DNA of 64,000 nt, taken from the NCBI GenBank assembly GCA_011391125.1, contig JAABRE010000007.1:30660-94659 (forward strand). The letters run 5' to 3'. This stretch comes from Synechococcales cyanobacterium S06. Its GTDB lineage: Bacteria > Cyanobacteriota > Cyanobacteriia > Cyanobacteriales > JAABRE01. Shown here piece by piece: positions 1-64,000 of this stretch; within the stretch, counting starts at the first letter, position 1; the number at the start of each line of letters is the position of its first letter. The notes beneath the pieces are model-generated. The model was given only the letters and a program-made list of their open reading frames with translations. It was not told the origin of the DNA and searched no databases. Made by a program: the position numbers and the translations under genes.

Positions 1-598
1 GTACACTGACATCCAAAATCTGCACCTGAGCCCCCATTCCTACGGCAATACGGGCTGCTTCTGTACCGACGATCCCCCCCCCTAAGATTAGCACTTGAGC
101 GGGTTTAACGCCTGGAAAACCCCCCAATAAAACGCCCCGGCCTCCCTGTTGTTTTTCGAGGTAACGTGCGCCAAACTGCACTGCTAAACGACCAGCAATT
201 ATGCTCATGGGAGTCAGTAGAGGTAAGCTGCCATCAGCTAAAGCGACGGTTTCGTAGGCGATCGCTGTTACACCAGAATTGAGGAGAGCTTCAGTTAAAG
301 GGCGATCGGCCGCTAAATGAAGGTAGGTAAATAAAAGCTGATGGGGTTGTAAATATTGATATTCCGTGGCTAGAGGCTCTTTGACCTTAACAACCATATT
401 TTGCGACCAAGCTTCTGTGGCTGAAACAATCTTTGCACCAGCATGGAGGTAATCTTCATTAGCAAAACCTGCCCCAATTCCGGCGTTATTTTCCACAAAA
501 ACGCTATGATTATTTTTAACAAGCTCCCTGACACTACTGGGAGTTAAACCGACGCGAAATTCTTGATCTTTGATTTCTTTGGGAACACCAATTTCCAT
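1..598 (-). CDS. ald: Alanine dehydrogenase, N-terminal ~199 codons (3' end lies outside the window)
   Basis: Absent from the ORF track because the window edge truncates it. The reverse complement from the ATG (complement of 596-598) reads MEIGVPKEIKDQEFRVGLTP..., and later QGGRGVLLGGFPGVKPAQVLILGGGIVGTE. These are the classic Ald N-terminus and the GxGxxG NAD-binding loop. Confidence 0.85.
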   Translation of the reverse strand, partial: MEIGVPKEIKDQEFRVGLTPSSVRELVKNNHSVFVENNAGIGAGFANEDYLHAGAKIVSATEAWSQNMVVKVKEPLATEYQYLQPHQLLFTYLHLAADRPLTEALLNSGVTAIAYETVALADGSLPLLTPMSIIAGRLAVQFGARYLEKQQGGRGVLLGGFPGVKPAQVLILGGGIVGTEAARIAVGMGAQVQILDVSV

Positions 599-710
599 GA
601 ATAATCTCTCCTTAAACAGTTCACAGTTCAAAGTTAACAGTAAATCATTAATTATAAACAGTTAACCCTAAACATTTAACAGTAATATCACTTATTTTAG
701 GCTCGCAAAA

Positions 711-1217
711 ATGAAAAAAATTAACAGTTTAGTCTCAATTATTTTGGCAAGTGTAATCTTAAATCTTGAGCCAGCTTTAGCGGGAAAATTGACTCAGTGG
801 ACTTATAATTTGGAGCAAAATCAATTAGAATTTACCCTAGAAGAAAGTACAACTCCTAATTATTTTATCTTAGAAAATCCGGTCAGAATTGTCATTGATT
901 TACCGAATACTAGATTAGGAAATGTCAAAATTAAAGAAAATTATATCGGTAGAGTGCGAGAAATTCGTTTATCTCAATTTAGCGAAGAAGTAACTCGATT
1001 AGTGGTGGAATTAGTGCCAGAAATTAAGTTAAATTCTGAACAAATTACCTTGGCACAAGTCGACAAAAATCGCTGGATATTACGTCAAAATGTGGACAAT
1101 GTCACGGTGTCAGTACCACCGTTACAGCCTCGTGATCAACCTTCAGCTAATTCCCCTCAAACAGAAGAACAAGAAAATAAATCGCCTATAATTAAATTTG
1201 GTGAACCATTGCCCTGA
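711..1217 (+). CDS. Secreted AMIN-domain protein
   Basis: 168-aa ORF with a signal peptide (MKKINSLVSIILASVILNLEPALA). The core NYFILENPVRIVIDLPNTRLG...VREIRLSQF...TRLVVEL resembles the AMIN domain found at AmiC/PilQ N-termini. The tail is Pro/Gln-rich. Confidence 0.7.
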   Translation: MKKINSLVSIILASVILNLEPALAGKLTQWTYNLEQNQLEFTLEESTTPNYFILENPVRIVIDLPNTRLGNVKIKENYIGRVREIRLSQFSEEVTRLVVELVPEIKLNSEQITLAQVDKNRWILRQNVDNVTVSVPPLQPRDQPSANSPQTEEQENKSPIIKFGEPLP

Positions 1218-1381
1218 ATGTACTCTTAATTTGAATCGAATATCAGTAAAAAAAGGGCGCATATTTTTCTGAAATCGAATACTTTGCTATTGTAGTCTGA
1301 TGTAACAGGAATAATCGTTAGTAATTTAGAATAAATTTGAAGTAATATTTAGACAGAAATAAAAGAGGTTAGAAAAATACT

Positions 1382-2014
1382 ATGAAAAATAAATTATGGA
1401 TTAATCTATTGACAGTTTCTACGTTGGCTCTTGTCGGCAATACGACTTTAAATCAATCTGTCAAAGCTGAAGGAGTCACCTTTGTTTGCGCACCTAATCA
1501 AAATGGAGCGCCGACGACTGTAGCACGTACTCCCCAAGGTGATGTTCCCATCGTTGTTTGGAATACTGAAAAAGGTGGCGGTTTTACCCCTCAAAAACGC
1601 TGTGAAATAGTATCAGCTAAGTTTCAGGATTTTCATGTTCGGGGTATTTTGACATATATGACCACAGGTAGGGAAAATCGACAAAACGTGATTTGTGTTG
1701 CTCAAACCGAAAATGGAGATTGTGTTGAAACTTTATATACCATCTCTGACCAAAAAGCAGATCCAGGAGCCAAACTGAAACAATTATTAGATGTGCGTCT
1801 TCAAGCTTCGGGTCCCATTAGCGAGACCAATGGCCGTATTTATATTGATATGAATCAATACTTGAGGGACGCAATCAACGCCAAGGTAACTATACCGAAT
1901 AGCAATCTACCACCTTCTCAACCTTCCTCTTCTAATGTAACTGATCCCGAAACCTCCGTTAATCCTCGTCAACCTGTTGAAGTTCAACCCGGAAAACCGG
2001 TTCCCCTTTGGTAA
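1382..2014 (+). CDS. COP23 (circadian oscillating protein 23) domain protein, secreted
   Basis: 210-aa ORF with a signal peptide. VTFVCAPNQNGAPTTVARTPQGDVPIVVWNTE...FTPQKRCEIVSAKFQ...NVICVAQTENGDCVETLYT matches the conserved Cys-containing COP23 pattern as I recall it. Confidence 0.75.
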   Translation: MKNKLWINLLTVSTLALVGNTTLNQSVKAEGVTFVCAPNQNGAPTTVARTPQGDVPIVVWNTEKGGGFTPQKRCEIVSAKFQDFHVRGILTYMTTGRENRQNVICVAQTENGDCVETLYTISDQKADPGAKLKQLLDVRLQASGPISETNGRIYIDMNQYLRDAINAKVTIPNSNLPPSQPSSSNVTDPETSVNPRQPVEVQPGKPVPLW

Positions 2015-2706
2015 TCTGTTCTTATTTGGAAGTTTTGGCAACGCTCTAAAATTAGCAGGGCTCAATCATGGGTCCGTCGTTAAAAACGGTGGGGAATTAG
2101 GGTATTGGGGGATTGGGGGGATTTTTCACTCTCGGATTTTAAATCAGAATTAAAAGTCAGAAAATTATCAATTTGTAGCTAGAAATTATCAAAAAAAATG
2201 CTTATTCCCCTGTTTTCTCTTTATTGTTCAAAATAAAAATTTTAGAATGAAACAGCCCTGCCTAAAATTATGGTTTTGTCTAGTTGCAAGATGATTTATC
2301 AGGGAACAGAAATCTTACTAAAGATTTCTGTTCACCACATTTGGTTATACAAAATCTCAAGCAAGGTAATATTTTGGGGTTAAATTATTAATATTATTTC
2401 TCAAAAATAAAAATATTTCACATTTTTGTTACTATTTTATGGAGATGAAATTTGCACTTTTTTACAGCTAAAAAAAACACTAATCATCTCCAGCCGTTTT
2501 TAAAATTACCTTGATCAATATAATTAAATTTAGCAATGAATAGCGAAGAATTAGGTAAATATATTAGTGCAACCAAGGGATTTTCTAAACCTTGGTTGTT
2601 AGTACAATTAAGATTAAAAAAGTTACAGGAAAGGAAAAATACGATTTCCTCTCAAGAATATCTGACCAGAAAAAAAGGTTTCAGGTTTCCTCCCCTTTCA
2701 AGGGGA

Positions 2707-2842
2707 TTAATAATGATGTACCCCCCTACCCCCCCTCGCGAGGGGGGAAGTAATAATGATGTACCCCCCTACCCCCCCTCGCGAGGGGGGAAGTAATAAT
2801 GATGTACCCCCCTACCCCCCCTCGCGAGGGGGGAAGTAATAA
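2707..2842. repeat. 43-bp tandem repeat x3 plus a partial fourth unit; each unit carries a C6-TCGCGA-G6 palindrome
   Basis: Units at 2707-2749, 2750-2792 and 2793-2835 read (g/t)taataatgatgtacccccctaccccccctcgcgaggggggaa. They are identical apart from the first base. A 7-nt start of a fourth unit follows at 2836-2842. Confidence 0.9.
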
Positions 2843-2876
2843 AAATATTCCTTGTTTCAAGCTACAGTCTAAAGGT

Positions 2877-2904
2877 GTAGGGGTTAACGGCCGTTAACCC
2901 CTAC
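2877..2904. repeat. GTAGGGG...CCCCTAC perfect palindromic hairpin
   Basis: gtaggggttaacggccgttaacccctac is a perfect 28-nt palindrome. The same GTAGGGG-N-CCCCTAC frame recurs at about 48281-48313, 49616-49645 and 55343-55372. Confidence 0.85.
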
Positions 2905-2908
2905 TGTT

Positions 2909-2936
2909 AACTGATAACTGATAACTGATAACTGAA
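2909..2936. repeat. Heptamer tandem repeat (AACTGAT x3 plus a variant)
   Basis: Read directly as aactgat aactgat aactgat aactgaa. It belongs to the same heptamer family as 28794, 41041, 49401 and 55445. Confidence 0.85.
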
Positions 2937-3020
2937 TTTAGGAGAATGGTGGAAAGGAATAGAAGATGAAGTATTTTAAAGTGTTAAAGTAAGGATAGTA
3001 TTTTAGGAGTTTATTGGTTT

Positions 3021-3482
3021 ATGAGTTTATCAGAAATGGACATTATTACTACTGAAGAATTAATAACAGAAGGTACTACTCACAAGGAAGTAATTGAAAC
3101 TGTCATCGGTAGTTTAGATTTCAATAATAATGCTATGGTAAGACAGACAGAAGATGCTTACTTGTGGAAATTTCAGTATGGTAGTGTGGAGGTTTTTGTA
3201 CAGTTAACTGGGGAAACTGATGATGATTTATTAACAGTTTATTCCCCCGTTTTAATGTTACCAGCTCAGGATGAAACTGGTTTAATGCGTAAGTTATTAG
3301 AGATGAATTGGTCCGGAACTTTTGAAACCTGTTTTGCGATCATTAATCAGCAGGTTGTCGCAATGTGTCAACGTACGGTGGCCGAACTTTCACCGGGCGA
3401 AATTTCCCGCGCTATTACTTTAGTTGCAACTATTGCTGATGATAATGACGAACTTTTAAAAGAAGAATTTGGCGCTAATTAA
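3021..3482 (+). CDS. YbjN-like (type III secretion chaperone-like fold) protein
   Basis: 153-aa acidic protein. WKFQYGSVEVFVQL...LTVYSPVL...LLEMNW...FAIINQQVVAMCQRTV..L...EISRAITLVATIADDNDELL resembles the YbjN family pattern. Assigned from memory only. Confidence 0.55.
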   Translation: MSLSEMDIITTEELITEGTTHKEVIETVIGSLDFNNNAMVRQTEDAYLWKFQYGSVEVFVQLTGETDDDLLTVYSPVLMLPAQDETGLMRKLLEMNWSGTFETCFAIINQQVVAMCQRTVAELSPGEISRAITLVATIADDNDELLKEEFGAN

Positions 3483-3493
3483 ATAAATTAATA

Positions 3494-3528
3494 GTAGTGG
3501 TAATTCCTGAATTACCACTACATTTTTT
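3494..3528. terminator. Bidirectional intrinsic terminator between convergent genes
   Basis: A 12-bp perfect stem (gtagtggtaatt / aattaccactac) with a 4-nt loop, followed by ATTTTTT. It lies between the stop codons of 3021-3482(+) and 3527-4153(-). Confidence 0.7.
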
Positions 3529-4153
3529 ACAACATAAAACTTTCGGTTATACTTGTTTCTCCTAAACTAATTTCCACCTTAAAACGTGTGCCCATTGTCG
3601 CTTTAAATAGTTTAATTTCTAAGTATTTATCTCCTAATTCTGAGGTGACAAATGGCTGACCTAAGTTCCCATTTTCATCTAATAATGATAGTTTAATTTG
3701 AGCAGGTAATTCTTCATTTTCTAGAGGATATAACTGAAATACTAGACTAAATTTATCTTCATTATCTAATTGTAAAAGTGCTAGTAATGCTACCGAATTA
3801 TTTGCTAATTCTAAGGTTTTTGTCCCCATCGCCCTCAGGGAATTTATCTCAAAATATTTGCTAATTACATTATTAACAAATATAAGTTTGTTTGCAGCAA
3901 AAACTGAGGCGATCGGTAGCCATTTTGCAGAAAAACAACCTTGTAACCATTCCAGACCCTTATGCCAAACGCCATTTTCTTGGTCATCTTCTCCCCAAGT
4001 TTCTAACCAATTTCCCTCTAAATCTTCCACATATAAATTAACAAAATCTAAGCCATGTTCTAGCCAGTCGCGTTGTATAGTTTGCTCTAATTCTAAGGCT
4101 TTTAATGCTCTTTGTAATCTATGTTCGGTGGAAAATTTTGTTGTCATGTTCAT
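3527..4153 (-). CDS. Hypothetical protein, DUF1822-like
   Basis: 208-aa ORF. The C-terminal segment QIKLSLLDENGNLGQPFVTS...LEIKLFKATMGTRFKVEISLGETSITESF resembles the cyanobacterial DUF1822 pattern. This is a weak, memory-based assignment. Confidence 0.45.
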   Translation of the reverse strand: MNMTTKFSTEHRLQRALKALELEQTIQRDWLEHGLDFVNLYVEDLEGNWLETWGEDDQENGVWHKGLEWLQGCFSAKWLPIASVFAANKLIFVNNVISKYFEINSLRAMGTKTLELANNSVALLALLQLDNEDKFSLVFQLYPLENEELPAQIKLSLLDENGNLGQPFVTSELGDKYLEIKLFKATMGTRFKVEISLGETSITESFML

Positions 4154-4177
4154 GCTGAAAAATCTAAATTTTTAAAA

Positions 4178-4873
4178 TTAACAATTGATTGCTTGATAAG
4201 AACCGTCTTTGAGTTGATCGCTACTCCATAAAGTGATATTAATTAATCTTTGGATAGCTTCATTTTCACTGGGATTATAGCTAACAAAAAGACCTCGCTC
4301 AATATGCCATAAGGCCATGGTTTCTTGCCACTTTACGTACTTTTCACTGTAATATTTTTCCGCTAAAGTTGTTACTTGAAGACAGATTGCTTTTTCTTGA
4401 CGATGACTAACAATTAAGTCGGTACCCATGGATAAATCAGCAATATAACGGCGATAAACACTACCGCCACGATTTACGATATCTTTTGCTAAATTATTTA
4501 AAAACTGCTCATCTTCTTGGATAAATTCTCCTGTCATTAATTTTTGTCGCCAAATATAAAGGTGATCGTCGTTTTTAGCTAACCACTTAGGAAAAAGAAT
4601 TTGATACCAATACTTTTGGGTCGGAGTCATTTTTGTTAACAATTCGGTTTCGATTTGTTCGGGAGATAATGTTTTTAAGGCTAACCAAATTTCACTATCT
4701 CGTATCAATTGTAACAGAAAATCGCTTAATAGTTTTTTAGCAGTAAGTGTCCCGGGGCGCAGGTCTCTTAGCCAATAATTGATCTCATCTAATCTCAGAG
4801 CGAGATTGAGGTCAATTTCGGCAGCCTCATCAAGGAGTATTCTTAATCTTTTTTTAATCTCTTGACCCTGCAA
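4178..4873 (-). CDS. Hypothetical protein (231 aa), likely co-transcribed with 3527-4153
   Basis: Long ORF on the same strand, 24 bp upstream of the DUF1822-like gene. I recognise no motif. Confidence 0.5.
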   Translation of the reverse strand: MQGQEIKKRLRILLDEAAEIDLNLALRLDEINYWLRDLRPGTLTAKKLLSDFLLQLIRDSEIWLALKTLSPEQIETELLTKMTPTQKYWYQILFPKWLAKNDDHLYIWRQKLMTGEFIQEDEQFLNNLAKDIVNRGGSVYRRYIADLSMGTDLIVSHRQEKAICLQVTTLAEKYYSEKYVKWQETMALWHIERGLFVSYNPSENEAIQRLINITLWSSDQLKDGSYQAINC

Positions 4874-4935
4874 AATTCCCTCCCCCGATCACATTTTTAG
4901 CTAATAAGTAATAGGTAAAAAAAAACTATCAACTA

Positions 4936-5655
4936 TTAACTGCTTAATGCTTGATTTTGTGCTTCAAATATCTCTTTGATCCCACTTTCAGCTAAGTCTA
5001 ATAATTGATTAAGTTCTTGACGACTAAAACTGCCTTTTTCGGCTGTGCCTTGAACTTCAATGAACTCCCCATTGCCGTTTATAATCACGTTGAAATCAAC
5101 TTCAGCGTTACTATCTTCCACAAAATTTAAGTCTAATACGGGTTTTCCTTCAACTATGCCCACGGAAACCGCAGCGACGGAATTGATTAAAGTAGAAGTA
5201 TTGATTAAACCTTTCTCCTGCATTTTCTTGACGGCCAAAGCTAAAGCAACGTAACTCCCAGTAATCGCAGCGGTCCGAGTTCCAGCGTCAGCTTCAATGA
5301 CATCGCAATCAACCATGATAGTACGTTCACCGATCGCCTCTAAATTAATAGTTGAACGAAGACTGCGACTAATTAAGCGTTGAATTTCGTGGGTACGTCC
5401 AGAAAGATGATGTAATTCCCGCTGGTTACGTTCAGTGGTTGCACAAGGGAGCATCCGATATTCCGCAGTCAACCAGCCTTTTCCACTACGATAGAGAAAT
5501 TGGGGTACTCGTTCAGAAATGGAAATATTACATAAAACCTTGGTATTACCAGCATGAACAAGAACAGACCCCATCGCATGGGGAGTATAATGTAAATCGA
5601 ACTTAATCGGACGTAATTGATTAAATTCCCGGGAATCTGGACGTTGGGCAGTCAT
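4936..5655 (-). CDS. rph: Ribonuclease PH
   Basis: 239 aa. [15 protein letters not shown]...[14 protein letters not shown]...[17 protein letters not shown]...[16 protein letters not shown]...[18 protein letters not shown] is the canonical RNase PH pattern. Confidence 0.95.
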
Positions 5656-5746
5656 AATAAAATTAATCTATCTTTTCTTACAGTGTAGCGTAAACAGTTA
5701 TGATAATCTTGATAGTTGTTTAATAATAGTTATTTTGGGTAAATAG

Positions 5747-5836
5747 ATGGATATTCTCACATTAGGTTGGGCTTCAATTTTAGCTTTATTCACTTGGTCG
5801 ATCGCCATGGTTGTTTGGGGTCGTGACGGTTTGTAA
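5747..5836 (+). CDS. petN: Cytochrome b6-f complex subunit PetN (29 aa)
   Basis: Too short for the ORF track. It translates to MDILTLGWASILALFTWSIAMVVWGRDGL, close to the conserved PetN sequence. Confidence 0.9.
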   Translation: MDILTLGWASILALFTWSIAMVVWGRDGL

Positions 5837-5839
5837 GTA

Positions 5840-5986
5840 ATGATCGTGGAAACAAATTCTTTACTCTATTTTCTGTTTATTTCAGCTTTCGTCCTACTTT
5901 TGCTCGTCAGTGGTGGTGTTTTATACCTGACTACTGTGGAATGGCGCGATCGTCGTCGTCTTGACAAAGAAAAACGTGGTAAATAA
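5840..5986 (+). CDS. Small single-TM protein (48 aa), hypothetical
   Basis: The ATG lies 3 nt after the petN stop. MIVETNSLLYFLFISAFVLLLLVSGGVLYLTTVEWRDRRRLDKEKRGK has one hydrophobic helix and a basic tail. Supported only by position and its membrane-protein character. Confidence 0.4.
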   Translation: MIVETNSLLYFLFISAFVLLLLVSGGVLYLTTVEWRDRRRLDKEKRGK

Positions 5987-6055
5987 CCCGAACTAGGAGA
6001 TAATTTTTATAATTGTCTCCTACAATTAAATTATCGCCAAGTTTTCTGTTAAACT

Positions 6056-6286
6056 ATGAAACAACTAACGAGAATTACGTTTAATCCTGAAATTATGGGA
6101 GGCAAACCTTGTATCCGAGGTTTGCGTGTTACTGTGGGTACGATAGTTGGTTTAATGGCTTCCGGACAAACTCCTGAAACCATTTTAGAAGCTTATCCCT
6201 ATTTAGAATTAGCTGATATTTATGAGGCCTTAGCTTATGCTGCTTGGCGTTCTGAAGAAATTGAAGTCAATTTAGCTTCTGTGTAA
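6056..6286 (+). CDS. DUF433 domain protein (antitoxin-like), no partner gene
   Basis: 76 aa. IMGGKPCIRGLRVTVGTIVGLMASGQTPETILEAYPYLELADIYEALAYAA is the DUF433 signature. No DUF5615/PIN-like gene follows. Confidence 0.8.
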   Translation: MKQLTRITFNPEIMGGKPCIRGLRVTVGTIVGLMASGQTPETILEAYPYLELADIYEALAYAAWRSEEIEVNLASV

Positions 6287-6291
6287 ACTTT

Positions 6292-6756
6292 TTAATCTGG
6301 TTTTTTCGCCGTAATCACCTCCACAGGACGCAGGACATTTTCCCCAACCTTGAAACCTTGGCGAATAATTTTAGTAATGGTCTTATCTTCCACGTCCTCT
6401 CGAATTTCCCGATCTACCACTTGACAGAGACTAAAATCAGGTAAAGAATCTTCAAATTTAATTAAATTTACTTCCCTTTTTTCGAGAATATCTAAGAGTT
6501 TTTTCTGAATTGTACCAAAATATTTAGGTAATCTTTTGATAAATTGCGGTGGTAATTCTGGGTTTTCTTCCATGTAATTTATGAAGTATTCCACAGAATC
6601 AAATAATTCTAATAACTCTAATAATAACTGTTCTTTGCTTGCTTGAGCGCCTTCTTTTTCTTCCCTTACTGATTGTTGTAAGGCTACTTTTTCCTTTAAT
6701 AAATTACTTAATTCCTGTTGTATTTGTTCCCGTTGTTCGCTTTTTAAAAGATACAT
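6292..6756 (-). CDS. Minimal GrpE-like nucleotide exchange factor
   Basis: 154 aa with an N-terminal coiled coil. FDSVEY... (compare GrpE lDnleRa), LLDILEKREVNLIKF...FSLCQVVD (compare FDP..HeAv) and the terminal IIRQGFKVGENVLRPVEVITAKK (compare GY.l.drvlRpA.V.V.k) fit GrpE. Confidence 0.7.
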   Translation of the reverse strand: MYLLKSEQREQIQQELSNLLKEKVALQQSVREEKEGAQASKEQLLLELLELFDSVEYFINYMEENPELPPQFIKRLPKYFGTIQKKLLDILEKREVNLIKFEDSLPDFSLCQVVDREIREDVEDKTITKIIRQGFKVGENVLRPVEVITAKKPD

Positions 6757-6778
6757 TTTTTAGCTCCTGTTATTTTTT

Positions 6779-6903
6779 ATCTCACTCCAAGACGCAAAGG
6801 GGTTGGTCGGCTTTGCTGTCTATATTTGGGTTTTTTATCTCACGCAAAGGCGCAAAGACGCAAAGGGGTTGGTCGGCTTTGCTGTCTATATTTGGGTTTT
6901 TTT
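6779..6903. repeat. Tandem duplication of a CTCAC-GCAAAG element (58 and 67 bp units)
   Basis: Units at 6779-6836 and 6837-6903 share gacgcaaaggggttggtcggctttgctgtctatatttgggtttttt. The second unit carries an extra gcaaaggcgcaaa. Related copies lie at 20837-20937, 21836-21864 and 38415-38458. Confidence 0.85.
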
Positions 6904-6913
6904 AGGTTAAATA

Positions 6914-7270
6914 TTAGTCAGAAAATAACATTTTTCCTAGTCTTTTGTCAATTTCACCGCCATCTTTTGCCATTTCTATTATTGTTTCGAGGTTGTCAAA
7001 TTCGGGTAAGATTTCTAGTTCAGGTTCGGGTTTTTCTAATTCTGAAAAGTCCTCTTTTTTGAATCTTTTTATCGGTGGAAGTATCGGTTTTAAGTAATCG
7101 GCGATTATCCTTTCTTCGGTGTTCATTAATGCTTTGCGCGCCCCGGCAATGACATCGGGTTTATATTTTTTCCGTTTCATTGCTTGCATAAATGCTTTAG
7201 TTATTTCGGCATTTGATGCAGCTTGGGATACTTCTAAAACGTCGTAAGGGTTGATATATTCTTGGGTCAT
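6914..7270 (-). CDS. J-like domain protein with KPD instead of HPD
   Basis: 118 aa. [33 protein letters not shown] aligns with the J-domain consensus [47 protein letters not shown] aligns with helix III/IV. The catalytic His is Lys. Confidence 0.6.
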   Translation of the reverse strand: [118 protein letters not shown]

Positions 7271-7348
7271 TTTTGCCTCCTAATAAGACTTTGATTAAAT
7301 GGTTTTAAAAGATAATAAATAAATCCTTGTTAATAATTTACAACTATG

Positions 7349-9451
7349 TTATTCACCTCCCAAAAATAGTAGCGCCGCAATTCCTATTACTTTTCCTATT
7401 GTTTCTAATTTTTGTGCCAAATCTATCTCTTCAATTTTTTTGATTAATTCATTGAGAATGGGATTATTGTAATCTATTTCTTTTAGTTTTCTTAATTCAT
7501 TTAATCCTGTATCAAGACTAATTTCATCATCTGCTAATTTACTTCCAATTTCCCTAGTTTTATATTCCACAAAATAACTTTTAGCTGCTTGAGTTGCTAA
7601 TAATTCATGCCAAAATTTAGCAAATTCTAAATGTTCATTAAATTCATCTATTTCTTGACGTTGTTTCTGACAAAGTTTCTCTATATTTTCTCTCCATTCA
7701 TTATTATTTGTAATCCCTCTTTTTGCCTGTTTTAAAGCAGTTTTTCCTTTGCGCCAATTATACTGTTGTAAGTGATAACTTCCCTCATGGTAGCAGACTA
7801 AATCATAAGCAAAGTTTTCTGTTTCTGATACAGGATTTTTAGAGGGTTTTATTTGTATCGCGCGTTTAATATCATTCTCCAAACAAGCTGCTACAGCTTT
7901 CCCCCAATCTGTATATAATGCTCCCCAAATTTTAGTGGGAAATATTATCACAGGTAATTTATGTGAATATGTTTCATAACATCCGGGAGTAATAAATATT
8001 TCCTTAATTCTGATACCACAATTTGGCATATCTACTATTAGGTTTAAAGCGAATTTTTCTTGGCGATAAATATCTCGTAATTCAAAATATTTATCTAAAT
8101 TTATATCTTTATAGTTGTCAATTAATCTTTCGATTAAGTCTTTAATTTTACTCGCAATTTCTACTAAGTTAATTATTTTAATTCCTAACCAACGAATATT
8201 TTTTAACGCTGGATTTATTTCTATATTTGCTAAAGCTGTTGACCATGTTACTATTAATTTAGCTAGTTGATCGCTATCTATTTGTGCATAATAATAAAGG
8301 GCGATCACTAGATTGTGTAATGAAACAATATCTAGTCTTTCTAACCAGTTGTTTTCTGTTTGATTGACTATTTTTTCCCATTCTTTATTTGTCCAAATTT
8401 GATTATCTAAACGGGGTTTAATATGGGATTCTAAATTCTCGGTGACAAGAGGATCATTACCAAATCTTTCGATAAATCTTAAGCTAGTTTTTTCTGCATT
8501 TTCCAACTTATCTTGTGTGACAAAATCCTGAATGGTTTTCTTTACTAATAAACGCTGACGTTCAGCCATAATTTTTAGTGTTTCTTTTTGTTTTTTCAAA
8601 GTATAATTAGTTATATTTTTCCATTCTTTTTGTGCTTTTTGTAAGTCTCCTTGTTTAGCATAAATTAAACCACGATAATATTTAGCAGTTTCTGTGTTGA
8701 TATTTTGCAGATATTTAATAGCTTGATTAAAGTCATCTTGGTTAAAGTATAAAATAGCTAAACGTTGACGAGATTCTGTCAATTCTGGTAAACTTTCTAA
8801 GGCTTTTTCATAGTTAAAAATAGCTTCTTTTATTTGTCTATTTTTATCATAATTTAAGGCTTGCTTAAAATATTGTTTACCTACTAATATTCTATTTAAG
8901 TTATCAAGATAATCTTCACCGTCAGGATGTTTAAACATATCATAAACAAGTTTAAATTGAGTTATTGCTTCTGAAATATTACCATTTTGAGCTGTTTTTT
9001 TACTATTCTCAAAACCAAGATAATATTCTTTACTTAATTCTATTTTTTCTGAACAATCTTTAATTAGATGCTCAATTTCTTCTGTAACAAAAAATCTTTT
9101 AGCGGATTGAAAATTATATAAAGCGCCTTCAAATTGCCAACTTTTTTTTAATTGTTTACCCGTTTGAAATAGTTTTTGGAATTGCTCTCTTTTATTGATT
9201 TCATTTTTACAAGATTGAATGAATGTATTATATTCCGGTATTTTTACCAGTTTATACGCTTTTTCATATAACCTTAATGCTTCCTTTAAAGGATGAATAT
9301 GAATATTTGAGGAAGAATTTAAGGCCTCATTCTCTATTTTTTTTGCTTCTTTTACTATTTGTTTACTTTCTTTTAATTGCTTTTGATATTCTAATTTACC
9401 TAGAATGAAAAGCAAAGCAAGTACACCCAAAATAAAGATAATAATTAACAT
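7349..9451 (-). CDS. Membrane-anchored TPR-like repeat protein (700 aa)
   Basis: It has an N-terminal TM helix (LIIIFILGVLALLFILG). TPR-like A/Y/L periodicity appears in about residues 40-290 (e.g. AIFNYEKALESLPE, QAIKYLQNI, AKYYRGLIYAKQGDLQKAQKEW). About 350 aa cannot be assigned. The C-terminus is short and hydrophobic (VIGIAALLFLGG). Confidence 0.7.
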   Translation of the reverse strand: MLIIIFILGVLALLFILGKLEYQKQLKESKQIVKEAKKIENEALNSSSNIHIHPLKEALRLYEKAYKLVKIPEYNTFIQSCKNEINKREQFQKLFQTGKQLKKSWQFEGALYNFQSAKRFFVTEEIEHLIKDCSEKIELSKEYYLGFENSKKTAQNGNISEAITQFKLVYDMFKHPDGEDYLDNLNRILVGKQYFKQALNYDKNRQIKEAIFNYEKALESLPELTESRQRLAILYFNQDDFNQAIKYLQNINTETAKYYRGLIYAKQGDLQKAQKEWKNITNYTLKKQKETLKIMAERQRLLVKKTIQDFVTQDKLENAEKTSLRFIERFGNDPLVTENLESHIKPRLDNQIWTNKEWEKIVNQTENNWLERLDIVSLHNLVIALYYYAQIDSDQLAKLIVTWSTALANIEINPALKNIRWLGIKIINLVEIASKIKDLIERLIDNYKDINLDKYFELRDIYRQEKFALNLIVDMPNCGIRIKEIFITPGCYETYSHKLPVIIFPTKIWGALYTDWGKAVAACLENDIKRAIQIKPSKNPVSETENFAYDLVCYHEGSYHLQQYNWRKGKTALKQAKRGITNNNEWRENIEKLCQKQRQEIDEFNEHLEFAKFWHELLATQAAKSYFVEYKTREIGSKLADDEISLDTGLNELRKLKEIDYNNPILNELIKKIEEIDLAQKLETIGKVIGIAALLFLGGE

Positions 9452-9474
9452 GATTACCTCCTAATTTTTAATGA

Positions 9475-10014
9475 TTATTTAACTGAACAATTATTTTCTA
9501 CATTCGGAATTAATAATTTATCCCCAATTTCTATCTCATTTTCTCTTCCTTTTAACTGGGGATTATTCTCAAGAATTAAGTTAATTAAATTACTATCACC
9601 ATAAAATTTATCGGCAATTAAAAATAAAGAATCTCCTTTTTGAACCGTATAATTAAAAGCACTTAAGCATGGTTTTTGTGTGGTTTTTGCTGTGGGTTTT
9701 TCCGATGGTTTTTCTGGTTCATTTTTAACTATTACTGGTTTTTCGACAGGAGGTTTTACAGCTTCTTCTTTAGCAAAAAATACTGTACTAACACCAAAAA
9801 TTAAGCTCAAAGCAATAACTATTATTACTATAATTTCTGTCATATTTAAGTTGATTTTTGTCGGTAATTTTGCTTCTTGTTCTGGCAATTCCGCTAACAT
9901 TCTTACTAAAGAAATATCCGTTTCACAATTAGGGCAGATATTCCCTTCAATCTCAGGGCGATCGCACACGGGACAAGTGATTTTCGTATTCATTGATATT
10001 TTCTCCATTGACAA
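9475..10014 (-). CDS. Zinc-ribbon / single-TM / LysM domain protein
   Basis: Zinc ribbon CPVCDRPEIEGNICPNCETD, TM helix IIVIIVIALSLIFGVSTVFFA, a Pro/Lys/Glu linker, then the LysM motif YTVQKGDSLFLIADKFYGDSNLINLILENNP...IEIGDKLLIP. The track start is TTG. ATG at 10008 or 9993 (the latter with GGAG upstream) are likelier starts. Confidence 0.75.
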   Translation of the reverse strand: MSMEKISMNTKITCPVCDRPEIEGNICPNCETDISLVRMLAELPEQEAKLPTKINLNMTEIIVIIVIALSLIFGVSTVFFAKEEAVKPPVEKPVIVKNEPEKPSEKPTAKTTQKPCLSAFNYTVQKGDSLFLIADKFYGDSNLINLILENNPQLKGRENEIEIGDKLLIPNVENNCSVK

Positions 10015-10017
10015 TTT

Positions 10018-10050
10018 AGAAATCCGATTTTTTCAAAAAATCGGATTTCT
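10018..10050. repeat. Perfect 33-nt palindrome (16-bp arms) AGAAATCCGATTTTTT-C-AAAAAATCGGATTTCT
   Basis: Read directly. It sits between the Hsp70-like stop (10057-10059) and the start region of the LysM gene. Related palindromes lie at 40934-40964 and 56752-56784. Confidence 0.9.
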
Positions 10051-10056
10051 GGTTAA

Positions 10057-12267
10057 TTAACGAGTTAATCCTGTATAAATGTTACCAGTAGGTAATTTTT
10101 GCTCTAAATATGGCTCAATTTCTGGTAATAATTCCTGTAAAATATAAACACATTGATCACTATCACCATATTTTAAACTATTAAGTAAATTGGCAAATTT
10201 ATTCGTCATTAAATTAGCATGGGTAGGATTAATTTGATTCGCTTTTGCAATACCTCGCCGAGAAAGTAAGATGATGGTGACCATTTCAGGTAAATTCTCA
10301 TATTCTTGTTGACAATCTTCAGCCAATTTTTGCAGTGCTGAAATATTATTTGAAGCAAGAGCCTTTTCTAATTCCTCAATTAATTTGCGTAACCTTCTTT
10401 GTTGCGATTCCTCAATTACGGTGTCACAATATTCAAGGGCAAATTCAAACTCATTGATAAAATATTTAGCGATTTCATGGTCATCATTAGCAAAAATTTC
10501 CAATTCTTGAAGTTTTTGTTGAGCTACTCTGAGTCGATCTTCTTTGATTCTACCATCTCGATCTCGTATTTGATTAGCAGCCCTAATCACTTCCCCCGCA
10601 ATTTTATAACCCCGTTTAGCTCCTGTTTCTGTCAACTCTCCTTCCTCGTTTAGTTCAGCAATTCTCGCTTCAACTTTGCGGGAAATTTCTTCATCAGCGT
10701 TACCACGGGAAAAAGAAGCACTAACTTTAACGGAAGGATCATTTTTCAAAGCAGCTGTTATCTGCAAAGAACCATTTTTTTCATCTAATTCCGCAGTTAC
10801 CAAAACTTCTGTACCCTTGGGATAAGCTTGATCTAAGGCTAACCACATATCCCCTAAACGTTCATCATTTTTGCGCAAATCCAGACTTTCACTGACTTGA
10901 TCAGGACTGAAAAATTTAAAATGAATCAACTCCTGTCCATCTGCTTCGGTTTTAAAGGTATGTGACTTGATCACGGGCAAAATGTCACCCTGATTAATCA
11001 AAGGAAATCTGGGATTATCCACCAATTCGAGGAAATAATCCCGGGAAACTGTGCCGACTTTTTCTGTCAACCCAGCAGCCACGATCGCCGCTCCTTCGGC
11101 CACTGCATACATTGGCCGAGGATGCACTACGACTTTATCGCCAAATGCTTTCCTGACTTTTTGCTGCACTAAAGGAATTTGCGATGAACCGCCCACCAAT
11201 AAAACCACATCGATCATATCTTCAGGATAATCTGAATATTTAATCGCATCTTGACAAATGGCAATACTCCGTTCCACCAAAGGTAAAATCAACTTTTCAA
11301 AATCTTGACGGGTAATTTCGACATCAAGATTGATCGCCATACCTAGTTCATCTAAAAGCGGTGTGGAAGGCAGTATTTTTGCAGTTTTAGCCTTACTAAG
11401 CTGGATTTTTGCTTTTTCAGCCTCCATTTTTAAATCCGCTTTAAACCGCACTTTCTGATAGTAAGGCATACTTCCAATTAATTCGTCAATATTATCTAAA
11501 TCCTCGCTTTGGGCGACTTTTTGCTTGACAAACTCAATAATCAAGTCGTCAATGTCATCACCCCCTAACCACAAATCCCCCGCTTTACTTGACTCAATAA
11601 ACTGGTTTCCTGATGCTGTAATCAAAGATGAATCAAACGTCCCTCCCCCGAAGTCATAGACTAAAATCGTTTTGACATCATCAGAATTGGGACTATAACC
11701 GTAGGAAATAGCCGCCGCAGTGGGTTCGGGTAAAAGTTCAGGTTGACCTAAACCTGCTCTTTGCGCTGCCATTTGGGTTGCGTAGCGTTGTTTATCATTG
11801 AAATATGCGGGAATAGTCACCACAGCTTGGGTAATTTTTTGCTGTTGACCCCTTTGCTGTTGGTAATTTTGAGCATTCTGCACCACTTTTTTGATAATTT
11901 CGGCGGAAATGTCCTCTGGTTGATATTCCTTGCCATCTAACCAGACGGAAATTGCGTTTTCTGTACCTTGACTGGGTTTACTAATCTTATAACCGAAACG
12001 GCCTAACTGTTTTTGTACCACTTCATCGCCAAAACCCCTACCCATTAAGCGTTTAATGGACATAATTACGTTTTCTGCATCTTGTTTTAACTGATTGTAG
12101 GCATTTTCCCCGACAATAATTTGATTATTCTGTAAAGATACCACGGAGCGAGTTAACTTCCTGTCTGGTGGGGGATTGTCGGGAGCTGTCACGACTTCTG
12201 TATCCGAAAACTTAAACGCAGCCACCGAGTTGGTTGTACCTAGATCAATCCCTACAATATTACCCAT
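10057..12267 (-). CDS. Atypical Hsp70-family ATPase (736 aa) with a non-canonical C-terminal region
   Basis: Actin-fold/Hsp70 motifs are present: [55 protein letters not shown] beta-rich substrate-domain-like segment follows. The last ~200 aa are helical, unlike the DnaK lid, and there is no EEVD-like tail. Confidence 0.9.
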   Translation of the reverse strand: MGNIVGIDLGTTNSVAAFKFSDTEVVTAPDNPPPDRKLTRSVVSLQNNQIIVGENAYNQLKQDAENVIMSIKRLMGRGFGDEVVQKQLGRFGYKISKPSQGTENAISVWLDGKEYQPEDISAEIIKKVVQNAQNYQQQRGQQQKITQAVVTIPAYFNDKQRYATQMAAQRAGLGQPELLPEPTAAAISYGYSPNSDDVKTILVYDFGGGTFDSSLITASGNQFIESSKAGDLWLGGDDIDDLIIEFVKQKVAQSEDLDNIDELIGSMPYYQKVRFKADLKMEAEKAKIQLSKAKTAKILPSTPLLDELGMAINLDVEITRQDFEKLILPLVERSIAICQDAIKYSDYPEDMIDVVLLVGGSSQIPLVQQKVRKAFGDKVVVHPRPMYAVAEGAAIVAAGLTEKVGTVSRDYFLELVDNPRFPLINQGDILPVIKSHTFKTEADGQELIHFKFFSPDQVSESLDLRKNDERLGDMWLALDQAYPKGTEVLVTAELDEKNGSLQITAALKNDPSVKVSASFSRGNADEEISRKVEARIAELNEEGELTETGAKRGYKIAGEVIRAANQIRDRDGRIKEDRLRVAQQKLQELEIFANDDHEIAKYFINEFEFALEYCDTVIEESQQRRLRKLIEELEKALASNNISALQKLAEDCQQEYENLPEMVTIILLSRRGIAKANQINPTHANLMTNKFANLLNSLKYGDSDQCVYILQELLPEIEPYLEQKLPTGNIYTGLTR

Positions 12268-12525
12268 TTGGTCTCCTTAAATTGGTTCTTTTTACTTATC
12301 TTGTCGAGTTTCAAAATTTATGCAGTTTTTCAAAAAAATTTTTCAAAATTAATTATAGATCAATTTTGTTTTTTTTTCAAAATAAGGAGAGCGCTTTAGC
12401 GCAACAACGAGCCTTGTTAATACATATTTATAAACATATTTCTGTATAAATTGTTACAAAATACGAAAATTATTAAAATTGTGATTTTTGGAAAGGAATT
12501 ATTATAATCAAAATAGACCTATTAT

Positions 12526-13107
12526 TTGTTAGTTAAAATTATGGTTGCTCAAATAACGAAAACAACTTATTCCATTGCGGAATATTTGGAATTAGAAGAA
12601 AAAGCCGAGACAAGAAATGAGTTTATTAATGGGGAGATAATTGCTATGGCTGGAGGAACAACTAATCACAATTTGGTGACGGGTAATATGTATTTAGCTT
12701 TAAGATTAGGTCTAAAAGGTAAAAAAACCCCAGTTTACATTGAAAATGTGCGAGTATTTATCGCTGAATATAACATTTTTACCTATCCTGATGTGATGGT
12801 AATGGCGGGAGAACCAATCTATTATACGGAGAGTAAAACCACAGTAATTAATCCCGTTGTTATCATTGAAGTTTTATCCGATTCGACTAAAGATTATGAT
12901 TTAGGTCGAAAATTTGGTTATTATCGCTCCTTAGAAAGTTTACAGGAATATGTGTTAATTGAACCTGAAGACAGGTTAATTATGATTTATCGACGAGGTA
13001 ATTCTAAACAGTGGTCATTGGATATTCTTGACAGGGAAACTGATATTTTGCAGTTAACGACAATAAGTTTAGATATTCCCTTGTCTGAGATTTATGAAGG
13101 GATTTAA
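12526..13107 (+). CDS. Uma2 family (DUF820) endonuclease
   Basis: EYLELEEKAETRNEFINGEIIAMAGGTTNHNLVTGN...YPDVMV...PVVIIEVLSDST..YD...K...Y is the Uma2 PD-(D/E)xK pattern. The track start is TTG; ATG at 12541 is more likely. Confidence 0.85.
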   Translation: MLVKIMVAQITKTTYSIAEYLELEEKAETRNEFINGEIIAMAGGTTNHNLVTGNMYLALRLGLKGKKTPVYIENVRVFIAEYNIFTYPDVMVMAGEPIYYTESKTTVINPVVIIEVLSDSTKDYDLGRKFGYYRSLESLQEYVLIEPEDRLIMIYRRGNSKQWSLDILDRETDILQLTTISLDIPLSEIYEGI

Positions 13108-13156
13108 TATTTTTTTAACCTCCTTAATTGTTAATTATTAACAAGTTTTTTACCTC

Positions 13157-16100
13157 CTAAATTTGTGAATTTTCAATTGCTAAATGAATCAGTCCTAGCC
13201 ATTCGATTAAACTGTCAAGTTGCTTATCTGCGTGGGCCATCCCTAAACCCCTGACGGTGACTTTTTTCGGACTATAAATAAAACGGGTTTGGAGATGGGT
13301 AGGTAATTTTTCCTGTAGTTTTTTCCAAGCTGGTTCTTCCATGGGAGTTTCGAGGACAATATGTTGTTTTGCTTCGGGTTTTATACGCGAAAATCCTAAT
13401 GATTTGGCCATTTGTTTTAACTCCGCTATTTTTAATAATTGATTTACGGGAGTGGGTAAATTTCCGTAGCGATCGCACCATTCTGCGGCAATTTGTATCA
13501 ATTCTTTCTTAGAGTTAGCTACAGCAATTGCACGATAAGCATCCATTTTTTGCTCTAAATCTGATATATATTCACTGGGAATAAAGGCTGTTAATTTTAA
13601 ATCAATTTGGGTATCTTCCACTTGGGGAATTTCTTGACCTTGAATTTCTTTGATGGCTTCTTGCAGCATTTCCATGTACAATTCAAAACCGATCGCCTCC
13701 ATTTGGCCTGATTGTTCAGTACCCAAAATATTGCCGACTCCGCGAATTTCCATATCCCTCATGGCCAGTTGATAACCTGACCCTAATTGACTAAATTCTT
13801 GTAATGCGCGAAGTCGTTTTCTGGCTACATCGGAGAGGGTTTCTTGATTAGGATATAAGAGAAAAGCATTAGCTTGAACACCTGAACGACCTACTCTCCC
13901 TCGCAGTTGATAGAGTTGAGATAAACCGAATTTTTGTGCATCTTCAATAATAATAGTATTGACTCGGGGAATGTCTAAACCTGACTCAACAATAGTCGTA
14001 CAAACTAATATGTCATACTCGCCATTATTGACTCCTAACATAGTAGCTTCCAGTTCATTTTCGTCCAGTTGACCATGACCAATGGCAATCCTTGCACTGG
14101 GGATCATTTCTCTAATTTGTGCGGCTATTTCTTCGATACCATCTATTCGGGGAACCACATAAAAAACCTGTCCTCCTCTGTCCAATTCATTTCGAATTGC
14201 TGTCCTAATTACTTCAGGATTGTAAGGAGAAACATGGGTTTTTATTGGTCTTCGAGAAGGAGGAGGAGTGGCGATAATACTCATTTCGCGGATTCCCGAT
14301 AAGGACATATATAAAGTCCTTGGAATTGGTGTTGCAGTTAAGGTTAGGACATCAATTTGTGCTTTTATGGATTTAATTTTTTCTTTTTGATTAACACCAA
14401 ATCTCTGTTCTTCGTCGATAACCAATAATCCGAGGTCTCGATATTTTATCTCTTTTCCTAATAGTAATTGTGTTCCTACTACTATGTCTAATTCTCCTGT
14501 TGCTAATCGTTTCAGGATTTCCTGTCTTTCTGATTGGGTTCTAAACCGATTTAACAGTCCAATATTGATAGGATAGGGGGCAAATCTTTCCTTGAGGGTA
14601 TGGTAATGTTGCTGAGTTAAAATGGTTGTTGGCGCTAACACCGCTACCTGTTTATTCCCCGTAGTTATGGCCTTGAAAATTGCCCTGATTGCTACTTCAG
14701 TTTTGCCAAAACCCACGTCTCCGCAGACTAATCTGTCCATGGGGCGATCGCTTTCTAAATCCCTCTTGACATCTTGAACAGCTTTCAATTGATCGGGGGT
14801 TGGTTGGTAAGGAAAAGAATCTTCTAATTCCTGTTGCCAAGGTAAATCGGCCGGATAAGCATAACCGGTTTTTTCTGAACGTTTCGCATAAATTTGTAGG
14901 AGGTCAACTGCTAATTTACTGACCGATTTTCTGACCTTATTTTTAACACCTTCCCAAGCTTTTCCTGACATTTTATGGAGTTGAGGAGGCTTACTTTCGG
15001 GATAACGGTAACGGGAAATCAATTCTAAAGCATCTGCTGGCACTCTCAGCAACCCATCGCTATATTCTATTACTAAATATTCCCGAATTTCGAGGTTTTC
15101 TAGTTTTAAAAACTTACCAATTCCGTGATGTTTATGGACCACATAATCACCCTGTCTTAATTTATTAACATCAACCTGTTTAGAAGTAGCTCGACGACGT
15201 TTTCTAATATAACCGGCTGTCCCTAAATGATGCTGTCCATAAAATTCGCGATCGGTGACAACAACTAAGCGAAAAGTCGGCAAAATAAAGCCTTCTAATT
15301 CCGCTAAACCGGAATATTTTAAAGCTACTGCCGTATTGCGATTTTGTTCGCGATCGATCGCCTGATAATCTTTGGGATTCGGTACAAATAGGGCAGGACA
15401 ATCATGTTCTTGTAACAGGGAAACTGAACGCGAAGGTTGAGCAGAAATTAACCAACGGGCATATTTTTCTAAATTCATTCCTTGATAAATGTCTCTTTTT
15501 CCCCTTAAGATTTCTCCTAATTTGGCAAATTGATGGGGGGTGACAGGTACAGGCCGACTTGCTAAATTTATTGAGTTATTTTCCTCGGCTATTTCTGATA
15601 AAAATAAGCGAGAAAATGGAGACATTTTTTCTAAAGATTCGTCAAAATTGCGGTGAATTTTTGCTAGTTTTGCCCCGACTTCTTTCGAATACAATTGCCA
15701 TTGTTCCTCCGTATGCTCCACCCAAACTCGACTATGCGCTCTACATTGCTCCTCCTCATCAATGGCAATTAGGGTATTTTGGAGTAAATAATCTAATAAA
15801 GAGGCTGGACAGGGAAAAGCTGCTCCTAATAAGCGTTGTATCCCTTCTGTGTCTTCTCCCTCTGCAATTTGCAGCTTATCTACAATAAGCGGTGTAAAGC
15901 TAGTCGGGGTAAGGGATAGCTGGTCAATACCGTCCAGCGATCGTTGACTGGTGGAATCAAATTCTCTGATTTTTTCTACTTGATCGCCGAAAAATTCCAA
16001 ACGAACTGGTAATTCAGCGGAAACTGGGAAAATATCAATTAAATCGCCTCTTTTTGCCCATTGGCCCTCGGTTTCGACTAAATTTACCCGTTTATAACCT

Positions 16101-16582
16101 AATTTTGTCAGTTTTTCCCCAATTTCTAAGGATTTCAGGGTCATTCCCGTCGTTAAATTCAGACAATATTGCTGGAAAATTTCAGCCGGTGGCAAATGTG
16201 GTTGTAAAGCTCTCTCCGTTGCCACGATTGTCCAAGGTTCGGTTGTTAAGGCGATGGAAGACAATGTCTGCATCTGCCCCCAAATCATCTCTGATTCGGG
16301 GTTATACGGCTCATAGGGAGACGATTCGGAGGTGGGATAGAAAAAAACTTGTTGGCCACCGATCGCCTCTAAAATCGCTGTTTTGCGGGCAGCTTCTTCG
16401 ATGGTGGGACAGAGGATGAGGAGATTTTTTTGGTCAGATTGAGCTAAAGTAAAGGCAATTAAAGAAGATGGAAAACGAGGAAGACCACTTAGGCTCAAAG
16501 TGCCTTGGCCATTGAGTTTAGTTAATAATTCTTTAGTTAAAGAGGAACGGGATAAATAGCGAATTAAAGAAGAAAATGACAT
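13157..16582 (-). CDS. mfd: Transcription-repair coupling factor
   Basis: 1141 aa with Walker [12 protein letters not shown], the DEEQRFG box, a superfamily-2 helicase C-terminal region, an RNAP-interaction-type region ([13 protein letters not shown]) and a UvrB-like N-terminus. Confidence 0.95.
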
Positions 16583-16683
16583 TTTTTATAAAAAGATTAA
16601 GTATAGAGAAAATTAACCATAATAAATAGCATACTAGATAAATAGATATTTACCAAGGTTGGCTTTAGGTCAAATAATAATAT

Positions 16684-18021
16684 ATGTCCGAATTTCTGAG
16701 TGAAATTATTATTATATTCCTCTTAATTTTCACAAATGGAGTGTTTGCCTTAGCTGAAATGGCAATAGTTTCAGCAAGAAAAATTCGTTTAGAACAACAG
16801 GCCATTAAAGGAAATCATCGAGCCCAAATTGCTTTAGATTTGGCAAATAATCCCAATCAAATTTTATCCACCGTACAAATTGGCATTACTTTAATTGGTA
16901 TATTTGCGGGAGCTTTTGGGGGAGCAAATATGGCGAAAGAATTAGGGATATTTTTAAATAGAATACCAAGTGTAGGAAATCATAGCCAAGCAATTGCTTT
17001 AAGTATTGTGGTAATTGCGATAACTTATGTATCTTTAGTAATAGGAGAACTTGTTCCCAAAAGATTAGCTTTAAGTGCTCCCGAAGTTATTGCTTGTAAT
17101 TTAGCATTACCCTTAAAAATGTTAGCTAATTTAGTAGCTCCGATTGTACATTTATTAAGTGTTTCCACTGACTTAATTTTATATTTTTTAGGAATTAAAA
17201 CCCTGATTAATGAAAATTTAGTAACCAGTGATGAAATCAAAATAATGATCAAACAAGGAACTGAGGCTGGAATGTTTGCTATTGCAGAACAAGATATGTT
17301 AGAGAGAGTTTTAAAATTAAATGAGAGAAAAGTAAGTACAATAATGACAGCAAGACCAGAAATTATTTGGTTAAATTTAGAAGATTCAGTAACAATTAAT
17401 CGTCAAAAAATAATTAACAGCAATCATACTCGTTTCCCCGTTTCTAAGGGTAACTTAGACCAAGTTTTAGGAATTACTCACGTCACGGATTTATTAGCAG
17501 GATGTCTCAGTGACAAAGATTTTGCCTTAACCTTTTGTTTACATCAACCATTATTTGTACCGGAGATTACCCCTAGTTTAAAAATGTTAGAAATTTTTAA
17601 ACAAACAGGTCATCATCTTACTTTAGTTGTGGATGAATATGGGGTAGTTCAAGGATTAGTAACTATTAACGATATTTTAGAAGCAATTATCGGCGACTTA
17701 CCCAAAATTTATCAAGAAAATAACACCCCAATTAGACAAAGAGAAGATGGTTCATGGTTACTAGATGGAGTAATCTTAGTGGAAGACTTTAAAGAATTAT
17801 TGAATATTAAAGAACTTCCGGGAGAAAATAGAGGAAACTATCACACATTAGGAGGATTTATGATTACCAAATTAGGGAAAATTCCAGTACCAACAGAATA
17901 TTTTGAATGGCAAGGTTTTCGTTTTGAAGTAATGGACATGAAAGGAAATCGAGTAAATAAAGTATTAATAACTCCCTTAAATAAACCCCAAATGTTCCAA
18001 CAAAATTTTACTACCAATTAG
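16684..18021 (+). CDS. HlyC/CorC (CNNM) family transporter: DUF21 membrane domain + CBS pair + CorC_HlyC
   Basis: 445 aa. The N-terminus FALAEMAIVSARKIRLEQ is typical of DUF21, the middle is CBS-like, and the C-terminus LGGFMITKLGKIPVPTEYFEWQGFRFEVMDMKGNRVNKVLI is CorC_HlyC-like. Confidence 0.85.
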   Translation: MSEFLSEIIIIFLLIFTNGVFALAEMAIVSARKIRLEQQAIKGNHRAQIALDLANNPNQILSTVQIGITLIGIFAGAFGGANMAKELGIFLNRIPSVGNHSQAIALSIVVIAITYVSLVIGELVPKRLALSAPEVIACNLALPLKMLANLVAPIVHLLSVSTDLILYFLGIKTLINENLVTSDEIKIMIKQGTEAGMFAIAEQDMLERVLKLNERKVSTIMTARPEIIWLNLEDSVTINRQKIINSNHTRFPVSKGNLDQVLGITHVTDLLAGCLSDKDFALTFCLHQPLFVPEITPSLKMLEIFKQTGHHLTLVVDEYGVVQGLVTINDILEAIIGDLPKIYQENNTPIRQREDGSWLLDGVILVEDFKELLNIKELPGENRGNYHTLGGFMITKLGKIPVPTEYFEWQGFRFEVMDMKGNRVNKVLITPLNKPQMFQQNFTTN

Positions 18022-18537
18022 AATTAAAATAACTCCTCCTAAGAGTTCAATTTTATTGTTAAATAAACCGCCAAAACGATGACCAATAAAAACTCCCAGA
18101 AAAGATAAACCAAAGGTAATTACTCCAATAATAGTAGCAGCTTCAATGATGGAAGTTTTAATAACAGAAAGACTTAAACCAACGGCCAAAGCATCAATAC
18201 TGGTAGCAATTGCTAATCCAAATAAAGTATAGGTATCAAGGGGATTAAATCCTTCTTCCTCTTCTTCTGAGAAAGATTCATAAATCATTTTGCCACCAAT
18301 TAAACTTAATAAACCAAAAGCAATCCAATGGTCAACACTCGCAAACAAATCACGAAAAACTAGGCCACCAACCCAACCAATTAAAGGCATTAAATACTGA
18401 AAACCGCCAAAAAATAGCGCAATTTTCAAAGCTTTATTCACCTTCAAATTTTTAATTAATAAACCACTACTTAAAGACACCGCAAAAGCATCAGCTGCCA
18501 ACCCCAAAGCGATTAAAACCAAACTTCCTAACTGCAT
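17977..18537 (-). CDS. mntP: Manganese efflux pump MntP
   Basis: 186-aa polytopic protein. LAADAFAVSLSSG and SIDALAVGLSL are the duplicated MntP half-motifs, and the ending GSKILLEHL is typical. Its 3' end overlaps the convergent gene by 45 bp. Confidence 0.8.
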   Translation of the reverse strand: MQLGSLVLIALGLAADAFAVSLSSGLLIKNLKVNKALKIALFFGGFQYLMPLIGWVGGLVFRDLFASVDHWIAFGLLSLIGGKMIYESFSEEEEEGFNPLDTYTLFGLAIATSIDALAVGLSLSVIKTSIIEAATIIGVITFGLSFLGVFIGHRFGGLFNNKIELLGGVILILIGSKILLEHLGFI

Positions 18538-19105
18538 AAAAACTCCCTAGATATAACCACAGTAATTTTAACCTAATTTTTAGATATTAAATCATCATAA
18601 TTAATTCATTATTCTGTCATAATCCTATTAATATTTACCCTTATTTATTAGTGGTTAATAAAATAGATTTTCCTAATTAAAATTTAAAAATATTTAATTA
18701 CCCAGATTTCCCTGGCAAAGATAAGTTTTTCTTATCTAAAAAACTATTTAGTTTTAATCTTTAAATGTGTCAGGGAATCATGATATGATAAATATTCTCA
18801 ATAATTTAACGATTTTAGGTTTTTATAGCGTTTGACTTGACACCCATTTTTTAATTCGTTAATATGAAATGATATAATTTGCTTAATGCCATAGCTATTT
18901 TTACTACCCAAAAAATCAAAATTAAGTCTATATAAGCATTTCAGAGCTTTTATTATAAATAATAATTTATCAACTCGTAAAATATAGATTTCTCAGTCAC
19001 TGTGACAGTTGTAAAAGTGTCACACAACCTATTGACAGTTTTAGCAGAGTATGTATTGCGAAAAAACCTAGTATTTCCTATTTTTGAGGGGATATTTTGG
19101 CAATT

Positions 19106-19210
19106 TATAGCCAAATAGTTGACATTTTACCTCTCTTTCCCCCTCTCCCTTTGGGATGAGGGGGGTAGGGGGGTGAGGGGGTAGATAACATTTAATCAGA
19201 AAATGCTATA
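19106..19210 (+). repeat. MITE-like element family A, copy 1 (105 bp)
   Basis: The ends are tatagcc... and ...aatcagaaaatgctata (TIR-like TATAGCATTTT). The core is ccctctccctttgggatgagggg plus G-rich blocks. It abuts the stop codon of the radical SAM gene. Confidence 0.7.
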
Positions 19211-19213
19211 TTA

Positions 19214-20773
19214 TTAAGCTACTTTTTGGAGTAGGTTTTTTTCTTGTTCCTTAAAAGTGCGTAATTGCTGTTGGATTTCATCCCGAACAATCTGTCGATA
19301 TTCTAAGAAATGTTCGTTATGGGCACAGACAGTTAAATAATGTTCCCAGACAGCAGGATTATGTTTAAAAATGCCGAAAAGGTTACGCCAAAATTGCCAA
19401 CGGGTATCCCTTTTGATACCTTGTCGCCAAATCACAATTCCCAAAGCTTTAATATCAATCCATTCAGGAAATTTAGCGGGAGGATGACATTTTGGAGCGC
19501 CTAATTTTAGGAAACAACGATAAATTCGATCTAAATATTTATGGGGGTCATAAAGTTCCCAAAAAGCCTCCACATATTCATTAGCAATATCCTCTAAAGG
19601 ACGAGTGGGAATAAAGTTAATTAACGTGGTTTGGTTAATAGTTCCGTCCTTCTCATCTAGGAGACGATTTTCCTTGTTTAAACGATGCCATAATGCAGTA
19701 TTAGGTAATGCTTGTAACATCGCAAAAGTCGTAGTCGGTATGGCTGTTAGCTCCGCAAAACGCACAATGCGATCGCCTGCGCCTTTTTTTTCACCATCAA
19801 AACCGATAATAAAACCAGCCATGGGTCGCAAACCAGTGCGAATAATTTTATCCACAGAATCCGCCAAAGAATTGCGAGTATTTTGATATTTTTTGGTTAA
19901 AGCTAAACTAGCTTCATCGGGAGTTTCAATCCCCAAAAATACCGCATCAAAATAACATTCGACCATTAAATCCATTAACTCTTGATCATCAGCTAAATCG
20001 ATGGAAGCTTCCGTATTAAAACGGAAAGGGTAATTATGTTCAGCTTGCCAAACTTTTAGCTCCTTTAAGAATAGTTTGACATTGCGTTTATTGCCGATAA
20101 AATTATCGTCAACCATAAACACACCCCGTCGCCAATTTAACTCATAAAGGTAATCCAACTCTGCTAATAATTGAGCAGGAGTTTTCGTTCGAGGTTTTCT
20201 TCCATACAGGACAATAATGTCACAAAATTCGCACTGAAACGGACAACCTCGGGAAAATTGTACCGACATGGAATCATATTGATCTAATTGTAATAATTCA
20301 TATCTAGGGATAGGAGTTGTCGTCACATCCGGTTTTTCCGTAGTTCTAAAAATACCCCTTGTTTCTCCCCTTTCGATCGCTTCCACAAACATCGGAAGGG
20401 TAATTTCTCCCTCATCTAAGATAAGAAAATCAGCACCGGCCTGTTCCACTTCCTGTGGTACAGAAGTCGCATAAGGACCTCCCACGGCCACTAATTTTCC
20501 CCGACCTTTTGCCTCCTTAATTTGTAACAATAAATCCTGCTTTTGAACAATCATACCGGACATAATTACGATATCAGCCCAGTTCCATTCGTCCTCTGTA
20601 GCCGTCCTAATATTGCGATCTACCAGCTTGAATTCCCATTTTTGAGGTAAAATGGCCGCAACGGTAACTAACCCCAAAGGTGGCAATAAAACCTTGCGGT
20701 TGACTAATTCTAAGATTTTTTCATAGGACCAAAATGTCGGTGGGAAAATTGGATATATTAAAAGAATTTTCAT
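19214..20773 (-). CDS. B12-binding domain radical SAM protein with a DUF4070-type C-terminus
   Basis: 519 aa with a cobalamin-binding-like N-terminal Rossmann segment (ADIVIMSGMIVQ...LVAVGGPYAT), the radical SAM cluster motif SRGCPFQCEFCD, and a conserved C-terminal extension. Confidence 0.85.
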   Translation of the reverse strand: MKILLIYPIFPPTFWSYEKILELVNRKVLLPPLGLVTVAAILPQKWEFKLVDRNIRTATEDEWNWADIVIMSGMIVQKQDLLLQIKEAKGRGKLVAVGGPYATSVPQEVEQAGADFLILDEGEITLPMFVEAIERGETRGIFRTTEKPDVTTTPIPRYELLQLDQYDSMSVQFSRGCPFQCEFCDIIVLYGRKPRTKTPAQLLAELDYLYELNWRRGVFMVDDNFIGNKRNVKLFLKELKVWQAEHNYPFRFNTEASIDLADDQELMDLMVECYFDAVFLGIETPDEASLALTKKYQNTRNSLADSVDKIIRTGLRPMAGFIIGFDGEKKGAGDRIVRFAELTAIPTTTFAMLQALPNTALWHRLNKENRLLDEKDGTINQTTLINFIPTRPLEDIANEYVEAFWELYDPHKYLDRIYRCFLKLGAPKCHPPAKFPEWIDIKALGIVIWRQGIKRDTRWQFWRNLFGIFKHNPAVWEHYLTVCAHNEHFLEYRQIVRDEIQQQLRTFKEQEKNLLQKVA

Positions 20774-20836
20774 CTTGGTTAATTATTCTGTTTGTTATTT
20801 GTTATTTTATTTATAACAGTTTTTTTTTGTGACAGA

Positions 20837-20937
20837 GGGGTTAATCGTTTGTTCAAGAGGCCAGGGTTTTTGTCTCACGCAAAGACGCTAAGGCGCAAAG
20901 GGGGGTTAATCGTTTGTTCAATAGACTTGGGTTTTTT
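20837..20937. repeat. CTCACGCAAAG-family repeat with duplicated ggggttaatcgtttgttcaa module
   Basis: Module 20837-20871, ctcacgcaaagacgctaaggcgcaaag at 20874-20900, then module 20901-20937. It lies in the divergent intergenic region between the radical SAM gene and the IMPase-like gene. Confidence 0.75.
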
Positions 20938-20954
20938 AGGGAGTTTTTATTTTT

Positions 20955-21824
20955 ATGTGTGATCATTTACGCCCTCTTGATATTTTTAGGGTTTTACTTC
21001 CAACTTTAAGATTGGCGGCAAATTATGCTTGTAATATTCAGCAAAAGGTCCAAGTTCAACCAGAAAAGTCTCAGTATGGGGATAATTTCTATGCTACTGC
21101 TTTGACGGATGCTGATTTAACGATCCAAACTGCGGTGGAATTGGCTCTGTTGGCCTATTTTCCTGAGATTCATTTCTTTGGTGAGGAATATGAAAGGTCC
21201 TATAATACTAAGTATTTCTCAAGTATTAATTTGGGAGAGAATTTGTTAGTAACTTTAGATCCCATTGATGGTACTAGGTTTTATTTGGATGGTTTTGACG
21301 GTTTTTCTATTATTATTAGTATCATTAAAGATAATTACTATCAAGGTGCTTTAGTTATCCAACCTAAACGCGAATGTTATTATTATTCTATTCGGGGTAA
21401 GGGTGTCTTTTTTGCTAATCTTTATCAGGATTTAGATGATGCTAAACCTTTACATTTAGCTCCCCTTTCTTCTCATAAAATTTATCTCAGTTTTGCTCTC
21501 TCAAATTTGAAGTCTGTTTTAGTCGATGACTTTGAAACTTGGTGTAGTGGAATTGATTATTCTTTGGCTCAAAAACCGGCGGAATATTTGGATTTATTTT
21601 ACGGTAATTTGGCCGGTATTATTTTAGCCCATGGTAATTTGATTGATAGTGCTGTTTTGGCTTTTATGGCGGAAGAATTGGGAGCAATTGTTTCTACTTA
21701 TTCGGGAGAAAATTGGCAGCCTTTTTACAACGTGAAAAATATGAGAATACCTGGTTTAATTATTGCTTATAATCGGGAAATTCATCAAAAGTTAGTTGAT
21801 AAGTTGTCGGTTTCACCTCTGTAA
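20955..21824 (+). CDS. Inositol monophosphatase / FBPase-fold family protein
   Basis: 289 aa. FFGEE (metal-binding Glu) and LDPIDGTRFY (the DPIDGT motif) are present. The C-terminal half is divergent. Confidence 0.6.
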   Translation: MCDHLRPLDIFRVLLPTLRLAANYACNIQQKVQVQPEKSQYGDNFYATALTDADLTIQTAVELALLAYFPEIHFFGEEYERSYNTKYFSSINLGENLLVTLDPIDGTRFYLDGFDGFSIIISIIKDNYYQGALVIQPKRECYYYSIRGKGVFFANLYQDLDDAKPLHLAPLSSHKIYLSFALSNLKSVLVDDFETWCSGIDYSLAQKPAEYLDLFYGNLAGIILAHGNLIDSAVLAFMAEELGAIVSTYSGENWQPFYNVKNMRIPGLIIAYNREIHQKLVDKLSVSPL

Positions 21825-22268
21825 TTTGGTTTTTTCTCACGCAAATAGGCCAAGTTGCCAAGGGAATTTTCCCGATGATTACTAGGTTATTTCATAAGTT
21901 GAAGTCTCAAGTTTTGGCAATCCAATATTATTTCTCTTTTAAGGGTGTTGAAACAATAATTACAGGAGTTACATGGAGATAAATTAGCAAAAATTATTCT
22001 CTATGGTTCTTCTGCTAAAGGTTTTCAGGTAGTAGTGCATAGCAATTATCTACTTTTAAAGACATAGACTTCAGCTAACCATGAAAATTAAATCAGTAAA
22101 GTTGGTTATTTTAAATTTAAGCGAGCCTTCTAATCATGAACAAAATACCAGAGAACTGCTGGCAGCCCCCCAATCAAAAAAAATGCTTATTAATCCTTAA
22201 GTATTGATTTTTTAAAGTGCTTGACAAGCATATCATAAAAATTTATAATCAAGATATTAATCAATTTC

Positions 22269-25200
22269 TTGGTTGAAATAAAAATTATGGTAGCCACAGT
22301 AAATATAAGTAACGGATACCTTGTTGAAGGTACTAACATAGGTACAGATGGTAAGTCTTTCTTGAATTTCACTATTTCCCTCAGTGAACCATTAACCAGT
22401 CCTCAAAGTATTAAGTATGCAACATTTAATGGTACAGCCACGGGAGGAAGCAGCAATACTAGTGATTATCTGAGTACAACTACTGGTAGTATCACCTTTG
22501 CTGCCGGAGAAATCGTTAAAACCATCAGCATTCAGGTTTTTAATGACAACATTACCGAATTAGACGAAAGCTTTTATCTGAATGTCTTTATTCCTAAGGA
22601 TAGTTTTCTATATACGTTATTAAAATTCGAAGATCCTACCATTCCAGGTACTGACATTTTATCCGGTACAGCCACCGGAATTATTAGCGATACAATATAC
22701 AAGGATGCTAGTTATACCCTAGAGCCTACGGTTGAAAACCTAACTTTAACGGGTACAGGTAATTTTTCCGGTACAGGTAACGACTTAAATAATATTATCA
22801 CCGGTAACAGTGGAGCTAACAATTTAGTAGGAGGAGTAGGAAATGACACCCTAGAAGGAAAAGGAGGAGACGACACTCTCACCGGTGGATCGGGCAATGA
22901 TGTCTATATTATCAGTAATCAAGCCGGTATCGTAGAAGCCGAGAACTCGATTATTAATGGTAATGACACGGTTTTATCCTCCGTCAGTTATACTTTACCA
23001 GCTAACGTTGAAAATTTAACCCTAACAGGAAGCGGACTGATCGATGGTACAGGTAATGCCTTAAATAATAATCTTGTTGGTAATGGCCGCAATAATATTT
23101 TAACGGGGGATGAAGGTAGTGATACCCTTGACGGTGGAGCTGGTAATGATACCCTGAGGGGGGGTTTAGGTGATGACTACTATGTTATCGCTCAATTAGG
23201 TGACAAAATAGAAGGAGAAACTTCTGTCGGTGGTATTGACACCGTTGTCTCCTCATTGAATTACAGATTAGGAGCTAATTTAGAGAACCTGGTATTGACC
23301 AGAAATGCCCTTCAAGGTACAGGTAATACCTTAAATAATAAAATTGTTGGGAACAATTTAGGCAACACTCTTAACGGTGGTAACGGTAGTGATACCCTTG
23401 ACGGAGGTGCTGGGGATGATACCCTAATTGGTGGCAATGCAGATGATTTCTATCTAGTTGACAGTGCCAATGATGTGATCACAGAAACCGCCACAGGTGG
23501 CAATTTAGATGTAGTTCAAGCTTCTGTTAACTATACATTAGGCGCTAATTTAGAAAAATTAATCCTGGCCCCTGGTACCGATAATCTCGAAGGTTTTGGC
23601 AACACTTTAAAAAATATCTTAGTTGGAAATGACGGCAATAACTTCCTAGATGGCGGAACTGGTGGTGACACCATGGAAGGGGGTAAGGGAAATGATACTT
23701 ATTTGATCAATGAAGTCAGCGATATAGTCACTGAAAAAACGGGTGAAGGTATAGATACCGTAGAAACAGAGATTAACAACTATACCCTACCCTTAAATGT
23801 TGACAACCTGAATCTGGCCGAGAAAGACACCATTTTAGTTGGTACAGGTAACACCCTCCCTAATGTTCTCATTGGCAATAGTTACAACAATACCCTGAAC
23901 GGTAATACCGGTAATGACACCCTAGATGGTGGTGTCGGAAATGATACCTTAAATGGTGGTACAGGTAATGATATCTATTACGTTGATAGTGTAGGCGATG
24001 TCATCACGGGAGAAGGTACGGACGTTAGCCCAGATTTAGTTATTTCCTCTGTTACTTACACTCTACCCTTAAATGTTGAACACTTGAACCTGGTAGGTTC
24101 TCTTAATTTATCAGGAACAGGTAACGACAGCAACAACAACATTATTGGCAATACAGGCAATAATACCCTAAATGGTGGCATTGGTAACGATAGTTTAACT
24201 GGTGGAGCTGGTAATGATAGTTTAATTGGTGGCACTGGAGATGATACCCTAGACGGTGGTTTAGGTGTCGATAGCTTAACTGGAGGCACTGGAAATGATC
24301 TATATCGCATCGATAGAATCAAGGATACCATTGTCGAAGAAACATTAGATGGAGGAATTGACACAGTAGAAGCTTCCTTTTCCTATATCCTTAAAGATCA
24401 CTTGGAAAATCTTACCCTTACCGGTACGGGTAATTTTAGTGGTACAGGAAACAGTGTTGCCAATATTATCAAAGGAAACACAGGTGCTAATGCCCTCAAT
24501 GGTCTAGATGGCAATGATAGCATTGACGGTGGTACAGGAAACGATATTATCCTTGGTGGTACAGGAGATGATACCCTCATCGGTGGTACAGGAAATGATA
24601 CCCTCATCGGTAATACAGGAAATGATAGTTATACCGTTGACACTTCCTTTGACGTAATTATCGAGCAAGCCAGTGAAGGTACAGATATCGTAACATTTAT
24701 TGGTACTACGGGTACTTATATCCTGAGTGACAATCTGGAAAACCTGACTCTGTTTGGTACAACTACCACAGCATTTGCTATTAACGGCACAGGTAACAGC
24801 TTAAACAACACCATCACTGGTAATATTGCGTCCAATATCATTGATGGTGGCACAGGTGCAGATATCTTAACTGGTGATAAAGGTAACGACATTTATTTGG
24901 TTGATAATGCTGGGGATAAGGTCTCTGAAACTTCCACTATTACCACAGAAATTGATACAGTCTTCTCCTCCGTAACTTATACCCTTACTAATAACGTCGA
25001 AAACCTTAACCTGACTGGTACAGCTAATCTCAACGGTACAGGTAATGACCTCAGGAATAACATCATTGGTAACGAAGGTAACAACACACTTAATGGTGGG
25101 GGTGGTAACGATATCCTTGACGGTGGTTTAGGAGTCGATAGTCTCATCGGTGGTTTAGGCAATGATACCTACATCGTTGATAATAGTGGGGACAAAGTAA

Positions 25201-25733
25201 CTGAAACTCTCAATCAAGGTACAGATACCGTTGTCAGTTTTATTAACTACACCTTAACTACAGACGTAGAAAACCTGACTCTTGGTGGTGTAGATAACAT
25301 CAATGGAACAGGCAATAATCAAAATAACTCCATTTACGGTAACAGTGGTGATAACATCCTTTACGGTGGTGGCGGAAATGATCTGCTTTACGGTGGAGCC
25401 GGTGCTGACAAATTTAACTATAACACTACAAAGCTATACGCCAGTTCGGCTATCGGCCTAGACGAAATTAATGATTTTAAGCCGGGTGAAGATAAAATCG
25501 TCCTTGGTAAAATTACCTTCGGTTTCCCACTTGCTCAGACTTCATTACTTGATAGTGATTTTGCTGTGGTTGATTTAGATGAGGCTGCTGAAGTTAGTCC
25601 AGCGAGGATTATTTATAGTCGCGAAACCGGTAACTTATTCTATAATCCTAATGGTGCTACTGAGGGAGATAACATTTTCCTACAATTACCCACGACAAAT
25701 AGCCTCTCTGCTAGTGATTTCTTATTAGAGTAG
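22269..25733 (+). CDS. Calx-beta domain + RTX-type calcium-binding repeat protein (about 1150 aa)
   Basis: The N-terminus has a Calx-beta pattern (ATFNGTATGGSSNTSDYLSTTTGSITFAAGEIVKTISIQVFNDNITELDESFYLNV). Ten ~95-aa modules follow, each with YTLxxNVENLxLTGxxNxxGTGN plus GGxGNDxLxGGxGxDxL nonapeptides. The likely true start is ATG at 22287 (the track start is TTG). Confidence 0.85.
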   Translation: MVEIKIMVATVNISNGYLVEGTNIGTDGKSFLNFTISLSEPLTSPQSIKYATFNGTATGGSSNTSDYLSTTTGSITFAAGEIVKTISIQVFNDNITELDESFYLNVFIPKDSFLYTLLKFEDPTIPGTDILSGTATGIISDTIYKDASYTLEPTVENLTLTGTGNFSGTGNDLNNIITGNSGANNLVGGVGNDTLEGKGGDDTLTGGSGNDVYIISNQAGIVEAENSIINGNDTVLSSVSYTLPANVENLTLTGSGLIDGTGNALNNNLVGNGRNNILTGDEGSDTLDGGAGNDTLRGGLGDDYYVIAQLGDKIEGETSVGGIDTVVSSLNYRLGANLENLVLTRNALQGTGNTLNNKIVGNNLGNTLNGGNGSDTLDGGAGDDTLIGGNADDFYLVDSANDVITETATGGNLDVVQASVNYTLGANLEKLILAPGTDNLEGFGNTLKNILVGNDGNNFLDGGTGGDTMEGGKGNDTYLINEVSDIVTEKTGEGIDTVETEINNYTLPLNVDNLNLAEKDTILVGTGNTLPNVLIGNSYNNTLNGNTGNDTLDGGVGNDTLNGGTGNDIYYVDSVGDVITGEGTDVSPDLVISSVTYTLPLNVEHLNLVGSLNLSGTGNDSNNNIIGNTGNNTLNGGIGNDSLTGGAGNDSLIGGTGDDTLDGGLGVDSLTGGTGNDLYRIDRIKDTIVEETLDGGIDTVEASFSYILKDHLENLTLTGTGNFSGTGNSVANIIKGNTGANALNGLDGNDSIDGGTGNDIILGGTGDDTLIGGTGNDTLIGNTGNDSYTVDTSFDVIIEQASEGTDIVTFIGTTGTYILSDNLENLTLFGTTTTAFAINGTGNSLNNTITGNIASNIIDGGTGADILTGDKGNDIYLVDNAGDKVSETSTITTEIDTVFSSVTYTLTNNVENLNLTGTANLNGTGNDLRNNIIGNEGNNTLNGGGGNDILDGGLGVDSLIGGLGNDTYIVDNSGDKVTETLNQGTDTVVSFINYTLTTDVENLTLGGVDNINGTGNNQNNSIYGNSGDNILYGGGGNDLLYGGAGADKFNYNTTKLYASSAIGLDEINDFKPGEDKIVLGKITFGFPLAQTSLLDSDFAVVDLDEAAEVSPARIIYSRETGNLFYNPNGATEGDNIFLQLPTTNSLSASDFLLE

Positions 25734-25773
25734 GTTTAATGGTGCATAACTGTTAGCAACTGAATCAAAAATT

Positions 25774-25810
25774 AGGAGAGAAATATTTTTTCTCTCCTGT
25801 TGTTTATTTT
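25774..25810 (+). terminator. Intrinsic terminator of the RTX gene
   Basis: A 10-bp stem (aggagagaaa / tttctctcct) with a 5-nt loop, followed by gttgtttatttt. It starts 41 nt after the stop codon. Confidence 0.6.
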
Positions 25811-25887
25811 AAATATTAATATTATTAAGACAAAAAAATGAAAAAATTAGAATAAATAAAAACTAGATGAAGTCAAACTATTAAACA

Positions 25888-25980
25888 GCTATATAATATT
25901 TTCTGATTAAGTCTTATATATCCCCTCATCCCAAAGGGAGAGGGGGAAAAAGAGGCAAAATATCAACTAAAAATGCTATA
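25888..25980 (-). repeat. MITE-like element family A, copy 2 (93 bp, inverted orientation)
   Basis: The ends are gctatataatattttctgatt... and ...aaaaatgctata. The core is cccctcatcccaaagggagaggggg. Confidence 0.7.
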
Positions 25981-26046
25981 TAATATTAATTAAAGTTACT
26001 GATTAGAGAAGGATAAAGATAGAGAAGATCAAAACAGACATCCCAA

Positions 26047-26340
26047 TCACCCCTTCTTTTTTTCAGAAATACTTGCTTTTTTCTCTACTTGATAATATTT
26101 TTGATTGATCTAATACTGTAGCCATCAAATTGAAACTCCGGCCACTGGAACTATTCCCTCTAAAAATATTCTCTCTAAAAGTAATTTATCAATTAATATT
26201 TTTGTTTCATTACTAATAGGTTGAGGTCGGGGATTGTTAACTTATTGTCTATGGCAGTTTTTACCTTTATCACGTTGTTTCCCAGACCTCGTTTTACCAT
26301 ACTTAACAATTTTGTCTGACAAACATTTAACACATTTCAT
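26047..26340 (-). pseudogene. Decayed IS1-family-like transposase N-terminal fragment (Zn ribbon + HTH) with in-frame stops
   Basis: The minus strand, in one frame, reads MKCVKCLSDKIVKYGKTRSGKQRDKGKNCHRQ*VNNPRPQPISNETKILIDKLLLERIFLEGIVPVAGVSI*WLQY*INQKYYQVEKKASISEKKKG*. This matches the remembered pattern MxCPxCxSxxIVKNGxxxxGKQRYxCKxCGRQF...ISxETKxLIDKLLLEKISLAGIARVTGVSxxWLQNYVNQKY. Cys ligands are lost, there are three internal stops, and no catalytic region follows. Confidence 0.6.
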
Positions 26341-26549
26341 TAGTTTATCTCCTCCTCTTTATTATTCTGAAATAATGGTAACATTACTATGCATTACTAC
26401 TATTTTGGTTAATCTTGTATTAAAAATTCAGGAATTGCCCTTACCGATATAGACAAGTTATCCCTACATAAATGCACAGATTAGATACAATAGACAGAAT
26501 ATATTTACTGTAAAGTTAATTTAAACAATTATAGGAGAAACAAGCAACC

Positions 26550-28796
26550 ATGGGAAGAGTCGTAGGTATTGATTTGGGAACAACTAATTCTGTAGTAGCT
26601 GTCATGGAAGGTTCAAAGCCAATTGTGATCGCTAATTCAGAAGGAATGCGGACGACTCCTTCTGTGGTAGGTTTTAATAAGGATGGGGAATTAGTCGTGG
26701 GCAGTTTAGCCCGTCGTCAGGGTGTACTAAATCCTCAAAATACCTATTCTGGTGTCAAACGTTTTATGGGTCGCAAATACGCGGAACTTGAGCCTAGTTC
26801 TAAGCGCGTGCCTTACACTATTCGTAAGGATGATCTTGGTAATATTAAAATTCGCTGTCCTCGTCTCAAAAAGGAGTATGCTCCCGAAGAAATTTCCGCT
26901 ATGATTTTAAGAAAATTGGCGGAGGAAGCGGAACGATATTTGGGGGAAAAAGTCACGGGTGCGGTCATTACTGTCCCTGCTTATTTTAATGATTCCCAAC
27001 GCCAAGCGACTAAAGATGCTGGAAAAATCGCTGGCTTGGAAGTTCTACGCATTATTAATGAACCTACTGCTGCTTCTTTAGCCTACGGGTTGGAACAACA
27101 AAAAACTAAGACTATTCTCGTTTTTGATTTGGGTGGTGGTACGTTCGATGTGTCCATTTTGGACGTGGGAGACGGCATTTTTGAGGTCAAAGCTACCAGT
27201 GGAGATACCCAATTAGGTGGTAATGATTTTGACCAGAAAATTGTGAATTGGTTGGCGGAACAATTTTTGGAAACCGAAAAAGTTGACCTTAGACGCGATC
27301 GCCAAGCTCTCCAACGTCTCACGGAGGCGGCTGAAAAAGCCAAGATTGAACTATCCGGTGTATCTGTGACGGAGATTAATTTACCGTTTATTACCGCAAC
27401 GGAAGATGGTCCCAAACACCTCGAAACCCGTTTAGACAGGGCAACTTTTGATAACCTTTGTGGTGACTTAGTTTCCCGTTTAAGACGACCTTTAAAACGC
27501 GCTTTATCTGACGCAGGAATCAGCCCTGTACAAATCGACGAAGTTGTGCTAGTTGGCGGCTCTACCCGTATCCCTTTAGTTCAAGGGTTGGTGCGTAGTT
27601 TCATTGATCGCGAACCGTCCCAAAATGTCAACCCCGATGAAGTGGTGGCCGTTGGTGCTGCTATTCAAGCTGGCATTTTGGGCGGCCAAGTCAAGGATAT
27701 TCTGCTACTTGACGTGACTCCTTTGTCCCTTGGCTTAGAAACCATTGGCGGGGTGATGAAAAAACTTATCCCCCGTAATACTACCATTCCCGTGCGGCGA
27801 TCGGATATTTTTTCAACTAGCGAAAATAACCAAACTTTGGTGGAAGTCCACGTTTTGCAAGGGGAAAGGGAAATGGCCTCGGGAAATAAGTCTCTCGGCC
27901 GTTTTAAATTAACGGGAATTCCTCCTGCTCCTCGCGGTGTACCCCAAGTTCAAGTGTCCTTTGATATTGATGCCAATGGCATTTTGCAGGTTTCCGCCAT
28001 GGATAAAACCACTGGCCGTCAACAAAGTATTACTATTCAAGGGGCTTCTACTTTAGCCGACAGCGAAATCAATCGCATGATTGAAGATGCGTCCAAGTTT
28101 GCCCAGGAAGACAGAGAACGTCGGGAAAGGGTAGAAAAACGCAACCGAGCTAGGGCATTGACTGACCAAGCACAACGTCGAATTAAGGAAGTTACCCTCG
28201 ATTTTGGTAGTCAATTTGCGAGTTATTATCGTCGTCGAATTGAGGCCTTAAGTGCGGAAATTAATGATAGTTTAAAGGAAAATGACGATCGCCGTTTAGA
28301 TCGCGCTCAAGCTGATTTACAAGATGCACTTTATGAGTTAAATCGTGAGGTGAGATTACAATATCGAGACGACGAAGATGACGACTTTTTCGGTTCAATT
28401 AAAAGGACAATTACGGGAGAAAAAGATCGCGAAGATGACCTAGATTCTTATTATAATACTCGCACTTCTAACCCAAATTATAACGAACGTCGAGATAATT
28501 ATCGGGATGATTATCGGGATGATTATAATTATTCTCCGCGTCAAAAAGATGATAATTACTATCAGCAAAAAACTAATTATTCTTCCCGTCAAAAAGATGA
28601 TAATTATTATGAACCAAGAGATAATAGACCTTCTCGCCAAAAAGATGATAATTATTATGAACCAAGAGATAATAGACGTTCTACTCCTCGAAATAATGAC
28701 CCTTATCCTGACCCGAATCAACGTTATTCTGGTACAGGAAAACAGCGAATTCCGCGCCAAAATGATTGGGATGAAGATGACGACGAATGGTTTTAA
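26550..28796 (+). CDS. dnaK: Molecular chaperone DnaK, DnaK3-type with a long repetitive C-terminal extension
   Basis: 748 aa, canonical throughout: [75 protein letters not shown] ~150-aa Asp/Tyr/Arg-rich tail follows. The gene downstream is dnaJ. Confidence 0.95.
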
Positions 28797-28835
28797 CAGT
28801 TAACAGTTAACAGTTATCAGTTATCAGTTGATAGT
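28794..28835. repeat. Heptamer tandem repeat (TAACAGT x3, TATCAGT x2, TGATAGT x1)
   Basis: Read directly. The first unit contains the dnaK TAA stop codon. Confidence 0.85.
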
Positions 28836-28837
28836 TA

Positions 28838-28917
28838 TTTATCCCTCACCCCCCTACCCCCCTCATCCCAAAGGGAGAGGGGGAAAGAGAGATAAAATAT
28901 CAAATGAAAATGCTATA
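28838..28917 (-). repeat. MITE-like element family A, copy 3 (truncated, one TIR missing)
   Basis: ccctcacccccctacccccctcatcccaaagggagagggggaaagagagataaaatatcaaatgaaaatgctata. The far end is replaced by the heptamer repeats. Confidence 0.6.
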
Positions 28918-28976
28918 AAAGTTAATTATTAACTAAAATAATAAATATTTTAATAAACATTAAAAAATTATACAAT

Positions 28977-29939
28977 ATGCAAAGTTTAAGAAATTATTAT
29001 GAAGTTTTAGAAGTTCAGTCAAATGCCACTGGTGATGAAATTAAGAGGGCTTTTCGTAAATTAGCGAGGCGTTATCATCCAGACGTTAACCCCGGTGATT
29101 TAACCGCCGAGGAAAAATTTAAGAACCTTAATGAAGCTTATGAGGTGCTTTCTGATGATGAAAAGCGATCGCAATATGATCTTTTTCTCCGTCAACAAAA
29201 AACCGCAAAAAGACCAAGTTTTAACAAAAATAATACCACTAAAGCTGCGGAATATAGCGATTTTAATCAGTTTGTCGATCAGATGCGCAATCGTCGACCT
29301 CCAGCGAACACCACAGCAACAGCCGAAAATCCTCGTATTCGGGTTAATTCCACTGAAGGATATAAACCTGGTACGGTCAAAACCCCAAAAGTGGTTAATC
29401 CGAGGGCCGGTGCTGTTAGGCCGAGGGATATTGAGGCTAGGTTAACTTTACCACTGGAAAAGGCTTATTTAGGCGGAAAAGAGCGGATTCGCCTCGAAGA
29501 TGGTAGATCTTTGGAGGTGGAAATGCCTCCGGGGATGCTCGATGGACAGAAAATTCGCCTCAAAGGTCAAGGCATTGCTGGTGGTGACTTATACCTCAAG
29601 ATAACCGTTGCACCCCATGCACTATTTGAGTTACAGGGTGCTGATATTTACTGCCAAGTTCCGGTTACTCCCTCGGAAGCGGTATTAGGAGGTGCGGTGG
29701 AAGTGCCAACTATTGACGGTTTAGTTAAAATGACCGTCCCTAGTGGTGTGAGAAGTGGTCAACGGCTGCGGTTGGCGAATAAAGGTTATCCCCGAGGAAA
29801 AGATAATTCTCGGGGTGATCAATTGGTGGAAATAGTGATAGTAACTCCCAAGGAAATTAGCGAAGAAGAAAGAGATTTGTATCGCCAAATTCGGGAATTA
29901 GAAACTTTTAAACCTCGCAAAAATTTAGTTGAAAATTAG
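28977..29939 (+). CDS. dnaJ: DnaJ-family co-chaperone lacking the zinc-finger region (type II, DnaJ3-like)
   Basis: 320 aa. The J domain is intact, with HPD ([36 protein letters not shown]...[23 protein letters not shown]). There are no CxxCxGxG repeats. The DnaJ C-terminal beta domains are present ([28 protein letters not shown]...). Confidence 0.9.
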
Positions 29940-29975
29940 GAGAAAAAATGACAAAATTAATTATTTAAAAATTAA

Positions 29976-30863
29976 TTAAAGAGAGTTATTTTCACCTAAC
30001 AAAGAATTATTGCTTCGGTAAGTTTTTAATAGAGATAGGAATTTTGTTCTATTAAAACTGCGAGGATCTTTTCTTAGGCCTGATCGATCAACAGATTGAT
30101 GGGTAGTAATTCTGTCTTCAGAAATGTTGGTTTGAGCTATTAACCAGGCTAAAGATTCATATTGGCCAGCGGTATAACCACTGTGCGATCGCTGATTACC
30201 TCGACCATCAGCAGGGGTTTCTAAGGAGACATGATAGGCAAAATTGTTGACAGAGCTAGGAAATTTGGGATGAAGTTTGACGGTTTCCACTCCTGATGGT
30301 CCTTTAAAGATGGAATTACCCGCTCCAAATGCTCTCTTTTCCGGTGGGACGAGATAAACAATAGCACCGTTGCGCGGAATTAAAACATGGTAACTAACTT
30401 GATTGGTTTCTCGAATGTTATTATTTTTAAAAGTATTAATCGCGCTAGTTGCTGAACCCACCGTTTCATGTAAAACCAGTATCATTTGATTATTGATGGG
30501 CTTGCCGTAAATATCTTGAGAAGCGCGAGTTTCATAGTTGCTAGGATGTACATTGACAATGCTTTGTTGGGGTATATATTCAGGCGTTGTGATGGCTTTA
30601 GCAACAATAGTAGGTTGGGGAAGAATAGGTGTATAAATCTGTAATTCATCTTCAGGTTTTATTTCATCAAATGAATTAGATTTCGATAAATTATTTTCTT
30701 GTGCAGATAAACTGGTTAGGGATGGAATAAACTTGAAAATAGTGGGAGTAAAAATTATTAAAAAGGTGATTAATCCCATTAAAAATATTGATTTGAGGAA
30801 CTTGAATTTCATTGTTATTACTAATAGGGTTTTTTTACCAGATTTACATTTATAATAATTCAT
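29976..30863 (-). CDS. Membrane-anchored N-acetylmuramoyl-L-alanine amidase (amidase_2/PGRP-type)
   Basis: 295 aa with an N-terminal TM helix. ILVLHETVGSATSAINTF...VSYHVLIPRNGAIVYLVPPEKRAFGAGNS...AYHVSLE...YESLAWLIAQ...ITTHQSVD fits the amidase_2 pattern. Confidence 0.7.
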   Translation of the reverse strand: MNYYKCKSGKKTLLVITMKFKFLKSIFLMGLITFLIIFTPTIFKFIPSLTSLSAQENNLSKSNSFDEIKPEDELQIYTPILPQPTIVAKAITTPEYIPQQSIVNVHPSNYETRASQDIYGKPINNQMILVLHETVGSATSAINTFKNNNIRETNQVSYHVLIPRNGAIVYLVPPEKRAFGAGNSIFKGPSGVETVKLHPKFPSSVNNFAYHVSLETPADGRGNQRSHSGYTAGQYESLAWLIAQTNISEDRITTHQSVDRSGLRKDPRSFNRTKFLSLLKTYRSNNSLLGENNSL

Positions 30864-30876
30864 AATTACCTAGTCG

Positions 30877-30931
30877 GTAGGGTGGGCATTGCCCACCAAA
30901 TGATTCTTGTGGTGGGCAATGCCCACCCTAC
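30877..30931. repeat. Inverted pair of GTGGGCA(A/T)TGCCCAC palindromes framed by GTAGG/CCTAC
   Basis: gtagggtgggcattgcccacc-N13-ggtgggcaatgcccaccctac. The TAG stop of the type IIG gene (complement of 30928-30930) lies inside the right arm. Split relatives occur at 39922-39990, 54086-54104 and 57304-57371. Confidence 0.85.
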
Positions 30932-33900
30932 TTAATTTTCTCCTGAATAATTGCCATTTCTTCTGGAGTTAATCCATATAAAAGGGCTACTTTCTCGTCT
31001 AATTCTGCTTCCCATTTCTCTACTCCTATTCCTTTTGCTTCAATACATTTTTGTACTAATTTTTCGATCGCCTTTTTCTCTTTTTCTGTTACTTTAGGAA
31101 TGGGAATTTGTGAAACATGGATTGATTGAAATTCAAAAAAACCTCCTTGTCTTGTAGCTGCACTTTGAGAGATTAAATACTGACAAATTTTAGAATTTAA
31201 AATTGCCACCAAATATTGATCATTTTCAGATACGATTAAATTAGCAGGAGCAGAAAGATAATAACCTTTTTTTGTACAAGAAAACTGTGGTTTAGTTGCT
31301 AAATTTCCCCAGACAATTAAAGAAGAATTAAATCGTTGCCAATAAGCACAACTTCTTAATTCCCAAAAATATTTACCTTGATCTGTTCGTTTAATTAATT
31401 TTTCTCGATAATTGTTAAATCTGTTATAAATGGCGGGATAAGTATTAGCAAAAATTTGTTCAGCTTCTTCTTTTGGTTTATCACTCCAAGGATGTTTTTT
31501 ATTTTCCGAAGATTCAATTTTAATTAAATATTGATCGGCAAAATTAATAGTCCATCTTTTAACATCTCTACCCCGAATTAATGGTTTTAAAATTTCTGCG
31601 GAAGAAGGATGTTCATTAATTAATTGATCCCTAGTTTCTTTATTTATTACAAATGCTTCATTAAAACCCGTTTTAATGCCATAATAAAACTTACCTTCCA
31701 CATATTCACCTAAAGGAATACCAGAATTTTTTAACTTATCTAATAAAGCTAAAATTTGAGGTGATTCTAATTGCCAACCTTCTGGTTTTAATAGTGTTTG
31801 ATCAATGGAGATATAATTATTTTTAAATATCTCAGGAAAATCTTTAATATTGGCCTCCGTTGATTGATCCCAAGACATTGCTTTAATATGATTTTGATTC
31901 GGTTGATTTTTACTCATGACAATAATACTAGGATAGGCGATCGCTTCATCAAATACGGGATAATCACCAAAATCAATTAAAGTATGAATAGTGGTATTTT
32001 CTGTTAAGAAATGACGGAGTTTTTCCCCATAATTAGAGCGAAAATATTTGTTAGAACAAATGTAGGCAAAATGACCCGTATTTTTTAATAATTTCAACCC
32101 CAATTCATAGAAATAAACAAATAAATCTGCTACCCCCGTATAACAGGTATAATTTTCTTGCAAAAAGGGTTTCAATTCCTTAATTTCCTCTTGTCTGATA
32201 TAGGGAGGATTGCCAATAATCACATCAAAACCGACAAAATCACCCTCATTATTTAATACTTCGGGAAATTCAAAACGCCATTCAAAAGCCTTTTCATAGA
32301 TTTTATCACTTTTGAGTTCCTCGATTTTTAGTCGTAAAATTTCGATGTCTTTTTCCAAAGATTTCTGTTGTTTCTCCTTCTCTTTTTGCTCCTTTTTAGT
32401 CGGTTCAAAAAGTTCGGTTTGATGCAATAAATTCTCTAATTCACCCTCCTTTTTTAAGAGCTTTTTAAATTGGGGATCAGTATGATAAATTTCAGTGGTA
32501 AAATTATCCTTAATTTCCTTAATTAAATTTACCATAGCTTGCTTTTCTTGTTTATTTAGAGCATTTTGATAAATTTTAACTGCATTTCGATAGGTTTCAA
32601 TGGTGAATTTTTTCTTACTTAAAACTCCCTTTAAACTACTGTTTAAATCAAAACGACTAATCAAAGAATTGCCACATTTAATATTAATATCAAGATTAGA
32701 TAAAGTTTCTAAATCTTGATAATTAGTTTCAGCTTTATAATAAGCATTTTTTAAGAGTTCAATCCATAAACGTAAACGACAAATTTGTACCGAGTTCGGA
32801 CTAATATCTACCCCAAATAAACAATTTTCAATGATTCTTTGTTTTTCATGAAAGAGAGTTTTTTGTACTCGATTACTTTCCTTTCCTTCAATCTGATATT
32901 CAAAAAAAGTACCATTTTCATCAGTTATAATTAACTCATCATTAACTACCTGTATATCATAACCTCGTAAAGCTTTGCCATTTTCATCTAATAAAATATT
33001 TAACTCACTTTTAATGGCAATTATTTCATTAAGGGCCGACACCAAAAAATGACCAGAACCAACAGCTGGATCACATATTTTTATGGTATTAATAATTTTA
33101 TCGGCCTCTCCATATTCGGGAACTTTAATGTAATTATAGAGTTGCTCAAAATTCTGACAATTCCAACCTTTTACCTCATTAAATTTCTTGACAACCGCGC
33201 GACGTAAAGTTTCACGACACATAGACATCGTGATATAACCCGGGGTAAAAAATGAACCGTCTTTATAACCGTTTATTTTCTCAAAAATCAACCCTAAAAC
33301 CGCAGCATTGATCAGGGTTTTATTGTCTTCTTGGATAGTTTCACTACCCTCACTACTAAAATCATAAGAATCTAAAAACTCAAATAAATAGATAAGAGAA
33401 TTAAGTTTTCCTGTGCGTTTTTTTCCTTCTTTATCCTTTAAAACAGTCGTCGAAAAAATTGGTAAATTTTCCTCAGCAATATCCTTAATAAATACAGTCG
33501 TTTTTTCTAATTCTGTCGGTTCAAATAGAGAACTATTTAGATAGGGAATATACTCGAAAATACGTCGTAAATCTTCATTTCTCAGCTCCTTTTTTTTAGC
33601 TAAAATCTCAAAAAATAACTCATTTAATTCGTGATAATTATGGATTTTACTTTTATGCAAAAAAGCATAATTATAATTTCCTTTTTCGTATTTATTTTGA
33701 TAATTGATTAATTGGGCTTCGAGTAATTTAAGAAATAAAATCCGATTAAGCCATGTGATTACTAATTCTAAGGCCACCTCAAAGAGTTTGTCCTCATATT
33801 TTTTGCCCCATTTTAAGGGAGAAAATTTACTTAAACTAACTAATTTATTTATCGTATTTTCAATCAAAGAACCAGATAAACGATCTTTTTGAGAATTTCG

Positions 33901-34719
33901 AGCAATTATTTTTTTACCTTTTTGTTGTACTTCAGTTAGTCCAATTATATACAATAATTCAGTATAAAATTCCGTGTCTAATTTATTACTATCATTGGCA
34001 AAAGGTAACTGAAGTAAATGTTCGGGAGATAAAATTTTAAATAGTGCAATTAAAGCTTTATCTTCCTCCTTATTTTCTCCTTTTAAATACTGTTGATAAT
34101 CCCGTATATCAAAATAAGTAAATTGTAAGTTATCCTTAATTTTTTCCACCCAAGGTGCTGCTATTTCTTGATAAAAATATTCTGTCTTTGTTCCCTCTAA
34201 TTCTCGATTCTGAAAAGCTTGAAACTGATTAACAAACCCCTGATTTTTCGCAAAATAACTATCAAAAATTTCCTCATCAAAGATAAACCATTCATTAATA
34301 TTAGTGGCAATTAAATGGGTAATATCATGATTATTTTCGTTAATTCTTTCCCGCATAAAATACAAAATTAACTCATGAAAAGCCTTAGTATTAAGATTAT
34401 CAACCTTTAACATTTCGGTACGATTAGTGGGCTTTTTCGCCTCAATAATTACCCCAACCGAATCAGTTGCTTCTTTCCCTTTATGAATAACAAGATCATT
34501 TCGTCCTTTGGTATTTATGAAATGATCAGGACTATAATAAGTATTTTTCAGAAAGTCGGCAATTAAATTTTTATTAAATTCCTCTGATTCAGAATCATTT
34601 ATTCTCTCTAATAAATTTGAAAAATTTTTCTTAAATTTTTCAATATCTCTTCTAATAGGTTTTAATCTTAAAAAAGCTTTATTGAGAGACTTTCTAGGAG
34701 TCAAAATAGAATTATTCAT
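30928..34719 (-). CDS. Type IIG restriction-modification enzyme (PD-ExK nuclease + N6-adenine methyltransferase + TaqI-like specificity domain)
   Basis: 1263 aa. The N-terminus has a D...ExK-like motif (NDLVIH...GVIIEAKKP). The methyltransferase has motif I ICDPAVGSGHFLVSAL and motif IV VIIGNPPYIRQEE. The C-terminal YYGIKTGFNEAFVI is typical of Eco57I/TaqI-like target-recognition modules. Confidence 0.85.
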   Translation of the reverse strand: MNNSILTPRKSLNKAFLRLKPIRRDIEKFKKNFSNLLERINDSESEEFNKNLIADFLKNTYYSPDHFINTKGRNDLVIHKGKEATDSVGVIIEAKKPTNRTEMLKVDNLNTKAFHELILYFMRERINENNHDITHLIATNINEWFIFDEEIFDSYFAKNQGFVNQFQAFQNRELEGTKTEYFYQEIAAPWVEKIKDNLQFTYFDIRDYQQYLKGENKEEDKALIALFKILSPEHLLQLPFANDSNKLDTEFYTELLYIIGLTEVQQKGKKIIARNSQKDRLSGSLIENTINKLVSLSKFSPLKWGKKYEDKLFEVALELVITWLNRILFLKLLEAQLINYQNKYEKGNYNYAFLHKSKIHNYHELNELFFEILAKKKELRNEDLRRIFEYIPYLNSSLFEPTELEKTTVFIKDIAEENLPIFSTTVLKDKEGKKRTGKLNSLIYLFEFLDSYDFSSEGSETIQEDNKTLINAAVLGLIFEKINGYKDGSFFTPGYITMSMCRETLRRAVVKKFNEVKGWNCQNFEQLYNYIKVPEYGEADKIINTIKICDPAVGSGHFLVSALNEIIAIKSELNILLDENGKALRGYDIQVVNDELIITDENGTFFEYQIEGKESNRVQKTLFHEKQRIIENCLFGVDISPNSVQICRLRLWIELLKNAYYKAETNYQDLETLSNLDINIKCGNSLISRFDLNSSLKGVLSKKKFTIETYRNAVKIYQNALNKQEKQAMVNLIKEIKDNFTTEIYHTDPQFKKLLKKEGELENLLHQTELFEPTKKEQKEKEKQQKSLEKDIEILRLKIEELKSDKIYEKAFEWRFEFPEVLNNEGDFVGFDVIIGNPPYIRQEEIKELKPFLQENYTCYTGVADLFVYFYELGLKLLKNTGHFAYICSNKYFRSNYGEKLRHFLTENTTIHTLIDFGDYPVFDEAIAYPSIIVMSKNQPNQNHIKAMSWDQSTEANIKDFPEIFKNNYISIDQTLLKPEGWQLESPQILALLDKLKNSGIPLGEYVEGKFYYGIKTGFNEAFVINKETRDQLINEHPSSAEILKPLIRGRDVKRWTINFADQYLIKIESSENKKHPWSDKPKEEAEQIFANTYPAIYNRFNNYREKLIKRTDQGKYFWELRSCAYWQRFNSSLIVWGNLATKPQFSCTKKGYYLSAPANLIVSENDQYLVAILNSKICQYLISQSAATRQGGFFEFQSIHVSQIPIPKVTEKEKKAIEKLVQKCIEAKGIGVEKWEAELDEKVALLYGLTPEEMAIIQEKIK

Positions 34720-34815
34720 AGGTAATTAAATTAATAAAAAAACACTTAAACTAATATTATACTATTAGTAGGTCATGGCGTTAATTATTTCTTGTGAGCA
34801 ATATTTTAAGAATGT

Positions 34816-34872
34816 AAAAGCTCGTTGTTGCGCTTTAGCGCATTAGATAGCCCTAAAGCGCAACAACGAACC
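34816..34872. repeat. GTTGTTGCGC hairpin element (family B, hairpin-only copy)
   Basis: aaaagctcgttgttgcgctttagcgc...ccctaaagcgcaacaacgaac; the two arms are complementary at 17 of 18 positions. Confidence 0.7.
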
Positions 34873-34912
34873 ATTTGCAAAGTTTTAATCAATAAACTGA
34901 GGTTAAATCGGT

Positions 34913-35497
34913 ATGAATCAACCAATTTTATTAGAAATTCCACCCAAATTTAAGGTGACAGAAACACAGTTTGAACTTTTGTCCACTTTTAATCGAGATT
35001 TAAGAATGGAACGTAATTGTAATGGAGAATTAATCATTATGCCCCCAACAGGTGGAAATACAGGAAAACGTAACGCCAATTTAGCTTATCAAATACAATT
35101 ATGGAATAATAAATACAAATTAGGGGAAGTGTTTGATTCTTCTACGGCATTTCGACTCCCCAATGGAGCGCAAAAATCCCCCGATGTCAGTTGGATTAAA
35201 AAGGAGCGTTGGGAAACCTTAACACCCCAAGAAAAAGACAGTTTTCCTCCCCTTTGTCCTGACTTTGTTGTCGAATTACGCTCTCGTACAGATAGTATGG
35301 TAAAATTGCGCGAAAAAATGCAAGAATACCTCGATAATGGTATTAGTTTGGGGTGGTTAATTGACCCGCAAAATAAAATTGTTGAAATTTATCGACCTAA
35401 TCAGAAGGTGGAAATTTTACAGTCACCAAAAATATTATCAGGAGAGAATATTCTCCCTGATTTTGTGTTAGATTTAGAGTTAATTTTTAGGGATTAA
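34913..35497 (+). CDS. Uma2 family (DUF820) endonuclease
   Basis: 194 aa. NGELIIMPPTGGNTGKRN...SPDVSWI...PDFVVELRSRTD...K..EY fits the PD-(D/E)xK Uma2 pattern. Confidence 0.85.
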   Translation: MNQPILLEIPPKFKVTETQFELLSTFNRDLRMERNCNGELIIMPPTGGNTGKRNANLAYQIQLWNNKYKLGEVFDSSTAFRLPNGAQKSPDVSWIKKERWETLTPQEKDSFPPLCPDFVVELRSRTDSMVKLREKMQEYLDNGISLGWLIDPQNKIVEIYRPNQKVEILQSPKILSGENILPDFVLDLELIFRD

Positions 35498-35547
35498 AAA
35501 TCATTATTGAACTTTAAGGTTAGCGCTAAAGCGTAACTACAAACTTT

Positions 35548-36321
35548 TTAAAATAGCAGGTATTTTTGCCTAAATTCTTGCACAACATTTAACAAATTTT
35601 TGTCAAGAATTGCTTTAGTTTCTGATGCTATATATTCGGGAATACCACCGTAAAATGCTTCGGCAATTCCACCACAAAGACAGGCGATTGTGTCACTATC
35701 TCCTCCTAAAGATATGGCATTTCTGATGGCATCTTCGTAATTTTCTGACTCTAAAAATGCGATGATTGCTTGAGGAACTGAACCTTGACAAGAGACATCA
35801 AATTTATAATTAGGGCGAATTTCTGCTAAGGTTTCATTCAAATTGTAAGCAAAATTATCCTCAATAAATGTCTTAATTTCTATCTTATTTTTACCTTTTC
35901 TAGCCAGAAAAATTGCACTGGCCGTTGCTTGTGTTCCTTTAATTCCTTCGGGATGATTATGGGTAACTTCGGCACTTTTTTTCGCTTCTAATAACACCGT
36001 TTCTAACTCATCAAAAGCAAATCCTACCGCACTAACTCGCATCGCTGAACCGTTACCCCAGCTGTTATAGGGCTGCATATTATCAGATTTTCCCCAACCC
36101 TGAAAACTTGCACCATAACCGCGTTTAGGATATCTTTTATAATATTCTTTTAATTTGAGATTATAGGGTTTATTATTAATAATTGCATCGGCAATTGCAA
36201 CGGTTAAAACGGTATCATCTGTAAAATCACTATTCCTTTTAAATAAAGGAAAATCCTTGGTTTTAATATTATGCCATTCATACACTGAACCAATTATATC
36301 ACCGGCGATCGCTCCTAACAT
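35548..36321 (-). CDS. ADP-ribosylglycohydrolase family protein
   Basis: 257 aa. MLGAIAGDIIGSVYEW...FTDDTVLTVAIADAI...GNGSAMRVSAVG...THNHPEGIKG...GGDSDTIACLCGGIAEAFYG is the ARH (DraG-like) fold signature, including both metal-binding Asp clusters. Confidence 0.8.
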   Translation of the reverse strand: MLGAIAGDIIGSVYEWHNIKTKDFPLFKRNSDFTDDTVLTVAIADAIINNKPYNLKLKEYYKRYPKRGYGASFQGWGKSDNMQPYNSWGNGSAMRVSAVGFAFDELETVLLEAKKSAEVTHNHPEGIKGTQATASAIFLARKGKNKIEIKTFIEDNFAYNLNETLAEIRPNYKFDVSCQGSVPQAIIAFLESENYEDAIRNAISLGGDSDTIACLCGGIAEAFYGGIPEYIASETKAILDKNLLNVVQEFRQKYLLF

Positions 36322-36543
36322 ATTACCTCCAAATTTATCTATCCTGTCAGGTTTTTAAATTTAGCTCCTTGTCTGCACCCGAGTCAATCTTTTGGGAGTT
36401 AATTTGCTTGCAACAAGAAACCAAATGTATTCATTTTGATCAAAAAAAGATAATTATTTTTCTGCCTTATTTTTTATTAGCAATTTAAATAGTGCTATAA
36501 TTTTTTACAAAGCAATTTATTTGCTTAAATATAAAATGTTTCA

Positions 36544-36828
36544 ATGTATGAAAAAAATCCTGATCAAAAAATTATCAATTATGGCTTAATTAAAATGGAA
36601 ACTATCAATTTAGATCGCATTGTGATTAAACAGGATGTTTGTTTGGGACAACCAACCATCCGAGGTTTGAGAATTACGGTTGCTTTTGTGCTAAAGCTTT
36701 TAGCCAATCAACTGTCTGTTGCTGAAATTATCCAAGCTTATCCTGAATTAGAAGCTGAAGATATAAAACAAGCTCTTAATTATGCCGCTTGGACAGTATC
36801 AGATCAACAAATTAGCATTTCATCGTGA
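36544..36828 (+). CDS. DUF433 domain protein (antitoxin-like)
   Basis: CLGQPTIRGLRITVAFVLKLLANQLSVAEIIQAYPELEAEDIKQALNYAAW. The likely true start is ATG at 36595 (METINLDRIV). Its stop overlaps the start of the next gene (GTGA). Confidence 0.8.
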   Translation: MYEKNPDQKIINYGLIKMETINLDRIVIKQDVCLGQPTIRGLRITVAFVLKLLANQLSVAEIIQAYPELEAEDIKQALNYAAWTVSDQQISISS

Positions 36829-37199
36829 AAAATATACGTTTATTAGCTGATCTTCATATTTCTCCCAAAACTGTTGCATCTTTACAACAGCAAGGATACG
36901 ATATCAGGCGAATTTCAGAAATTTTACCGGCTAATTCTCCTGATCTTGATATTTTAGAATTAGCGCGTTCGACTAACTCCATTGTTGTTACTCAAGATTT
37001 AGATTTTTCCATGTTGGTCGCCCTTAGTGGCAAAAGTCAACCAAGCTTGATAACTTTGCGTTTATCCGAAGCTACTCCTGATCTTGTCACTCAAAAACTA
37101 TTAGCTATACTACCAAAAATAGAGGAACTTTTACAATCAGGTTCTGCTGTTACCATAAAAAATGATCTCGTTCGCATTCGCAAATTACCTATTCGGTAA
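36825..37199 (+). CDS. DUF5615 family PIN-like protein (toxin-like partner of DUF433)
   Basis: 124 aa. IRLLADLHISPKTVASLQQQGYDIRRISEIL....PDLDILELARSTNSIVVTQDLDF is the DUF5615 pattern. There is a 4-bp overlap with the upstream DUF433 gene. Confidence 0.8.
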   Translation: MKNIRLLADLHISPKTVASLQQQGYDIRRISEILPANSPDLDILELARSTNSIVVTQDLDFSMLVALSGKSQPSLITLRLSEATPDLVTQKLLAILPKIEELLQSGSAVTIKNDLVRIRKLPIR

Positions 37200-37206
37200 A
37201 GTCCGC

Positions 37207-38385
37207 TTAAATCTGGCGAATTACTGTTAGTAATTCCTCAATTTGTTGGGTTGTGTGGGTCGCCATTAACGAAAATCTAATCCTACTGGTTGGCACTGTT
37301 GGCGGCCGAATCGCTGGAGCAAAAATACCCGCTTCTTTTAATTTTTCCGACGCTATTAATGCTGTTTTTGCTGACTCTAATCCTAGGCAAATAATCGGTG
37401 ATTCTGACGGCAAATTGACCGGATTTTTCCCCTTACTAAGGGGGATAATTTTTGATAATTCCTGTTTAAAATAAGTCACGTTTTCACCTAATTTTGCCCT
37501 GCGTTGGGGTTCGGTTTCTACAATTGCGATCGCCCTCAACGCTGCTGCCGTGTCTGCGGGACTCAACGCTGTCGTATAAATCCAACTGGGCGATCGATTC
37601 CGCAAAAAGTCGATTAACGTTGCACTCCCCGCCACGTAACCTCCCAAACTCCCCAATGCTTTGCTCAATGTCCCAACTTGGATCATTTCCTCACCGCTAC
37701 AGCCGAAATGTTCCACACACCCCGCTCCCGTTTTTCCCATGACTCCCGTGGCGTGTGCTTCATCAAATAAGACCATGCAATCATATTTTTTTCCCAAGCT
37801 TAATAAATCAGGTACTTGACAAATGTCGCCGTCCATGCTGAAGACAGAATCCGTGGTTATTAAACAACGGCGATATTGATGGCGGTTTTCCTCTAACTTG
37901 GCTGCTAAATCCTTGAAATCGCAGTGTAAATATTCAATGACCGTCGCTCCGCTAAGTTTAGCGCCATTTTTCAAGCTGGAATGATTGTAAATATCCCCCA
38001 AAATCAGGTCTTTTGAGCCGACAATGGCGGCAATTGTGCCAATATTCGCTAAATAGCCCGAACTAAATACTAAGGCATCTTCGGTCTGTTTTAAACGGGC
38101 GATCGCCTGTTCAAGTTGGCTATGTAGATCACGATGACCACTCAGTAAACGTGAGCCGGTGCTTCCTGTGCCGTATTGTTCCACGGCGGCGATCGCACTT
38201 TGGATTAATCGTTCATCTCCGGCTAAACCTAAGTAGTCGTTACTAGCGAAATTAATAACAGTTTTTCCCTCTAATTCTAGGGTTGATCCGGGTAAATTTG
38301 ACACCGTTTTTTCGCTACGATACCAGTTAGCTTTATGGAGGGTTTCTAGGGATTTATTTAACCATTTATAGGGACCTTTTGTCAT
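37207..38385 (-). CDS. bioF: 8-amino-7-oxononanoate synthase
   Basis: 392 aa, alpha-oxoamine synthase family. [31 protein letters not shown] and the PLP lysine context [14 protein letters not shown] are present. Confidence 0.9.
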
Positions 38386-38414
38386 GGTTTTATTTTTGTT
38401 TGTTGGGTGGTTTT

Positions 38415-38458
38415 CTCACGCAAAGGCGCAAAGGCGCAAAGAAGAAGACGCAAAGGGG
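38415..38458. repeat. CTCACGCAAAG-family repeat
   Basis: ctcacgcaaaggcgcaaaggcgcaaagaagaagacgcaaagggg, lying between bioF and the downstream gene. Confidence 0.8.
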
Positions 38459-38461
38459 TTT

Positions 38462-38839
38462 TTATTCGCTGAATAGGTTATGAATTATCATGTAACTTAG
38501 TAACCAATTTGCCGCTGTTGCTCTACGAGTTTGTCTTGGTCCAAAGTCGCCTATTTTATATCCTTCAAATCCTAGTTTTTCTTTTAGTAATTGTTTGTTT
38601 TCTTTGGGTATTGAGCGGGTTAATTTAACTGTCGGAGGCCTGTTTTCGATAAAGTCAGGTGGCTCTGGATATTCGTTTTTCCACTCTTCTGATACTCTGC
38701 TATTATCCCATTTTTCCTCTTTTTTATTATATCTATACCCTAAGTAATACCAAATTATCTGATTGACGGTGCGATCGCTTATTTCTTCTCTGATTATTTT
38801 CCAAATGGTTTCTGTTGTTAATTCTGGTAATTTATCCAT
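38462..38839 (-). CDS. Small conserved protein, DUF1823-like
   Basis: 125 aa. ETIWKIIREEISDRTVNQIIWYYLGYRY......W.......EW...YPEPPDFIE.RP..VKLTRSIP resembles a cyanobacteria/plastid-lineage family. The assignment is from memory. Confidence 0.45.
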   Translation of the reverse strand: MDKLPELTTETIWKIIREEISDRTVNQIIWYYLGYRYNKKEEKWDNSRVSEEWKNEYPEPPDFIENRPPTVKLTRSIPKENKQLLKEKLGFEGYKIGDFGPRQTRRATAANWLLSYMIIHNLFSE

Positions 38840-38845
38840 TTTTAC

Positions 38846-39898
38846 TTACTTTAAAATCGCTAATTCTTTTTGGTTAATTTCTATCTTTTTATTTGTCCAT
38901 TCTAATAGCCGATTCCAAGCCCACCAAGGATCATGATCTCCCCCTTTTTCCTGACACTTTTTACTACTAAAATAGCCCACATGACCACCAAATTCGGTGA
39001 GAATTCCTGTTAAATTTGGGTTATTTTGACAAGCAGTTTCTATCTCAGGAATAAGATTCGGATCAAACATGGGATCGTCTTTAGCGTACATCAAAAAGGT
39101 GGGTTTTTTCAGAGTAGGTAAAAGCTGTAAAGCGCTACTTGCTTGATAATATTCTGGTACTGTTTTAAATCCTAATTTCTCTATTACTAAATGTTCGTCA
39201 AATCCCCAAATACTATTGGCGCGATTAATGGCTTCGGGATCAATGTCTTGGGGATGATGTTTATGTAAATCCCAAGCTAGTTCTTTTAAGCCTTTGGTGA
39301 CGGCTTTTTCTAAATATTTTCCCAAAGGATGTTGAACTAAATAGGTGAGCGAGCGCAAGGAGTCTAAACTCGGACAAATTACCCCCCCTCCGGCTATGTC
39401 GGGGTTATCTTCACCAGCCTTGATGCCCCATAAGGCCAATTGACCGCCCAATGAATAACCCGTAAACCAGTAGGGGGGAGGACATCCCAAAGCTTTAGCC
39501 TGCATGGCGATTTCGACAAAATCTTGCCCTTCGTAAAGGCCATCGGAAGTTAGTATTGGCGATAATTGCGCTGTTTTTCCGTGTGCCCTCCAATCAAAGA
39601 AAACGACGGCGTAATTATCTGCGTAAGCTTTTCTACCTAAAATTTTCAAAAACCATTGATTATCTAAGTCGCCAGTAATGCCGTAGGTCCCAATAATTGT
39701 CCCTTTAGGTTGGTATGGGGTAGCAAAAATGCCGTGAATTGGCACTTTTTGTGCGCCTACAAAGGTTGTTTCTTGGTAAGGAGGTTTTTTTAGGTTAATT
39801 GTCTTTTCCCAAGTTTTATGGGCAATTTTAGCGGTGTAAATGGTCATGGCCAAGCCATTTTTGAGCCAAAATGGGGGAGTGTAGCTTAATTCATTCAT
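38846..39898 (-). CDS. Alpha/beta hydrolase (YheT-like)
   Basis: 350 aa with the nucleophile elbow GYSLGG and C-terminal DDPMFD and GGHVGY catalytic-triad contexts. Confidence 0.75.
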   Translation of the reverse strand: MNELSYTPPFWLKNGLAMTIYTAKIAHKTWEKTINLKKPPYQETTFVGAQKVPIHGIFATPYQPKGTIIGTYGITGDLDNQWFLKILGRKAYADNYAVVFFDWRAHGKTAQLSPILTSDGLYEGQDFVEIAMQAKALGCPPPYWFTGYSLGGQLALWGIKAGEDNPDIAGGGVICPSLDSLRSLTYLVQHPLGKYLEKAVTKGLKELAWDLHKHHPQDIDPEAINRANSIWGFDEHLVIEKLGFKTVPEYYQASSALQLLPTLKKPTFLMYAKDDPMFDPNLIPEIETACQNNPNLTGILTEFGGHVGYFSSKKCQEKGGDHDPWWAWNRLLEWTNKKIEINQKELAILK

Positions 39899-40045
39899 TA
39901 TTTATTGGTTCTTGGTTATTGGTAGGGTGGGCTGTTTTTTGAATAGTCAAGCTGTAAACCTAAAATTTTCTGAAAAACTGCCCACCTTACTCTTAGTAAA
40001 TTTTGTATGATTCTAATAGTTTACAAAAATTAATACAAATAAGTT

Positions 40046-40927
40046 GTGATTACTCAATTACCGACCAGAAATTTAGAAAAGTTGACTTGGCAGTGGCAGG
40101 GCCATAACATCAATTATACGGTTATGGGTCATGGTGAACCTTTACTCCTAATTCACGGTTTTGGTGCTTCTGTGGGACATTGGCGCAAAAATATTCCTGT
40201 ATTGGCAGAAAAAGGCTATCGAGTCTATGCCCTTGATTTGCTAGGTTTTGGCGCTTCTGATAAGGCGATTTTAGACTACAGTTTGGAGGTTTGGGAGCAG
40301 CAAATTAAGGATTTTTGGCTTGCTCATATTAATCAACCTACGGTGTTTGTGGGTAATTCCATTGGTGGTTTGTTGGCTTTGATGCTAATTACAAATCACC
40401 CCGAAATCGCCAAAGGTGCAGTTTTGCTTAATTGTGCTGGTGGTTTAAATCATCGCCCTGATGAATTGAATTTACCTTTACGGTTGATTATGGGTGCTTT
40501 TACGAAGTTGGTTTCTTCACCTTTGACGGGTAAGTTTATTTTTAATAATATTCGCCAAAAATCCCGTATTCGTAATACTTTAGCTCAAGTTTATTGCGAT
40601 CGCCAAGCTATAACTGAAGAATTAGTCGAAATACTTTATCAACCTTCCTGTGATGAAGGAGCGCAGCAGGTTTTTGCGTCAGTTTTAACTGCTCCGGCTG
40701 GTCCTACTCCAGATCAATTATTAGCAAAGTTACAACATCCTCTGTTAGTTTTGTGGGGAGAAAATGACCCTTGGACACCAATTAAAGGAGCAAAAATTTA
40801 TCAAGATTTAGCCGGAAAAGGTGAAAAAGTGCAGGTTTATCCGATTAAAAATGCGGGTCATTGTCCCCATGATGAAAAACCAGAACTGGTTAATCAATTG
40901 ATTTTAAATTGGTTAGAAACGCTCTAA
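40046..40927 (+). CDS. Alpha/beta hydrolase (MhpC/BioH-like fold)
   Basis: 293 aa with a GTG start. It has the HGFG oxyanion motif (LLLIHGFGAS), the elbow GNSIGG, and the C-terminal His context NAGHCPHDEKPE. Confidence 0.8.
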   Translation: MITQLPTRNLEKLTWQWQGHNINYTVMGHGEPLLLIHGFGASVGHWRKNIPVLAEKGYRVYALDLLGFGASDKAILDYSLEVWEQQIKDFWLAHINQPTVFVGNSIGGLLALMLITNHPEIAKGAVLLNCAGGLNHRPDELNLPLRLIMGAFTKLVSSPLTGKFIFNNIRQKSRIRNTLAQVYCDRQAITEELVEILYQPSCDEGAQQVFASVLTAPAGPTPDQLLAKLQHPLLVLWGENDPWTPIKGAKIYQDLAGKGEKVQVYPIKNAGHCPHDEKPELVNQLILNWLETL

Positions 40928-40933
40928 TTTTAG

Positions 40934-40964
40934 GAGAAATCCAATTTTTTTAATCGGATTTCTC
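40934..40964. terminator. AAATCC-GGATTT hairpin between convergent genes
   Basis: A 9-bp stem (gagaaatcc / ggatttctc) with an AT-rich 13-nt loop and AT-rich flanks. It is a degenerate member of the 10018 and 56752 palindrome family. Confidence 0.5.
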
Positions 40965-41040
40965 TAAATAAATTTTATCTAGTGAAGAAGGAAAAATTGA
41001 AAGAATTAAAAAGATATTAACCTACTTCACTATCAATTCT

Positions 41041-41075
41041 CAACTATCAACTATCAACTATCAACTATTAACTAT
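41041..41075. repeat. Heptamer tandem repeat (CAACTAT x4 plus a variant)
   Basis: Read directly. The stop codon of the GGDEF gene (complement of 41061-41063) lies inside it. Confidence 0.85.
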
Positions 41076-42047
41076 GATCCGGTTTCTTCCTTGTTTTTTA
41101 GCTTGAAAAAGTGCTTGATCTGCAAGATGAATTAGATCAAAAGGAGACAAATTATGATCAGGAATAAGAGATGCAATTCCTAAACTTAAGGTAATTTCCT
41201 TGGCAATTAATGAATTTTGATGGGGAATGGCTAATTCTGAGAGTTGTTGGGCAATTTGTTGGGCAATTTGTTGCGCTCCTTCTTCGGTGGTATTTGGTAA
41301 CACAATGACGAATTCTTCTCCACCATAACGGGCGGTTAAATCAGCGGGACGTTTAACAACACAATCCATAGTTTGAGCAATTTTTTTTAAACAATCATCT
41401 CCGGCTAAATGTCCATAGGTATCATTATATAATTTAAAATAATCCACATCGATCATTATTAATGATAAGGGCAATTTTTCCCTTTTTAAACGATTCCATT
41501 CCTTTGATAAATATTCATCAAAATAACGACGATTAGCAATATTAGTTAAACCATCTAAATTGGCTAACTTTTGTAATTGTTGATTGGCCGTTTCCAGTTG
41601 TTTTTGTACTTTGATTTTTTCAGTAATTTCTTTAGCTAAAATATTTTTATGTCTATAAATAGTTAGATGAGTTTCGACGCGACATAAAACTTCTGGTAGA
41701 AAAAACGGCTTAGTAATATAATCAATTCCCCCCACTTGAAAAGCTTTAACTTTGTCAAATATATTATTTTTGGCACTAAGAAAAATAATGGGAATATTAA
41801 TTAGATCAGGATTTTTTTTAATTTGTTCACACACCTCATAACCGTCCATTTTTGGCATCATAATATCTAATAAAATTAGTTCTGGGGGATCATATTCTAC
41901 TACTTGTAAAGCTTGTTTTCCGCTTAAAACTTGGCGAACTTCATAGCCATTTTCCGTGAGCATATCCGCCAACAGATTAACATTTTCGATCCGATCATCC
42001 ACCACTAATATATCACCTTTTTTTGGCTCAGTTTTTAAGGTATTCAT
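41061..42047 (-). CDS. Response regulator with GGDEF diguanylate cyclase output (REC-GGDEF)
   Basis: 328 aa. The REC domain reads ILVVDD...LILLDIMMPKMDGYE...K. The GGDEF domain reads LDGLTNIANRRYF...MIDVDYFKLYNDTYGHLAGD...RYGGEEFVIVL. Confidence 0.9.
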   Translation of the reverse strand: MNTLKTEPKKGDILVVDDRIENVNLLADMLTENGYEVRQVLSGKQALQVVEYDPPELILLDIMMPKMDGYEVCEQIKKNPDLINIPIIFLSAKNNIFDKVKAFQVGGIDYITKPFFLPEVLCRVETHLTIYRHKNILAKEITEKIKVQKQLETANQQLQKLANLDGLTNIANRRYFDEYLSKEWNRLKREKLPLSLIMIDVDYFKLYNDTYGHLAGDDCLKKIAQTMDCVVKRPADLTARYGGEEFVIVLPNTTEEGAQQIAQQIAQQLSELAIPHQNSLIAKEITLSLGIASLIPDHNLSPFDLIHLADQALFQAKKQGRNRIIVNS

Positions 42048-42086
42048 AATTTTTTATAGCTAATTTTAAAATTAATTTAATATTGA

Positions 42087-42177
42087 TATAGCACTTCCCA
42101 AATTTATGAGGACTCTTTTTCCCCTCTCCCTTTGGGATGAGGGGGAAACATTTTGTATAAATATTGAAACTGTTATA
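42087..42177 (+). repeat. MITE-like element family A, copy 4 (degenerate, 91 bp)
   Basis: tatagcac...cccctctccctttgggatgaggggg...attgaaactgttata. Confidence 0.55.
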
Positions 42178-42199
42178 AAACCGAGAAAATAAATGTTAT

Positions 42200-45100
42200 T
42201 TATTCTGAGATTTTTGTTAAAGACATAATTTCTTCAAAATTAAGTTGTTTAACAAGTTCGGTTAATTTATTTATTATAGCCTTATTATTAACAGGAATAT
42301 CATCAATTAATTGTAAAATTTTATTGCTTCTAGCTGCTAAAGCAGCTTCATACAAGTTGTTTCGCCATTCAAAAGACATAGTTAATAAGTCTTCCTGCTC
42401 AATTTTTGCTGAACTACTAGGGGGAGTAAGCTGAGTCGAGGAATCCGAAGATTTATAAGTATAACTAAGATTAAGATAATGGGCTATTTGGGCACAAATT
42501 TCCGCTTCTTTAACCGGTTTAGAAATAAAATCATCACAACCGGCTTGAATAATTACATTTTTTTCTTGTGCTAAAGCGCTGGCCGTAACAGCAATTATTT
42601 TTACGGGATTAATAACTTGACAATTGCGCTCTTGTTGACGAATTGTTGTAATAGCCTGATAACCATCCATAACGGGCATTCTCATATCCATTAAAATTAA
42701 ATCAGGTTGCCATCTTTGCCATAAATCAAGGGCCTCTTGTCCATTAGCACATTCTTTAATCTTAAAACCGATATTTTCTAATAATTTAACCAAAAAATAA
42801 CGATTAATTTCTTGATCTTCAACTATCAGAATCCGAGGTGGTTCTTGACTGGATTGAAGGGAAATAATGGGCAGATTAATATTAGTTAATACCCTGTTAT
42901 TAGAAATAGCTAACTCCGCTATAATATTAAAAGAGAAAATACTTCCTTTAGCCAGTTCGCTACTGACAGTAATGTCTCCTCCCATTAAATTTATAAAACG
43001 TTTACTAATCGCTAATCCTAAACCACTTCCTTCGCCGGAATTTTTCCCACTTTCTGACTGGGAAAAAACCTCAAATAAATGGTCGATTTCGCTCTGGGCA
43101 ATACCCACTCCAGTATCTTCTATTTCAAAAAATAAATTAACTTGATTCTCAGTTTGTTCAAGGGTTTTAACCGTTAATTTTACTAAACCTTTTTTGGTAA
43201 ATTTAATCGCATTGCTAAGTAAATTAATCAAAATTGAACGTAACTTATTTTGATCAGTTTTTAGCCATCGTGGTAACTCATTATTATAGGTAAAAATTAG
43301 CTCTAAATTTTTGGAATTAGCTTTAATTTGTAAGATTTTTTGTAATCCTTCAAGAAGATTATCTAAATCGAAAACTTCATAATTTAGCTCAATTTTTCCC
43401 GATTCTATTCTTGCTAAGTCTAAAATCTCATTAATTAAGGATAATAAATGTTCGCCAGCACCATTAATAATTTGTAAATATTCTTGATGTTCTGGACTTA
43501 ATTGTTCCGAACGAGCCATGAGTTGACTAAATCCAAGGATGGCATTAAGGGGAGTGCGCAATTCATGGCTCATATTCGCTAAAAATTGACTCTTGGCAAA
43601 ATTAGCTTCGTCGGCTGCTTGTTTCGCTTTTTGCAAGGTTATTTCTGTTTCTTTGCGATGATGAATATCATCTAAAACGCTAATAAAATATAAGGGTTTA
43701 TTGTCAGCATCTCTTACTAAGGTAACACTGATATTTCCCCATTTAATCTCTCCTTTAGCTGTGAGATATCGTTTTTCAAAGCTAAAAAAATTAGCTTTTC
43801 CTTCCAACAGATTTTGCATATTTTTTAGACTGATGGCTAGATCATCTGGATAAGTAATTTCGGGAATATTGAGGTGAAACATTTGTGAAGACGTGTAACC
43901 AAAAAACTTCGTAAATGCTTCATTAAAATCAATAAAATTTCCATTAATATTGAGTAAAGCGATGCCCACTGATGCTTGAGAAAAAATACTTCTAAAACGA
44001 GCTTCACTTTCTTTTAAAGCAGCTTCTGCTTCTTTTCTTTCGGTTATATCCTGTCCTAAACCTTGAAATTCAATCAGGTTATTATTATGATCAAAAATGG
44101 CTCTATTAGTCCATTCTTGCCAACGAATTTGACCATTAATTATTACCTTTTCTTCATTAATTAAAATGGGATTATCTGGAGTAAGTTTCTCTAATTTGGC
44201 TAAAAATTGTCTTTGTTTTTTTTGTTCTGATAAAGGTAATAAACTAAACCAATTTTTACCAATTAATTGCCTTTGTTCTTTATTAAAATAACGACAATAG
44301 GCGTTATTAACAAAAGTAAGTCTTCCATCGGATAAAAAACGACAAATTAATTCGGTTTGATCTTCAACGATGGCACGATAATGATTTTCGCTTTCTTCCA
44401 GGAATTTTTTGGCCTCTTGACGACTCAAATAACTATAAATCATTTCTCCTACTATTCTTAACATTTGAGCGTCAATTTCTGCTTGTTCATAAGATAATTG
44501 TTTCTGATTATTCATCAGATCAAAACTGATAAAACCCCATAAATGACCATGACTAGAAAAAATTGGAACACAAATAACTGCCTTAATTTTTTCCTTGATA
44601 AAAAATAGTTTTTCCTGTTCCGCTTCGGGAGGAAAATCATTAAGATTGAGGATAATAATATGGTGATCACTTGTTAACTGATTAATCCACCATGAATGAG
44701 ATTTTGTCGAAATACCTTGAAATTGTTCCTTAATTGAGGTTATATCTTGATTACACCATTCTTGAAAAATACTAAATTTTGTTTCGTTATCATGGAGACA
44801 ATGAATAGAAACACGACTAGCTTGAAAATTATAACCAATAATACCTAAAATTGGCAATAAATTGAGATTATTTTGAATGGCTAATTCTTGGGAAATAAAG
44901 GCTAAAATTGTTTGAATTTGCAGACGATAAGTTAATTCTTGTTCCGCTTTTTTTCTCTCATTAATATCCTCAATTATGGCCACACAATAATCAGGTTCAC
45001 CTTGATAATTACTAACTAAAGATACCGTAGCATTAACCCATTGTATGGTTTGATCGGGCTTAATATATCGTTTTTCTACAGAATAATTATTAATTTTACC

Positions 45101-48037
45101 AGCTATTAAATCTAAACGGGAAGGCAGCCACTTATCAACATCATCAGGATGGGTAATTTCACAATAATGTTTTCCTAATAATTGGTCAGCAGAATAACCG
45201 GTTAATTCAGTATATTTTTGATTACAAGAAAGTATATAACCAGAAATATTAAAAGTTACCATTCCCACCGCGGCTTGTTCAAAAACAGCCCGAAAACGTT
45301 TTTCACTTTGAATTAATGCTTGTTCTTTTTCTTTTAATTCAGTAATATCTTGAATCGTACCTATTATTTCTAAAGATTCACCATGTTCATCTAAAATAAC
45401 TTTAGTGTGTTCATAAAGATATTTAATACTACCATTTGGAGAGATATGACGATAATAAATACTGGTATTTTGTTTATTCTTTAATTGTTGCTTGATTGTG
45501 TTTAAAACTAACTTTCGATCTTCGGGATGTACACATTCTAAAAATGTTTCTAATGTGTGTTCAAATTCATCCTTATTTTTGCTAAAAATTAAATATACTT
45601 CATCACTCCAATAACCTTGATTGGTCTTAAGATTCCAACTCCAATTACCTAAATGAGCCGTTTCTTGGGCTATTTGAAGTTTCTGTTCACTATCTCGTAA
45701 AGCAAGTTCCATTTCTTTTCTTTCGGTGATATCAATTGCTAAACCATCGATAATAATTTCACCATTTTTAACACGAGAAGTAATGGAACTATCATAAAAC
45801 CAATGCCATTTATGATACTTATCTTTAAGGCGATATTCTAAGTTAAAATGATTTCCTTCTAAGCAATTTTTAATACCTTGATCTACTAAATTAATGTCAT
45901 TTTCATGGATAGAATTATGCCATAACATGGGATTTTCCTGTAATTCTGATATAGAATAACCTAAAATAGATTCCACTTGAGCAGAATAATAAATTCCCCC
46001 AGAATTCGGATTAAAAGAGTAAATAATTGCGGGTAAAGTTTCCACTAAACGACGATAACGACTCTCACTTTCTTGTAATGCTTCCTCGGCTTTTTTGCGT
46101 TGAGAAATATCCATAATTAGGGAGTTCCACAGAATATCTCCGTTTTCTTCTAACTGTGGTTTTCCTGCACCTTGTAACCACTTTTCTTGACCCGAAGGTG
46201 TGATAATACGGTATTCTAAAAACCAAGGTTCTAATTTTTGACCTGATCTTCTGATTGATTCTGCCATTTTGGGTTGGTCTTCGGGGTGAATTGCTTGCCA
46301 TAAAAGAGAGACATTTCCTCTTATTTGTTCTACTGTAAATTCCCAAATATTTTCACAAGTATTACTCATATAAATAATTTCATCTGAACCATCAGGATGA
46401 ACGACATAACGGAAAATTGCTCCGGGGACATTAGCAGCTAAATCCCGGAACATCCCCTCACTTTTTGCCAATTCTTCCTCTAATTTTTTCCGCTCCGTAA
46501 TATCAGTTAAACTGCCAATTGAACCGGTAGTTTCGCCATTTTCATTAAATTGAAATACAGCTTGAGCATAAACACAAACAATTTTACCATTGGGGTGAAT
46601 AAAACGATATTCATCTTCCCAAGGTGATTTAGTTTCAAAACATTCTTGCCAATGTTTTAACATACGGTCTAAATCATCGGGATGAATGCGAGAAATCCAT
46701 CCTGTACCTGAACATTCGGCCAAAGTCATATCTAATAATTCACCACATTTTTGGTTAATATAAATGCAGTTTCCCTCAGCATTATTAATATAAAGTCCCA
46801 CTTGCACTGCTTCCGCTAAATTAGCATATTTTTGCTCACTTTCTTGTAGTGCTTTCGTTTTTTCTGTTACCAATTCTTCTAAATAATTATGATAAATTTT
46901 AAGCTCTTTTTCTTGGCGTTTTTTCTCAGTAATATCAATTAAAACACCTAAAGCTCCTTCCAGATTACCTTGTTCATCTTTTTCCACTATTGCTGATAGT
47001 AAAATATCAATTATCTCCCCATTTTTCTTGACAAATTGATATTCAATATTATTAACAAAACCTTGGGAAAAAAGTATTGGTAAAATTACATTAATTGCCT
47101 TTTGATATGATTCGGGAGTGAGAAAATCTACTGATTTTTTACCAATTACTTCTTCTTTTTGATAACCTAAAGTTTCTAACCATTGATCACTAACATTAAC
47201 TATAGTATAATTGGCATTGACTCGGTGTAACATAGCCGGAGTTTTTTCATATAAATTCCGATAACGTGCTTCACTTTTTTGTAAAGCTGTTTCCCTTTCT
47301 ATTTCTTGAGTTATATCCCGAATAATAATTACTAAAGCTGGTTTTTTTTGCCAGTTAGTTTGAGCAATACTCATTTCTAAAGTAGTTATTTTATTTTCCC
47401 TATTAATAACTTCTATTTGTGTAGTATGTTTATTAATAATTGGTACGCCAAAATAACAACCAATTAACTTATTTAAGGGTTGATTAAGTAATTTAATTCC
47501 TGTTTTATTAACAAAACGAATTATCCCTGAGTTATCAACAATCAAGATTCCATTGGGAGAATGTTCAAAAATAGTATTTAAAAGCTCTTTTGTCTGACTA
47601 GATTTTTGTTCTTGTAATCTTCTCAATTGTAGAGAATATTTATGATTTACTTCTTCTACTTCTCTTGATTTTTTACTATTTTCAATCACCAAACGTAAAC
47701 AATGCTGTAATAATACCGAATTTAATTCTTCATATTTTAAATAGTCACTAATTCCATTTTTTAAAAGATTAATATTGAGATTTTCTCCACGATTTATTAA
47801 GACAATAACCGGGGTAGGACTTACTTTTCTTGTCCAATTTAATAAATTTTTTTCTTGATAATTAATCAAATAACCATCATAATCACAATAACCTCTTTTT
47901 ATTAAAGCTTGATCATATGTTTTTACCCAAGTTAAGGTAAATTTACCTATTTCGCTGTGCTGGAAAAGTTCTCTTATATAATGATAGTTATTTTCTGAAC
48001 TATCAATGAGTAAAATGTGATATATTTCACGATTCAT
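42200..48037 (-). CDS. Multi-PAS/GAF hybrid sensor histidine kinase (1945 aa)
   Basis: It begins with an N-terminal receiver-like domain, then about ten PAS/PAC units (recurrent DITERKxxEEAL linkers) and a GAF-like segment. These are followed by the H-box FLANMSHELRTPLNAI, HATPase N/G boxes (LLSNAIKFT, DTGVGI, GSGLGLAISK) and a C-terminal REC (ILIVEDQ...LILMDMRMPVMDG). Confidence 0.9.
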   Translation of the reverse strand: MNREIYHILLIDSSENNYHYIRELFQHSEIGKFTLTWVKTYDQALIKRGYCDYDGYLINYQEKNLLNWTRKVSPTPVIVLINRGENLNINLLKNGISDYLKYEELNSVLLQHCLRLVIENSKKSREVEEVNHKYSLQLRRLQEQKSSQTKELLNTIFEHSPNGILIVDNSGIIRFVNKTGIKLLNQPLNKLIGCYFGVPIINKHTTQIEVINRENKITTLEMSIAQTNWQKKPALVIIIRDITQEIERETALQKSEARYRNLYEKTPAMLHRVNANYTIVNVSDQWLETLGYQKEEVIGKKSVDFLTPESYQKAINVILPILFSQGFVNNIEYQFVKKNGEIIDILLSAIVEKDEQGNLEGALGVLIDITEKKRQEKELKIYHNYLEELVTEKTKALQESEQKYANLAEAVQVGLYINNAEGNCIYINQKCGELLDMTLAECSGTGWISRIHPDDLDRMLKHWQECFETKSPWEDEYRFIHPNGKIVCVYAQAVFQFNENGETTGSIGSLTDITERKKLEEELAKSEGMFRDLAANVPGAIFRYVVHPDGSDEIIYMSNTCENIWEFTVEQIRGNVSLLWQAIHPEDQPKMAESIRRSGQKLEPWFLEYRIITPSGQEKWLQGAGKPQLEENGDILWNSLIMDISQRKKAEEALQESESRYRRLVETLPAIIYSFNPNSGGIYYSAQVESILGYSISELQENPMLWHNSIHENDINLVDQGIKNCLEGNHFNLEYRLKDKYHKWHWFYDSSITSRVKNGEIIIDGLAIDITERKEMELALRDSEQKLQIAQETAHLGNWSWNLKTNQGYWSDEVYLIFSKNKDEFEHTLETFLECVHPEDRKLVLNTIKQQLKNKQNTSIYYRHISPNGSIKYLYEHTKVILDEHGESLEIIGTIQDITELKEKEQALIQSEKRFRAVFEQAAVGMVTFNISGYILSCNQKYTELTGYSADQLLGKHYCEITHPDDVDKWLPSRLDLIAGKINNYSVEKRYIKPDQTIQWVNATVSLVSNYQGEPDYCVAIIEDINERKKAEQELTYRLQIQTILAFISQELAIQNNLNLLPILGIIGYNFQASRVSIHCLHDNETKFSIFQEWCNQDITSIKEQFQGISTKSHSWWINQLTSDHHIIILNLNDFPPEAEQEKLFFIKEKIKAVICVPIFSSHGHLWGFISFDLMNNQKQLSYEQAEIDAQMLRIVGEMIYSYLSRQEAKKFLEESENHYRAIVEDQTELICRFLSDGRLTFVNNAYCRYFNKEQRQLIGKNWFSLLPLSEQKKQRQFLAKLEKLTPDNPILINEEKVIINGQIRWQEWTNRAIFDHNNNLIEFQGLGQDITERKEAEAALKESEARFRSIFSQASVGIALLNINGNFIDFNEAFTKFFGYTSSQMFHLNIPEITYPDDLAISLKNMQNLLEGKANFFSFEKRYLTAKGEIKWGNISVTLVRDADNKPLYFISVLDDIHHRKETEITLQKAKQAADEANFAKSQFLANMSHELRTPLNAILGFSQLMARSEQLSPEHQEYLQIINGAGEHLLSLINEILDLARIESGKIELNYEVFDLDNLLEGLQKILQIKANSKNLELIFTYNNELPRWLKTDQNKLRSILINLLSNAIKFTKKGLVKLTVKTLEQTENQVNLFFEIEDTGVGIAQSEIDHLFEVFSQSESGKNSGEGSGLGLAISKRFINLMGGDITVSSELAKGSIFSFNIIAELAISNNRVLTNINLPIISLQSSQEPPRILIVEDQEINRYFLVKLLENIGFKIKECANGQEALDLWQRWQPDLILMDMRMPVMDGYQAITTIRQQERNCQVINPVKIIAVTASALAQEKNVIIQAGCDDFISKPVKEAEICAQIAHYLNLSYTYKSSDSSTQLTPPSSSAKIEQEDLLTMSFEWRNNLYEAALAARSNKILQLIDDIPVNNKAIINKLTELVKQLNFEEIMSLTKISE

Positions 48038-48236
48038 GGTTCTATTACCAACTGCTGACTAAAGATTAGATGGAATTATTTAAACTCTCAATGATGAGAC
48101 TTCAGCTGAGTGTATTTAATCCTCAACTAGATATTTTATAGTAATTAAATAGTACAATTAAAAAATTAGGTTCGTAGTTACGCTAAAGTGTGTCCTTGCG
48201 TTTATTAATAGAATTAATAGCTTTTGCTAAGATTTT

Positions 48237-48341
48237 TGGCGTTGCATAGTTGCGAGATGATTTGATATTTATTCTCAATGTAGGGGTAGGTCTTGTGCCT
48301 ACCCTGCCCCTACAATTTCATCTTAGAGTTATGCAACGCCA
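48237..48341. repeat. Long imperfect hairpin (~105 nt) with a nested GTAGGGG...CCCCTAC hairpin
   Basis: The outer arms tggcgttgcata......agatga and tcatct......tatgcaacgcca are complementary apart from a 6-nt internal mismatch. The inner sequence is gtaggggtaggtcttgtgcctaccctgcccctac. GATTTTTTC follows. Confidence 0.6.
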
Positions 48342-48702
48342 GATTTTTTCTAGGACAAAATCCAACAACGAACTTTTTTAATATTTCATTTTTATTTGAA
48401 ATTACTATACAAATCATTATGCTGTTTTAACAATAGGCCAAAAGTTTATTATTTGCGTTTATGGATGTTTAAAATAGATGGTGCAGATTCGGCCACTTGT
48501 GTCTCATTCAATTCTATTATACAAACAATTAAAAAAAAATAAGGCAATACAACTGGTTCTACTTGAGGGGGTTACAATTTGAGGTTATTGAGCAAAAAAT
48601 AGATCGATTACGAATTACCGATTCTTGATTACCTCTTACCTATCTCAGGGTTTTTTTCCCTGTTTAAAATAAGAACTTTTAGCTTAGTTTTATAAATAAA
48701 AC

Positions 48703-48738
48703 TAAAAAATGCTGTCAACTAAATGAGAAAACAGCATT
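48703..48738 (-). terminator. Intrinsic terminator downstream of tRNA-Trp
   Basis: On the minus strand, an 8-bp stem (aatgctgt / acagcatt) with a 15-nt loop is followed by a T-run. It begins 20 nt after the tRNA 3' end. Confidence 0.5.
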
Positions 48739-48757
48739 TCCATGATTTATTTAGTAA

Positions 48758-48830
48758 CGCGCCCTGAAGGACTTGAACCCTCGACATCCGGTTTTGGAGA
48801 CCGACGTTCTACCAACTGAACTAAGGACGC
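48758..48830 (-). tRNA. trnW: tRNA-Trp (anticodon CCA)
   Basis: The 73-nt reverse complement is GCGTCCTTAGTTCAGTTGGTAGAACGTCGGTCTCCAAAACCGGATGTCGAGGGTTCAAGTCCTTCAGGGCGCG. It folds with a 7-bp acceptor stem, D arm GTTC/GAAC, anticodon loop CTCCAAA and T loop TTCAAGT. CCA is not encoded. Confidence 0.95.
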
Positions 48831-48905
48831 ATTTTTTTTGTCTTTAATAATTATAGCGCAAGGATTAAATAATTTCAAGTATTTCCTGCGCTAATTTTTT
48901 TTTCA

Positions 48906-49268
48906 TTAAAGAGGGCGATCAAAACGTTGCTTAATACGGGTTGCTTTACCAACTCGATCTCTAAGATAATAGAGTTTCGCGCGTCGAACTTTACCACGAC
49001 GGATAATTTTAATCTCAGCCACTTTCGGAGAATGAAGTAAAAATACTCTTTCTACCCCGATACCTTGAAAGATACGGCGTACCGTAATAGTTTCATTAAT
49101 ACCACCATTATTCATGGAGATAACAGTACCCTCATAAGGCTGGATTCTTTCCTTACCACCTTCACTAATGCGAACACCTACTTTAACGGTATCACCGACA
49201 TAGATAATCGGTAAATCTTGTTTAATAAATTCAGCTTCAATAGAGCGAATGATTTGTTCTGCGTTCAT
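48906..49268 (-). CDS. rplS: 50S ribosomal protein L19
   Basis: 120 aa. [79 protein letters not shown] is canonical L19. Confidence 0.95.
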
Positions 49269-49400
49269 TGTTATTTCTAAAATTCACAATTCTCCATTAT
49301 ACCTTAATTTCACCAATAAAAAAAGGAAAAAAGGATAAATTTTAGTAAGTAAGTGGTCAAAATTAATTAGGGTTTGCTGAATAAATGGCTGGTGAGGGCG

Positions 49401-49432
49401 AGTTGATAGTTGATAGTTGATAGTTGATAGTT
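49401..49432. repeat. Heptamer tandem repeat (AGTTGAT x4 plus a partial unit)
   Basis: Read directly. It lies in the rplS upstream region. Confidence 0.85.
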
Positions 49433-49584
49433 TGACCGCGTCTTTTGACGAGCAAAAATCTTGATTAATCCCAGTAAATGTAAGGTTTTTTACTATTATT
49501 TGTTGAAATCCTTGCACTTAATTCAAGTCCCACCAACTTGAAAGTCTTGATCTACATAGCTGTCAGCTTTTTTCCGTAAACCCT

Positions 49585-49712
49585 AATTAGATAAAGGTAA
49601 AAGTTCGGTGTTGCGCGTAAGGGCGAACGGCCGTTCGCCCCTACATAATAGCGCTAAAGCGCAACAACAAACCTTCTTTACTTTTCACCAATAATTTTGC
49701 GCGCGGTACTTA
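49585..49712. repeat. Family B long hairpin element, copy B1 (~128 bp)
   Basis: aattagataaaggtaaaagttcggtgttgcgcgtaagggcgaacggccgttcgcccctacataatagcgctaaagcgcaacaacaaaccttctttacttttcaccaataattttgc...tactta. It is collinear with copies at 50881 and 55312. Its end includes the pstS stop codon. Confidence 0.7.
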
Positions 49713-50795
49713 TTGAATCGTAGCTAGGGCAGCTTCCACCTTATCGACAACAGTCTCAGGTAAAGGAATATAACCCAATTCAGGCGCAAATTTCTGCCCG
49801 TCATTAAGAGACCATGTTATCACGTCTTTCAAAGCCTTTAATTTAGCGGGGTCATCATACTTTTTGTAAGCTAAAATCCAAGTGTAGCTGACGATGGGGT
49901 ACGATTCAGCACCCTCGGGATCTGGTAAAAACGCCCTTAAATTTTCGGGTAAGGTCACCGCTGCTAAAGACTTAGAAGCCGCTTCACTAGAGGGTTTAAT
50001 ATAACTACCGGCTTTATTTTCAATGGTAGCGGTGGAAATATTTTGTTGTTGAGCGTAGCCAAATTCAATATAACCGATCGCCCCTTCCGTTTGCATAATT
50101 TGAGCCGTCACCCCCTCATTGCCTTTAGCTCCAATGCCAACAGGCCATTCCACACTCTTACCGTCGCCAACCTTAGTTTTCCATTCCCCGCTAACTGCGC
50201 TCAAATGTTGAGTAAATACACCGGTTGTACCACTACCATCGGAACGATAAATCACGGTAATAGCTTGATCTGGTAAACTTGCTCCGGGGTTGAGGGAGGC
50301 GATCGCTGGATCATTCCATTTACTAATTTTGCCGAGGAGAATATCCACATAAACTTGACGGGATAACTTTAACTCACTGACACCGGGTAAATTGTAGGCA
50401 AAAACAATACTTCCGGCGGTCATGGGTAATAAAACCACACCCTTAGCCACCGAGGTCATTTCTTCATCTTTCATGGCGACATCACTGGCACCAAAATCCA
50501 CCGTACCTTGGCTAAACTGTTCTACTCCGGCACCACTACCCACGGACTGATAACTAACCTTCACATTGGGATTAACTTTATTATATTCAGAAAACCAACG
50601 CTGATACAAAGGAGCGGGGAAAGTAGCACCTGCTCCCGTTAAAGAGACAGAAGGACCAGAAGGAGCAGGAGTCGTATTATTACCATCAGTAGGAGTGGTA
50701 GTGGTTTGATTACCACCACAGGAAGCCAGACCTAAAGTTAAGGCCATTAAAGGAGCAAGTAGAATTTGACGTTTAGTTTTGATGAAAAAAAGCAT
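49710..50795 (-). CDS. pstS: Phosphate ABC transporter substrate-binding lipoprotein PstS
   Basis: 361 aa with a lipobox LGLASC. GAGATFPAPLYQRW...SVGSGAGV..F..G.VDFGASD...SDGSGTT is the PstS signature. Confidence 0.9.
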   Translation of the reverse strand: MLFFIKTKRQILLAPLMALTLGLASCGGNQTTTTPTDGNNTTPAPSGPSVSLTGAGATFPAPLYQRWFSEYNKVNPNVKVSYQSVGSGAGVEQFSQGTVDFGASDVAMKDEEMTSVAKGVVLLPMTAGSIVFAYNLPGVSELKLSRQVYVDILLGKISKWNDPAIASLNPGASLPDQAITVIYRSDGSGTTGVFTQHLSAVSGEWKTKVGDGKSVEWPVGIGAKGNEGVTAQIMQTEGAIGYIEFGYAQQQNISTATIENKAGSYIKPSSEAASKSLAAVTLPENLRAFLPDPEGAESYPIVSYTWILAYKKYDDPAKLKALKDVITWSLNDGQKFAPELGYIPLPETVVDKVEAALATIQ

Positions 50796-50880
50796 ACTTA
50801 ATAATTTACAGAAGAATTTATATTGGTTTGCAGAAATCAGATTTCTAGCTTATAGCGGTTTTAAGTACGTGTTCATAATT

Positions 50881-50988
50881 AATTGTATAAATCTAAAAGC
50901 TCGTTGTTGCGCTTTAGCGCTACCAGCTCGAGAGGCGCAACAACAAACCTTCTTTATTTTTCACAATTAATTTTGCTTAGGTACTTAA
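50881..50988. repeat. Family B long hairpin element, copy B2 (~108 bp)
   Basis: aattgtataaatctaaaagctcgttgttgcgctttagcgc...ggcgcaacaacaaaccttctttatttttcacaattaattttgcttaggtacttaa. Confidence 0.7.
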
Positions 50989-51156
50989 CGCTGGATAAAC
51001 CATTATCCAATGTCGAGAAGTTGCATACAACGTCTCGACATTTTGTGATTTACTCCCATGAAAACCGCTATTTTTGAAAAAAACAGTACCCTAGTCAGGA
51101 TAAACTAAGTAGTTTATGAATAGGTTAAGTGAAGAAGCGTAATTAGACTTACTTTC

Positions 51157-51205
51157 AAAAAAACAACCCCCCAAATCCCCTATTTAAGGAACTTGGGGGG
51201 GGTTG
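51157..51205 (-). terminator. Putative intrinsic terminator of the porin gene
   Basis: On the minus strand, a 9-bp G:C-rich stem (caacccccc / ggggggttg) is followed by T7. The loop is large (~22 nt). A second hairpin, ccccctta-ac-taaggggg, lies closer to the stop. Confidence 0.5.
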
Positions 51206-51253
51206 AGAAATCCGAAAGCCCCCCTTAGTTAAGGGGGTTGGGGGGATCAAAGC

Positions 51254-52888
51254 TTAGAACTTAAAGGTAGTACGAAGAGCACCTACCCAAATTTCACTGG
51301 CTCCGTCAACAGAATCAGGTTCAAGAATGACGTAAGCAGCAGGGGTAATTTGGATGTTGTCGGTAACTTGCCAACGATACTGAGCTTCAATGATATAGCC
51401 ATTACCACTATTTTCGATACCAGAATCAGAGCTAGTCAATGTCGGAGCTTGTCCACCGGCAAAACCTAAAACGTTACCTTCACCACCGAAATCGAGTAAG
51501 GCCAGATTAGCACCCCAGGTCAAAGTATCGGCGTTATCTCCGTCATAGACACCACTTTCAGCGTGAGCATTAACATAACCACCGAAAGCACCAAGGCTGA
51601 TTTTTTGTGCTGGTTTCCACTGACCGGAAAGACCGAAGTGATCGGCAGAAGTGGCCGCACCGAAGAAAGGAGTTTTAGCTAAGGTGCTACCAGTGCTACC
51701 AGAGAGGTTAACTTTGCCTCCGGGTTGGTAAGTATGGAGGTAAGCGAGACCAAAATCAAGATTTTTACCAAAGTTGAAATCTACCTGAGCACCTGCGGTA
51801 TAAGAACCATCGAATAAGCCATTGGTATTGCTGGGATCAGACGCGTTAGAACCTGTCAGGTAAAGGGCGGTTAAGGCAATGCTATCACTGAATTTGTATT
51901 GACCTGCGACACCAACACCCTCAGCTCCACCACTGCGGTAAACTGCGGGGTTATAACGGTTGAAACGGGACATTGCACCGCCTCCACTGCTTTCAAAGTA
52001 GGGGTTATGGGTATTGAAAACATCGTCGATGTCCAGACCGGCTGCACCCACCCAAATTTTGGCTTTGCTTCCCAATGGATAGCGGTAGTAAAGTTCATCA
52101 ATGGTAACATTGTTACCACCACTGGCTTCATGTCCTAAACTGGCCATGTCAGTACCTGTAGCTCTTGCCAATCCAGAGAAGTTACCTGCTTGTAAACGGG
52201 TTCTCAATAAATCTTTACCGGTGAAACTGGTATTGAGGTTTAAGCGAACACGATCGCTGAAGGTAACATTATCATCAATGTTTGTTCCATCGGGTCTCTC
52301 ATCACCATAAGCTCCAGCGGCTGTCATGATTACTTCACCGCTTAATTTGGTGGTGGTGGAGAACTGTTGTTTCTCGACCACGCCAACCCTTGCTTCTAAA
52401 TTGTCAACTCTTGCTCCGAGGGCTGCTAACTCAGCTTGAAACTCTTGAGTTAAGCGTTGGACTTGTGACATTTCTTCTTCTGTCAGTCCACGATCGCCAC
52501 CAGTACCAATGAGTCTTTCAATTTGTTGTAAACAAGAGTTTAAACCAGCGGCAAATTCATAACGGGTTAAAGGTTTATTGCCACGGAAAGTTCTGTCGGG
52601 ATAACCAGCGATACAGCCGTAACGTTCAACCAAGTTCCGTAAAGCTTCAAAAGCCCAGTCTCCGGGAGAAACGTCCCGCAGTTGAGAAACGCTGTTTACC
52701 TGAGACATGGCACCGTTTTGGTTTCCGCTGTCTTTGGAATAATTGTTAATTTCTTGCAAAATCTCGCTCGTGTTAGTAGTTGCTTCTTGGGCAAAACTGG
52801 GACTAACGGCTAAGAGAGAAGCTCCTAAAGCGACAGGAGTTGCTTTTAATAGTTGTTGAAATAATTTAGACATATGATCAAACCTCAC
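51254..52888 (-). CDS. SLH-domain / OprB-type outer-membrane porin
   Basis: 544 aa with a signal peptide. The SLH motif is DVSPGDWAFEALRNLVERYGCIAGYPDRTFRGNKPLTRYEFAAGL. A coiled-coil linker follows, then a beta-barrel with alternating hydrophobic pattern ending ...ALRTTFKF. Confidence 0.85.
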   Translation of the reverse strand: MRFDHMSKLFQQLLKATPVALGASLLAVSPSFAQEATTNTSEILQEINNYSKDSGNQNGAMSQVNSVSQLRDVSPGDWAFEALRNLVERYGCIAGYPDRTFRGNKPLTRYEFAAGLNSCLQQIERLIGTGGDRGLTEEEMSQVQRLTQEFQAELAALGARVDNLEARVGVVEKQQFSTTTKLSGEVIMTAAGAYGDERPDGTNIDDNVTFSDRVRLNLNTSFTGKDLLRTRLQAGNFSGLARATGTDMASLGHEASGGNNVTIDELYYRYPLGSKAKIWVGAAGLDIDDVFNTHNPYFESSGGGAMSRFNRYNPAVYRSGGAEGVGVAGQYKFSDSIALTALYLTGSNASDPSNTNGLFDGSYTAGAQVDFNFGKNLDFGLAYLHTYQPGGKVNLSGSTGSTLAKTPFFGAATSADHFGLSGQWKPAQKISLGAFGGYVNAHAESGVYDGDNADTLTWGANLALLDFGGEGNVLGFAGGQAPTLTSSDSGIENSGNGYIIEAQYRWQVTDNIQITPAAYVILEPDSVDGASEIWVGALRTTFKF

Positions 52889-53125
52889 ACCTAATTTTGT
52901 TTGATTGACGTACCCAGGTTCTGAAATGTTCCGAATTTTTTTGTGATTCGGAAAAGTCGGTTCTGCGATCGCAGTTGAGACTTGATAATCAGAATACCAT
53001 TACTATAACATAAAAATTTTTTTAGTTATAGTTTTCTAGTACACCTATAAAAACATAATAACACCAAATTAAGTTTTTTTGGTTAGGGTTAAGCGCGAAA
53101 GGATATCTCAATTCCCACTAAGAAC

Positions 53126-53779
53126 TTGGCTTCAGTATATAATGACAGGAAAATTATAGTTATTGTTAAGATTATGTCATTATTTTCATTGCCGGCGATC
53201 GCCACTTTAGAAGCATCTCTTAAGGATACCGAAGAAAAATTGACCTTTACAGGGGTAAGTTGGGAAAAATATGAGCAGTTACTTGCGGACTTGGGAGATA
53301 GCTCAACTTATCGGACTATTTATTTAGAGGGAGTTTTGGAAATTATGTCTCCGAGTCGTCGTCATGAAGTTAGCAAAGAAAGTATTGGTAGAATACTCGA
53401 AGTTTACCTAGAAAAGGCGCAACTTGATTTTTGGGGATTAGGTTCAACGACCTTACGTCGTCAAGAAGGTGAAGCAGGCAAAGAACCTGATAAATGTTAC
53501 TGTCTTTATACTGATAAGACAATGCCCGATCTAGCCATTGAGGTAATTATCACAAGTGGTAGGAAAAAACTCATTTTAGAGGTATATCGTCGGTTGGGAA
53601 TTAAAGAGGTTTGGTTGTGGCAAAATGAGGACTTAAAGGTTTATTCTCTACAAAATAATGAATATTTTTTAAGTGAAAAAAGCATTTTATTACCAGATTT
53701 AGATTTAGAATTATTAGCCCAATATATTAATCATCCTAATCCTCGTTTGGCAATGAAGGAATTTAGAGAGAACTTGTAA
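53126..53779 (+). CDS. Uma2 family (DUF820) endonuclease
   Basis: WEKYEQLLADLGDSSTYRTIYLEGVLEIMSPSRRHE...PDLAIEVIITSG...YRRLGIKEVWLW. The likely start is ATG at 53174 (MSLFSLPAI); the track start is TTG. Confidence 0.8.
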   Translation: MASVYNDRKIIVIVKIMSLFSLPAIATLEASLKDTEEKLTFTGVSWEKYEQLLADLGDSSTYRTIYLEGVLEIMSPSRRHEVSKESIGRILEVYLEKAQLDFWGLGSTTLRRQEGEAGKEPDKCYCLYTDKTMPDLAIEVIITSGRKKLILEVYRRLGIKEVWLWQNEDLKVYSLQNNEYFLSEKSILLPDLDLELLAQYINHPNPRLAMKEFRENL

Positions 53780-53784
53780 CCATT

Positions 53785-53842
53785 GTTTGTTGTCGATGCT
53801 CTAGCCCTAACTCTACTTAGGGCTAGAGCATCGACAACGAGC
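53785..53842. repeat. Family B-related hairpin (21-bp perfect core stem)
   Basis: gtttgttgtcgatgctctagcccta-actctact-tagggctagagcatcgacaacgagc. Confidence 0.8.
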
Positions 53843-53915
53843 CAATCTGCTAATTAATATTACGAAGAAACTTATATATAGTAATTCCAAATAAAAATTA
53901 AACAAAAGTTTTTAG

Positions 53916-53965
53916 TTTGTTGTTGGACTTTAGTCCTAAGAAGCGCTAAAGCGCAACTACGAACC
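53916..53965. repeat. Family B-related element (GTTTGTTGTTGG...GCGCAACTACGAACC)
   Basis: gtttgttgttggactttagtcctaagaagcgctaaagcgcaactacgaacc. Confidence 0.65.
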
Positions 53966-54085
53966 TATTTTTTAACTGTTCTAATCTTAATTGGAATTAC
54001 TATAATTTCTGTAAAATAGTTGGCCAGGTTAAATTTTCAGCATAATTTTGTTTGGTAAAGATAGGTCTGTCGATTTAAGAAACTG

Positions 54086-54109
54086 CTGCCCAGAAGGTGG
54101 GCAGTTTTT
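54086..54109 (+). terminator. Short terminator-like hairpin (CTGCCCA/TGGGCAG + T5)
   Basis: A 7-bp stem with a 5-nt loop, followed by TTTTT. It lies 14 nt from the stop of the convergent K+ channel gene. Confidence 0.45.
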
Positions 54110-54122
54110 GATGGTAATTTCC

Positions 54123-55184
54123 CTATTTTTGCTTAGGTAGGCGAGGATTATTCTGGTTAATTGGTCCTAATATTTTGTTTAAAATGCGCAGTTGTTCTGC
54201 TGTTCCCATGCAAATTAGCGAGTCTCCCGATAAGATTTGGGTGTCTCCCATGGGACCTGCAATTAGATTACCTTCATTGCGACGTATGGCTAAAACTAGC
54301 GCTCCTGAATGAGACCTCAACTTTGCTTCACTTAGGGTTTGACCGACAAAGGGACAATTTTCAGCGTCGATTTTAAATTCTTCCAAATAATAGGCTGTTT
54401 TACTGCCCGCAAGGATTCCGTCAACAAAATCCATGACTTGGGGTCGTAAAGCAGCTGCGGCTAAACGCTTTCCTCCGGTAATATAAGGGGAAATGACTGT
54501 ATCTGCTCCTGCGCGTTTCATTTTTTGGACGGCTTCTTCCGTACTTGCCCGGGCGATCGCCCGAATTTGGGGATTTAAGCTTTTTGCCGAGAGAATCGTG
54601 TAGAGATTATCGGCATCGGAACGTAAGGCGGCGACTAAACAGACTGCTTGCTCAATTTTAGCGGCGGATAAGCTTTCGTCTAAGGTTGCGTCTCCTTGAA
54701 GGGTAATAAAACCAAGTTGTTTGGCTTTTTCGAGTTCTTCTAAGTCCATGTCGATTAGTACAAAAGGGATTCCTTCGGCCTGAAATTCCAGAGCCACTTG
54801 GCGACCGGTTCGACCAAAGCCACAAACGATGTAATGTTGGGAGAGACTTGCAATCAATTTTTTTTGCTGATTTAAGATTATTCTTTCTTGAAAATAACCT
54901 TGAATGATGGCTTCTGTAAAGAGATTTACGATATAACCGATGGTGAATAATCCCGTTAAAATTAAACCACTGGTAAAAATGCGGGATTTTGGTCCCAGGG
55001 GATGAGTTTCGCCGAAACCCACGGTGGAAAGGGTGACAATGGTCATGTAAGCTGAGTCTAATATAGTCCAGCCCTCTACTAAGTAATACCATAAAGTGCC
55101 TGCTAGAAATAGGCTTCCCAGTAAGAGAAGGCTGAAGAATAATTGTTCTTTTAATTGTTGATATTTTTTGCCTAGTGATAACAA
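54123..55184 (-). CDS. Two-TM potassium channel with cytoplasmic RCK (TrkA-N/TrkA-C) domains
   Basis: 353 aa. The pore and selectivity filter read YMTIVTLSTVGFGE. The Rossmann-type RCK region reads HYIVCGFGRTGRQVA. A TrkA-C-like C-terminus follows. Confidence 0.85.
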   Translation of the reverse strand: MLSLGKKYQQLKEQLFFSLLLLGSLFLAGTLWYYLVEGWTILDSAYMTIVTLSTVGFGETHPLGPKSRIFTSGLILTGLFTIGYIVNLFTEAIIQGYFQERIILNQQKKLIASLSQHYIVCGFGRTGRQVALEFQAEGIPFVLIDMDLEELEKAKQLGFITLQGDATLDESLSAAKIEQAVCLVAALRSDADNLYTILSAKSLNPQIRAIARASTEEAVQKMKRAGADTVISPYITGGKRLAAAALRPQVMDFVDGILAGSKTAYYLEEFKIDAENCPFVGQTLSEAKLRSHSGALVLAIRRNEGNLIAGPMGDTQILSGDSLICMGTAEQLRILNKILGPINQNNPRLPKQK

Positions 55185-55311
55185 GTTTTTTCGCCTATTT
55201 TAAAATATAGAGATTTACAGATATTTTTTAGATCAAAAGGTAGCTTAGTTTAATTAAAATTTTGGTTAAGATTGCCGATGACAATTAACCATTAAGTAGA
55301 TGGTCATAATT

Positions 55312-55447
55312 AATTGTCTAAATCTAAAAGTTTGTTGTTGCGTGTAGGGGCACTTCGGCCGGAGTTCCCCTACATAAGATAGCGCGCACAGTGCAGCAAC
55401 AACAAACCTTCTTTATTTTTGACAATAAATTTTGCTTAGATGCTTAA
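55312..55447. repeat. Family B long hairpin element, copy B3 (136 bp)
   Basis: aattgtctaaatctaaaagtttgttgttgcgtgtaggggcacttcggccggagttcccctacataagatagcgcgcacagtgcagcaacaacaaaccttctttatttttgacaataaattttgcttagatgcttaa. Confidence 0.7.
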
Positions 55448-55472
55448 CAATTAACAATTGATAATTAACAAT
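55445..55472. repeat. Heptamer tandem repeat (TAACAAT, TAACAAT, TGATAAT, TAACAAT)
   Basis: Read directly. It abuts copy B3, just upstream of argD. Confidence 0.8.
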
Positions 55473-55491
55473 TCATGATTAGGAGTTTTTT

Positions 55492-56745
55492 GTGAGTAAT
55501 TCAATTTTAGTGGAAAATCCCCCCACAAGTTTTAATCAAGATCAGTTTAACACCTATGTGATGAACACTTATGGCCGTTTTCCGGTTGCGATTACTAAAG
55601 GGGAAGGGTGTCGTTTGTGGGATACCAATGGTAATGAATATCTGGATTTTGTGGCGGGAATTGCCACTTGTACTTTAGGTCATGCTCACCCCGCTTTGAT
55701 TAAAACTGTCACTGAGCAAATCCAAAAGTTACACCATATTTCTAATTTATACTACATTCCTGAACAGGGGGAGTTGGCGCAATGGCTGGTTGAACATTCC
55801 TGCGCTGATAAGGTATTTTTCTGTAATTCCGGTGCGGAAGCTAATGAAGCAGCCATCAAGTTGGTGCGGAAATATGCCCATACGGTGCAGGATTTTTTAG
55901 AACAACCAGTTATTTTGACTGCTAAGGATAGTTTCCATGGTCGGACTTTGGCCACTGTAACAGCAACTGGTCAACCGAAGTATCAGAAGCATTTTGAACC
56001 TTTAGTTCCGGGGTTTGAGTATGTCCCCTACAATGACATTGAGGCCGTGGAAAATGCGATCGCCGATATTGATGAAGGCAACCGTAGGGTAGCAGCGATT
56101 ATGCTAGAACCTTTACAGGGTGAAGGTGGAGTGCGTCCGGGAGATTTGGACTATTTCCTCAGATTGCGTCAAATTTGCGACGAAAATAGTATTTTGTTGG
56201 TTTTTGATGAAGTCCAAGTCGGAGTTGGCCGTACTGGGAAACTTTGGGGTTATGAAAATTTGGGTGTTGAACCTGACATCTTGACTAGCGCTAAGGGTTT
56301 AGCGGGGGGTATTCCCATCGGTGCTATGATGTGTAAGGATTTCTGCGATGTGTTTGAACCCGGCAACCATGCGAGTACCTTCGGAGGAAACCCGTTTGTT
56401 TGTGCCGCAGCGTTGACTGTTTTGAAAACTATCGAAACAGACAATATTTTACACAATGTTCAAGCACGGGGTGAACAATTACGCACTAATTTGAGGGCGA
56501 TCGCCAATAAGTATCCTCAATTATTCAGCGATGTCCGTGGTTGGGGTTTAATCAACGGCATGGAAATTAAGGCCGATGTTGAGTTAACGTCTCTGGTTTT
56601 GGTGGAAGCAGCTATGAAAGCGGGTTTGTTGCTTGCGCCAGCCGGTCCCAAAGTGTTGCGTTTTGTGCCTCCTTTAATTGTTTCTGAAGCTGAAATCAAT
56701 CAAGCTACGGAAATTTTAGATCAGGTTATTGCTTCTGTTCTTTAA
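55492..56745 (+). CDS. argD: Acetylornithine aminotransferase (class III PLP aminotransferase)
   Basis: 417 aa with a GTG start. Y.R.PVAI..GEG..LWD..GNEYLDF..GIA...LGH.HP, FFCNSGAEANEAAIKL, FDEVQVGVGRTG and the PLP Lys context TSAKGLAGG are present. Confidence 0.9.
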   Translation: MSNSILVENPPTSFNQDQFNTYVMNTYGRFPVAITKGEGCRLWDTNGNEYLDFVAGIATCTLGHAHPALIKTVTEQIQKLHHISNLYYIPEQGELAQWLVEHSCADKVFFCNSGAEANEAAIKLVRKYAHTVQDFLEQPVILTAKDSFHGRTLATVTATGQPKYQKHFEPLVPGFEYVPYNDIEAVENAIADIDEGNRRVAAIMLEPLQGEGGVRPGDLDYFLRLRQICDENSILLVFDEVQVGVGRTGKLWGYENLGVEPDILTSAKGLAGGIPIGAMMCKDFCDVFEPGNHASTFGGNPFVCAAALTVLKTIETDNILHNVQARGEQLRTNLRAIANKYPQLFSDVRGWGLINGMEIKADVELTSLVLVEAAMKAGLLLAPAGPKVLRFVPPLIVSEAEINQATEILDQVIASVL

Positions 56746-56751
56746 TTCATT

Positions 56752-56784
56752 AAAAATCCGATTTTTATCAAAAATCGGATTTTT
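56752..56784 (+). terminator. argD terminator: perfect 15-bp palindrome AAAAATCCGATTTTT-ATC-AAAAATCGGATTTTT
   Basis: Read directly. It begins 7 nt after the argD stop, and the 3' arm ends in T5. Confidence 0.7.
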
Positions 56785-56833
56785 GAGTTTACTGATTATA
56801 ATCGTAAATGTTGACAACTAAATAAGGGGTTAA

Positions 56834-57292
56834 ATGATGGTACAAACTCAAGCAGAAATTAGTCTTAAGGACTTGTATGAAATTGACGAATATTTATGGT
56901 TAGAGAAAAGTATTGAGTTAATCAAAAATAAGCAATATAATCAGCTAGATTTTGACCATTTATTAGAGGAGTTAGAGGAATTGAGTCGTCGAGATAGAGC
57001 TACTATTAAAAGTTACGTTGAATTAATTATTCTTCATCTGTTATTACTCCAATATTGGCGAGAAGAATACAATTATAATGCGAACCATTGGCAAATAGAA
57101 ATTATTAATTTTAGGAGTCGTTTAGAAACAAGATTAACTAAAACCTTTCGTAATTATTTAGAAGAAAATTTAGATAATATCTATAAAACGGCTTTTAAAG
57201 TTGCTACGAAAAAAACCAATAATCAGATTAATTTTCCTCAAATTTGTCCCTATACTTTAGAGCAGATTTTGGATGATGATTTTATTTTTTAA
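56834..57292 (+). CDS. DUF29 domain protein
   Basis: 152 aa. LYEIDEYLWLEKSIELIKNKQYNQLDFDHLLEELEELSRRDRATIKSYVELIILHLLLLQYW is the DUF29 signature. Confidence 0.8.
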   Translation: MMVQTQAEISLKDLYEIDEYLWLEKSIELIKNKQYNQLDFDHLLEELEELSRRDRATIKSYVELIILHLLLLQYWREEYNYNANHWQIEIINFRSRLETRLTKTFRNYLEENLDNIYKTAFKVATKKTNNQINFPQICPYTLEQILDDDFIF

Positions 57293-57367
57293 TAATAAAA
57301 AATGGTGGGTTACAACGGATATTTAATTTGAAAATTTACCTCGATATTTTCCCCAGTCTAACCCACC

Positions 57368-57931
57368 CTACATAATTATTTTTGTTAAGGTTTCTAGCCT
57401 TTTTTGATATTCAAAATCGTCGAAAACAGGAGTTAAATTATCCTCTGAAATTTGCTCTAATAAGTTAAGCCAAGATCGACAACCGCTATATTCTTGAGAG
57501 TAGGAAATAGTGACAGGTTGCGGTAAGTTATATACCCGAAGTAGGAGGATATTTAAAGGTTGTTTAGGTTTGAATTTTAGGCGATCGCTGATAAATTTTT
57601 CGTTCCAAATATGGTAGGGTAATAAATTATTAATAATTTCAGGATCGTCTATTAAAAAAGAGTGTGTTACACTAGCTTTACCTTTAATTTCTACCGTTTC
57701 TGGATGCCAACCTGATGTTACAGGAGTAACAAATTCACGGTAATTTTCCTTTAAAAGTTCAGGTTTTTGGTGTTCAAAAGTGGGGTATAACCAGAAGTTT
57801 TCTTGTTCTAATTTAAAGCCTTTACCTATCTCTTTTATACCTCCTTTTCTCAGTAATAAAATCATTGTACCTTCACTTAAAGCATTAACTGCGACATCCC
57901 ATTCTTTTAAAGCCAGATTATTTTGATTCAT
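57368..57931 (-). CDS. DUF1802 family protein
   Basis: 187 aa. ALKEWDVAVNALSEGTMILLLRKGGIKE resembles the conserved DUF1802 N-terminus. Assigned from memory. Confidence 0.65.
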   Translation of the reverse strand: MNQNNLALKEWDVAVNALSEGTMILLLRKGGIKEIGKGFKLEQENFWLYPTFEHQKPELLKENYREFVTPVTSGWHPETVEIKGKASVTHSFLIDDPEIINNLLPYHIWNEKFISDRLKFKPKQPLNILLLRVYNLPQPVTISYSQEYSGCRSWLNLLEQISEDNLTPVFDDFEYQKRLETLTKIIM

Positions 57932-58012
57932 AGTTAAAATATAAGATAATTATAAACATCTGGCATTTTAGCAACTGTTTTGCTTAACATTTGTGGATAA
58001 TTAAATAAATAT

Positions 58013-58118
58013 TATAGTATTTTTAGTTGATATTGTACCTCTTTTTTCCCCATCTCTCTTTGGGATGAGGGGATTGGAGGGTGAGGGGGTATATAATACT
58101 TAATCAGAAAATGCTATA
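58013..58118 (+). repeat. MITE-like element family A, copy 5 (106 bp)
   Basis: tatagtatttttagttgatattgtacctc...ctctctttgggatgagggg...gtgagggggtatataatacttaatcagaaaatgctata. The terminal inverted repeats are TATAG(T/C)ATTTT. Confidence 0.7.
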
Positions 58119-58138
58119 TAACTAATCAAAGATATATT

Positions 58139-59179
58139 ATGACTTCCCAAGGTATTTATACATTAGCGAATGATGTTGTTTCTGACCAGCTTGTAGCTTT
58201 ATTAAATAGCATTGAAAGGAATGTTAGTCCAGATATTCCTATTTGTGTCATTCCCTATGATGACCGACTTGAAAAAGTAAAAAAAGAAATTGATTTAAGA
58301 CAAAATGTAACTTTATTTGATAATCAAGAATCCATTAAACGTTGGGAAAATTTTGCCCAAGTCGTTTGGTCTAATCATCCAAGAGCAAGTCAAACTAATT
58401 TAAAATTACCTAATTGGTATGGAGGACATTTACAAAGAAAATTTGTCGCTTTTGATGGTGAATTTGAGAAGTTTGTCTTTTATGATGGTGATAGTTTGGC
58501 CATGAAACCTCTTGATAATCTTTTTGAAAAACTTAACACCTATGATTTTGTTTTTGATGATTGGGAACATAAAAAACCTACCCCAGTAGCAGCTTTAAAT
58601 ATAGCTAAAATTGAAGCTTCAGGTTTATATCAAGAAGCAGATATTCGTCCGAAACTTCACTGTGGGAGTTTTTTTGCTTCTAAAAAAGGCCTATTTAATG
58701 ATAAAGAAATTAAATCTTTCCAAAAATTACTGATAGAAAAAAGAGAAATTGAATGGATTAATGGGGATGATTGGTGGGGAGAAGTTAATTTATTTAATTA
58801 TTTAACTTTACGAAGCGATCGCCCCCTTTATAACTTTACTTTAAGTGAAAATGCACAAGATCGCACGGGAAATTGTGCCGGTGTCGATCCGTTTGTAAAT
58901 ATTGATAATGTGCTTTACAATAAACAGGGATTAAAACCGATTCATCGGCTTCATTACATGAATTATTCATCTAAAGATTTTGCTCGTTTATGTCAGGGAT
59001 ATGATGTTGATATTGGCTATAAAGAGGAGTTTTTATATTACCGTTTTTGGAAAAATCCTGAACAAAGACCAAAGTATTTAAAACCACAGGATAAAACCGA
59101 ACAAATTAAACAGAAAATTACCAATAAAGGTCAGCACATGAAAGCTTGGTTTTACCGTAATTTTCAGAAAAAATGTTAA
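58139..59179 (+). CDS. Putative glycosyltransferase, GT8-like nucleotide-diphospho-sugar transferase fold
   Basis: 346 aa. The N-terminus IYTLANDVVSDQLVALLNSIERNVSPDIPICVIPYDD and the DxD-like FVFYDGDSLAMKPLDNLF resemble GT8 architecture. Not verified. Confidence 0.45.
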   Translation: MTSQGIYTLANDVVSDQLVALLNSIERNVSPDIPICVIPYDDRLEKVKKEIDLRQNVTLFDNQESIKRWENFAQVVWSNHPRASQTNLKLPNWYGGHLQRKFVAFDGEFEKFVFYDGDSLAMKPLDNLFEKLNTYDFVFDDWEHKKPTPVAALNIAKIEASGLYQEADIRPKLHCGSFFASKKGLFNDKEIKSFQKLLIEKREIEWINGDDWWGEVNLFNYLTLRSDRPLYNFTLSENAQDRTGNCAGVDPFVNIDNVLYNKQGLKPIHRLHYMNYSSKDFARLCQGYDVDIGYKEEFLYYRFWKNPEQRPKYLKPQDKTEQIKQKITNKGQHMKAWFYRNFQKKC

Positions 59180-59202
59180 TAGACTTTTTGGAGGAATAAT
59201 AG

Positions 59203-59565
59203 ATGTTTGATTATGAATCTGCGAGGCGTTATCTGCGAGAAAAACAAGAATCTTTGCACCGAAAACGGCTTAATTTATGGACAAAAGCTAAACAAGATAG
59301 TGATAATATTATTAAGATGATTCGGGAAAAATACGAACCAGAAAAAATTATTCAATGGGGTTCAGTTTTGGAATCAAAACATTTTTCCGAAGCTTCCGAC
59401 ATTGATTTGGCCGTGGTAGGAATAGATAGTATAAAGTTTATGGGATTATTGGCGGATGCTGAAGATTTGACGGATTTTCCTTTAGATTTAATTAAGTGGG
59501 AAAATATCCATCCCTCATTTCAAAAAATCATTTTAATGAAAGGGAAAATTGTCTATGAAAAGTGA
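59203..59565 (+). CDS. Minimal nucleotidyltransferase (MNT-type antitoxin-like)
   Basis: 120 aa. The GS...D.D motif is IIQWGSVLESKHFSEASDIDLAVVG. Confidence 0.75.
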   Translation: MFDYESARRYLREKQESLHRKRLNLWTKAKQDSDNIIKMIREKYEPEKIIQWGSVLESKHFSEASDIDLAVVGIDSIKFMGLLADAEDLTDFPLDLIKWENIHPSFQKIILMKGKIVYEK

Positions 59566-60049
59566 GGAATTGTTATTATTAGTAGGGGAAATAAAAGAGA
59601 GTCAAATTGTACTTAAGAATATAGATAATTTGTATGTTTCCTATAGTCCCATGTTTACAGATGAAAATAAAAGAGATTTAAGGGATGCTGTGTTATTAGC
59701 AGACATTCTGTGTAATACTTATACCTGTGTGGAAACCGTATTATTTCGCATTTCTAGGATGTTTGAAAATCATTTAGATAGTCAACAATGGCACAAAGAA
59801 TTATTAAGAAAAATGCGTATTGAGATACCAGGTATTCGCAAAGCTGTTTTGTCTCGTGAATCTTATCAACTATTAGATGAATTGAGGAGATTTCGACACT
59901 TTAAAAGATACTATTATGATTTTGAATATGACTGGTCTCGGTTAGACTATCTGAGAGTAATCTATGAAAGATTAGCACCCTTGATTCAAAACGAGTTGGA
60001 AAATTATCTCAATTTTTTACAGGAATGTGTAAATACAGACTATGGTTAG
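59549..60049 (+). CDS. HEPN-like partner of the MNT protein (putative)
   Basis: 166 aa, overlapping the MNT gene by 17 bp (the typical MNT-HEPN arrangement). It is all-helical, with an R...H-type motif in DELRRFRHFKRYYYDFEYD. Confidence 0.45.
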   Translation: MSMKSEELLLLVGEIKESQIVLKNIDNLYVSYSPMFTDENKRDLRDAVLLADILCNTYTCVETVLFRISRMFENHLDSQQWHKELLRKMRIEIPGIRKAVLSRESYQLLDELRRFRHFKRYYYDFEYDWSRLDYLRVIYERLAPLIQNELENYLNFLQECVNTDYG

Positions 60050-60326
60050 CTCAGGTAGATAATGCTTATATTCGTTATTAAGGAGGAGTTTTTATCTTGC
60101 CGATTTGGGAAAAATTCCGCACAAAAATTAAAGGAGTTAAAACGGCAAAATTAATATCAAAATAATTACTAAAAAAGTATAGGGATTAGGAGATTAAAAA
60201 TATGGGACAAGTATTTTGAAAATAATAAAAATTTGCCTAAGAATTTTTCTTGCTTTCAGCAATGGATAACAAGAGAAAATATATCTTATCAAGATAATAT
60301 ATTTAAAAATCCGAGGAATTAAAATA

Positions 60327-61514
60327 ATGAAAATTTGTTTATTTTGGGCGACTGTATATTCAGGAAATATGGGAGTTAATGCACTAACCTATTCAGCTTT
60401 AGTGTATTTAGACGAGTTATCTCAAATGATTAATCAGAACTTTGAATACACCTTAATTGGTACAGGAAAAAATCAGATTATTAAAGATAAAATAGAGCTA
60501 AATTGCCGAGAACTAGATTTTAATTTTTATCCCATATATGGCTATAATAATAGAACGGCTTTACTAAAACCTAAATCTTTATCATTTTATCAAGCCGTTA
60601 AAGAAGCAGACTTAATTATAGATTTAGGAGAGGGTGATAGTTTTACTGATATATATGGTAATGATAGATTTAAAAAGTTATTTATAACTAAATTGTATTG
60701 CTTATTGTTAAGGAAAAAGGTAGTTTTATTTCCGCAAACAATCGGTCCTTTTAATCAAAAATGGAATCGGTTATTAGCTAATTTTATTATGGCAAAAATG
60801 AAGGCTATTTACGTCCGTGATGACTTAAGTTATGACTATTGTCGTCAGAACCTTCCTCATTACAATTCTTTAAAAAAATATACAGATTTAGCTTTTAATT
60901 TACCTTTTGATAAAGTAGATTTTGATAATGGAAATATTAACATTGGTCTGAATATTTCAGCTTTACTCTGGAACGGAGGTTATAATAAAAATAACCAGTT
61001 TGCTTTGCAAGTGAATTATCCAAAAATGATCACCAATATTCTTGATTTATTAAATCAGAAAAATAATTGTTTGATTCATTTGGTTTCCCATGTTATCAGT
61101 CCATCATTTCCCATCGAAAATGATTATGAAGTTTGTAAGAAATTGCAATTAATGTTTCCTCAGACCAGACTCGCTCCTTCTTTTTCTTCTCCAGTTAAAG
61201 CGAAAAGTTATATTAGTGGTCTAGATTTTTTTATAGGTTCAAGAATGCACTCTTGTATTGCGGCTTTATCTGCCGGAGTACCTGTTATACCTATAGCCTA
61301 TAGTAGAAAGTTTACTGGACTTTTTAACCATACTCTTGACTATCCTTATGTAGCTGATCCCACTGTCGACAATGAAGAAGATGTTATTCAATTTATTGAC
61401 AATCAACTTAATAATATTGATCAGCTTAAAGAAAGAGTAAAGATTTCAACTATTATTATTGAAAGGTATAATCAAGAATTTTTCAATGAACTAAAAGTTT
61501 TATTTACAAAATGA
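60327..61514 (+). CDS. Polysaccharide pyruvyl transferase family protein
   Basis: 395 aa. GNMGVNALTYSAL, DLGEGDSFTDIYG and FIGSRMHSCIAALSAGVPVIPIAYSRKF are typical of the PS_pyruv_trans family. Confidence 0.8.
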   Translation: MKICLFWATVYSGNMGVNALTYSALVYLDELSQMINQNFEYTLIGTGKNQIIKDKIELNCRELDFNFYPIYGYNNRTALLKPKSLSFYQAVKEADLIIDLGEGDSFTDIYGNDRFKKLFITKLYCLLLRKKVVLFPQTIGPFNQKWNRLLANFIMAKMKAIYVRDDLSYDYCRQNLPHYNSLKKYTDLAFNLPFDKVDFDNGNINIGLNISALLWNGGYNKNNQFALQVNYPKMITNILDLLNQKNNCLIHLVSHVISPSFPIENDYEVCKKLQLMFPQTRLAPSFSSPVKAKSYISGLDFFIGSRMHSCIAALSAGVPVIPIAYSRKFTGLFNHTLDYPYVADPTVDNEEDVIQFIDNQLNNIDQLKERVKISTIIIERYNQEFFNELKVLFTK

Positions 61515-62824
61515 TGAAAAGTGTTAAAGATGTTGATCAAGCTAATCTTTGTATAGGCTGTGGAATCTGTGAAGGTATTGCTCCCGAAAATGCCATTAAA
61601 CTTGAGTTGGGGTGTGATGGCTTTTATCATCCCCATGTTAAAAATCAAGATCAAGAACCTTGGGACAAAATTAAAAAAATTTGTCCTGGTGTAATAGTTA
61701 ATCAAGAAACAAAGCTCAATACCAAACAAGAAAAATTATGGGGGCCGATCTCCGCTTCCTGGGTAGGTTATTCAACAGATGAGGAGATTCGTTGGCAGGC
61801 TTCTTCGGGAGGAGGGATAACTGGTTTATTACAATTTTTATTAGAAAAAGGATTAGTAACTAAGGTCATTCATATTGGTAGAGCTTTATCTAATTCTTTG
61901 ACAAATACGGTATATATTAGTCGTAATCGAGAGGATATCCTCAAAAATTCGGGTTCGCGATATGCTCCAGCCGCACCTTTAACATCCATCAAAAAAATAC
62001 TAACTGATACTAATAAAACTGACAAATTTGCTTTTGTCGGAAAGCCTTGTGATGTCGCAGCTTTGAAAGCATACTTAAAGATACATGGGGAATTTCAAGA
62101 ACAAATGGTAATTCTAATTACTTTTATGTGTGCTGGTACTCCTAGTCTCAAAGGTACAGAAGCCTTAATAAAAGCTTTGGGAGTTGATCAGGAAACCGTA
62201 GAAGACTTTTGGTATCGAGGAAGAGGTTGGCCGGGGCAAGCTACAGCAATTGATAAAAACGGAAATCATTTTTCTCGCAGTTATAATGATTCTTGGGGGT
62301 CAATACTAAATAAACATTTACACTTTAGATGCAAGATTTGTCCTGATGGAATGGGTACTATGGGAGATCTTACTTTTGGAGATGCTTGGGAAGAAGAGAA
62401 TGGTTATCCTAGTTTTGAGGAACAAGAGGGAAAAAGTCTGATTATTGCTAGAAATAATAAAGGTAAAAATTTAATTGAACAGGCAGTAAATAATGGCTAT
62501 TTAAAAGTTGATAATTATTCTCTTGATCATCTTGAAAAAATTCAACCCTATCAAGCAGAAAGAAAAAAATTAATTGGTTCAAGAATCTTGGCTTTAAGAT
62601 TAACAGGACTATTCTATCCCCAATTTTCGGGATTTTATTTGAGAGAAAATTCTTTATTAGTAAGTTTAAGGGAAAATATCAACAATACAGTAGGTACTTT
62701 AGAAAGACTTAGTAGTAAAAGTAAATTCAATTATTTTGTCTTTAAAGTATTCAGTATTTTTTCTCTTATGATTCAAAAAATCGGTATAATATTAAGATAT
62801 TTTTTATCTAAACCTAAGTCTTAA
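61511..62824 (+). CDS. FrhB/FdhB-like (coenzyme F420 hydrogenase beta-type) Fe-S flavoprotein, polysaccharide-cluster type
   Basis: 437 aa with a ferredoxin-like CIGCGICEGIAPENAI motif. SSGGGITGLL..., FVGKPCDVAALK and FGDAWEEE are FrhB N/C-domain patterns. There is a 4-bp overlap with the pyruvyl transferase gene. Confidence 0.7.
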   Translation: MMKSVKDVDQANLCIGCGICEGIAPENAIKLELGCDGFYHPHVKNQDQEPWDKIKKICPGVIVNQETKLNTKQEKLWGPISASWVGYSTDEEIRWQASSGGGITGLLQFLLEKGLVTKVIHIGRALSNSLTNTVYISRNREDILKNSGSRYAPAAPLTSIKKILTDTNKTDKFAFVGKPCDVAALKAYLKIHGEFQEQMVILITFMCAGTPSLKGTEALIKALGVDQETVEDFWYRGRGWPGQATAIDKNGNHFSRSYNDSWGSILNKHLHFRCKICPDGMGTMGDLTFGDAWEEENGYPSFEEQEGKSLIIARNNKGKNLIEQAVNNGYLKVDNYSLDHLEKIQPYQAERKKLIGSRILALRLTGLFYPQFSGFYLRENSLLVSLRENINNTVGTLERLSSKSKFNYFVFKVFSIFSLMIQKIGIILRYFLSKPKS

Positions 62825-62854
62825 ACAGCAAAAATAAAAGCATTTAAAATAACA

Positions 62855-63889
62855 ATGAAACCTAAAGTATCAATAATTTTACCTAGTCTAAATAATAGAC
62901 AATACCTAGACAAAAGACTCCAGACAATCCTCAATCAAACTTTCACAGATTGGGAATTGATTGTTATTGATAATTACTCAGATGATGGAGCTTGGGAATT
63001 AATTGAAAAATATGCCGAACAAGAACCCAGAATGCGAATTTCTCAAGCTCCAAGGGAGGGAATGTATGTTAATTGGAATAATTGTCTGAATTTAGCTCAG
63101 GGAGAATATATTTATATTGCCACTAATGATGATGTCATGACTCCTGATTGTTTGGAGAAAATGGTAACAGGATTAGAAGACTATCCCGAATGTGATTTAT
63201 GTCATTGTTGTTTAACAATTATGGATCAAAAAGATCGGGAAATAAAAGACTTTTGGTATCAACGGCCAGCACAATTATTTTACGGTGAATTAATCCAGCA
63301 AAAACATATTCGTTTTGCCCCTTATGATGGTATTTTATATTGTGCTTTTGAAACCGTATATTTTGGTCCATTACAGTTATTAATTAGGCGATCTGTTTTT
63401 GAGAAAATCGGTTTATTTGGTACAAATTGGGGACCTGGGGCTGATTTTGAATGGGGAATGCGAGCAGCTTTGGTGTGTAATACCCTTCATATTCCTGAAG
63501 AATTAGCTTCATGGAGAATTCATCCCCAACAAGCTACTAAACATGAAGCCCATAAAACTTCAGCACAAAAAATTCACTATTTAGAGATGGTAAAATCAGC
63601 TTTACCAATTCTCGAAAAATATAACCCTGAATTTTACCAAAAGTTAAATTTAGAGAGCTTATTTTTTGTGTATAAAAGGCAAGCATTAAGGTTAGGTTTA
63701 AAAGAACAGTCAGGCCTAATTAATAAAATTAAATATGCTTTGTCTTTTCTCTCTCCTAATCCTTTTTTCTTAGTAAAATTTCTCTATAGAAGGGCATTTT
63801 TTCCCAGAAATCAAAGTGATGATTTCACTTATATTAGAAATGAGTTGAAACGATTAGGTTTAGAATATAATATTAAAGTAATTCCCTAG
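62855..63889 (+). CDS. Family 2 glycosyltransferase
   Basis: 344 aa. VSIILPSLNNRQYLDKRLQTILNQTFTDWELIVIDNYSDDG plus the acidic-motif context YIATNDDVM. Confidence 0.85.
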   Translation: MKPKVSIILPSLNNRQYLDKRLQTILNQTFTDWELIVIDNYSDDGAWELIEKYAEQEPRMRISQAPREGMYVNWNNCLNLAQGEYIYIATNDDVMTPDCLEKMVTGLEDYPECDLCHCCLTIMDQKDREIKDFWYQRPAQLFYGELIQQKHIRFAPYDGILYCAFETVYFGPLQLLIRRSVFEKIGLFGTNWGPGADFEWGMRAALVCNTLHIPEELASWRIHPQQATKHEAHKTSAQKIHYLEMVKSALPILEKYNPEFYQKLNLESLFFVYKRQALRLGLKEQSGLINKIKYALSFLSPNPFFLVKFLYRRAFFPRNQSDDFTYIRNELKRLGLEYNIKVIP

Positions 63890-63903
63890 TTTTTGGTTTT
63901 TAA

Positions 63904-64000
63904 ATGATCATGAAAAAAATAAACATTATCGTAGTAAATAGAGGATTTGGTTTAAATAAATCAGTATCTATTTTGGCTGAAGTTTTACGAACTGCTGGTT
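63904..64000 (+). CDS. 5' end of an unidentified CDS running off the window
   Basis: The ATG lies at 63904 or 63910. M(IM)KKINIIVVNRGFGLNKSVSILAEVLRTAG is open to the window edge and lies in the polysaccharide cluster context. Confidence 0.3.
   Translation, partial: MIMKKINIIVVNRGFGLNKSVSILAEVLRTAG

What the first reader, a model, noticed from the sequence alone, without database searches (positions are those of the whole stretch)
6914..7270. J-domain-like protein with the catalytic His replaced (KPD instead of HPD)
The first ~60 aa align well to the J-domain consensus across helix I and helix II ([30 protein letters not shown]). The invariant HPD loop reads KPD, and helix III is shortened. 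In canonical systems HPD is required to stimulate Hsp70 ATPase. A conserved HPD-less J-like protein next to an atypical Hsp70 therefore suggests either altered coupling or a regulatory/adaptor role. The acidic C-terminal half ([17 protein letters not shown]) could be a client or partner-binding tail.
Basis: partly seen in the sequence, partly recalled or inferred. Interest (0 to 1): 0.55.

Follow-up and report, generated by a model that had tools for sequence, protein, structure and literature searches.

The report
HPD-less J-like partner of specialised Hsp70
This small gene encodes a J-domain-like helper protein that, in all its relatives, lacks the His-Pro-Asp loop normally needed to switch on Hsp70 chaperones, and it sits in a conserved five-gene operon with its own unusual Hsp70, a short GrpE and a cell-wall-binding membrane protein.

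Summary
ORF 6914-7270 (minus strand, 118 aa) has a J-domain fold with KPD where HPD should be, and the helix II-III hairpin is 13 residues shorter.

- **The motif.** K is unique to this strain. The loss of HPD is family-wide: no His at that position in 78 genomic and 38 database orthologues, consensus Y-P-V/P-D. Only 2 of 150 distant representatives have a His there.
- **The operon.** The gene is the fourth of five: Hsp70 (736 aa), zinc-ribbon/TM/LysM protein, large TPR protein, J-like, short GrpE-like. All five occur in the same order in 67 of 80 cyanobacterial loci. Variants occur in Prevotella-type and high-GC contigs.
- **The partner Hsp70.** It keeps its ATPase catalytic residues. It has lost the elements a canonical HPD acts on: R167 to E (61/62), N170 to P, Q378 to V, and the VLLLD linker replaced. 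A canonical DnaK/DnaJ pair 17 kb away in the same window keeps all of them.
- **Best reading (inferred).** This is the dedicated J-type cochaperone or adaptor of a specialised, peptidoglycan-tethered Hsp70 machine that couples without HPD.

No biochemistry exists, and I found no description of the cassette in the literature I could search. I class it as a new variant of a known kind (type IV / J-like protein). Interest is moderately high.

The parts
6914..7270 (-). J-like protein, 118 aa (the finding)
   Evidence: ORF. Pfam DnaJ E=3.5e-5, below the gathering cut-off. HHalign against J domains gives 96.5% probability. AF2 four-helix J fold. Foldseek hits are J domains. It is the best-conserved protein of the cassette, with median 62% identity.
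7091..7252 (-). J-like domain, residues 7-60 (helices I-IV)
   Evidence: pLDDT above 90, with helices at 8-12, 20-33, 38-49 and 51-60. The alignment to E. coli DnaJ runs through helix IV with a 13-residue gap after the HPD position. K/R32 and K/R34 at the end of helix II are conserved in about 133 of 145 remote representatives.
7154..7162 (-). K37-P38-D39, the HPD-equivalent tripeptide
   Evidence: The reverse complement reads AAA CCC GAT. Across 78 genomic sequences the first position is P 63, S 13, K 1, N 1 and never H. The third position is D in 63 of 78.
6917..7090 (-). Tail, residues 61-118: conserved P62...F70 segment, acidic stretch, F91-D92-x-L94 motif, C-terminal helix
   Evidence: P62, F70 and L94 are invariant and D92 is present in at least 90% of 38 orthologues. 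The FD-x-L motif recurs in remote ~90-aa members. pLDDT is 64-77, with a helix at 94-116.
6292..6756 (-). Short GrpE-like nucleotide exchange factor, 154 aa; last gene of the operon
   Evidence: Pfam GrpE E=5e-17 covering profile 25-165 of 165. NCBIfam GrpE equivalogs score far below cut-off, 31 against 137 bits. It follows the J-like gene in 78 of 80 loci.
7349..9451 (-). Large TPR / helical-repeat protein, 700 aa; third gene
   Evidence: Pfam TPR_2, TPR_1, TPR_19 and ANAPC3 match at residues 194-273. Orthologues are 34-54% identical. The N-terminal hydrophobic segment in the window copy is absent from 51 of 64 orthologues. Its 'HPD' at residues 175-177 is not conserved.
9475..10014 (-). Zinc-ribbon / single TM / LysM protein, 179 aa; second gene
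   Evidence: Pfam LysM E=1e-7 and a weak Zn_ribbon_3 hit. The CPVC...CPNC motif is conserved. One TM segment is predicted in 63 of 63 orthologues.
10057..12267 (-). Atypical Hsp70, 736 aa; first gene
   Evidence: Pfam HSP70 scores 326 bits. DnaK and HscA equivalogs score far below cut-off. The catalytic residues D8, T11, K70, E171, D194, T199 and D201 are kept. R167 is E in 61 of 62, N170 is P in 56 of 62, and the VLLLD linker is replaced by KV[TG]TVSRDY. AF2 pLDDT is 85.9, the model is docked and ATP-like, and the helical C-terminal region is long. The C-terminal peptide ...I[AV]TGLTR is conserved.
12352..12380 (-). Promoter-like site upstream of the Hsp70 gene (possible operon promoter)
   Evidence: TTGAAA-17-TATAAT matches 11 of 12 positions. 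The number of such sites in the region is not above shuffled controls, so this is only a candidate.
6791..6902 (.). Two exact 46-bp copies (66-bp period) in the spacer between the J-like and GrpE-like genes
   Evidence: Two exact matches against 0 expected. Each copy folds into a hairpin on the mRNA strand; the spacer has z=-2.7. Role unknown.

Best explanation
The 118-aa protein is the dedicated J-type cochaperone or adaptor of the atypical Hsp70 encoded three genes upstream. It belongs to a self-contained five-gene module: Hsp70, Zn-ribbon/TM/LysM protein, large TPR/helical protein, J-like, short GrpE-like.

**Shown:**
- It has a J-domain fold and J-domain ancestry.
- The whole family lacks HPD and has a truncated helix II-III hairpin.
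- It is under strong purifying selection.
- It is always encoded with this Hsp70 subfamily and a GrpE-like gene.
- The partner Hsp70 keeps its ATPase catalytic residues but has replaced the residues a canonical HPD contacts or perturbs: R167, Q378 and the LLLD linker.

**Inferred:**
- The J-like domain still docks on the Hsp70 through the conserved basic end of helix II (K/R32, K/R34, Y36).
- It cannot trigger hydrolysis by the canonical route, in which HPD disrupts the R167-D393-D481 network. Coupling in this machine is therefore rewired, or the J-like protein mainly targets and tethers the Hsp70.
- Its conserved tail (P62...F70, F91-D92-x-L94) links it to the TPR/helical scaffold.
- The LysM membrane protein anchors the machine to the peptidoglycan.
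- The GrpE-like protein resets the Hsp70 by nucleotide exchange.

The client and the physiological role of the machine are unknown. They could be envelope or septum remodelling, or a conflict function.
For: **J ancestry and fold:**

**HPD absent throughout the family:**
- None of 78 genomic and 38 database orthologues has a His at that position.
- Only 2 of 150 remote 50%-identity representatives do. The single protein containing a true HPD is an unrelated tandem array of canonical J domains.

**Operon conservation:**
- All five genes occur in the same order and on the same strand in 67 of 80 cyanobacterial loci. Most of the remainder are cut by contig ends.
- No other gene is conserved in the flanks.
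- The same cassette surrounds remote ~90-aa J-like genes in contigs of 39-66% G+C, including a Prevotella salivae-type locus.

**Physical linkage by fusion:**
- The J-like domain is fused to a 600-aa helical protein in L089.
- It is fused to TPR repeats in Nostocales and to a TM segment plus SPOR domains in other cyanobacteria.

**Hsp70 side:**
- Catalytic residues are invariant, while R167 is E, N170 is P, Q378 is V and the linker is changed.
- The canonical DnaK paralogue in the same window keeps R167, N170, Q378 and ILLLD. Its DnaJ scores 97 bits and has YHPD.

**Published contact map:**
- H33 contacts the L391 backbone, P34 contacts P419, and D35 contacts R167 and Q378 (PMC8215388).
- The Asp of HPD acts on the R167-D393-D481 network, and changing R167 raises basal ATPase and blunts J stimulation (PMC7289447).

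**Selection:** the J-like protein is the most conserved of the five, with median 62% identity.
Against: - No direct evidence shows that the J-like protein binds this Hsp70 or affects its ATPase.
- The Pfam score is below the gathering cut-off.
- The residue pair at the R167 and D35 positions is same-sign in every lineage examined: E/D in cyanobacteria and R/K, R/R, K/R elsewhere. There is no simple compensating salt bridge, and the docking geometry is unknown.
- Two Hsp70 differences I first noted, D481N and the 208-211 loop deletion, also occur in the canonical paralogue and are not diagnostic.
- Non-cyanobacterial Hsp70s of the cassette keep R or K at the R167 position, so loss of that Arg is not a universal correlate of HPD loss.
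- The tail-to-scaffold link rests on gene fusions and motif conservation only.
Confidence: 0.6

Rival explanations
1. It is a Pam16-like regulatory pseudo-J. The protein does not act on the Hsp70 itself. It pairs with and modulates an HPD-bearing J-domain protein encoded elsewhere, which is the real ATPase activator.
For: Pam16 is the best-known HPD-less J-like protein. It works in a membrane-associated Hsp70 motor that also uses a GrpE homologue (PMC13254874). Cyanobacteria encode many DnaJ proteins (PMC9239167), and one lies in this window.
Against: No canonical J domain was found in any ORF of the 80 cassette loci, and no sixth gene is conserved. The cassette Hsp70 lacks R167, Q378 and the LLLD linker, the elements an HPD needs, so a canonical J would have little to act on.
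Confidence: 0.1
2. The five-gene module is a conflict or defence system, for example against phage. The Hsp70 ATPase acts as a switch, the large variable helical protein as a sensor, and the J-like protein as an adaptor. On this reading the module is not a housekeeping envelope chaperone. This rival concerns the role of the system and is compatible with the J-like protein being the Hsp70's partner.
For: - In Prevotella-type contigs the cassette lies beside a transposase, MobC, two integrases and DUF3408/DUF1896.
- L082 is surrounded by IS elements.
- L089 is next to a HEPN_AbiV gene and a kinase/PP2C pair.
- The large helical protein varies from 689 to 2004 aa and is the least conserved component.
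- Flanks are not conserved.
- Other Hsp70+GrpE+DnaJ modules have been predicted in conflict systems (PMC7159879).
Against: - None of the five proteins hits PADLOC.
- tblastn finds no match in the plasmid or phage collections.
- In cyanobacteria, identities track taxonomy, and the cassette occurs in about 235 species-representative stretches, which looks like vertical inheritance.
- The LysM and SPOR links point to the cell wall or septum.
- No effector or toxin domain was recognised.
Confidence: 0.2
3. It is a decaying, non-functional J-domain remnant, or a chance resemblance.
For: The Pfam score is below the gathering cut-off and only half the profile aligns. HPD mutations normally abolish function (PMC13254874).
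Against: It is the most conserved protein of the cassette. There are 20 invariant positions across 38 orthologues. The family has 302 representatives across phyla. The fold is confidently predicted. Synteny with an Hsp70 and a GrpE-like gene is constant.
Confidence: 0.03
4. It is a strain-specific His-to-Lys mutation of an otherwise normal HPD J protein.
For: K at this position is unique to the window sequence.
Against: No orthologue has His at this position. The ancestral state in the family is P or S.
Confidence: 0.01

Closest known systems
Type IV / 'pseudo' J-domain proteins (J-like proteins such as Pam16/Tim16, DnaJB13, plant and cyanobacterial ARC6/Ftn2-type J-like domains)
   Same: A recognisable J-domain fold in which HPD is non-conservatively replaced. 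The protein is embedded in a specific machine rather than in general folding.
   Different: - It is bacterial and encoded in an operon with its own Hsp70 and GrpE.
- No HPD-bearing partner J lies in the module, unlike Pam16 with Pam18.
- The hairpin loop is truncated by 13 residues, not merely point-mutated.
- The partner Hsp70 has itself lost the HPD-contact residues.
DnaK-DnaJ-GrpE system
   Same: The same trio of protein types: an Hsp70 with intact catalytic residues, a J-fold cochaperone with a basic helix II, and a GrpE-fold exchange factor.
   Different: - There is no HPD.
- The Hsp70 has E at R167, P at N170, V at Q378 and a polar linker (KVTTV for VLLLD).
- It also has a longer helical C-terminal region and a conserved C-terminal ...TGLTR peptide.
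- The GrpE is short at 154 aa.
- Two extra obligatory partners are present: the LysM membrane protein and the TPR scaffold.
- All NCBIfam equivalog scores are far below cut-off.
HscC with DjlB/DjlC (E. coli)
   Same: A divergent, specialised Hsp70 with dedicated, co-encoded, membrane-associated J partners that carry a non-canonical motif (HPE). A function at the membrane is presumed (PMC8215388).
   Different: HscC is 550-580 aa and lacks a GrpE partner and the GrpE signature. DjlB and DjlC keep His and Pro. The present Hsp70 is 736 aa and has a dedicated GrpE-like gene. Here the membrane link is a separate LysM protein.
Mitochondrial PAM import motor (mtHsp70, Tim44, Pam18, Pam16, Mge1)
   Same: A membrane-tethered Hsp70 with a scaffold, a J-like subunit lacking HPD and a GrpE homologue. 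It serves as an analogy for how the module might work.
   Different: There is no translocon and no Pam18 equivalent. The tether binds peptidoglycan. The two are not homologous as systems.
GAP1-N2 GTPase-centric conflict systems with Hsp70, GrpE and DnaJ-FNIII (Kaur et al. 2020, PMC7159879)
   Same: A non-housekeeping Hsp70 and GrpE with a J-type protein in a conserved neighbourhood. Kinase/PP2C associations are sometimes seen, as in L089.
   Different: The present cassette has no GTPase, no FNIII protein and no effector-associated domains. The published systems occur mainly in actinobacteria and firmicutes. LysM and zinc-ribbon components are not described there.

Membership tests
J-domain protein (Pfam PF00226 / canonical JDP) | Four-helix J fold with a helix II-III hairpin | tested here: met
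   The AF2 model has helices at 8-12, 20-33, 38-49 and 51-60 with pLDDT above 90. Foldseek top hits are J domains, with TM by target up to 0.68.
J-domain protein (Pfam PF00226 / canonical JDP) | Sequence match reaching the curated Pfam threshold | tested here: not met
   The score is 24.3 bits against a gathering cut-off of 27.8, and only profile positions 1-37 of 63 align. HHalign nonetheless gives 96.5% probability. The canonical DnaJ in the same window scores 97 bits.
J-domain protein (Pfam PF00226 / canonical JDP) | His-Pro-Asp in the helix II-III loop | tested here: not met
   The window has KPD. No His occurs at this position in 78 genomic and 38 database orthologues, and only 2 of 150 remote representatives have one. 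The loop is shortened by 13 residues.
J-domain protein (Pfam PF00226 / canonical JDP) | Stimulates the ATPase of a partner Hsp70 | not testable with these tools
   This needs purified proteins.
Type IV / J-like (pseudo-JDP) proteins | A clearly recognisable J domain with HPD non-conservatively replaced (definition in PMC13254874) | tested here: met
Pam16/Tim16-type J-like regulators | Works as a heterodimer with an HPD-bearing J protein of the same machine | tested here: not met
   No canonical J-domain pattern occurs in any ORF of the 80 cassette loci. Only five genes are conserved. A partner encoded elsewhere cannot be excluded.
DnaK-type Hsp70 (for the partner protein) | ATPase catalytic residues D8, T11, K70, E171, D194, T199 and D201 | tested here: met
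   These residues are invariant in about 60-62 of 62 orthologues.
DnaK-type Hsp70 (for the partner protein) | J-coupling elements: R167, Q378 and the conserved hydrophobic linker VLLLD | tested here: not met
   R167 is E in 61 of 62. Q378 is V in the window copy and in most orthologues sampled in the smaller alignments. The linker is KV[TG]TVSRDY. NCBIfam DnaK scores 315 bits against a cut-off of 648.
HscC / DjlB-DjlC system | Hsp70 of 550-580 aa without a GrpE partner; J partner with HPE | tested here: not met
   The Hsp70 is 736 aa and a GrpE-like gene is in the operon. The motif has no His. HscC features are taken from PMC8215388.
GrpE (for the last gene) | GrpE fold and profile | tested here: met
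   Pfam GrpE gives E=5e-17 and 62.5 bits against a cut-off of 25.8. NCBIfam GrpE equivalogs score far below cut-off, so this is a divergent subfamily.
Known anti-phage defence systems (PADLOC-DB v2) | Match to a defence-system protein model | tested here: not met
   None of the five proteins hits any model at E of 0.1 or below.
GTPase-centric Hsp70/GrpE conflict systems (Kaur et al. 2020) | A GAP1-N2-type GTPase and an FNIII-repeat protein in the neighbourhood | tested here: not met
   Only the five genes are conserved. None has GTPase or FNIII Pfam hits.

The most novel reading that the evidence does not exclude
The cassette defines a fourth, widespread type of prokaryotic Hsp70 machine beside DnaK, HscA and HscC. 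It is tethered to peptidoglycan through LysM or SPOR membrane partners and scaffolded by a large helical protein. Its J-type cochaperone has been selected to work without HPD on an Hsp70 whose R167 and linker network has been rewired. If so, it is a natural HPD-independent mode of J-Hsp70 coupling. It may serve envelope or septum remodelling in cyanobacteria and travel as mobile-element cargo, perhaps with a conflict role, in Bacteroidota.
Probability: 0.35. Interest if true: 0.8.

Novelty: new variant of a known kind. Interest (0 to 1): 0.62.

Why it matters
HPD is present in about 99% of J domains (PMC13580251). Even H-to-Q or D-to-N substitutions abolish Hsp70 stimulation. A 2026 review says it 'remains enigmatic' whether HPD-less J proteins are accidents of evolution or are positively selected (PMC13254874).

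Here an HPD-less J-like protein is strongly conserved across phyla. It is always encoded with its own Hsp70 and GrpE. Its Hsp70 has changed exactly the residues that HPD acts on. That gives a compact, purifiable bacterial trio in which the question can be tested directly: does a J fold without HPD still trigger or gate ATP hydrolysis when the Hsp70 has co-evolved?

It also puts a concrete gene set and membrane context on one branch of the bacterial 'DnaK derivatives' that the same literature calls unexplored dark matter. That context is peptidoglycan binding through LysM or SPOR domains.

Tried and rejected
1. **A hidden true J domain in the TPR protein.** The window copy has 'FKHPDG' at residues 173-178, but orthologues read F-P-R-x-D-G, with His in 1 of 64. 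Rejected as chance.
2. **A canonical J protein elsewhere in the cassette loci.** The regex scan of all ORFs in 80 loci found none. The same scan did find the window's real dnaJ at 28977.
3. **A charge-swap hypothesis.** I tested whether a basic hairpin tip or D39 pairs with Hsp70 E177. The residues at the R167 and D35 positions are same-sign in all lineages. Not supported, and recorded as unexplained.
4. **D481N and the deleted acidic loop (208-211) as diagnostic Hsp70 changes.** Both also occur in the canonical paralogue. Dropped.
5. **The TPR protein as a two-TM membrane protein.** The N-terminal hydrophobic segment is absent from 51 of 64 orthologues under my threshold. It is not a general feature.
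6. **Defence-system libraries and mobile collections.** No PADLOC hits and no plasmid or phage matches.
7. **Literature.** Ten full-text searches found no description of the cassette.
   - The DnaK1/DnaJ3/GrpE system of Nostoc is a different locus.
   - Whether Synechocystis slr0086 ('similar to DnaK') is an orthologue could not be checked. That idea comes only from my memory of the annotation.
   - Barriot et al. 2020 and Xu et al. 2020 are not held in the library.
9. **Complex prediction.** No multimer prediction tool was available, so the J-like:Hsp70 interface could not be modelled.
Full report
**1. What is in the sequence**

The ORF at 6914-7270 lies on the minus strand and encodes 118 aa. 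K37-P38-D39 is encoded at 7154-7162.

Four tests show the J-domain resemblance is not chance:
- Pfam DnaJ matches residues 7-45 to profile positions 1-37 of 63. E is 3.5e-5 and the score is 24.3 bits, below the 27.8-bit gathering cut-off.
- A profile of 38 orthologues searched against all PDB sequences returns almost only J domains. The best E is 2.5e-4.
- HHalign of that profile against five canonical J domains gives 96.5% probability and E=9.5e-10. It puts Y-K-P-D on Y-H-P-D.
- An AlphaFold2 model has pLDDT above 90 for residues 10-60 and shows helices at 8-12, 20-33, 38-49 and 51-60. Its Foldseek hits are nearly all J domains, including DnaJ in the DnaK-J complex 5NRO.

A MAFFT alignment with E. 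coli DnaJ extends the homology through helix IV. KRxxYD is kept as ERxxAD[YF]. The alignment shows a 13-residue deletion immediately after the HPD position.

In the model the helix II-III connection is a four-residue turn (K34-K37), and P38-D39 caps helix III. The canonical protruding HPD loop is therefore missing. This is more than a point mutation.

**2. Is KPD conserved?**

It is not, but the absence of HPD is.
- In 78 sequences from cyanobacterial genomes, the His position is P (63), S (13), K (1, the window) or N (1). The Pro position is V, P, I, A or L. The Asp position is D in 63.
- The 38 database orthologues behave the same way.
- A full HMMER scan of 1.84 billion representatives found 302 family members at E of 1e-3 or below. 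Of the 150 best, only two have a His at that position. The one protein with a true HPD is an unrelated tandem array of canonical J domains.

What is conserved across the whole family:
- N-P-Y at the start of helix I, and E22-I23, A26, A30 and M31;
- the basic end of helix II (K/R32 and K/R34 in about 133 of 145) and Y36;
- I41, A42, A44, K46 and L48 in helix III;
- R54 and D58-[FY]59 in helix IV.

The J-like protein is the best-conserved product of its operon. Its median identity to the window copy is 62%. The Hsp70 is at 58%, the GrpE-like protein at 50%, and the other two at 36-37%. That pattern does not fit a decaying relic.

**3. Context**

The gene is fourth in a minus-strand operon:

| Order | Coordinates | Product |
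|---|---|---|
| 1 | 10057-12267 | Hsp70, 736 aa |
| 2 | 9475-10014 | zinc-ribbon / one TM / LysM protein, 179 aa |
| 3 | 7349-9451 | TPR-containing protein, 700 aa |
| 4 | 6914-7270 | J-like protein, 118 aa |
| 5 | 6292-6756 | short GrpE homologue, 154 aa (Pfam GrpE E=5e-17) |

A scan of one genome per species found 235 stretches encoding a relative of the J-like protein. By record title, 79 of the best 80 are cyanobacterial and one is labelled an uncultured bacterium.
- All five genes occur in the same order and on the same strand in 67 of the 80. Most exceptions are contig ends.
- Clustering every ORF in these loci shows no sixth conserved gene.
- The LysM protein has exactly one predicted TM segment in 63 of 63 orthologues. 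The Hsp70, the GrpE-like protein and nearly all J-like proteins have none.

**4. The family reaches beyond cyanobacteria**

The remote ~90-aa members have the consensus M-NPY-IL...EI-KA...A-R/K-x-K-Y-S/T-P-K/R-E-IA-AQK-L..P..R...DF. They sit in the same cassette:
- L083-L085 (39% G+C) and L090-L092. The J-like protein of L090-L092 is named from Prevotella salivae by NCBI. Both sets carry Hsp70, LysM protein, a 1489- or 2004-aa protein, J-like and GrpE-like genes.
- L086 (66% G+C) and L088 (44%) are variants of the same arrangement.
- In L089 (60% G+C) the J-like domain is fused to a 600-aa helical protein. A GrpE and an Hsp70 lie upstream, together with a Ser/Thr kinase and a PP2C phosphatase.

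In L083, L088, L089 and L090 a zinc ribbon is inserted at the NBD-SBD junction of the Hsp70. In cyanobacteria the zinc ribbon heads the LysM protein.

Cyanobacterial variants of the J-like protein carry extra C-terminal modules. Nostocales have TPR repeats (about 204 aa in total). Other lineages have a TM segment followed by two SPOR-like domains.

The recurring themes are a cytoplasmic Hsp70 core, a helical or TPR scaffold, and a transmembrane link to peptidoglycan.

**5. The partner Hsp70 has lost what HPD acts on**

Published structures and simulations give the contact map:
- DnaJ H33 contacts the backbone of linker residue L391.
- P34 contacts P419.
- D35 contacts R167 and Q378.
- The Asp works by perturbing the R167-D393-D481 network.
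- Changing R167 raises basal ATPase and blunts J stimulation (PMC8215388; PMC7289447).

In 62 cyanobacterial orthologues of the cassette Hsp70:
- the catalytic residues D8, T11, K70, E171, D194, T199 and D201 are essentially invariant;
- R167 is E in 61;
- N170 is P in 56;
- VLLLD is replaced by KV[TG]TVSRDY.

In the window copy and in most orthologues sampled in the smaller alignments, Q378 is V.

As an internal control, the same window carries a canonical DnaK-type gene (26550-28796) followed by a canonical DnaJ (28977-29939; J domain 97 bits, YHPD). That DnaK keeps R167, N170, Q378 and ILLLD. It also shares D481N and the shortened 208-211 loop, so I do not count those two as diagnostic.

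The AF2 model of the cassette Hsp70 has pLDDT 85.9. It is a complete Hsp70 in a docked, ATP-like arrangement, with 3.6-3.8 A rmsd to 7KZU and 5O4P over about 545 columns. The helical C-terminal region is long, and the loop on the J-binding face of lobe IIA (residues 220-230) is of low confidence. The protein ends in a conserved peptide, LP[ST][GN]xI[AV]TGL[TS][RK].

**6. How it most likely works**

*Shown:* J ancestry and fold; family-wide loss of HPD with hairpin truncation; strong constraint; obligatory co-occurrence with this Hsp70 subfamily and a GrpE-like gene; an Hsp70 with an intact active site but an altered J-coupling network.

*Inferred:*
- The protein is the Hsp70's own J-type partner and docks through the conserved basic end of helix II.
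- The canonical trigger cannot operate. Either hydrolysis is gated by a rewired interface, or the J-like protein is chiefly a targeting and tethering subunit.
- A dedicated exchange factor argues that this Hsp70 still cycles with tight nucleotide binding, unlike HscA and HscC, which do without GrpE.
- The tail motif and the natural fusions suggest the J-like protein bridges the Hsp70 to the TPR/helical scaffold.
- The LysM (or SPOR) protein fixes the assembly to the cell wall.

I put about 0.6 on this picture. I cannot choose between 'rewired activator' and 'pure adaptor'.

**7. Rivals**

- **Pam16-like regulator of a separate HPD J protein.** This is possible but disfavoured. No such gene is in the module, and the Hsp70 lacks the elements an HPD needs.
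- **Conflict or defence role for the whole module.** This remains open. Mobile-element neighbours occur in Prevotella-type loci, L089 has a HEPN neighbour, and the large helical component is highly variable. Against it, PADLOC gives no hit, there is no plasmid or phage copy, inheritance in cyanobacteria looks vertical, and no effector domain is recognisable. This rival would not change the J-like protein's role as Hsp70 partner.
- **Relic, chance resemblance or strain-specific mutation.** These are refuted by the conservation data.

**8. Comparison with known systems and novelty**

By the definition in the 2026 review, this is a type IV / J-like protein. It fails the canonical JDP tests on both the HPD motif and the Pfam threshold.

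It is not Pam16-like, because it has no partner J. Its Hsp70 is none of the following:
- DnaK: equivalog scores are half the cut-off;
- HscA;
- HscC: wrong length, and it has a GrpE partner.

The Hsp70+GrpE+DnaJ-FNIII modules of GTPase-centric conflict systems (PMC7159879) are a different neighbourhood.

Recent reviews acknowledge many uncharacterised bacterial 'DnaK derivatives' (PMC13580251). I found no description of this cassette or its J-like subunit in ten full-text searches. The library lacks most subscription papers, including Barriot et al. 2020.

I therefore class it as a new variant of a known kind, with a 0.35 chance that it represents a distinct, HPD-independent Hsp70 machine.

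**9. Unexplained**

- The residues at the R167 position of the Hsp70 and the D35 position of the J-like protein are same-sign in every lineage: E/D, R/K, R/R and K/R. The contact geometry is unknown.
- The client and physiological role are unknown.
- The taxonomy of the high-G+C contigs is undetermined.

Noticed in passing
window 26550-28796 (+) and 28977-29939 (+): A canonical DnaK-type Hsp70 (748 aa, Pfam 809 bits) has a long repetitive Tyr/Asp/Arg-rich C-terminal tail (...RQKDDNYY... repeats). It is followed by a canonical DnaJ (320 aa; J domain 97 bits with YHPD; DnaJ_C). The pair resembles the cyanobacterial dnaK3-dnaJ arrangement. I used it as an internal control.
   Followed up: partly
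window 6791-6836 and 6857-6902: Two exact 46-bp copies, 66 bp apart, lie in the spacer between the J-like and GrpE-like genes (0 expected by chance). Each forms a hairpin on the mRNA strand, and the spacer folds with z=-2.7. There is no U-tract, so it is not an obvious terminator. It occurs nowhere else in the window.
   Followed up: partly
window 10057-10100 (C-terminus of the Hsp70, minus strand): The cassette Hsp70 ends in a conserved C-terminal peptide, LP[ST][GN]xI[AV]TGL[TS][RK]-COOH. This recalls the EEVD-type tails that bind TPR cochaperones. It could be the docking site for the TPR protein, or for the TPR extension of Nostocales J-like proteins.
   Followed up: no
L083, L088, L089, L090 (Hsp70 genes) versus window 9475-10014: A CPxC...CPxC zinc ribbon is inserted exactly at the NBD-SBD junction of the Hsp70 in non-cyanobacterial cassettes. 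In cyanobacteria it is the N-terminal cytoplasmic domain of the LysM membrane protein. L083 and L090 have both.
   Followed up: partly
L090-L092 (Prevotella salivae-type contigs), L082, L089: The non-cyanobacterial cassettes lie beside mobile-element or conflict genes. L090 and L092 have a transposase and MobC, and L090 also has DUF3408/DUF1896 and two tyrosine integrases. L082 has IS66 and DDE transposases. L089 has HEPN_AbiV and a Ser/Thr kinase plus PP2C pair.
   Followed up: partly
P0163, P0166, P0171, P0175 (cyanobacterial J-like homologues of 440-510 aa); L030, L066: Some orthologues extend the J-like protein with a TM segment and two SPOR-like (septal peptidoglycan-binding) repeats. This is a second, independent link of the system to the cell wall.
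   Followed up: partly
P0168 (395 aa); L022 and L026: Odd architectures appear. In P0168 the J-like domain is fused to an Hsp70 SBD-like segment plus TPR repeats. In L022 and L026 a truncated Hsp70 is directly followed by the J-like gene, without the LysM and TPR genes. These may be rearrangements, pseudogenes or assembly errors.
   Followed up: no
window 30928-34719 (-): A 1263-aa fusion protein carries DUF7149, DUF7814, Eco57I/MmeI-type methyltransferase and TaqI_C specificity domains. It is probably a type IIG/IIL restriction-modification enzyme.
   Followed up: no
window 42200-48037 (-), 22269-25733 (+), 12526-13107 (+), 6056-6286 (+): Other neighbours are a 1945-aa multi-PAS hybrid histidine kinase with a receiver domain, an 1154-aa RTX/Calx-beta protein, a Uma2-family putative endonuclease immediately upstream of the operon, and a DUF433 protein immediately downstream. 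None is conserved next to the cassette in other genomes.
   Followed up: no

Follow-up and report, generated by a model that had tools for sequence, protein, structure and literature searches.

A predicted stand-alone type IIG restriction-modification enzyme in a probable patchwork of accessory modules on a cyanobacterial chromosome

Type IIG enzymes such as MmeI, BpuSI and DrdV read, methylate and cut DNA with one polypeptide chain. These three structurally solved type IIG (type IIL-like) enzymes (5HR4, 3S1S and 7LO5/7LVV, respectively) are all encoded by solitary genes, like the enzyme described here, whose gene lies in a 64-kb stretch of cyanobacterial DNA that was analysed as a whole (the window). 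The evidence supports assignment of its 1263-aa product as a predicted intact, single-chain type IIG restriction-modification enzyme that stands alone. The open reading frames (ORFs) of the window place five genes between housekeeping genes within 6.3 kb. Their ends are identical to those given in an earlier sequence-only reading, and Pfam confirmed the identity of each:

30928-34719, minus strand: type IIG enzyme, 1263 aa (Pfam DUF7149, DUF7814, Eco57I and TaqI_C)
34913-35497, plus strand: Uma2 protein, 194 aa (Pfam Uma2, 163 bits)
35548-36321, minus strand: ADP-ribosylglycohydrolase (ARH), 257 aa (Pfam ADP_ribosyl_GH, 120.5 bits against a cut-off of 26.2)
36544-36828, plus strand: DUF433 protein, 94 aa (Pfam, 75 bits)
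36825-37199, plus strand: DUF5615 (PIN-like) protein, 124 aa (Pfam DUF5615, 69.7 bits)

The flanking genes also proved to be those first named, an amidase and dnaJ on one side and bioF on the other: Pfam revealed DnaK and DnaJ domains and Amidase_2 on the former, and BioF on the latter scored 451.8 bits with TIGR00858 (cut-off 426.45). Rfam and tRNA scans gave no match within or beside the region, and promoter and terminator scans of the region showed no excess over shuffled sequence. The 6.3 kb contain two HIP1 elements (GCGATCGC), where the 23 sites in 64 kb would predict about 2.3, so HIP1 density is uninformative on the region.

The enzyme is built from the following domains and motifs, listed from the N-terminus:

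33991-34719, minus strand: putative PD-(D/E)xK nuclease domain, DUF7149 (aa 1-243)
34495-34497 and 34435-34443, minus strand: nuclease motif read in the ORF, D75 and E93-A-K95, respectively
33310-33990, minus strand: connector domain, DUF7814 (aa 244-470, Pfam 277 bits)
31930-33099, minus strand: gamma-class N6-adenine methyltransferase domain (aa 541-930, Pfam Eco57I and MmeI_Mtase)
33046-33072, minus strand: SAM motif DPAVGSGHF (aa 550-558)
32200-32211, minus strand: catalytic NPPY (aa 837-840)
31075-31929, minus strand: TaqI-like target recognition domain (aa 931-1215, Pfam TaqI_C at aa 1045-1207)

The nuclease motif and the NPPY methyltransferase lie within the single 1263-aa ORF, the specificity domain is part of the same chain, and no HsdS-like gene adjoins it. 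The fusion of a PD-ExK-like nuclease, a methyltransferase and a TaqI-like domain proposed from the letters agrees with these Pfam domains, and the motifs quoted with it are present. A PADLOC profile search, suggested at that stage as a check, yielded an end-to-end match to the type IIG profile REase_MTase_IIG (PDLC03612) of 970 bits, with aa 10-1261 aligned on profile positions 9-1246 of 1247. The length of the protein is comparable to the 1250-1270 aa of its homologues. In an alignment of 27 homologues, D75 and E93 never vary, K95 is retained by at least 90%, and DPAVGSGHF and NPPY are both invariant. The AlphaFold model of the N-terminal domain (pLDDT about 90) has a core of alpha-beta-beta-beta-alpha-beta order, in which strand 2 carries D75, strand 3 ends with E93 and K95 follows directly. 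Comparison of this model against the PDB by Foldseek gave weak best matches (E 0.4-1.1), among them the nuclease domains of DrdV, RecU and BpuSI. The DUF7814 connector is largely helical in the AlphaFold model, at moderate confidence, and a charged, coiled-coil-like insert separates the SAM motif from NPPY. A PDB sequence search matched CamA, M.BseCI and PglX methyltransferases. The recognition domain is the most variable part, with 29-61% identity to homologues versus 51-68% in the other domains. As its identity to the aligned homologues does not exceed 61%, they give no prediction of the recognition site, and the recognition sequence probably differs from theirs.

From this architecture and the conserved motifs, we infer that the enzyme is active. 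The C-terminal TaqI-like domain would read an asymmetric site, and the methyltransferase would use SAM to methylate adenine at N6 via DPAVGSGHF and NPPY. The N-terminal D...ExK nuclease would cut unmethylated foreign DNA at a constant offset from the site, and the helical DUF7814 connector would keep it apart from the methyltransferase. MmeI, BpuSI and DrdV operate in this manner. The enzyme could also work mainly as a methyltransferase, were its nuclease activity attenuated.

The enzyme has more than 8000 homologues. The best 120, 50-61% identical where scored, all contain DUF7149, DUF7814 and Eco57I (120/120), and TaqI_C is missing only from two truncated ones; many come from Planktothrix, Microcystis, Anabaena, Dolichospermum and Nodularia. 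The nearest full-length homologue among the matches listed is 61% identical to the enzyme. A metagenome scan with the enzyme returned relatives of 32-64% identity, which did not include the closest relative described below, and the exact proteins occur in one NCBI contig and one sequencing run only. Plasmid-borne homologues of 38-44% identity are found in Bacteroides, lactic acid bacteria and Enterococcus. In four genomes inspected gene by gene (Anabaena, Planktothrix, Microcystis and Cyclobacterium), the homologues are single-gene inserts with no neighbour in common. The enzyme therefore belongs to a common, already catalogued family, and such a locus is ordinary for cyanobacteria. We identified no DUF7149/DUF7814 member with biochemically proven cleavage, a literature search on DUF7149 was empty, and a limited search of the literature on type IIG enzymes and cyanobacterial methylomes met no characterised homologue. 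To our knowledge, no structure of the DUF7149/DUF7814 half has been solved. Biochemistry or a structure of any member would be useful, as the family is very common and no characterised member was found. The locus leaves the current understanding of defence systems unchanged. Its significance is largely practical: an intact type IIG enzyme with such a divergent specificity domain would be expected to bar transformation and phage infection in this organism, and could add a new recognition specificity to enzyme catalogues.

The Uma2 protein belongs to a family of PD-(D/E)xK fold and matches PDB 1wdj (TT1808) with an E-value of 8e-39. Two further Uma2 copies are present in the window (12526-13107 and 53126-53779), and each of the three has different neighbours. 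In the closest relative, represented by two metagenome contigs (L088 and L089) of a related organism, the enzyme gene, spacer and Uma2 are collinear with those here at 88-89% DNA identity. Similarity to both contigs ends at position 35500, and a different gene lies directly past Uma2. Uma2 would thus form a second module, a multi-copy gene of nuclease-like fold whose link to the enzyme holds in this lineage and not family-wide.

The ARH would be a third module, a lone and compact ARH3-like enzyme that looks catalytically competent: it retains the metal-ligand motifs GDIIGSVYE, TDDT and GGDSDT, and its residues E15, D35-D36, D208, D210 and T211 coincide with the ARH3 motifs in an alignment. It has more than 8000 homologues, 65-71% identical among the matches listed and spread across phyla, and has a mobile-element context elsewhere. 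The gene is apparently monocistronic, and no ADP-ribosyltransferase was found nearby, in agreement with its earlier description as an orphan.

The DUF433 stop and the DUF5615 start overlap by 4 bp, and both genes of this pair had been recognized from the letters. The DUF433 protein matches PDB 2ga1, and the DUF5615 protein reaches 24 bits with the PIN_10 profile, under its cut-off, the family matched being DUF5615. DUF433/PIN pairs are an established toxin-antitoxin class of cyanobacteria: COG2442/DUF433 is listed as antitoxin partner of PIN toxins in Synechocystis, where the class is abundant (PMC4963859), and DUF433-PIN_10 has been presented as a toxin-antitoxin system (PMC5499597); no paper was found on DUF5615 together with DUF433. 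We read the pair, which would be the fourth module, as a predicted VapBC-type toxin-antitoxin system with DUF433 as putative antitoxin and DUF5615 as putative toxin. A second toxin-antitoxin pair lies elsewhere in the window.

Repeats occupy three of the gene junctions:

30877-30931, no strand assigned: hairpin repeat with 27-nt arms 93% complementary (-47.2 kcal/mol, z -9.6)
34816-34872, no strand assigned: hairpin of the dispersed intergenic GTTGTTGCGCTTTAGCGC family, between the enzyme gene and Uma2 (-31.1 kcal/mol, z -8.4)
35521-35544, no strand assigned: half copy of the GTTGTTGCGCTTTAGCGC repeat, about 20-25 nt past the end of similarity to the relative

These far exceed chance (0 expected in shuffles) and fall into two unrelated families. 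The hairpin at 30877-30931 overlaps the stop codon of the enzyme gene and ends 14 nt short of the amidase start codon. Direct reading of the sequence found no U-tract after it, and the window holds no second copy; its 17-mer core GGTGGGCAATGCCCACC also occurs in seven loci of other cyanobacterial assemblies. The GTTGTTGCGCTTTAGCGC family has four more copies elsewhere in the window, and its hairpin at 34816-34872 is also present in the relative L088. The repeats are therefore real at the three places where they were first seen, but the ARH/DUF433 and DUF5615/bioF junctions carry no such repeat, so their assignment to each junction was overstated.

The sequence-only reading had taken the five genes as one islet and a candidate indel. 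In its strongest form this would make the whole 6.3 kb a single horizontally acquired defence island, with five genes that arrived together and cooperate. The genes are indeed contiguous, three junctions carry hairpin repeats, and the run of four conflict-type modules gave a p-value of about 0.02 when gene order was permuted across the window. However, this value is reached only with ARH counted and is otherwise not significant, and the repeats belong to two unrelated families that recur throughout the genome or in many cyanobacterial assemblies. The enzyme gene is richer in AT than the genes next to it, and its GC content of 29.5% is well below the 43-44% of dnaK, dnaJ and bioF, as noted before, but it remains within the range of the window (z = -1.4 against all window genes, with four genes equally low or lower). 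Low GC was rejected as evidence of transfer, since the gene is no outlier in the window, and the 34-36% GC of the Uma2, ARH and toxin-antitoxin genes equals the window mean. Among 85 loci of enzyme homologues (814 kb), we found no Uma2, no ARH, no DUF5615 and one DUF433. In addition, synteny with the relative breaks in the middle of the block, directly past Uma2, the Uma2 and toxin-antitoxin genes are scattered across the whole window, and at neither border of the block did the ORF list and tRNA scan reveal an integrase, a transposase or a tRNA. A single island is therefore very unlikely, and the four accessory genes next to the enzyme are unrelated to it. We consider it highly probable that the region combines, as a patchwork, three or more independent accessory modules inserted between housekeeping genes on the chromosome of a cyanobacterium, with only one recognisable defence system, the first module, which would be the stand-alone type IIG enzyme. 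Nor is the block universally conserved core genome, the outcome named earlier as speaking against an islet: amidase relatives (71-74% identity) have unrelated neighbours, and bioF relatives in a genome scan (at most 76% identity) conserve only the order DUF1823-bioF. With the best bioF relative at 76%, no genome found is close enough to define insertion end points, and we call the modules independently acquired because of their lack of co-occurrence, not from observed indels.

A smaller unit has been weighed within the patchwork, a lineage-specific pair of the enzyme gene and Uma2 in which Uma2 would serve the enzyme as an accessory nuclease or regulator. It would account for the divergent pair and its spacer being kept in both contigs of the relative while the DNA past Uma2 differs, but shared ancestry alone would predict such adjacency in one related organism. 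Uma2 was found beside the enzyme family at 0 of 85 other loci, and it is a multi-copy gene (three in 64 kb) with differing neighbours, so we hold this pairing to be very unlikely. Equally doubtful is a broader version for this cyanobacterial lineage, in which the GTTGTTGCGCTTTAGCGC and GGTGGGCAATGCCCACC repeats mark cassette-swap junctions, the amidase-bioF locus is a recombination hot spot and Uma2 assists or controls the enzyme in a functional unit. The identity of the enzyme itself was also challenged. The large protein might be no restriction enzyme but the methyltransferase (PglX or DrmMI) of a BREX or DISARM system that has degenerated or become dispersed, as PglX and DrmMI profiles match it partially, across the methyltransferase/specificity region. 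The NCBIfam PglX models, however, reach 109.5, 65.5 and 59.6 bits against cut-offs of 500, 900 and 400, respectively, 5 to 15 times under the curated values. In PADLOC, the best PglX profile scores 73 bits versus the 970 bits of the type IIG profile, which covers the whole protein. The N-terminal D...ExK motif conserved in the 27 homologues also argues against a methyltransferase of this kind. No PglZ, BrxC, BrxL or DrmABC-type genes were present among ORFs of at least 110 aa in the window or beside four homologues, which agrees with the absence of BREX partners reported before. A BREX or DISARM identity was rejected on the missed cut-offs and absent partner genes and is extremely improbable, and the original preference for type IIG over PglX stands.

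Comparison with known systems places each module. The DUF433/DUF5615 pair consists of the same two families as known COG2442/DUF433 - PIN-like pairs, likewise with the antitoxin first, and its genes overlap by the 4 bp given above. The ARH shares the ADP_ribosyl_GH fold and acidic metal-binding motifs with ARH3, DraG and Tri1. However, ARH3 is about 90 aa longer, and the ARH lies far under the equivalog cut-offs for Tri1 (45 vs 490) and DraG (40 vs 337) and has no adjoining cognate ADP-ribosyltransferase. PglX and DrmMI resemble the enzyme in their Eco57I-type methyltransferase core and TaqI_C-like specificity module, whereas the enzyme has a conserved, predicted N-terminal nuclease domain and no partner genes. 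MmeI, BpuSI and DrdV share with it the order of parts, from a predicted nuclease through a helical connector and a gamma-class NPPY methyltransferase to a C-terminal specificity domain. The enzyme is 250-350 aa longer than these three, carries the charged insert between SAM motif and NPPY, and has an N-terminal half made of DUF7149/DUF7814; its first 540 aa have no detectable sequence similarity to them, and the PDB sequence match covers aa 828-1227 only. Its closest counterpart is PDLC03612, which represents the DUF7149-DUF7814-Eco57I-TaqI_C architecture and with which the enzyme is collinear over its full length.

The ORF map placed all five genes of the block (30928-37199) at exactly the coordinates claimed by the sequence-only reading, with housekeeping genes on either side.

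Genes of the block and its flanks
26550-29939: DnaK and DnaJ (Pfam), housekeeping flank, same side as the amidase
29976-30863: Amidase_2 protein (Pfam), housekeeping flank, DnaK/DnaJ side
30928-34719, minus strand: type IIG enzyme, 1263 aa (Pfam DUF7149, DUF7814, Eco57I and TaqI_C)
34913-35497, plus strand: Uma2 protein, 194 aa (Pfam Uma2)
35548-36321, minus strand: glycohydrolase, 257 aa (Pfam ADP_ribosyl_GH)
36544-36828, plus strand: DUF433 protein, 94 aa (Pfam DUF433)
36825-37199, plus strand: PIN-like DUF5615 protein, 124 aa (Pfam DUF5615), overlapping the DUF433 gene by 4 bp
37207-38385: BioF (exceeds the TIGR00858 cut-off), housekeeping, other flank

A DUF1823 gene comes after bioF. The host is cyanobacterial; the window contains 23 sites of the HIP1 octamer GCGATCGC against 0.15 expected, and the closest BioF relatives belong to Xenococcaceae and Pleurocapsales-type genomes (71-76% identity). 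Elsewhere in the window, a second chaperone-like cluster (6292-12267, minus strand), separate from DnaK/DnaJ, contains GrpE, a short J-domain protein, a LysM protein, a divergent 736-aa Hsp70 and a 700-aa TPR protein whose gene has a very low GC content (28%). The gene at 22269-25733 (plus strand) encodes a 1154-aa protein with 15 matches to the RTX calcium-binding repeat plus a Calx-beta domain, and a low-GC intergenic stretch (about 25750-26500, 28-32%) separates it from dnaK.

That the large gene encodes a solitary type IIG enzyme and not a BREX protein, as first read from the sequence, is well supported. The PADLOC type IIG profile PDLC03612 scored 970 bits and spanned aa 10-1261, whereas the profiles of the BREX and DISARM methyltransferases, PglX and DrmMI, reached at most 137 bits and covered the methyltransferase and specificity part only. 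Identity as PglX was rejected, with NCBIfam PglX scores a factor of 5 to 15 under the cut-offs, and no BREX or DISARM partner was found among ORFs of at least 110 aa across the 64-kb window. The sequence contains D75, E93-A-K95, DPAVGSGHF (aa 550-558) and NPPY (aa 837-840). In an alignment with 26 homologues, D75, E93, DPAVGSGHF and NPPY are invariant and K95 is retained in at least 90%. An AlphaFold model of aa 1-540, confident over aa 1-240 (pLDDT about 90), predicted for the latter an alpha-beta-beta-beta-alpha-beta core as expected for a PD-(D/E)xK nuclease; D75 sits on strand two, E93 ends strand three and K95 comes directly after. Sequence matches to solved structures (CamA, M.BseCI and PglX) are confined to aa 828-1227, so the N-terminal half of the family is structurally uncharted.

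The enzyme has more than 8000 homologues. The best 120 show 50-61% identity where scored, and all carry DUF7149, DUF7814 and Eco57I, with TaqI_C missing only in two truncated ones; many come from Planktothrix, Microcystis, Anabaena, Dolichospermum and Nodularia, others from Bacteroidota. Plasmid-borne homologues (38-44% identity) occur in Bacteroides, lactic acid bacteria and Enterococcus. In all four genomes compared (Anabaena, Planktothrix, Microcystis and Cyclobacterium) the gene stands alone among housekeeping genes that differ from genome to genome; Planktothrix also has toxin-antitoxin and other defence genes nearby, and Microcystis has IS elements. Identity to homologues is 29-61% in the specificity region (aa 931-1215) compared with 51-68% in the other domains, which is the usual pattern of diversifying specificity. 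Therefore, the recognition site is not transferable from any relative, and the specificity is probably new.

That the five genes form one coherent defence islet was not supported. Searching 85 enzyme-homologue loci (814 kb) by tblastn with the neighbour genes revealed DUF433 once and Uma2, the glycohydrolase and DUF5615 not at all. The sole close relative found, two JGI metagenome contigs with 88-89% DNA identity, is collinear with 33592-35500, a stretch comprising the N-terminal part of the enzyme, Uma2 and the hairpin-bearing spacer between them. The similarity ends no more than about 10 nt from the stop codon of Uma2, and the contigs continue with a gene for an ABC-transporter ATPase in place of the glycohydrolase; the window has a half copy of the dispersed repeat some 20-25 nt past this breakpoint. 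No type IIG gene lies upstream of the amidase in its relatives (71-74% identity). Among 80 BioF loci, DUF5615 was absent and DUF433 was present in one, about 8 kb from bioF. In favour of an islet, the run of four conflict-type modules gave p of about 0.02 by gene-order permutation when the glycohydrolase was counted as conflict-type; with it left uncounted, the clustering was not significant. The enzyme gene (29.5% GC) is indeed more AT-rich than its immediate neighbours, but it is no outlier in the window (z = -1.4), where four other genes have an equal or lower GC, and the other four block genes match the window mean. At the edges of the block there is no tRNA, integrase or transposase. Beside an amidase homologue on a stromatolite metagenome contig (L174, 11136-13208), we observed a ThyX (Thy1) gene split by an intein with an HNH endonuclease domain.

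The hairpin repeats are REP-like dispersed elements and do not delimit a single mobile unit. The near-perfect hairpin at 30877-30931 (-47 kcal/mol) covers the enzyme stop codon, reaches to 14 nt from the start of the amidase gene and has no second copy in the window. The 17-nt palindrome of this hairpin (30881-30927), GGTGGGCAATGCCCACC, has exact copies in loci of seven other cyanobacterial assemblies, including Coleofasciculus, Paraprochloron, Dolichospermum and a Microcystaceae genome; in five of the seven loci, bioF has a copy no more than about 300 nt away. The palindrome appears to be a dispersed repeat that is widespread in cyanobacteria and different from HIP1. Seven copies of the GTTGTTGCGCTTTAGCGC family occur in the window, none inside ORFs of at least 110 aa; all three Uma2 genes have at least one copy beside them, and a phosphate-binding-protein gene is bracketed by two. 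Related hairpins at 53785-53835 and 53917-53940 share the GTTGTTG...CAACAAC ends of this family, with different stems.

Positions of repeat copies
GGTGGGCAATGCCCACC, in loci of other assemblies: L005, 9833 and 14614; L014, 9810; L015, 20266; L031, 11186; L034, 8294; L044, 7542 and 15545; L076, 261
GTTGTTGCGCTTTAGCGC, in the window: 12391-12408, 34824-34867, 35523-35540, 49651-49668, 50903-50944, 53943-53960

Further small genes of such types are found elsewhere in the window.

Other small accessory genes in the window
12526-13107, plus strand: Uma2 family
53126-53779, plus strand: Uma2 family
56834-57292, plus strand: DUF29 gene
59203-59565 and 59549-60049, both plus strand: nucleotidyltransferase (MNT) and HepT-like genes that overlap, predicted to be a second toxin-antitoxin module

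The two extra Uma2 genes show that this family is multi-copy in the host genome, and together with the MNT/HepT pair and the DUF29 gene they indicate that such small genes are sprinkled through the chromosome. The pair and the DUF29 gene are about 20 kb from the block.

The glycohydrolase, from a compact subfamily (about 257 aa, more than 8000 members), keeps the ARH3-type metal ligands; among the matches listed, homologues from several phyla show 65-71% identity. Against the equivalog models for Tri1 and DraG it stays far under the cut-offs. The surroundings of one homologue (71% identity, locus L177) are mobile-element-like and encode an ISL3 transposase, ParB and a DnaB-like (DnaB/DUF3987) primase-helicase. 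There (3894-5774; also L178-L180) the homologue follows, on the same strand after a 46-nt gap, the gene of a 353-aa protein that weakly matches an ion channel, and the two may form a two-gene module, absent from the window.

Compared with known systems, the enzyme is an additional member of a catalogued family. DUF433/PIN-like pairs, predicted VapBC-type toxin-antitoxin systems, form an abundant and established class in cyanobacteria (PMC4963859; PMC5499597). The Uma2 protein matches the TT1808 structure (PDB 1wdj), and Uma2 is a predicted endonuclease, expanded in cyanobacteria (PMC3424549). The region has accumulated unrelated accessory genes of kinds that are routine in cyanobacterial genomes.
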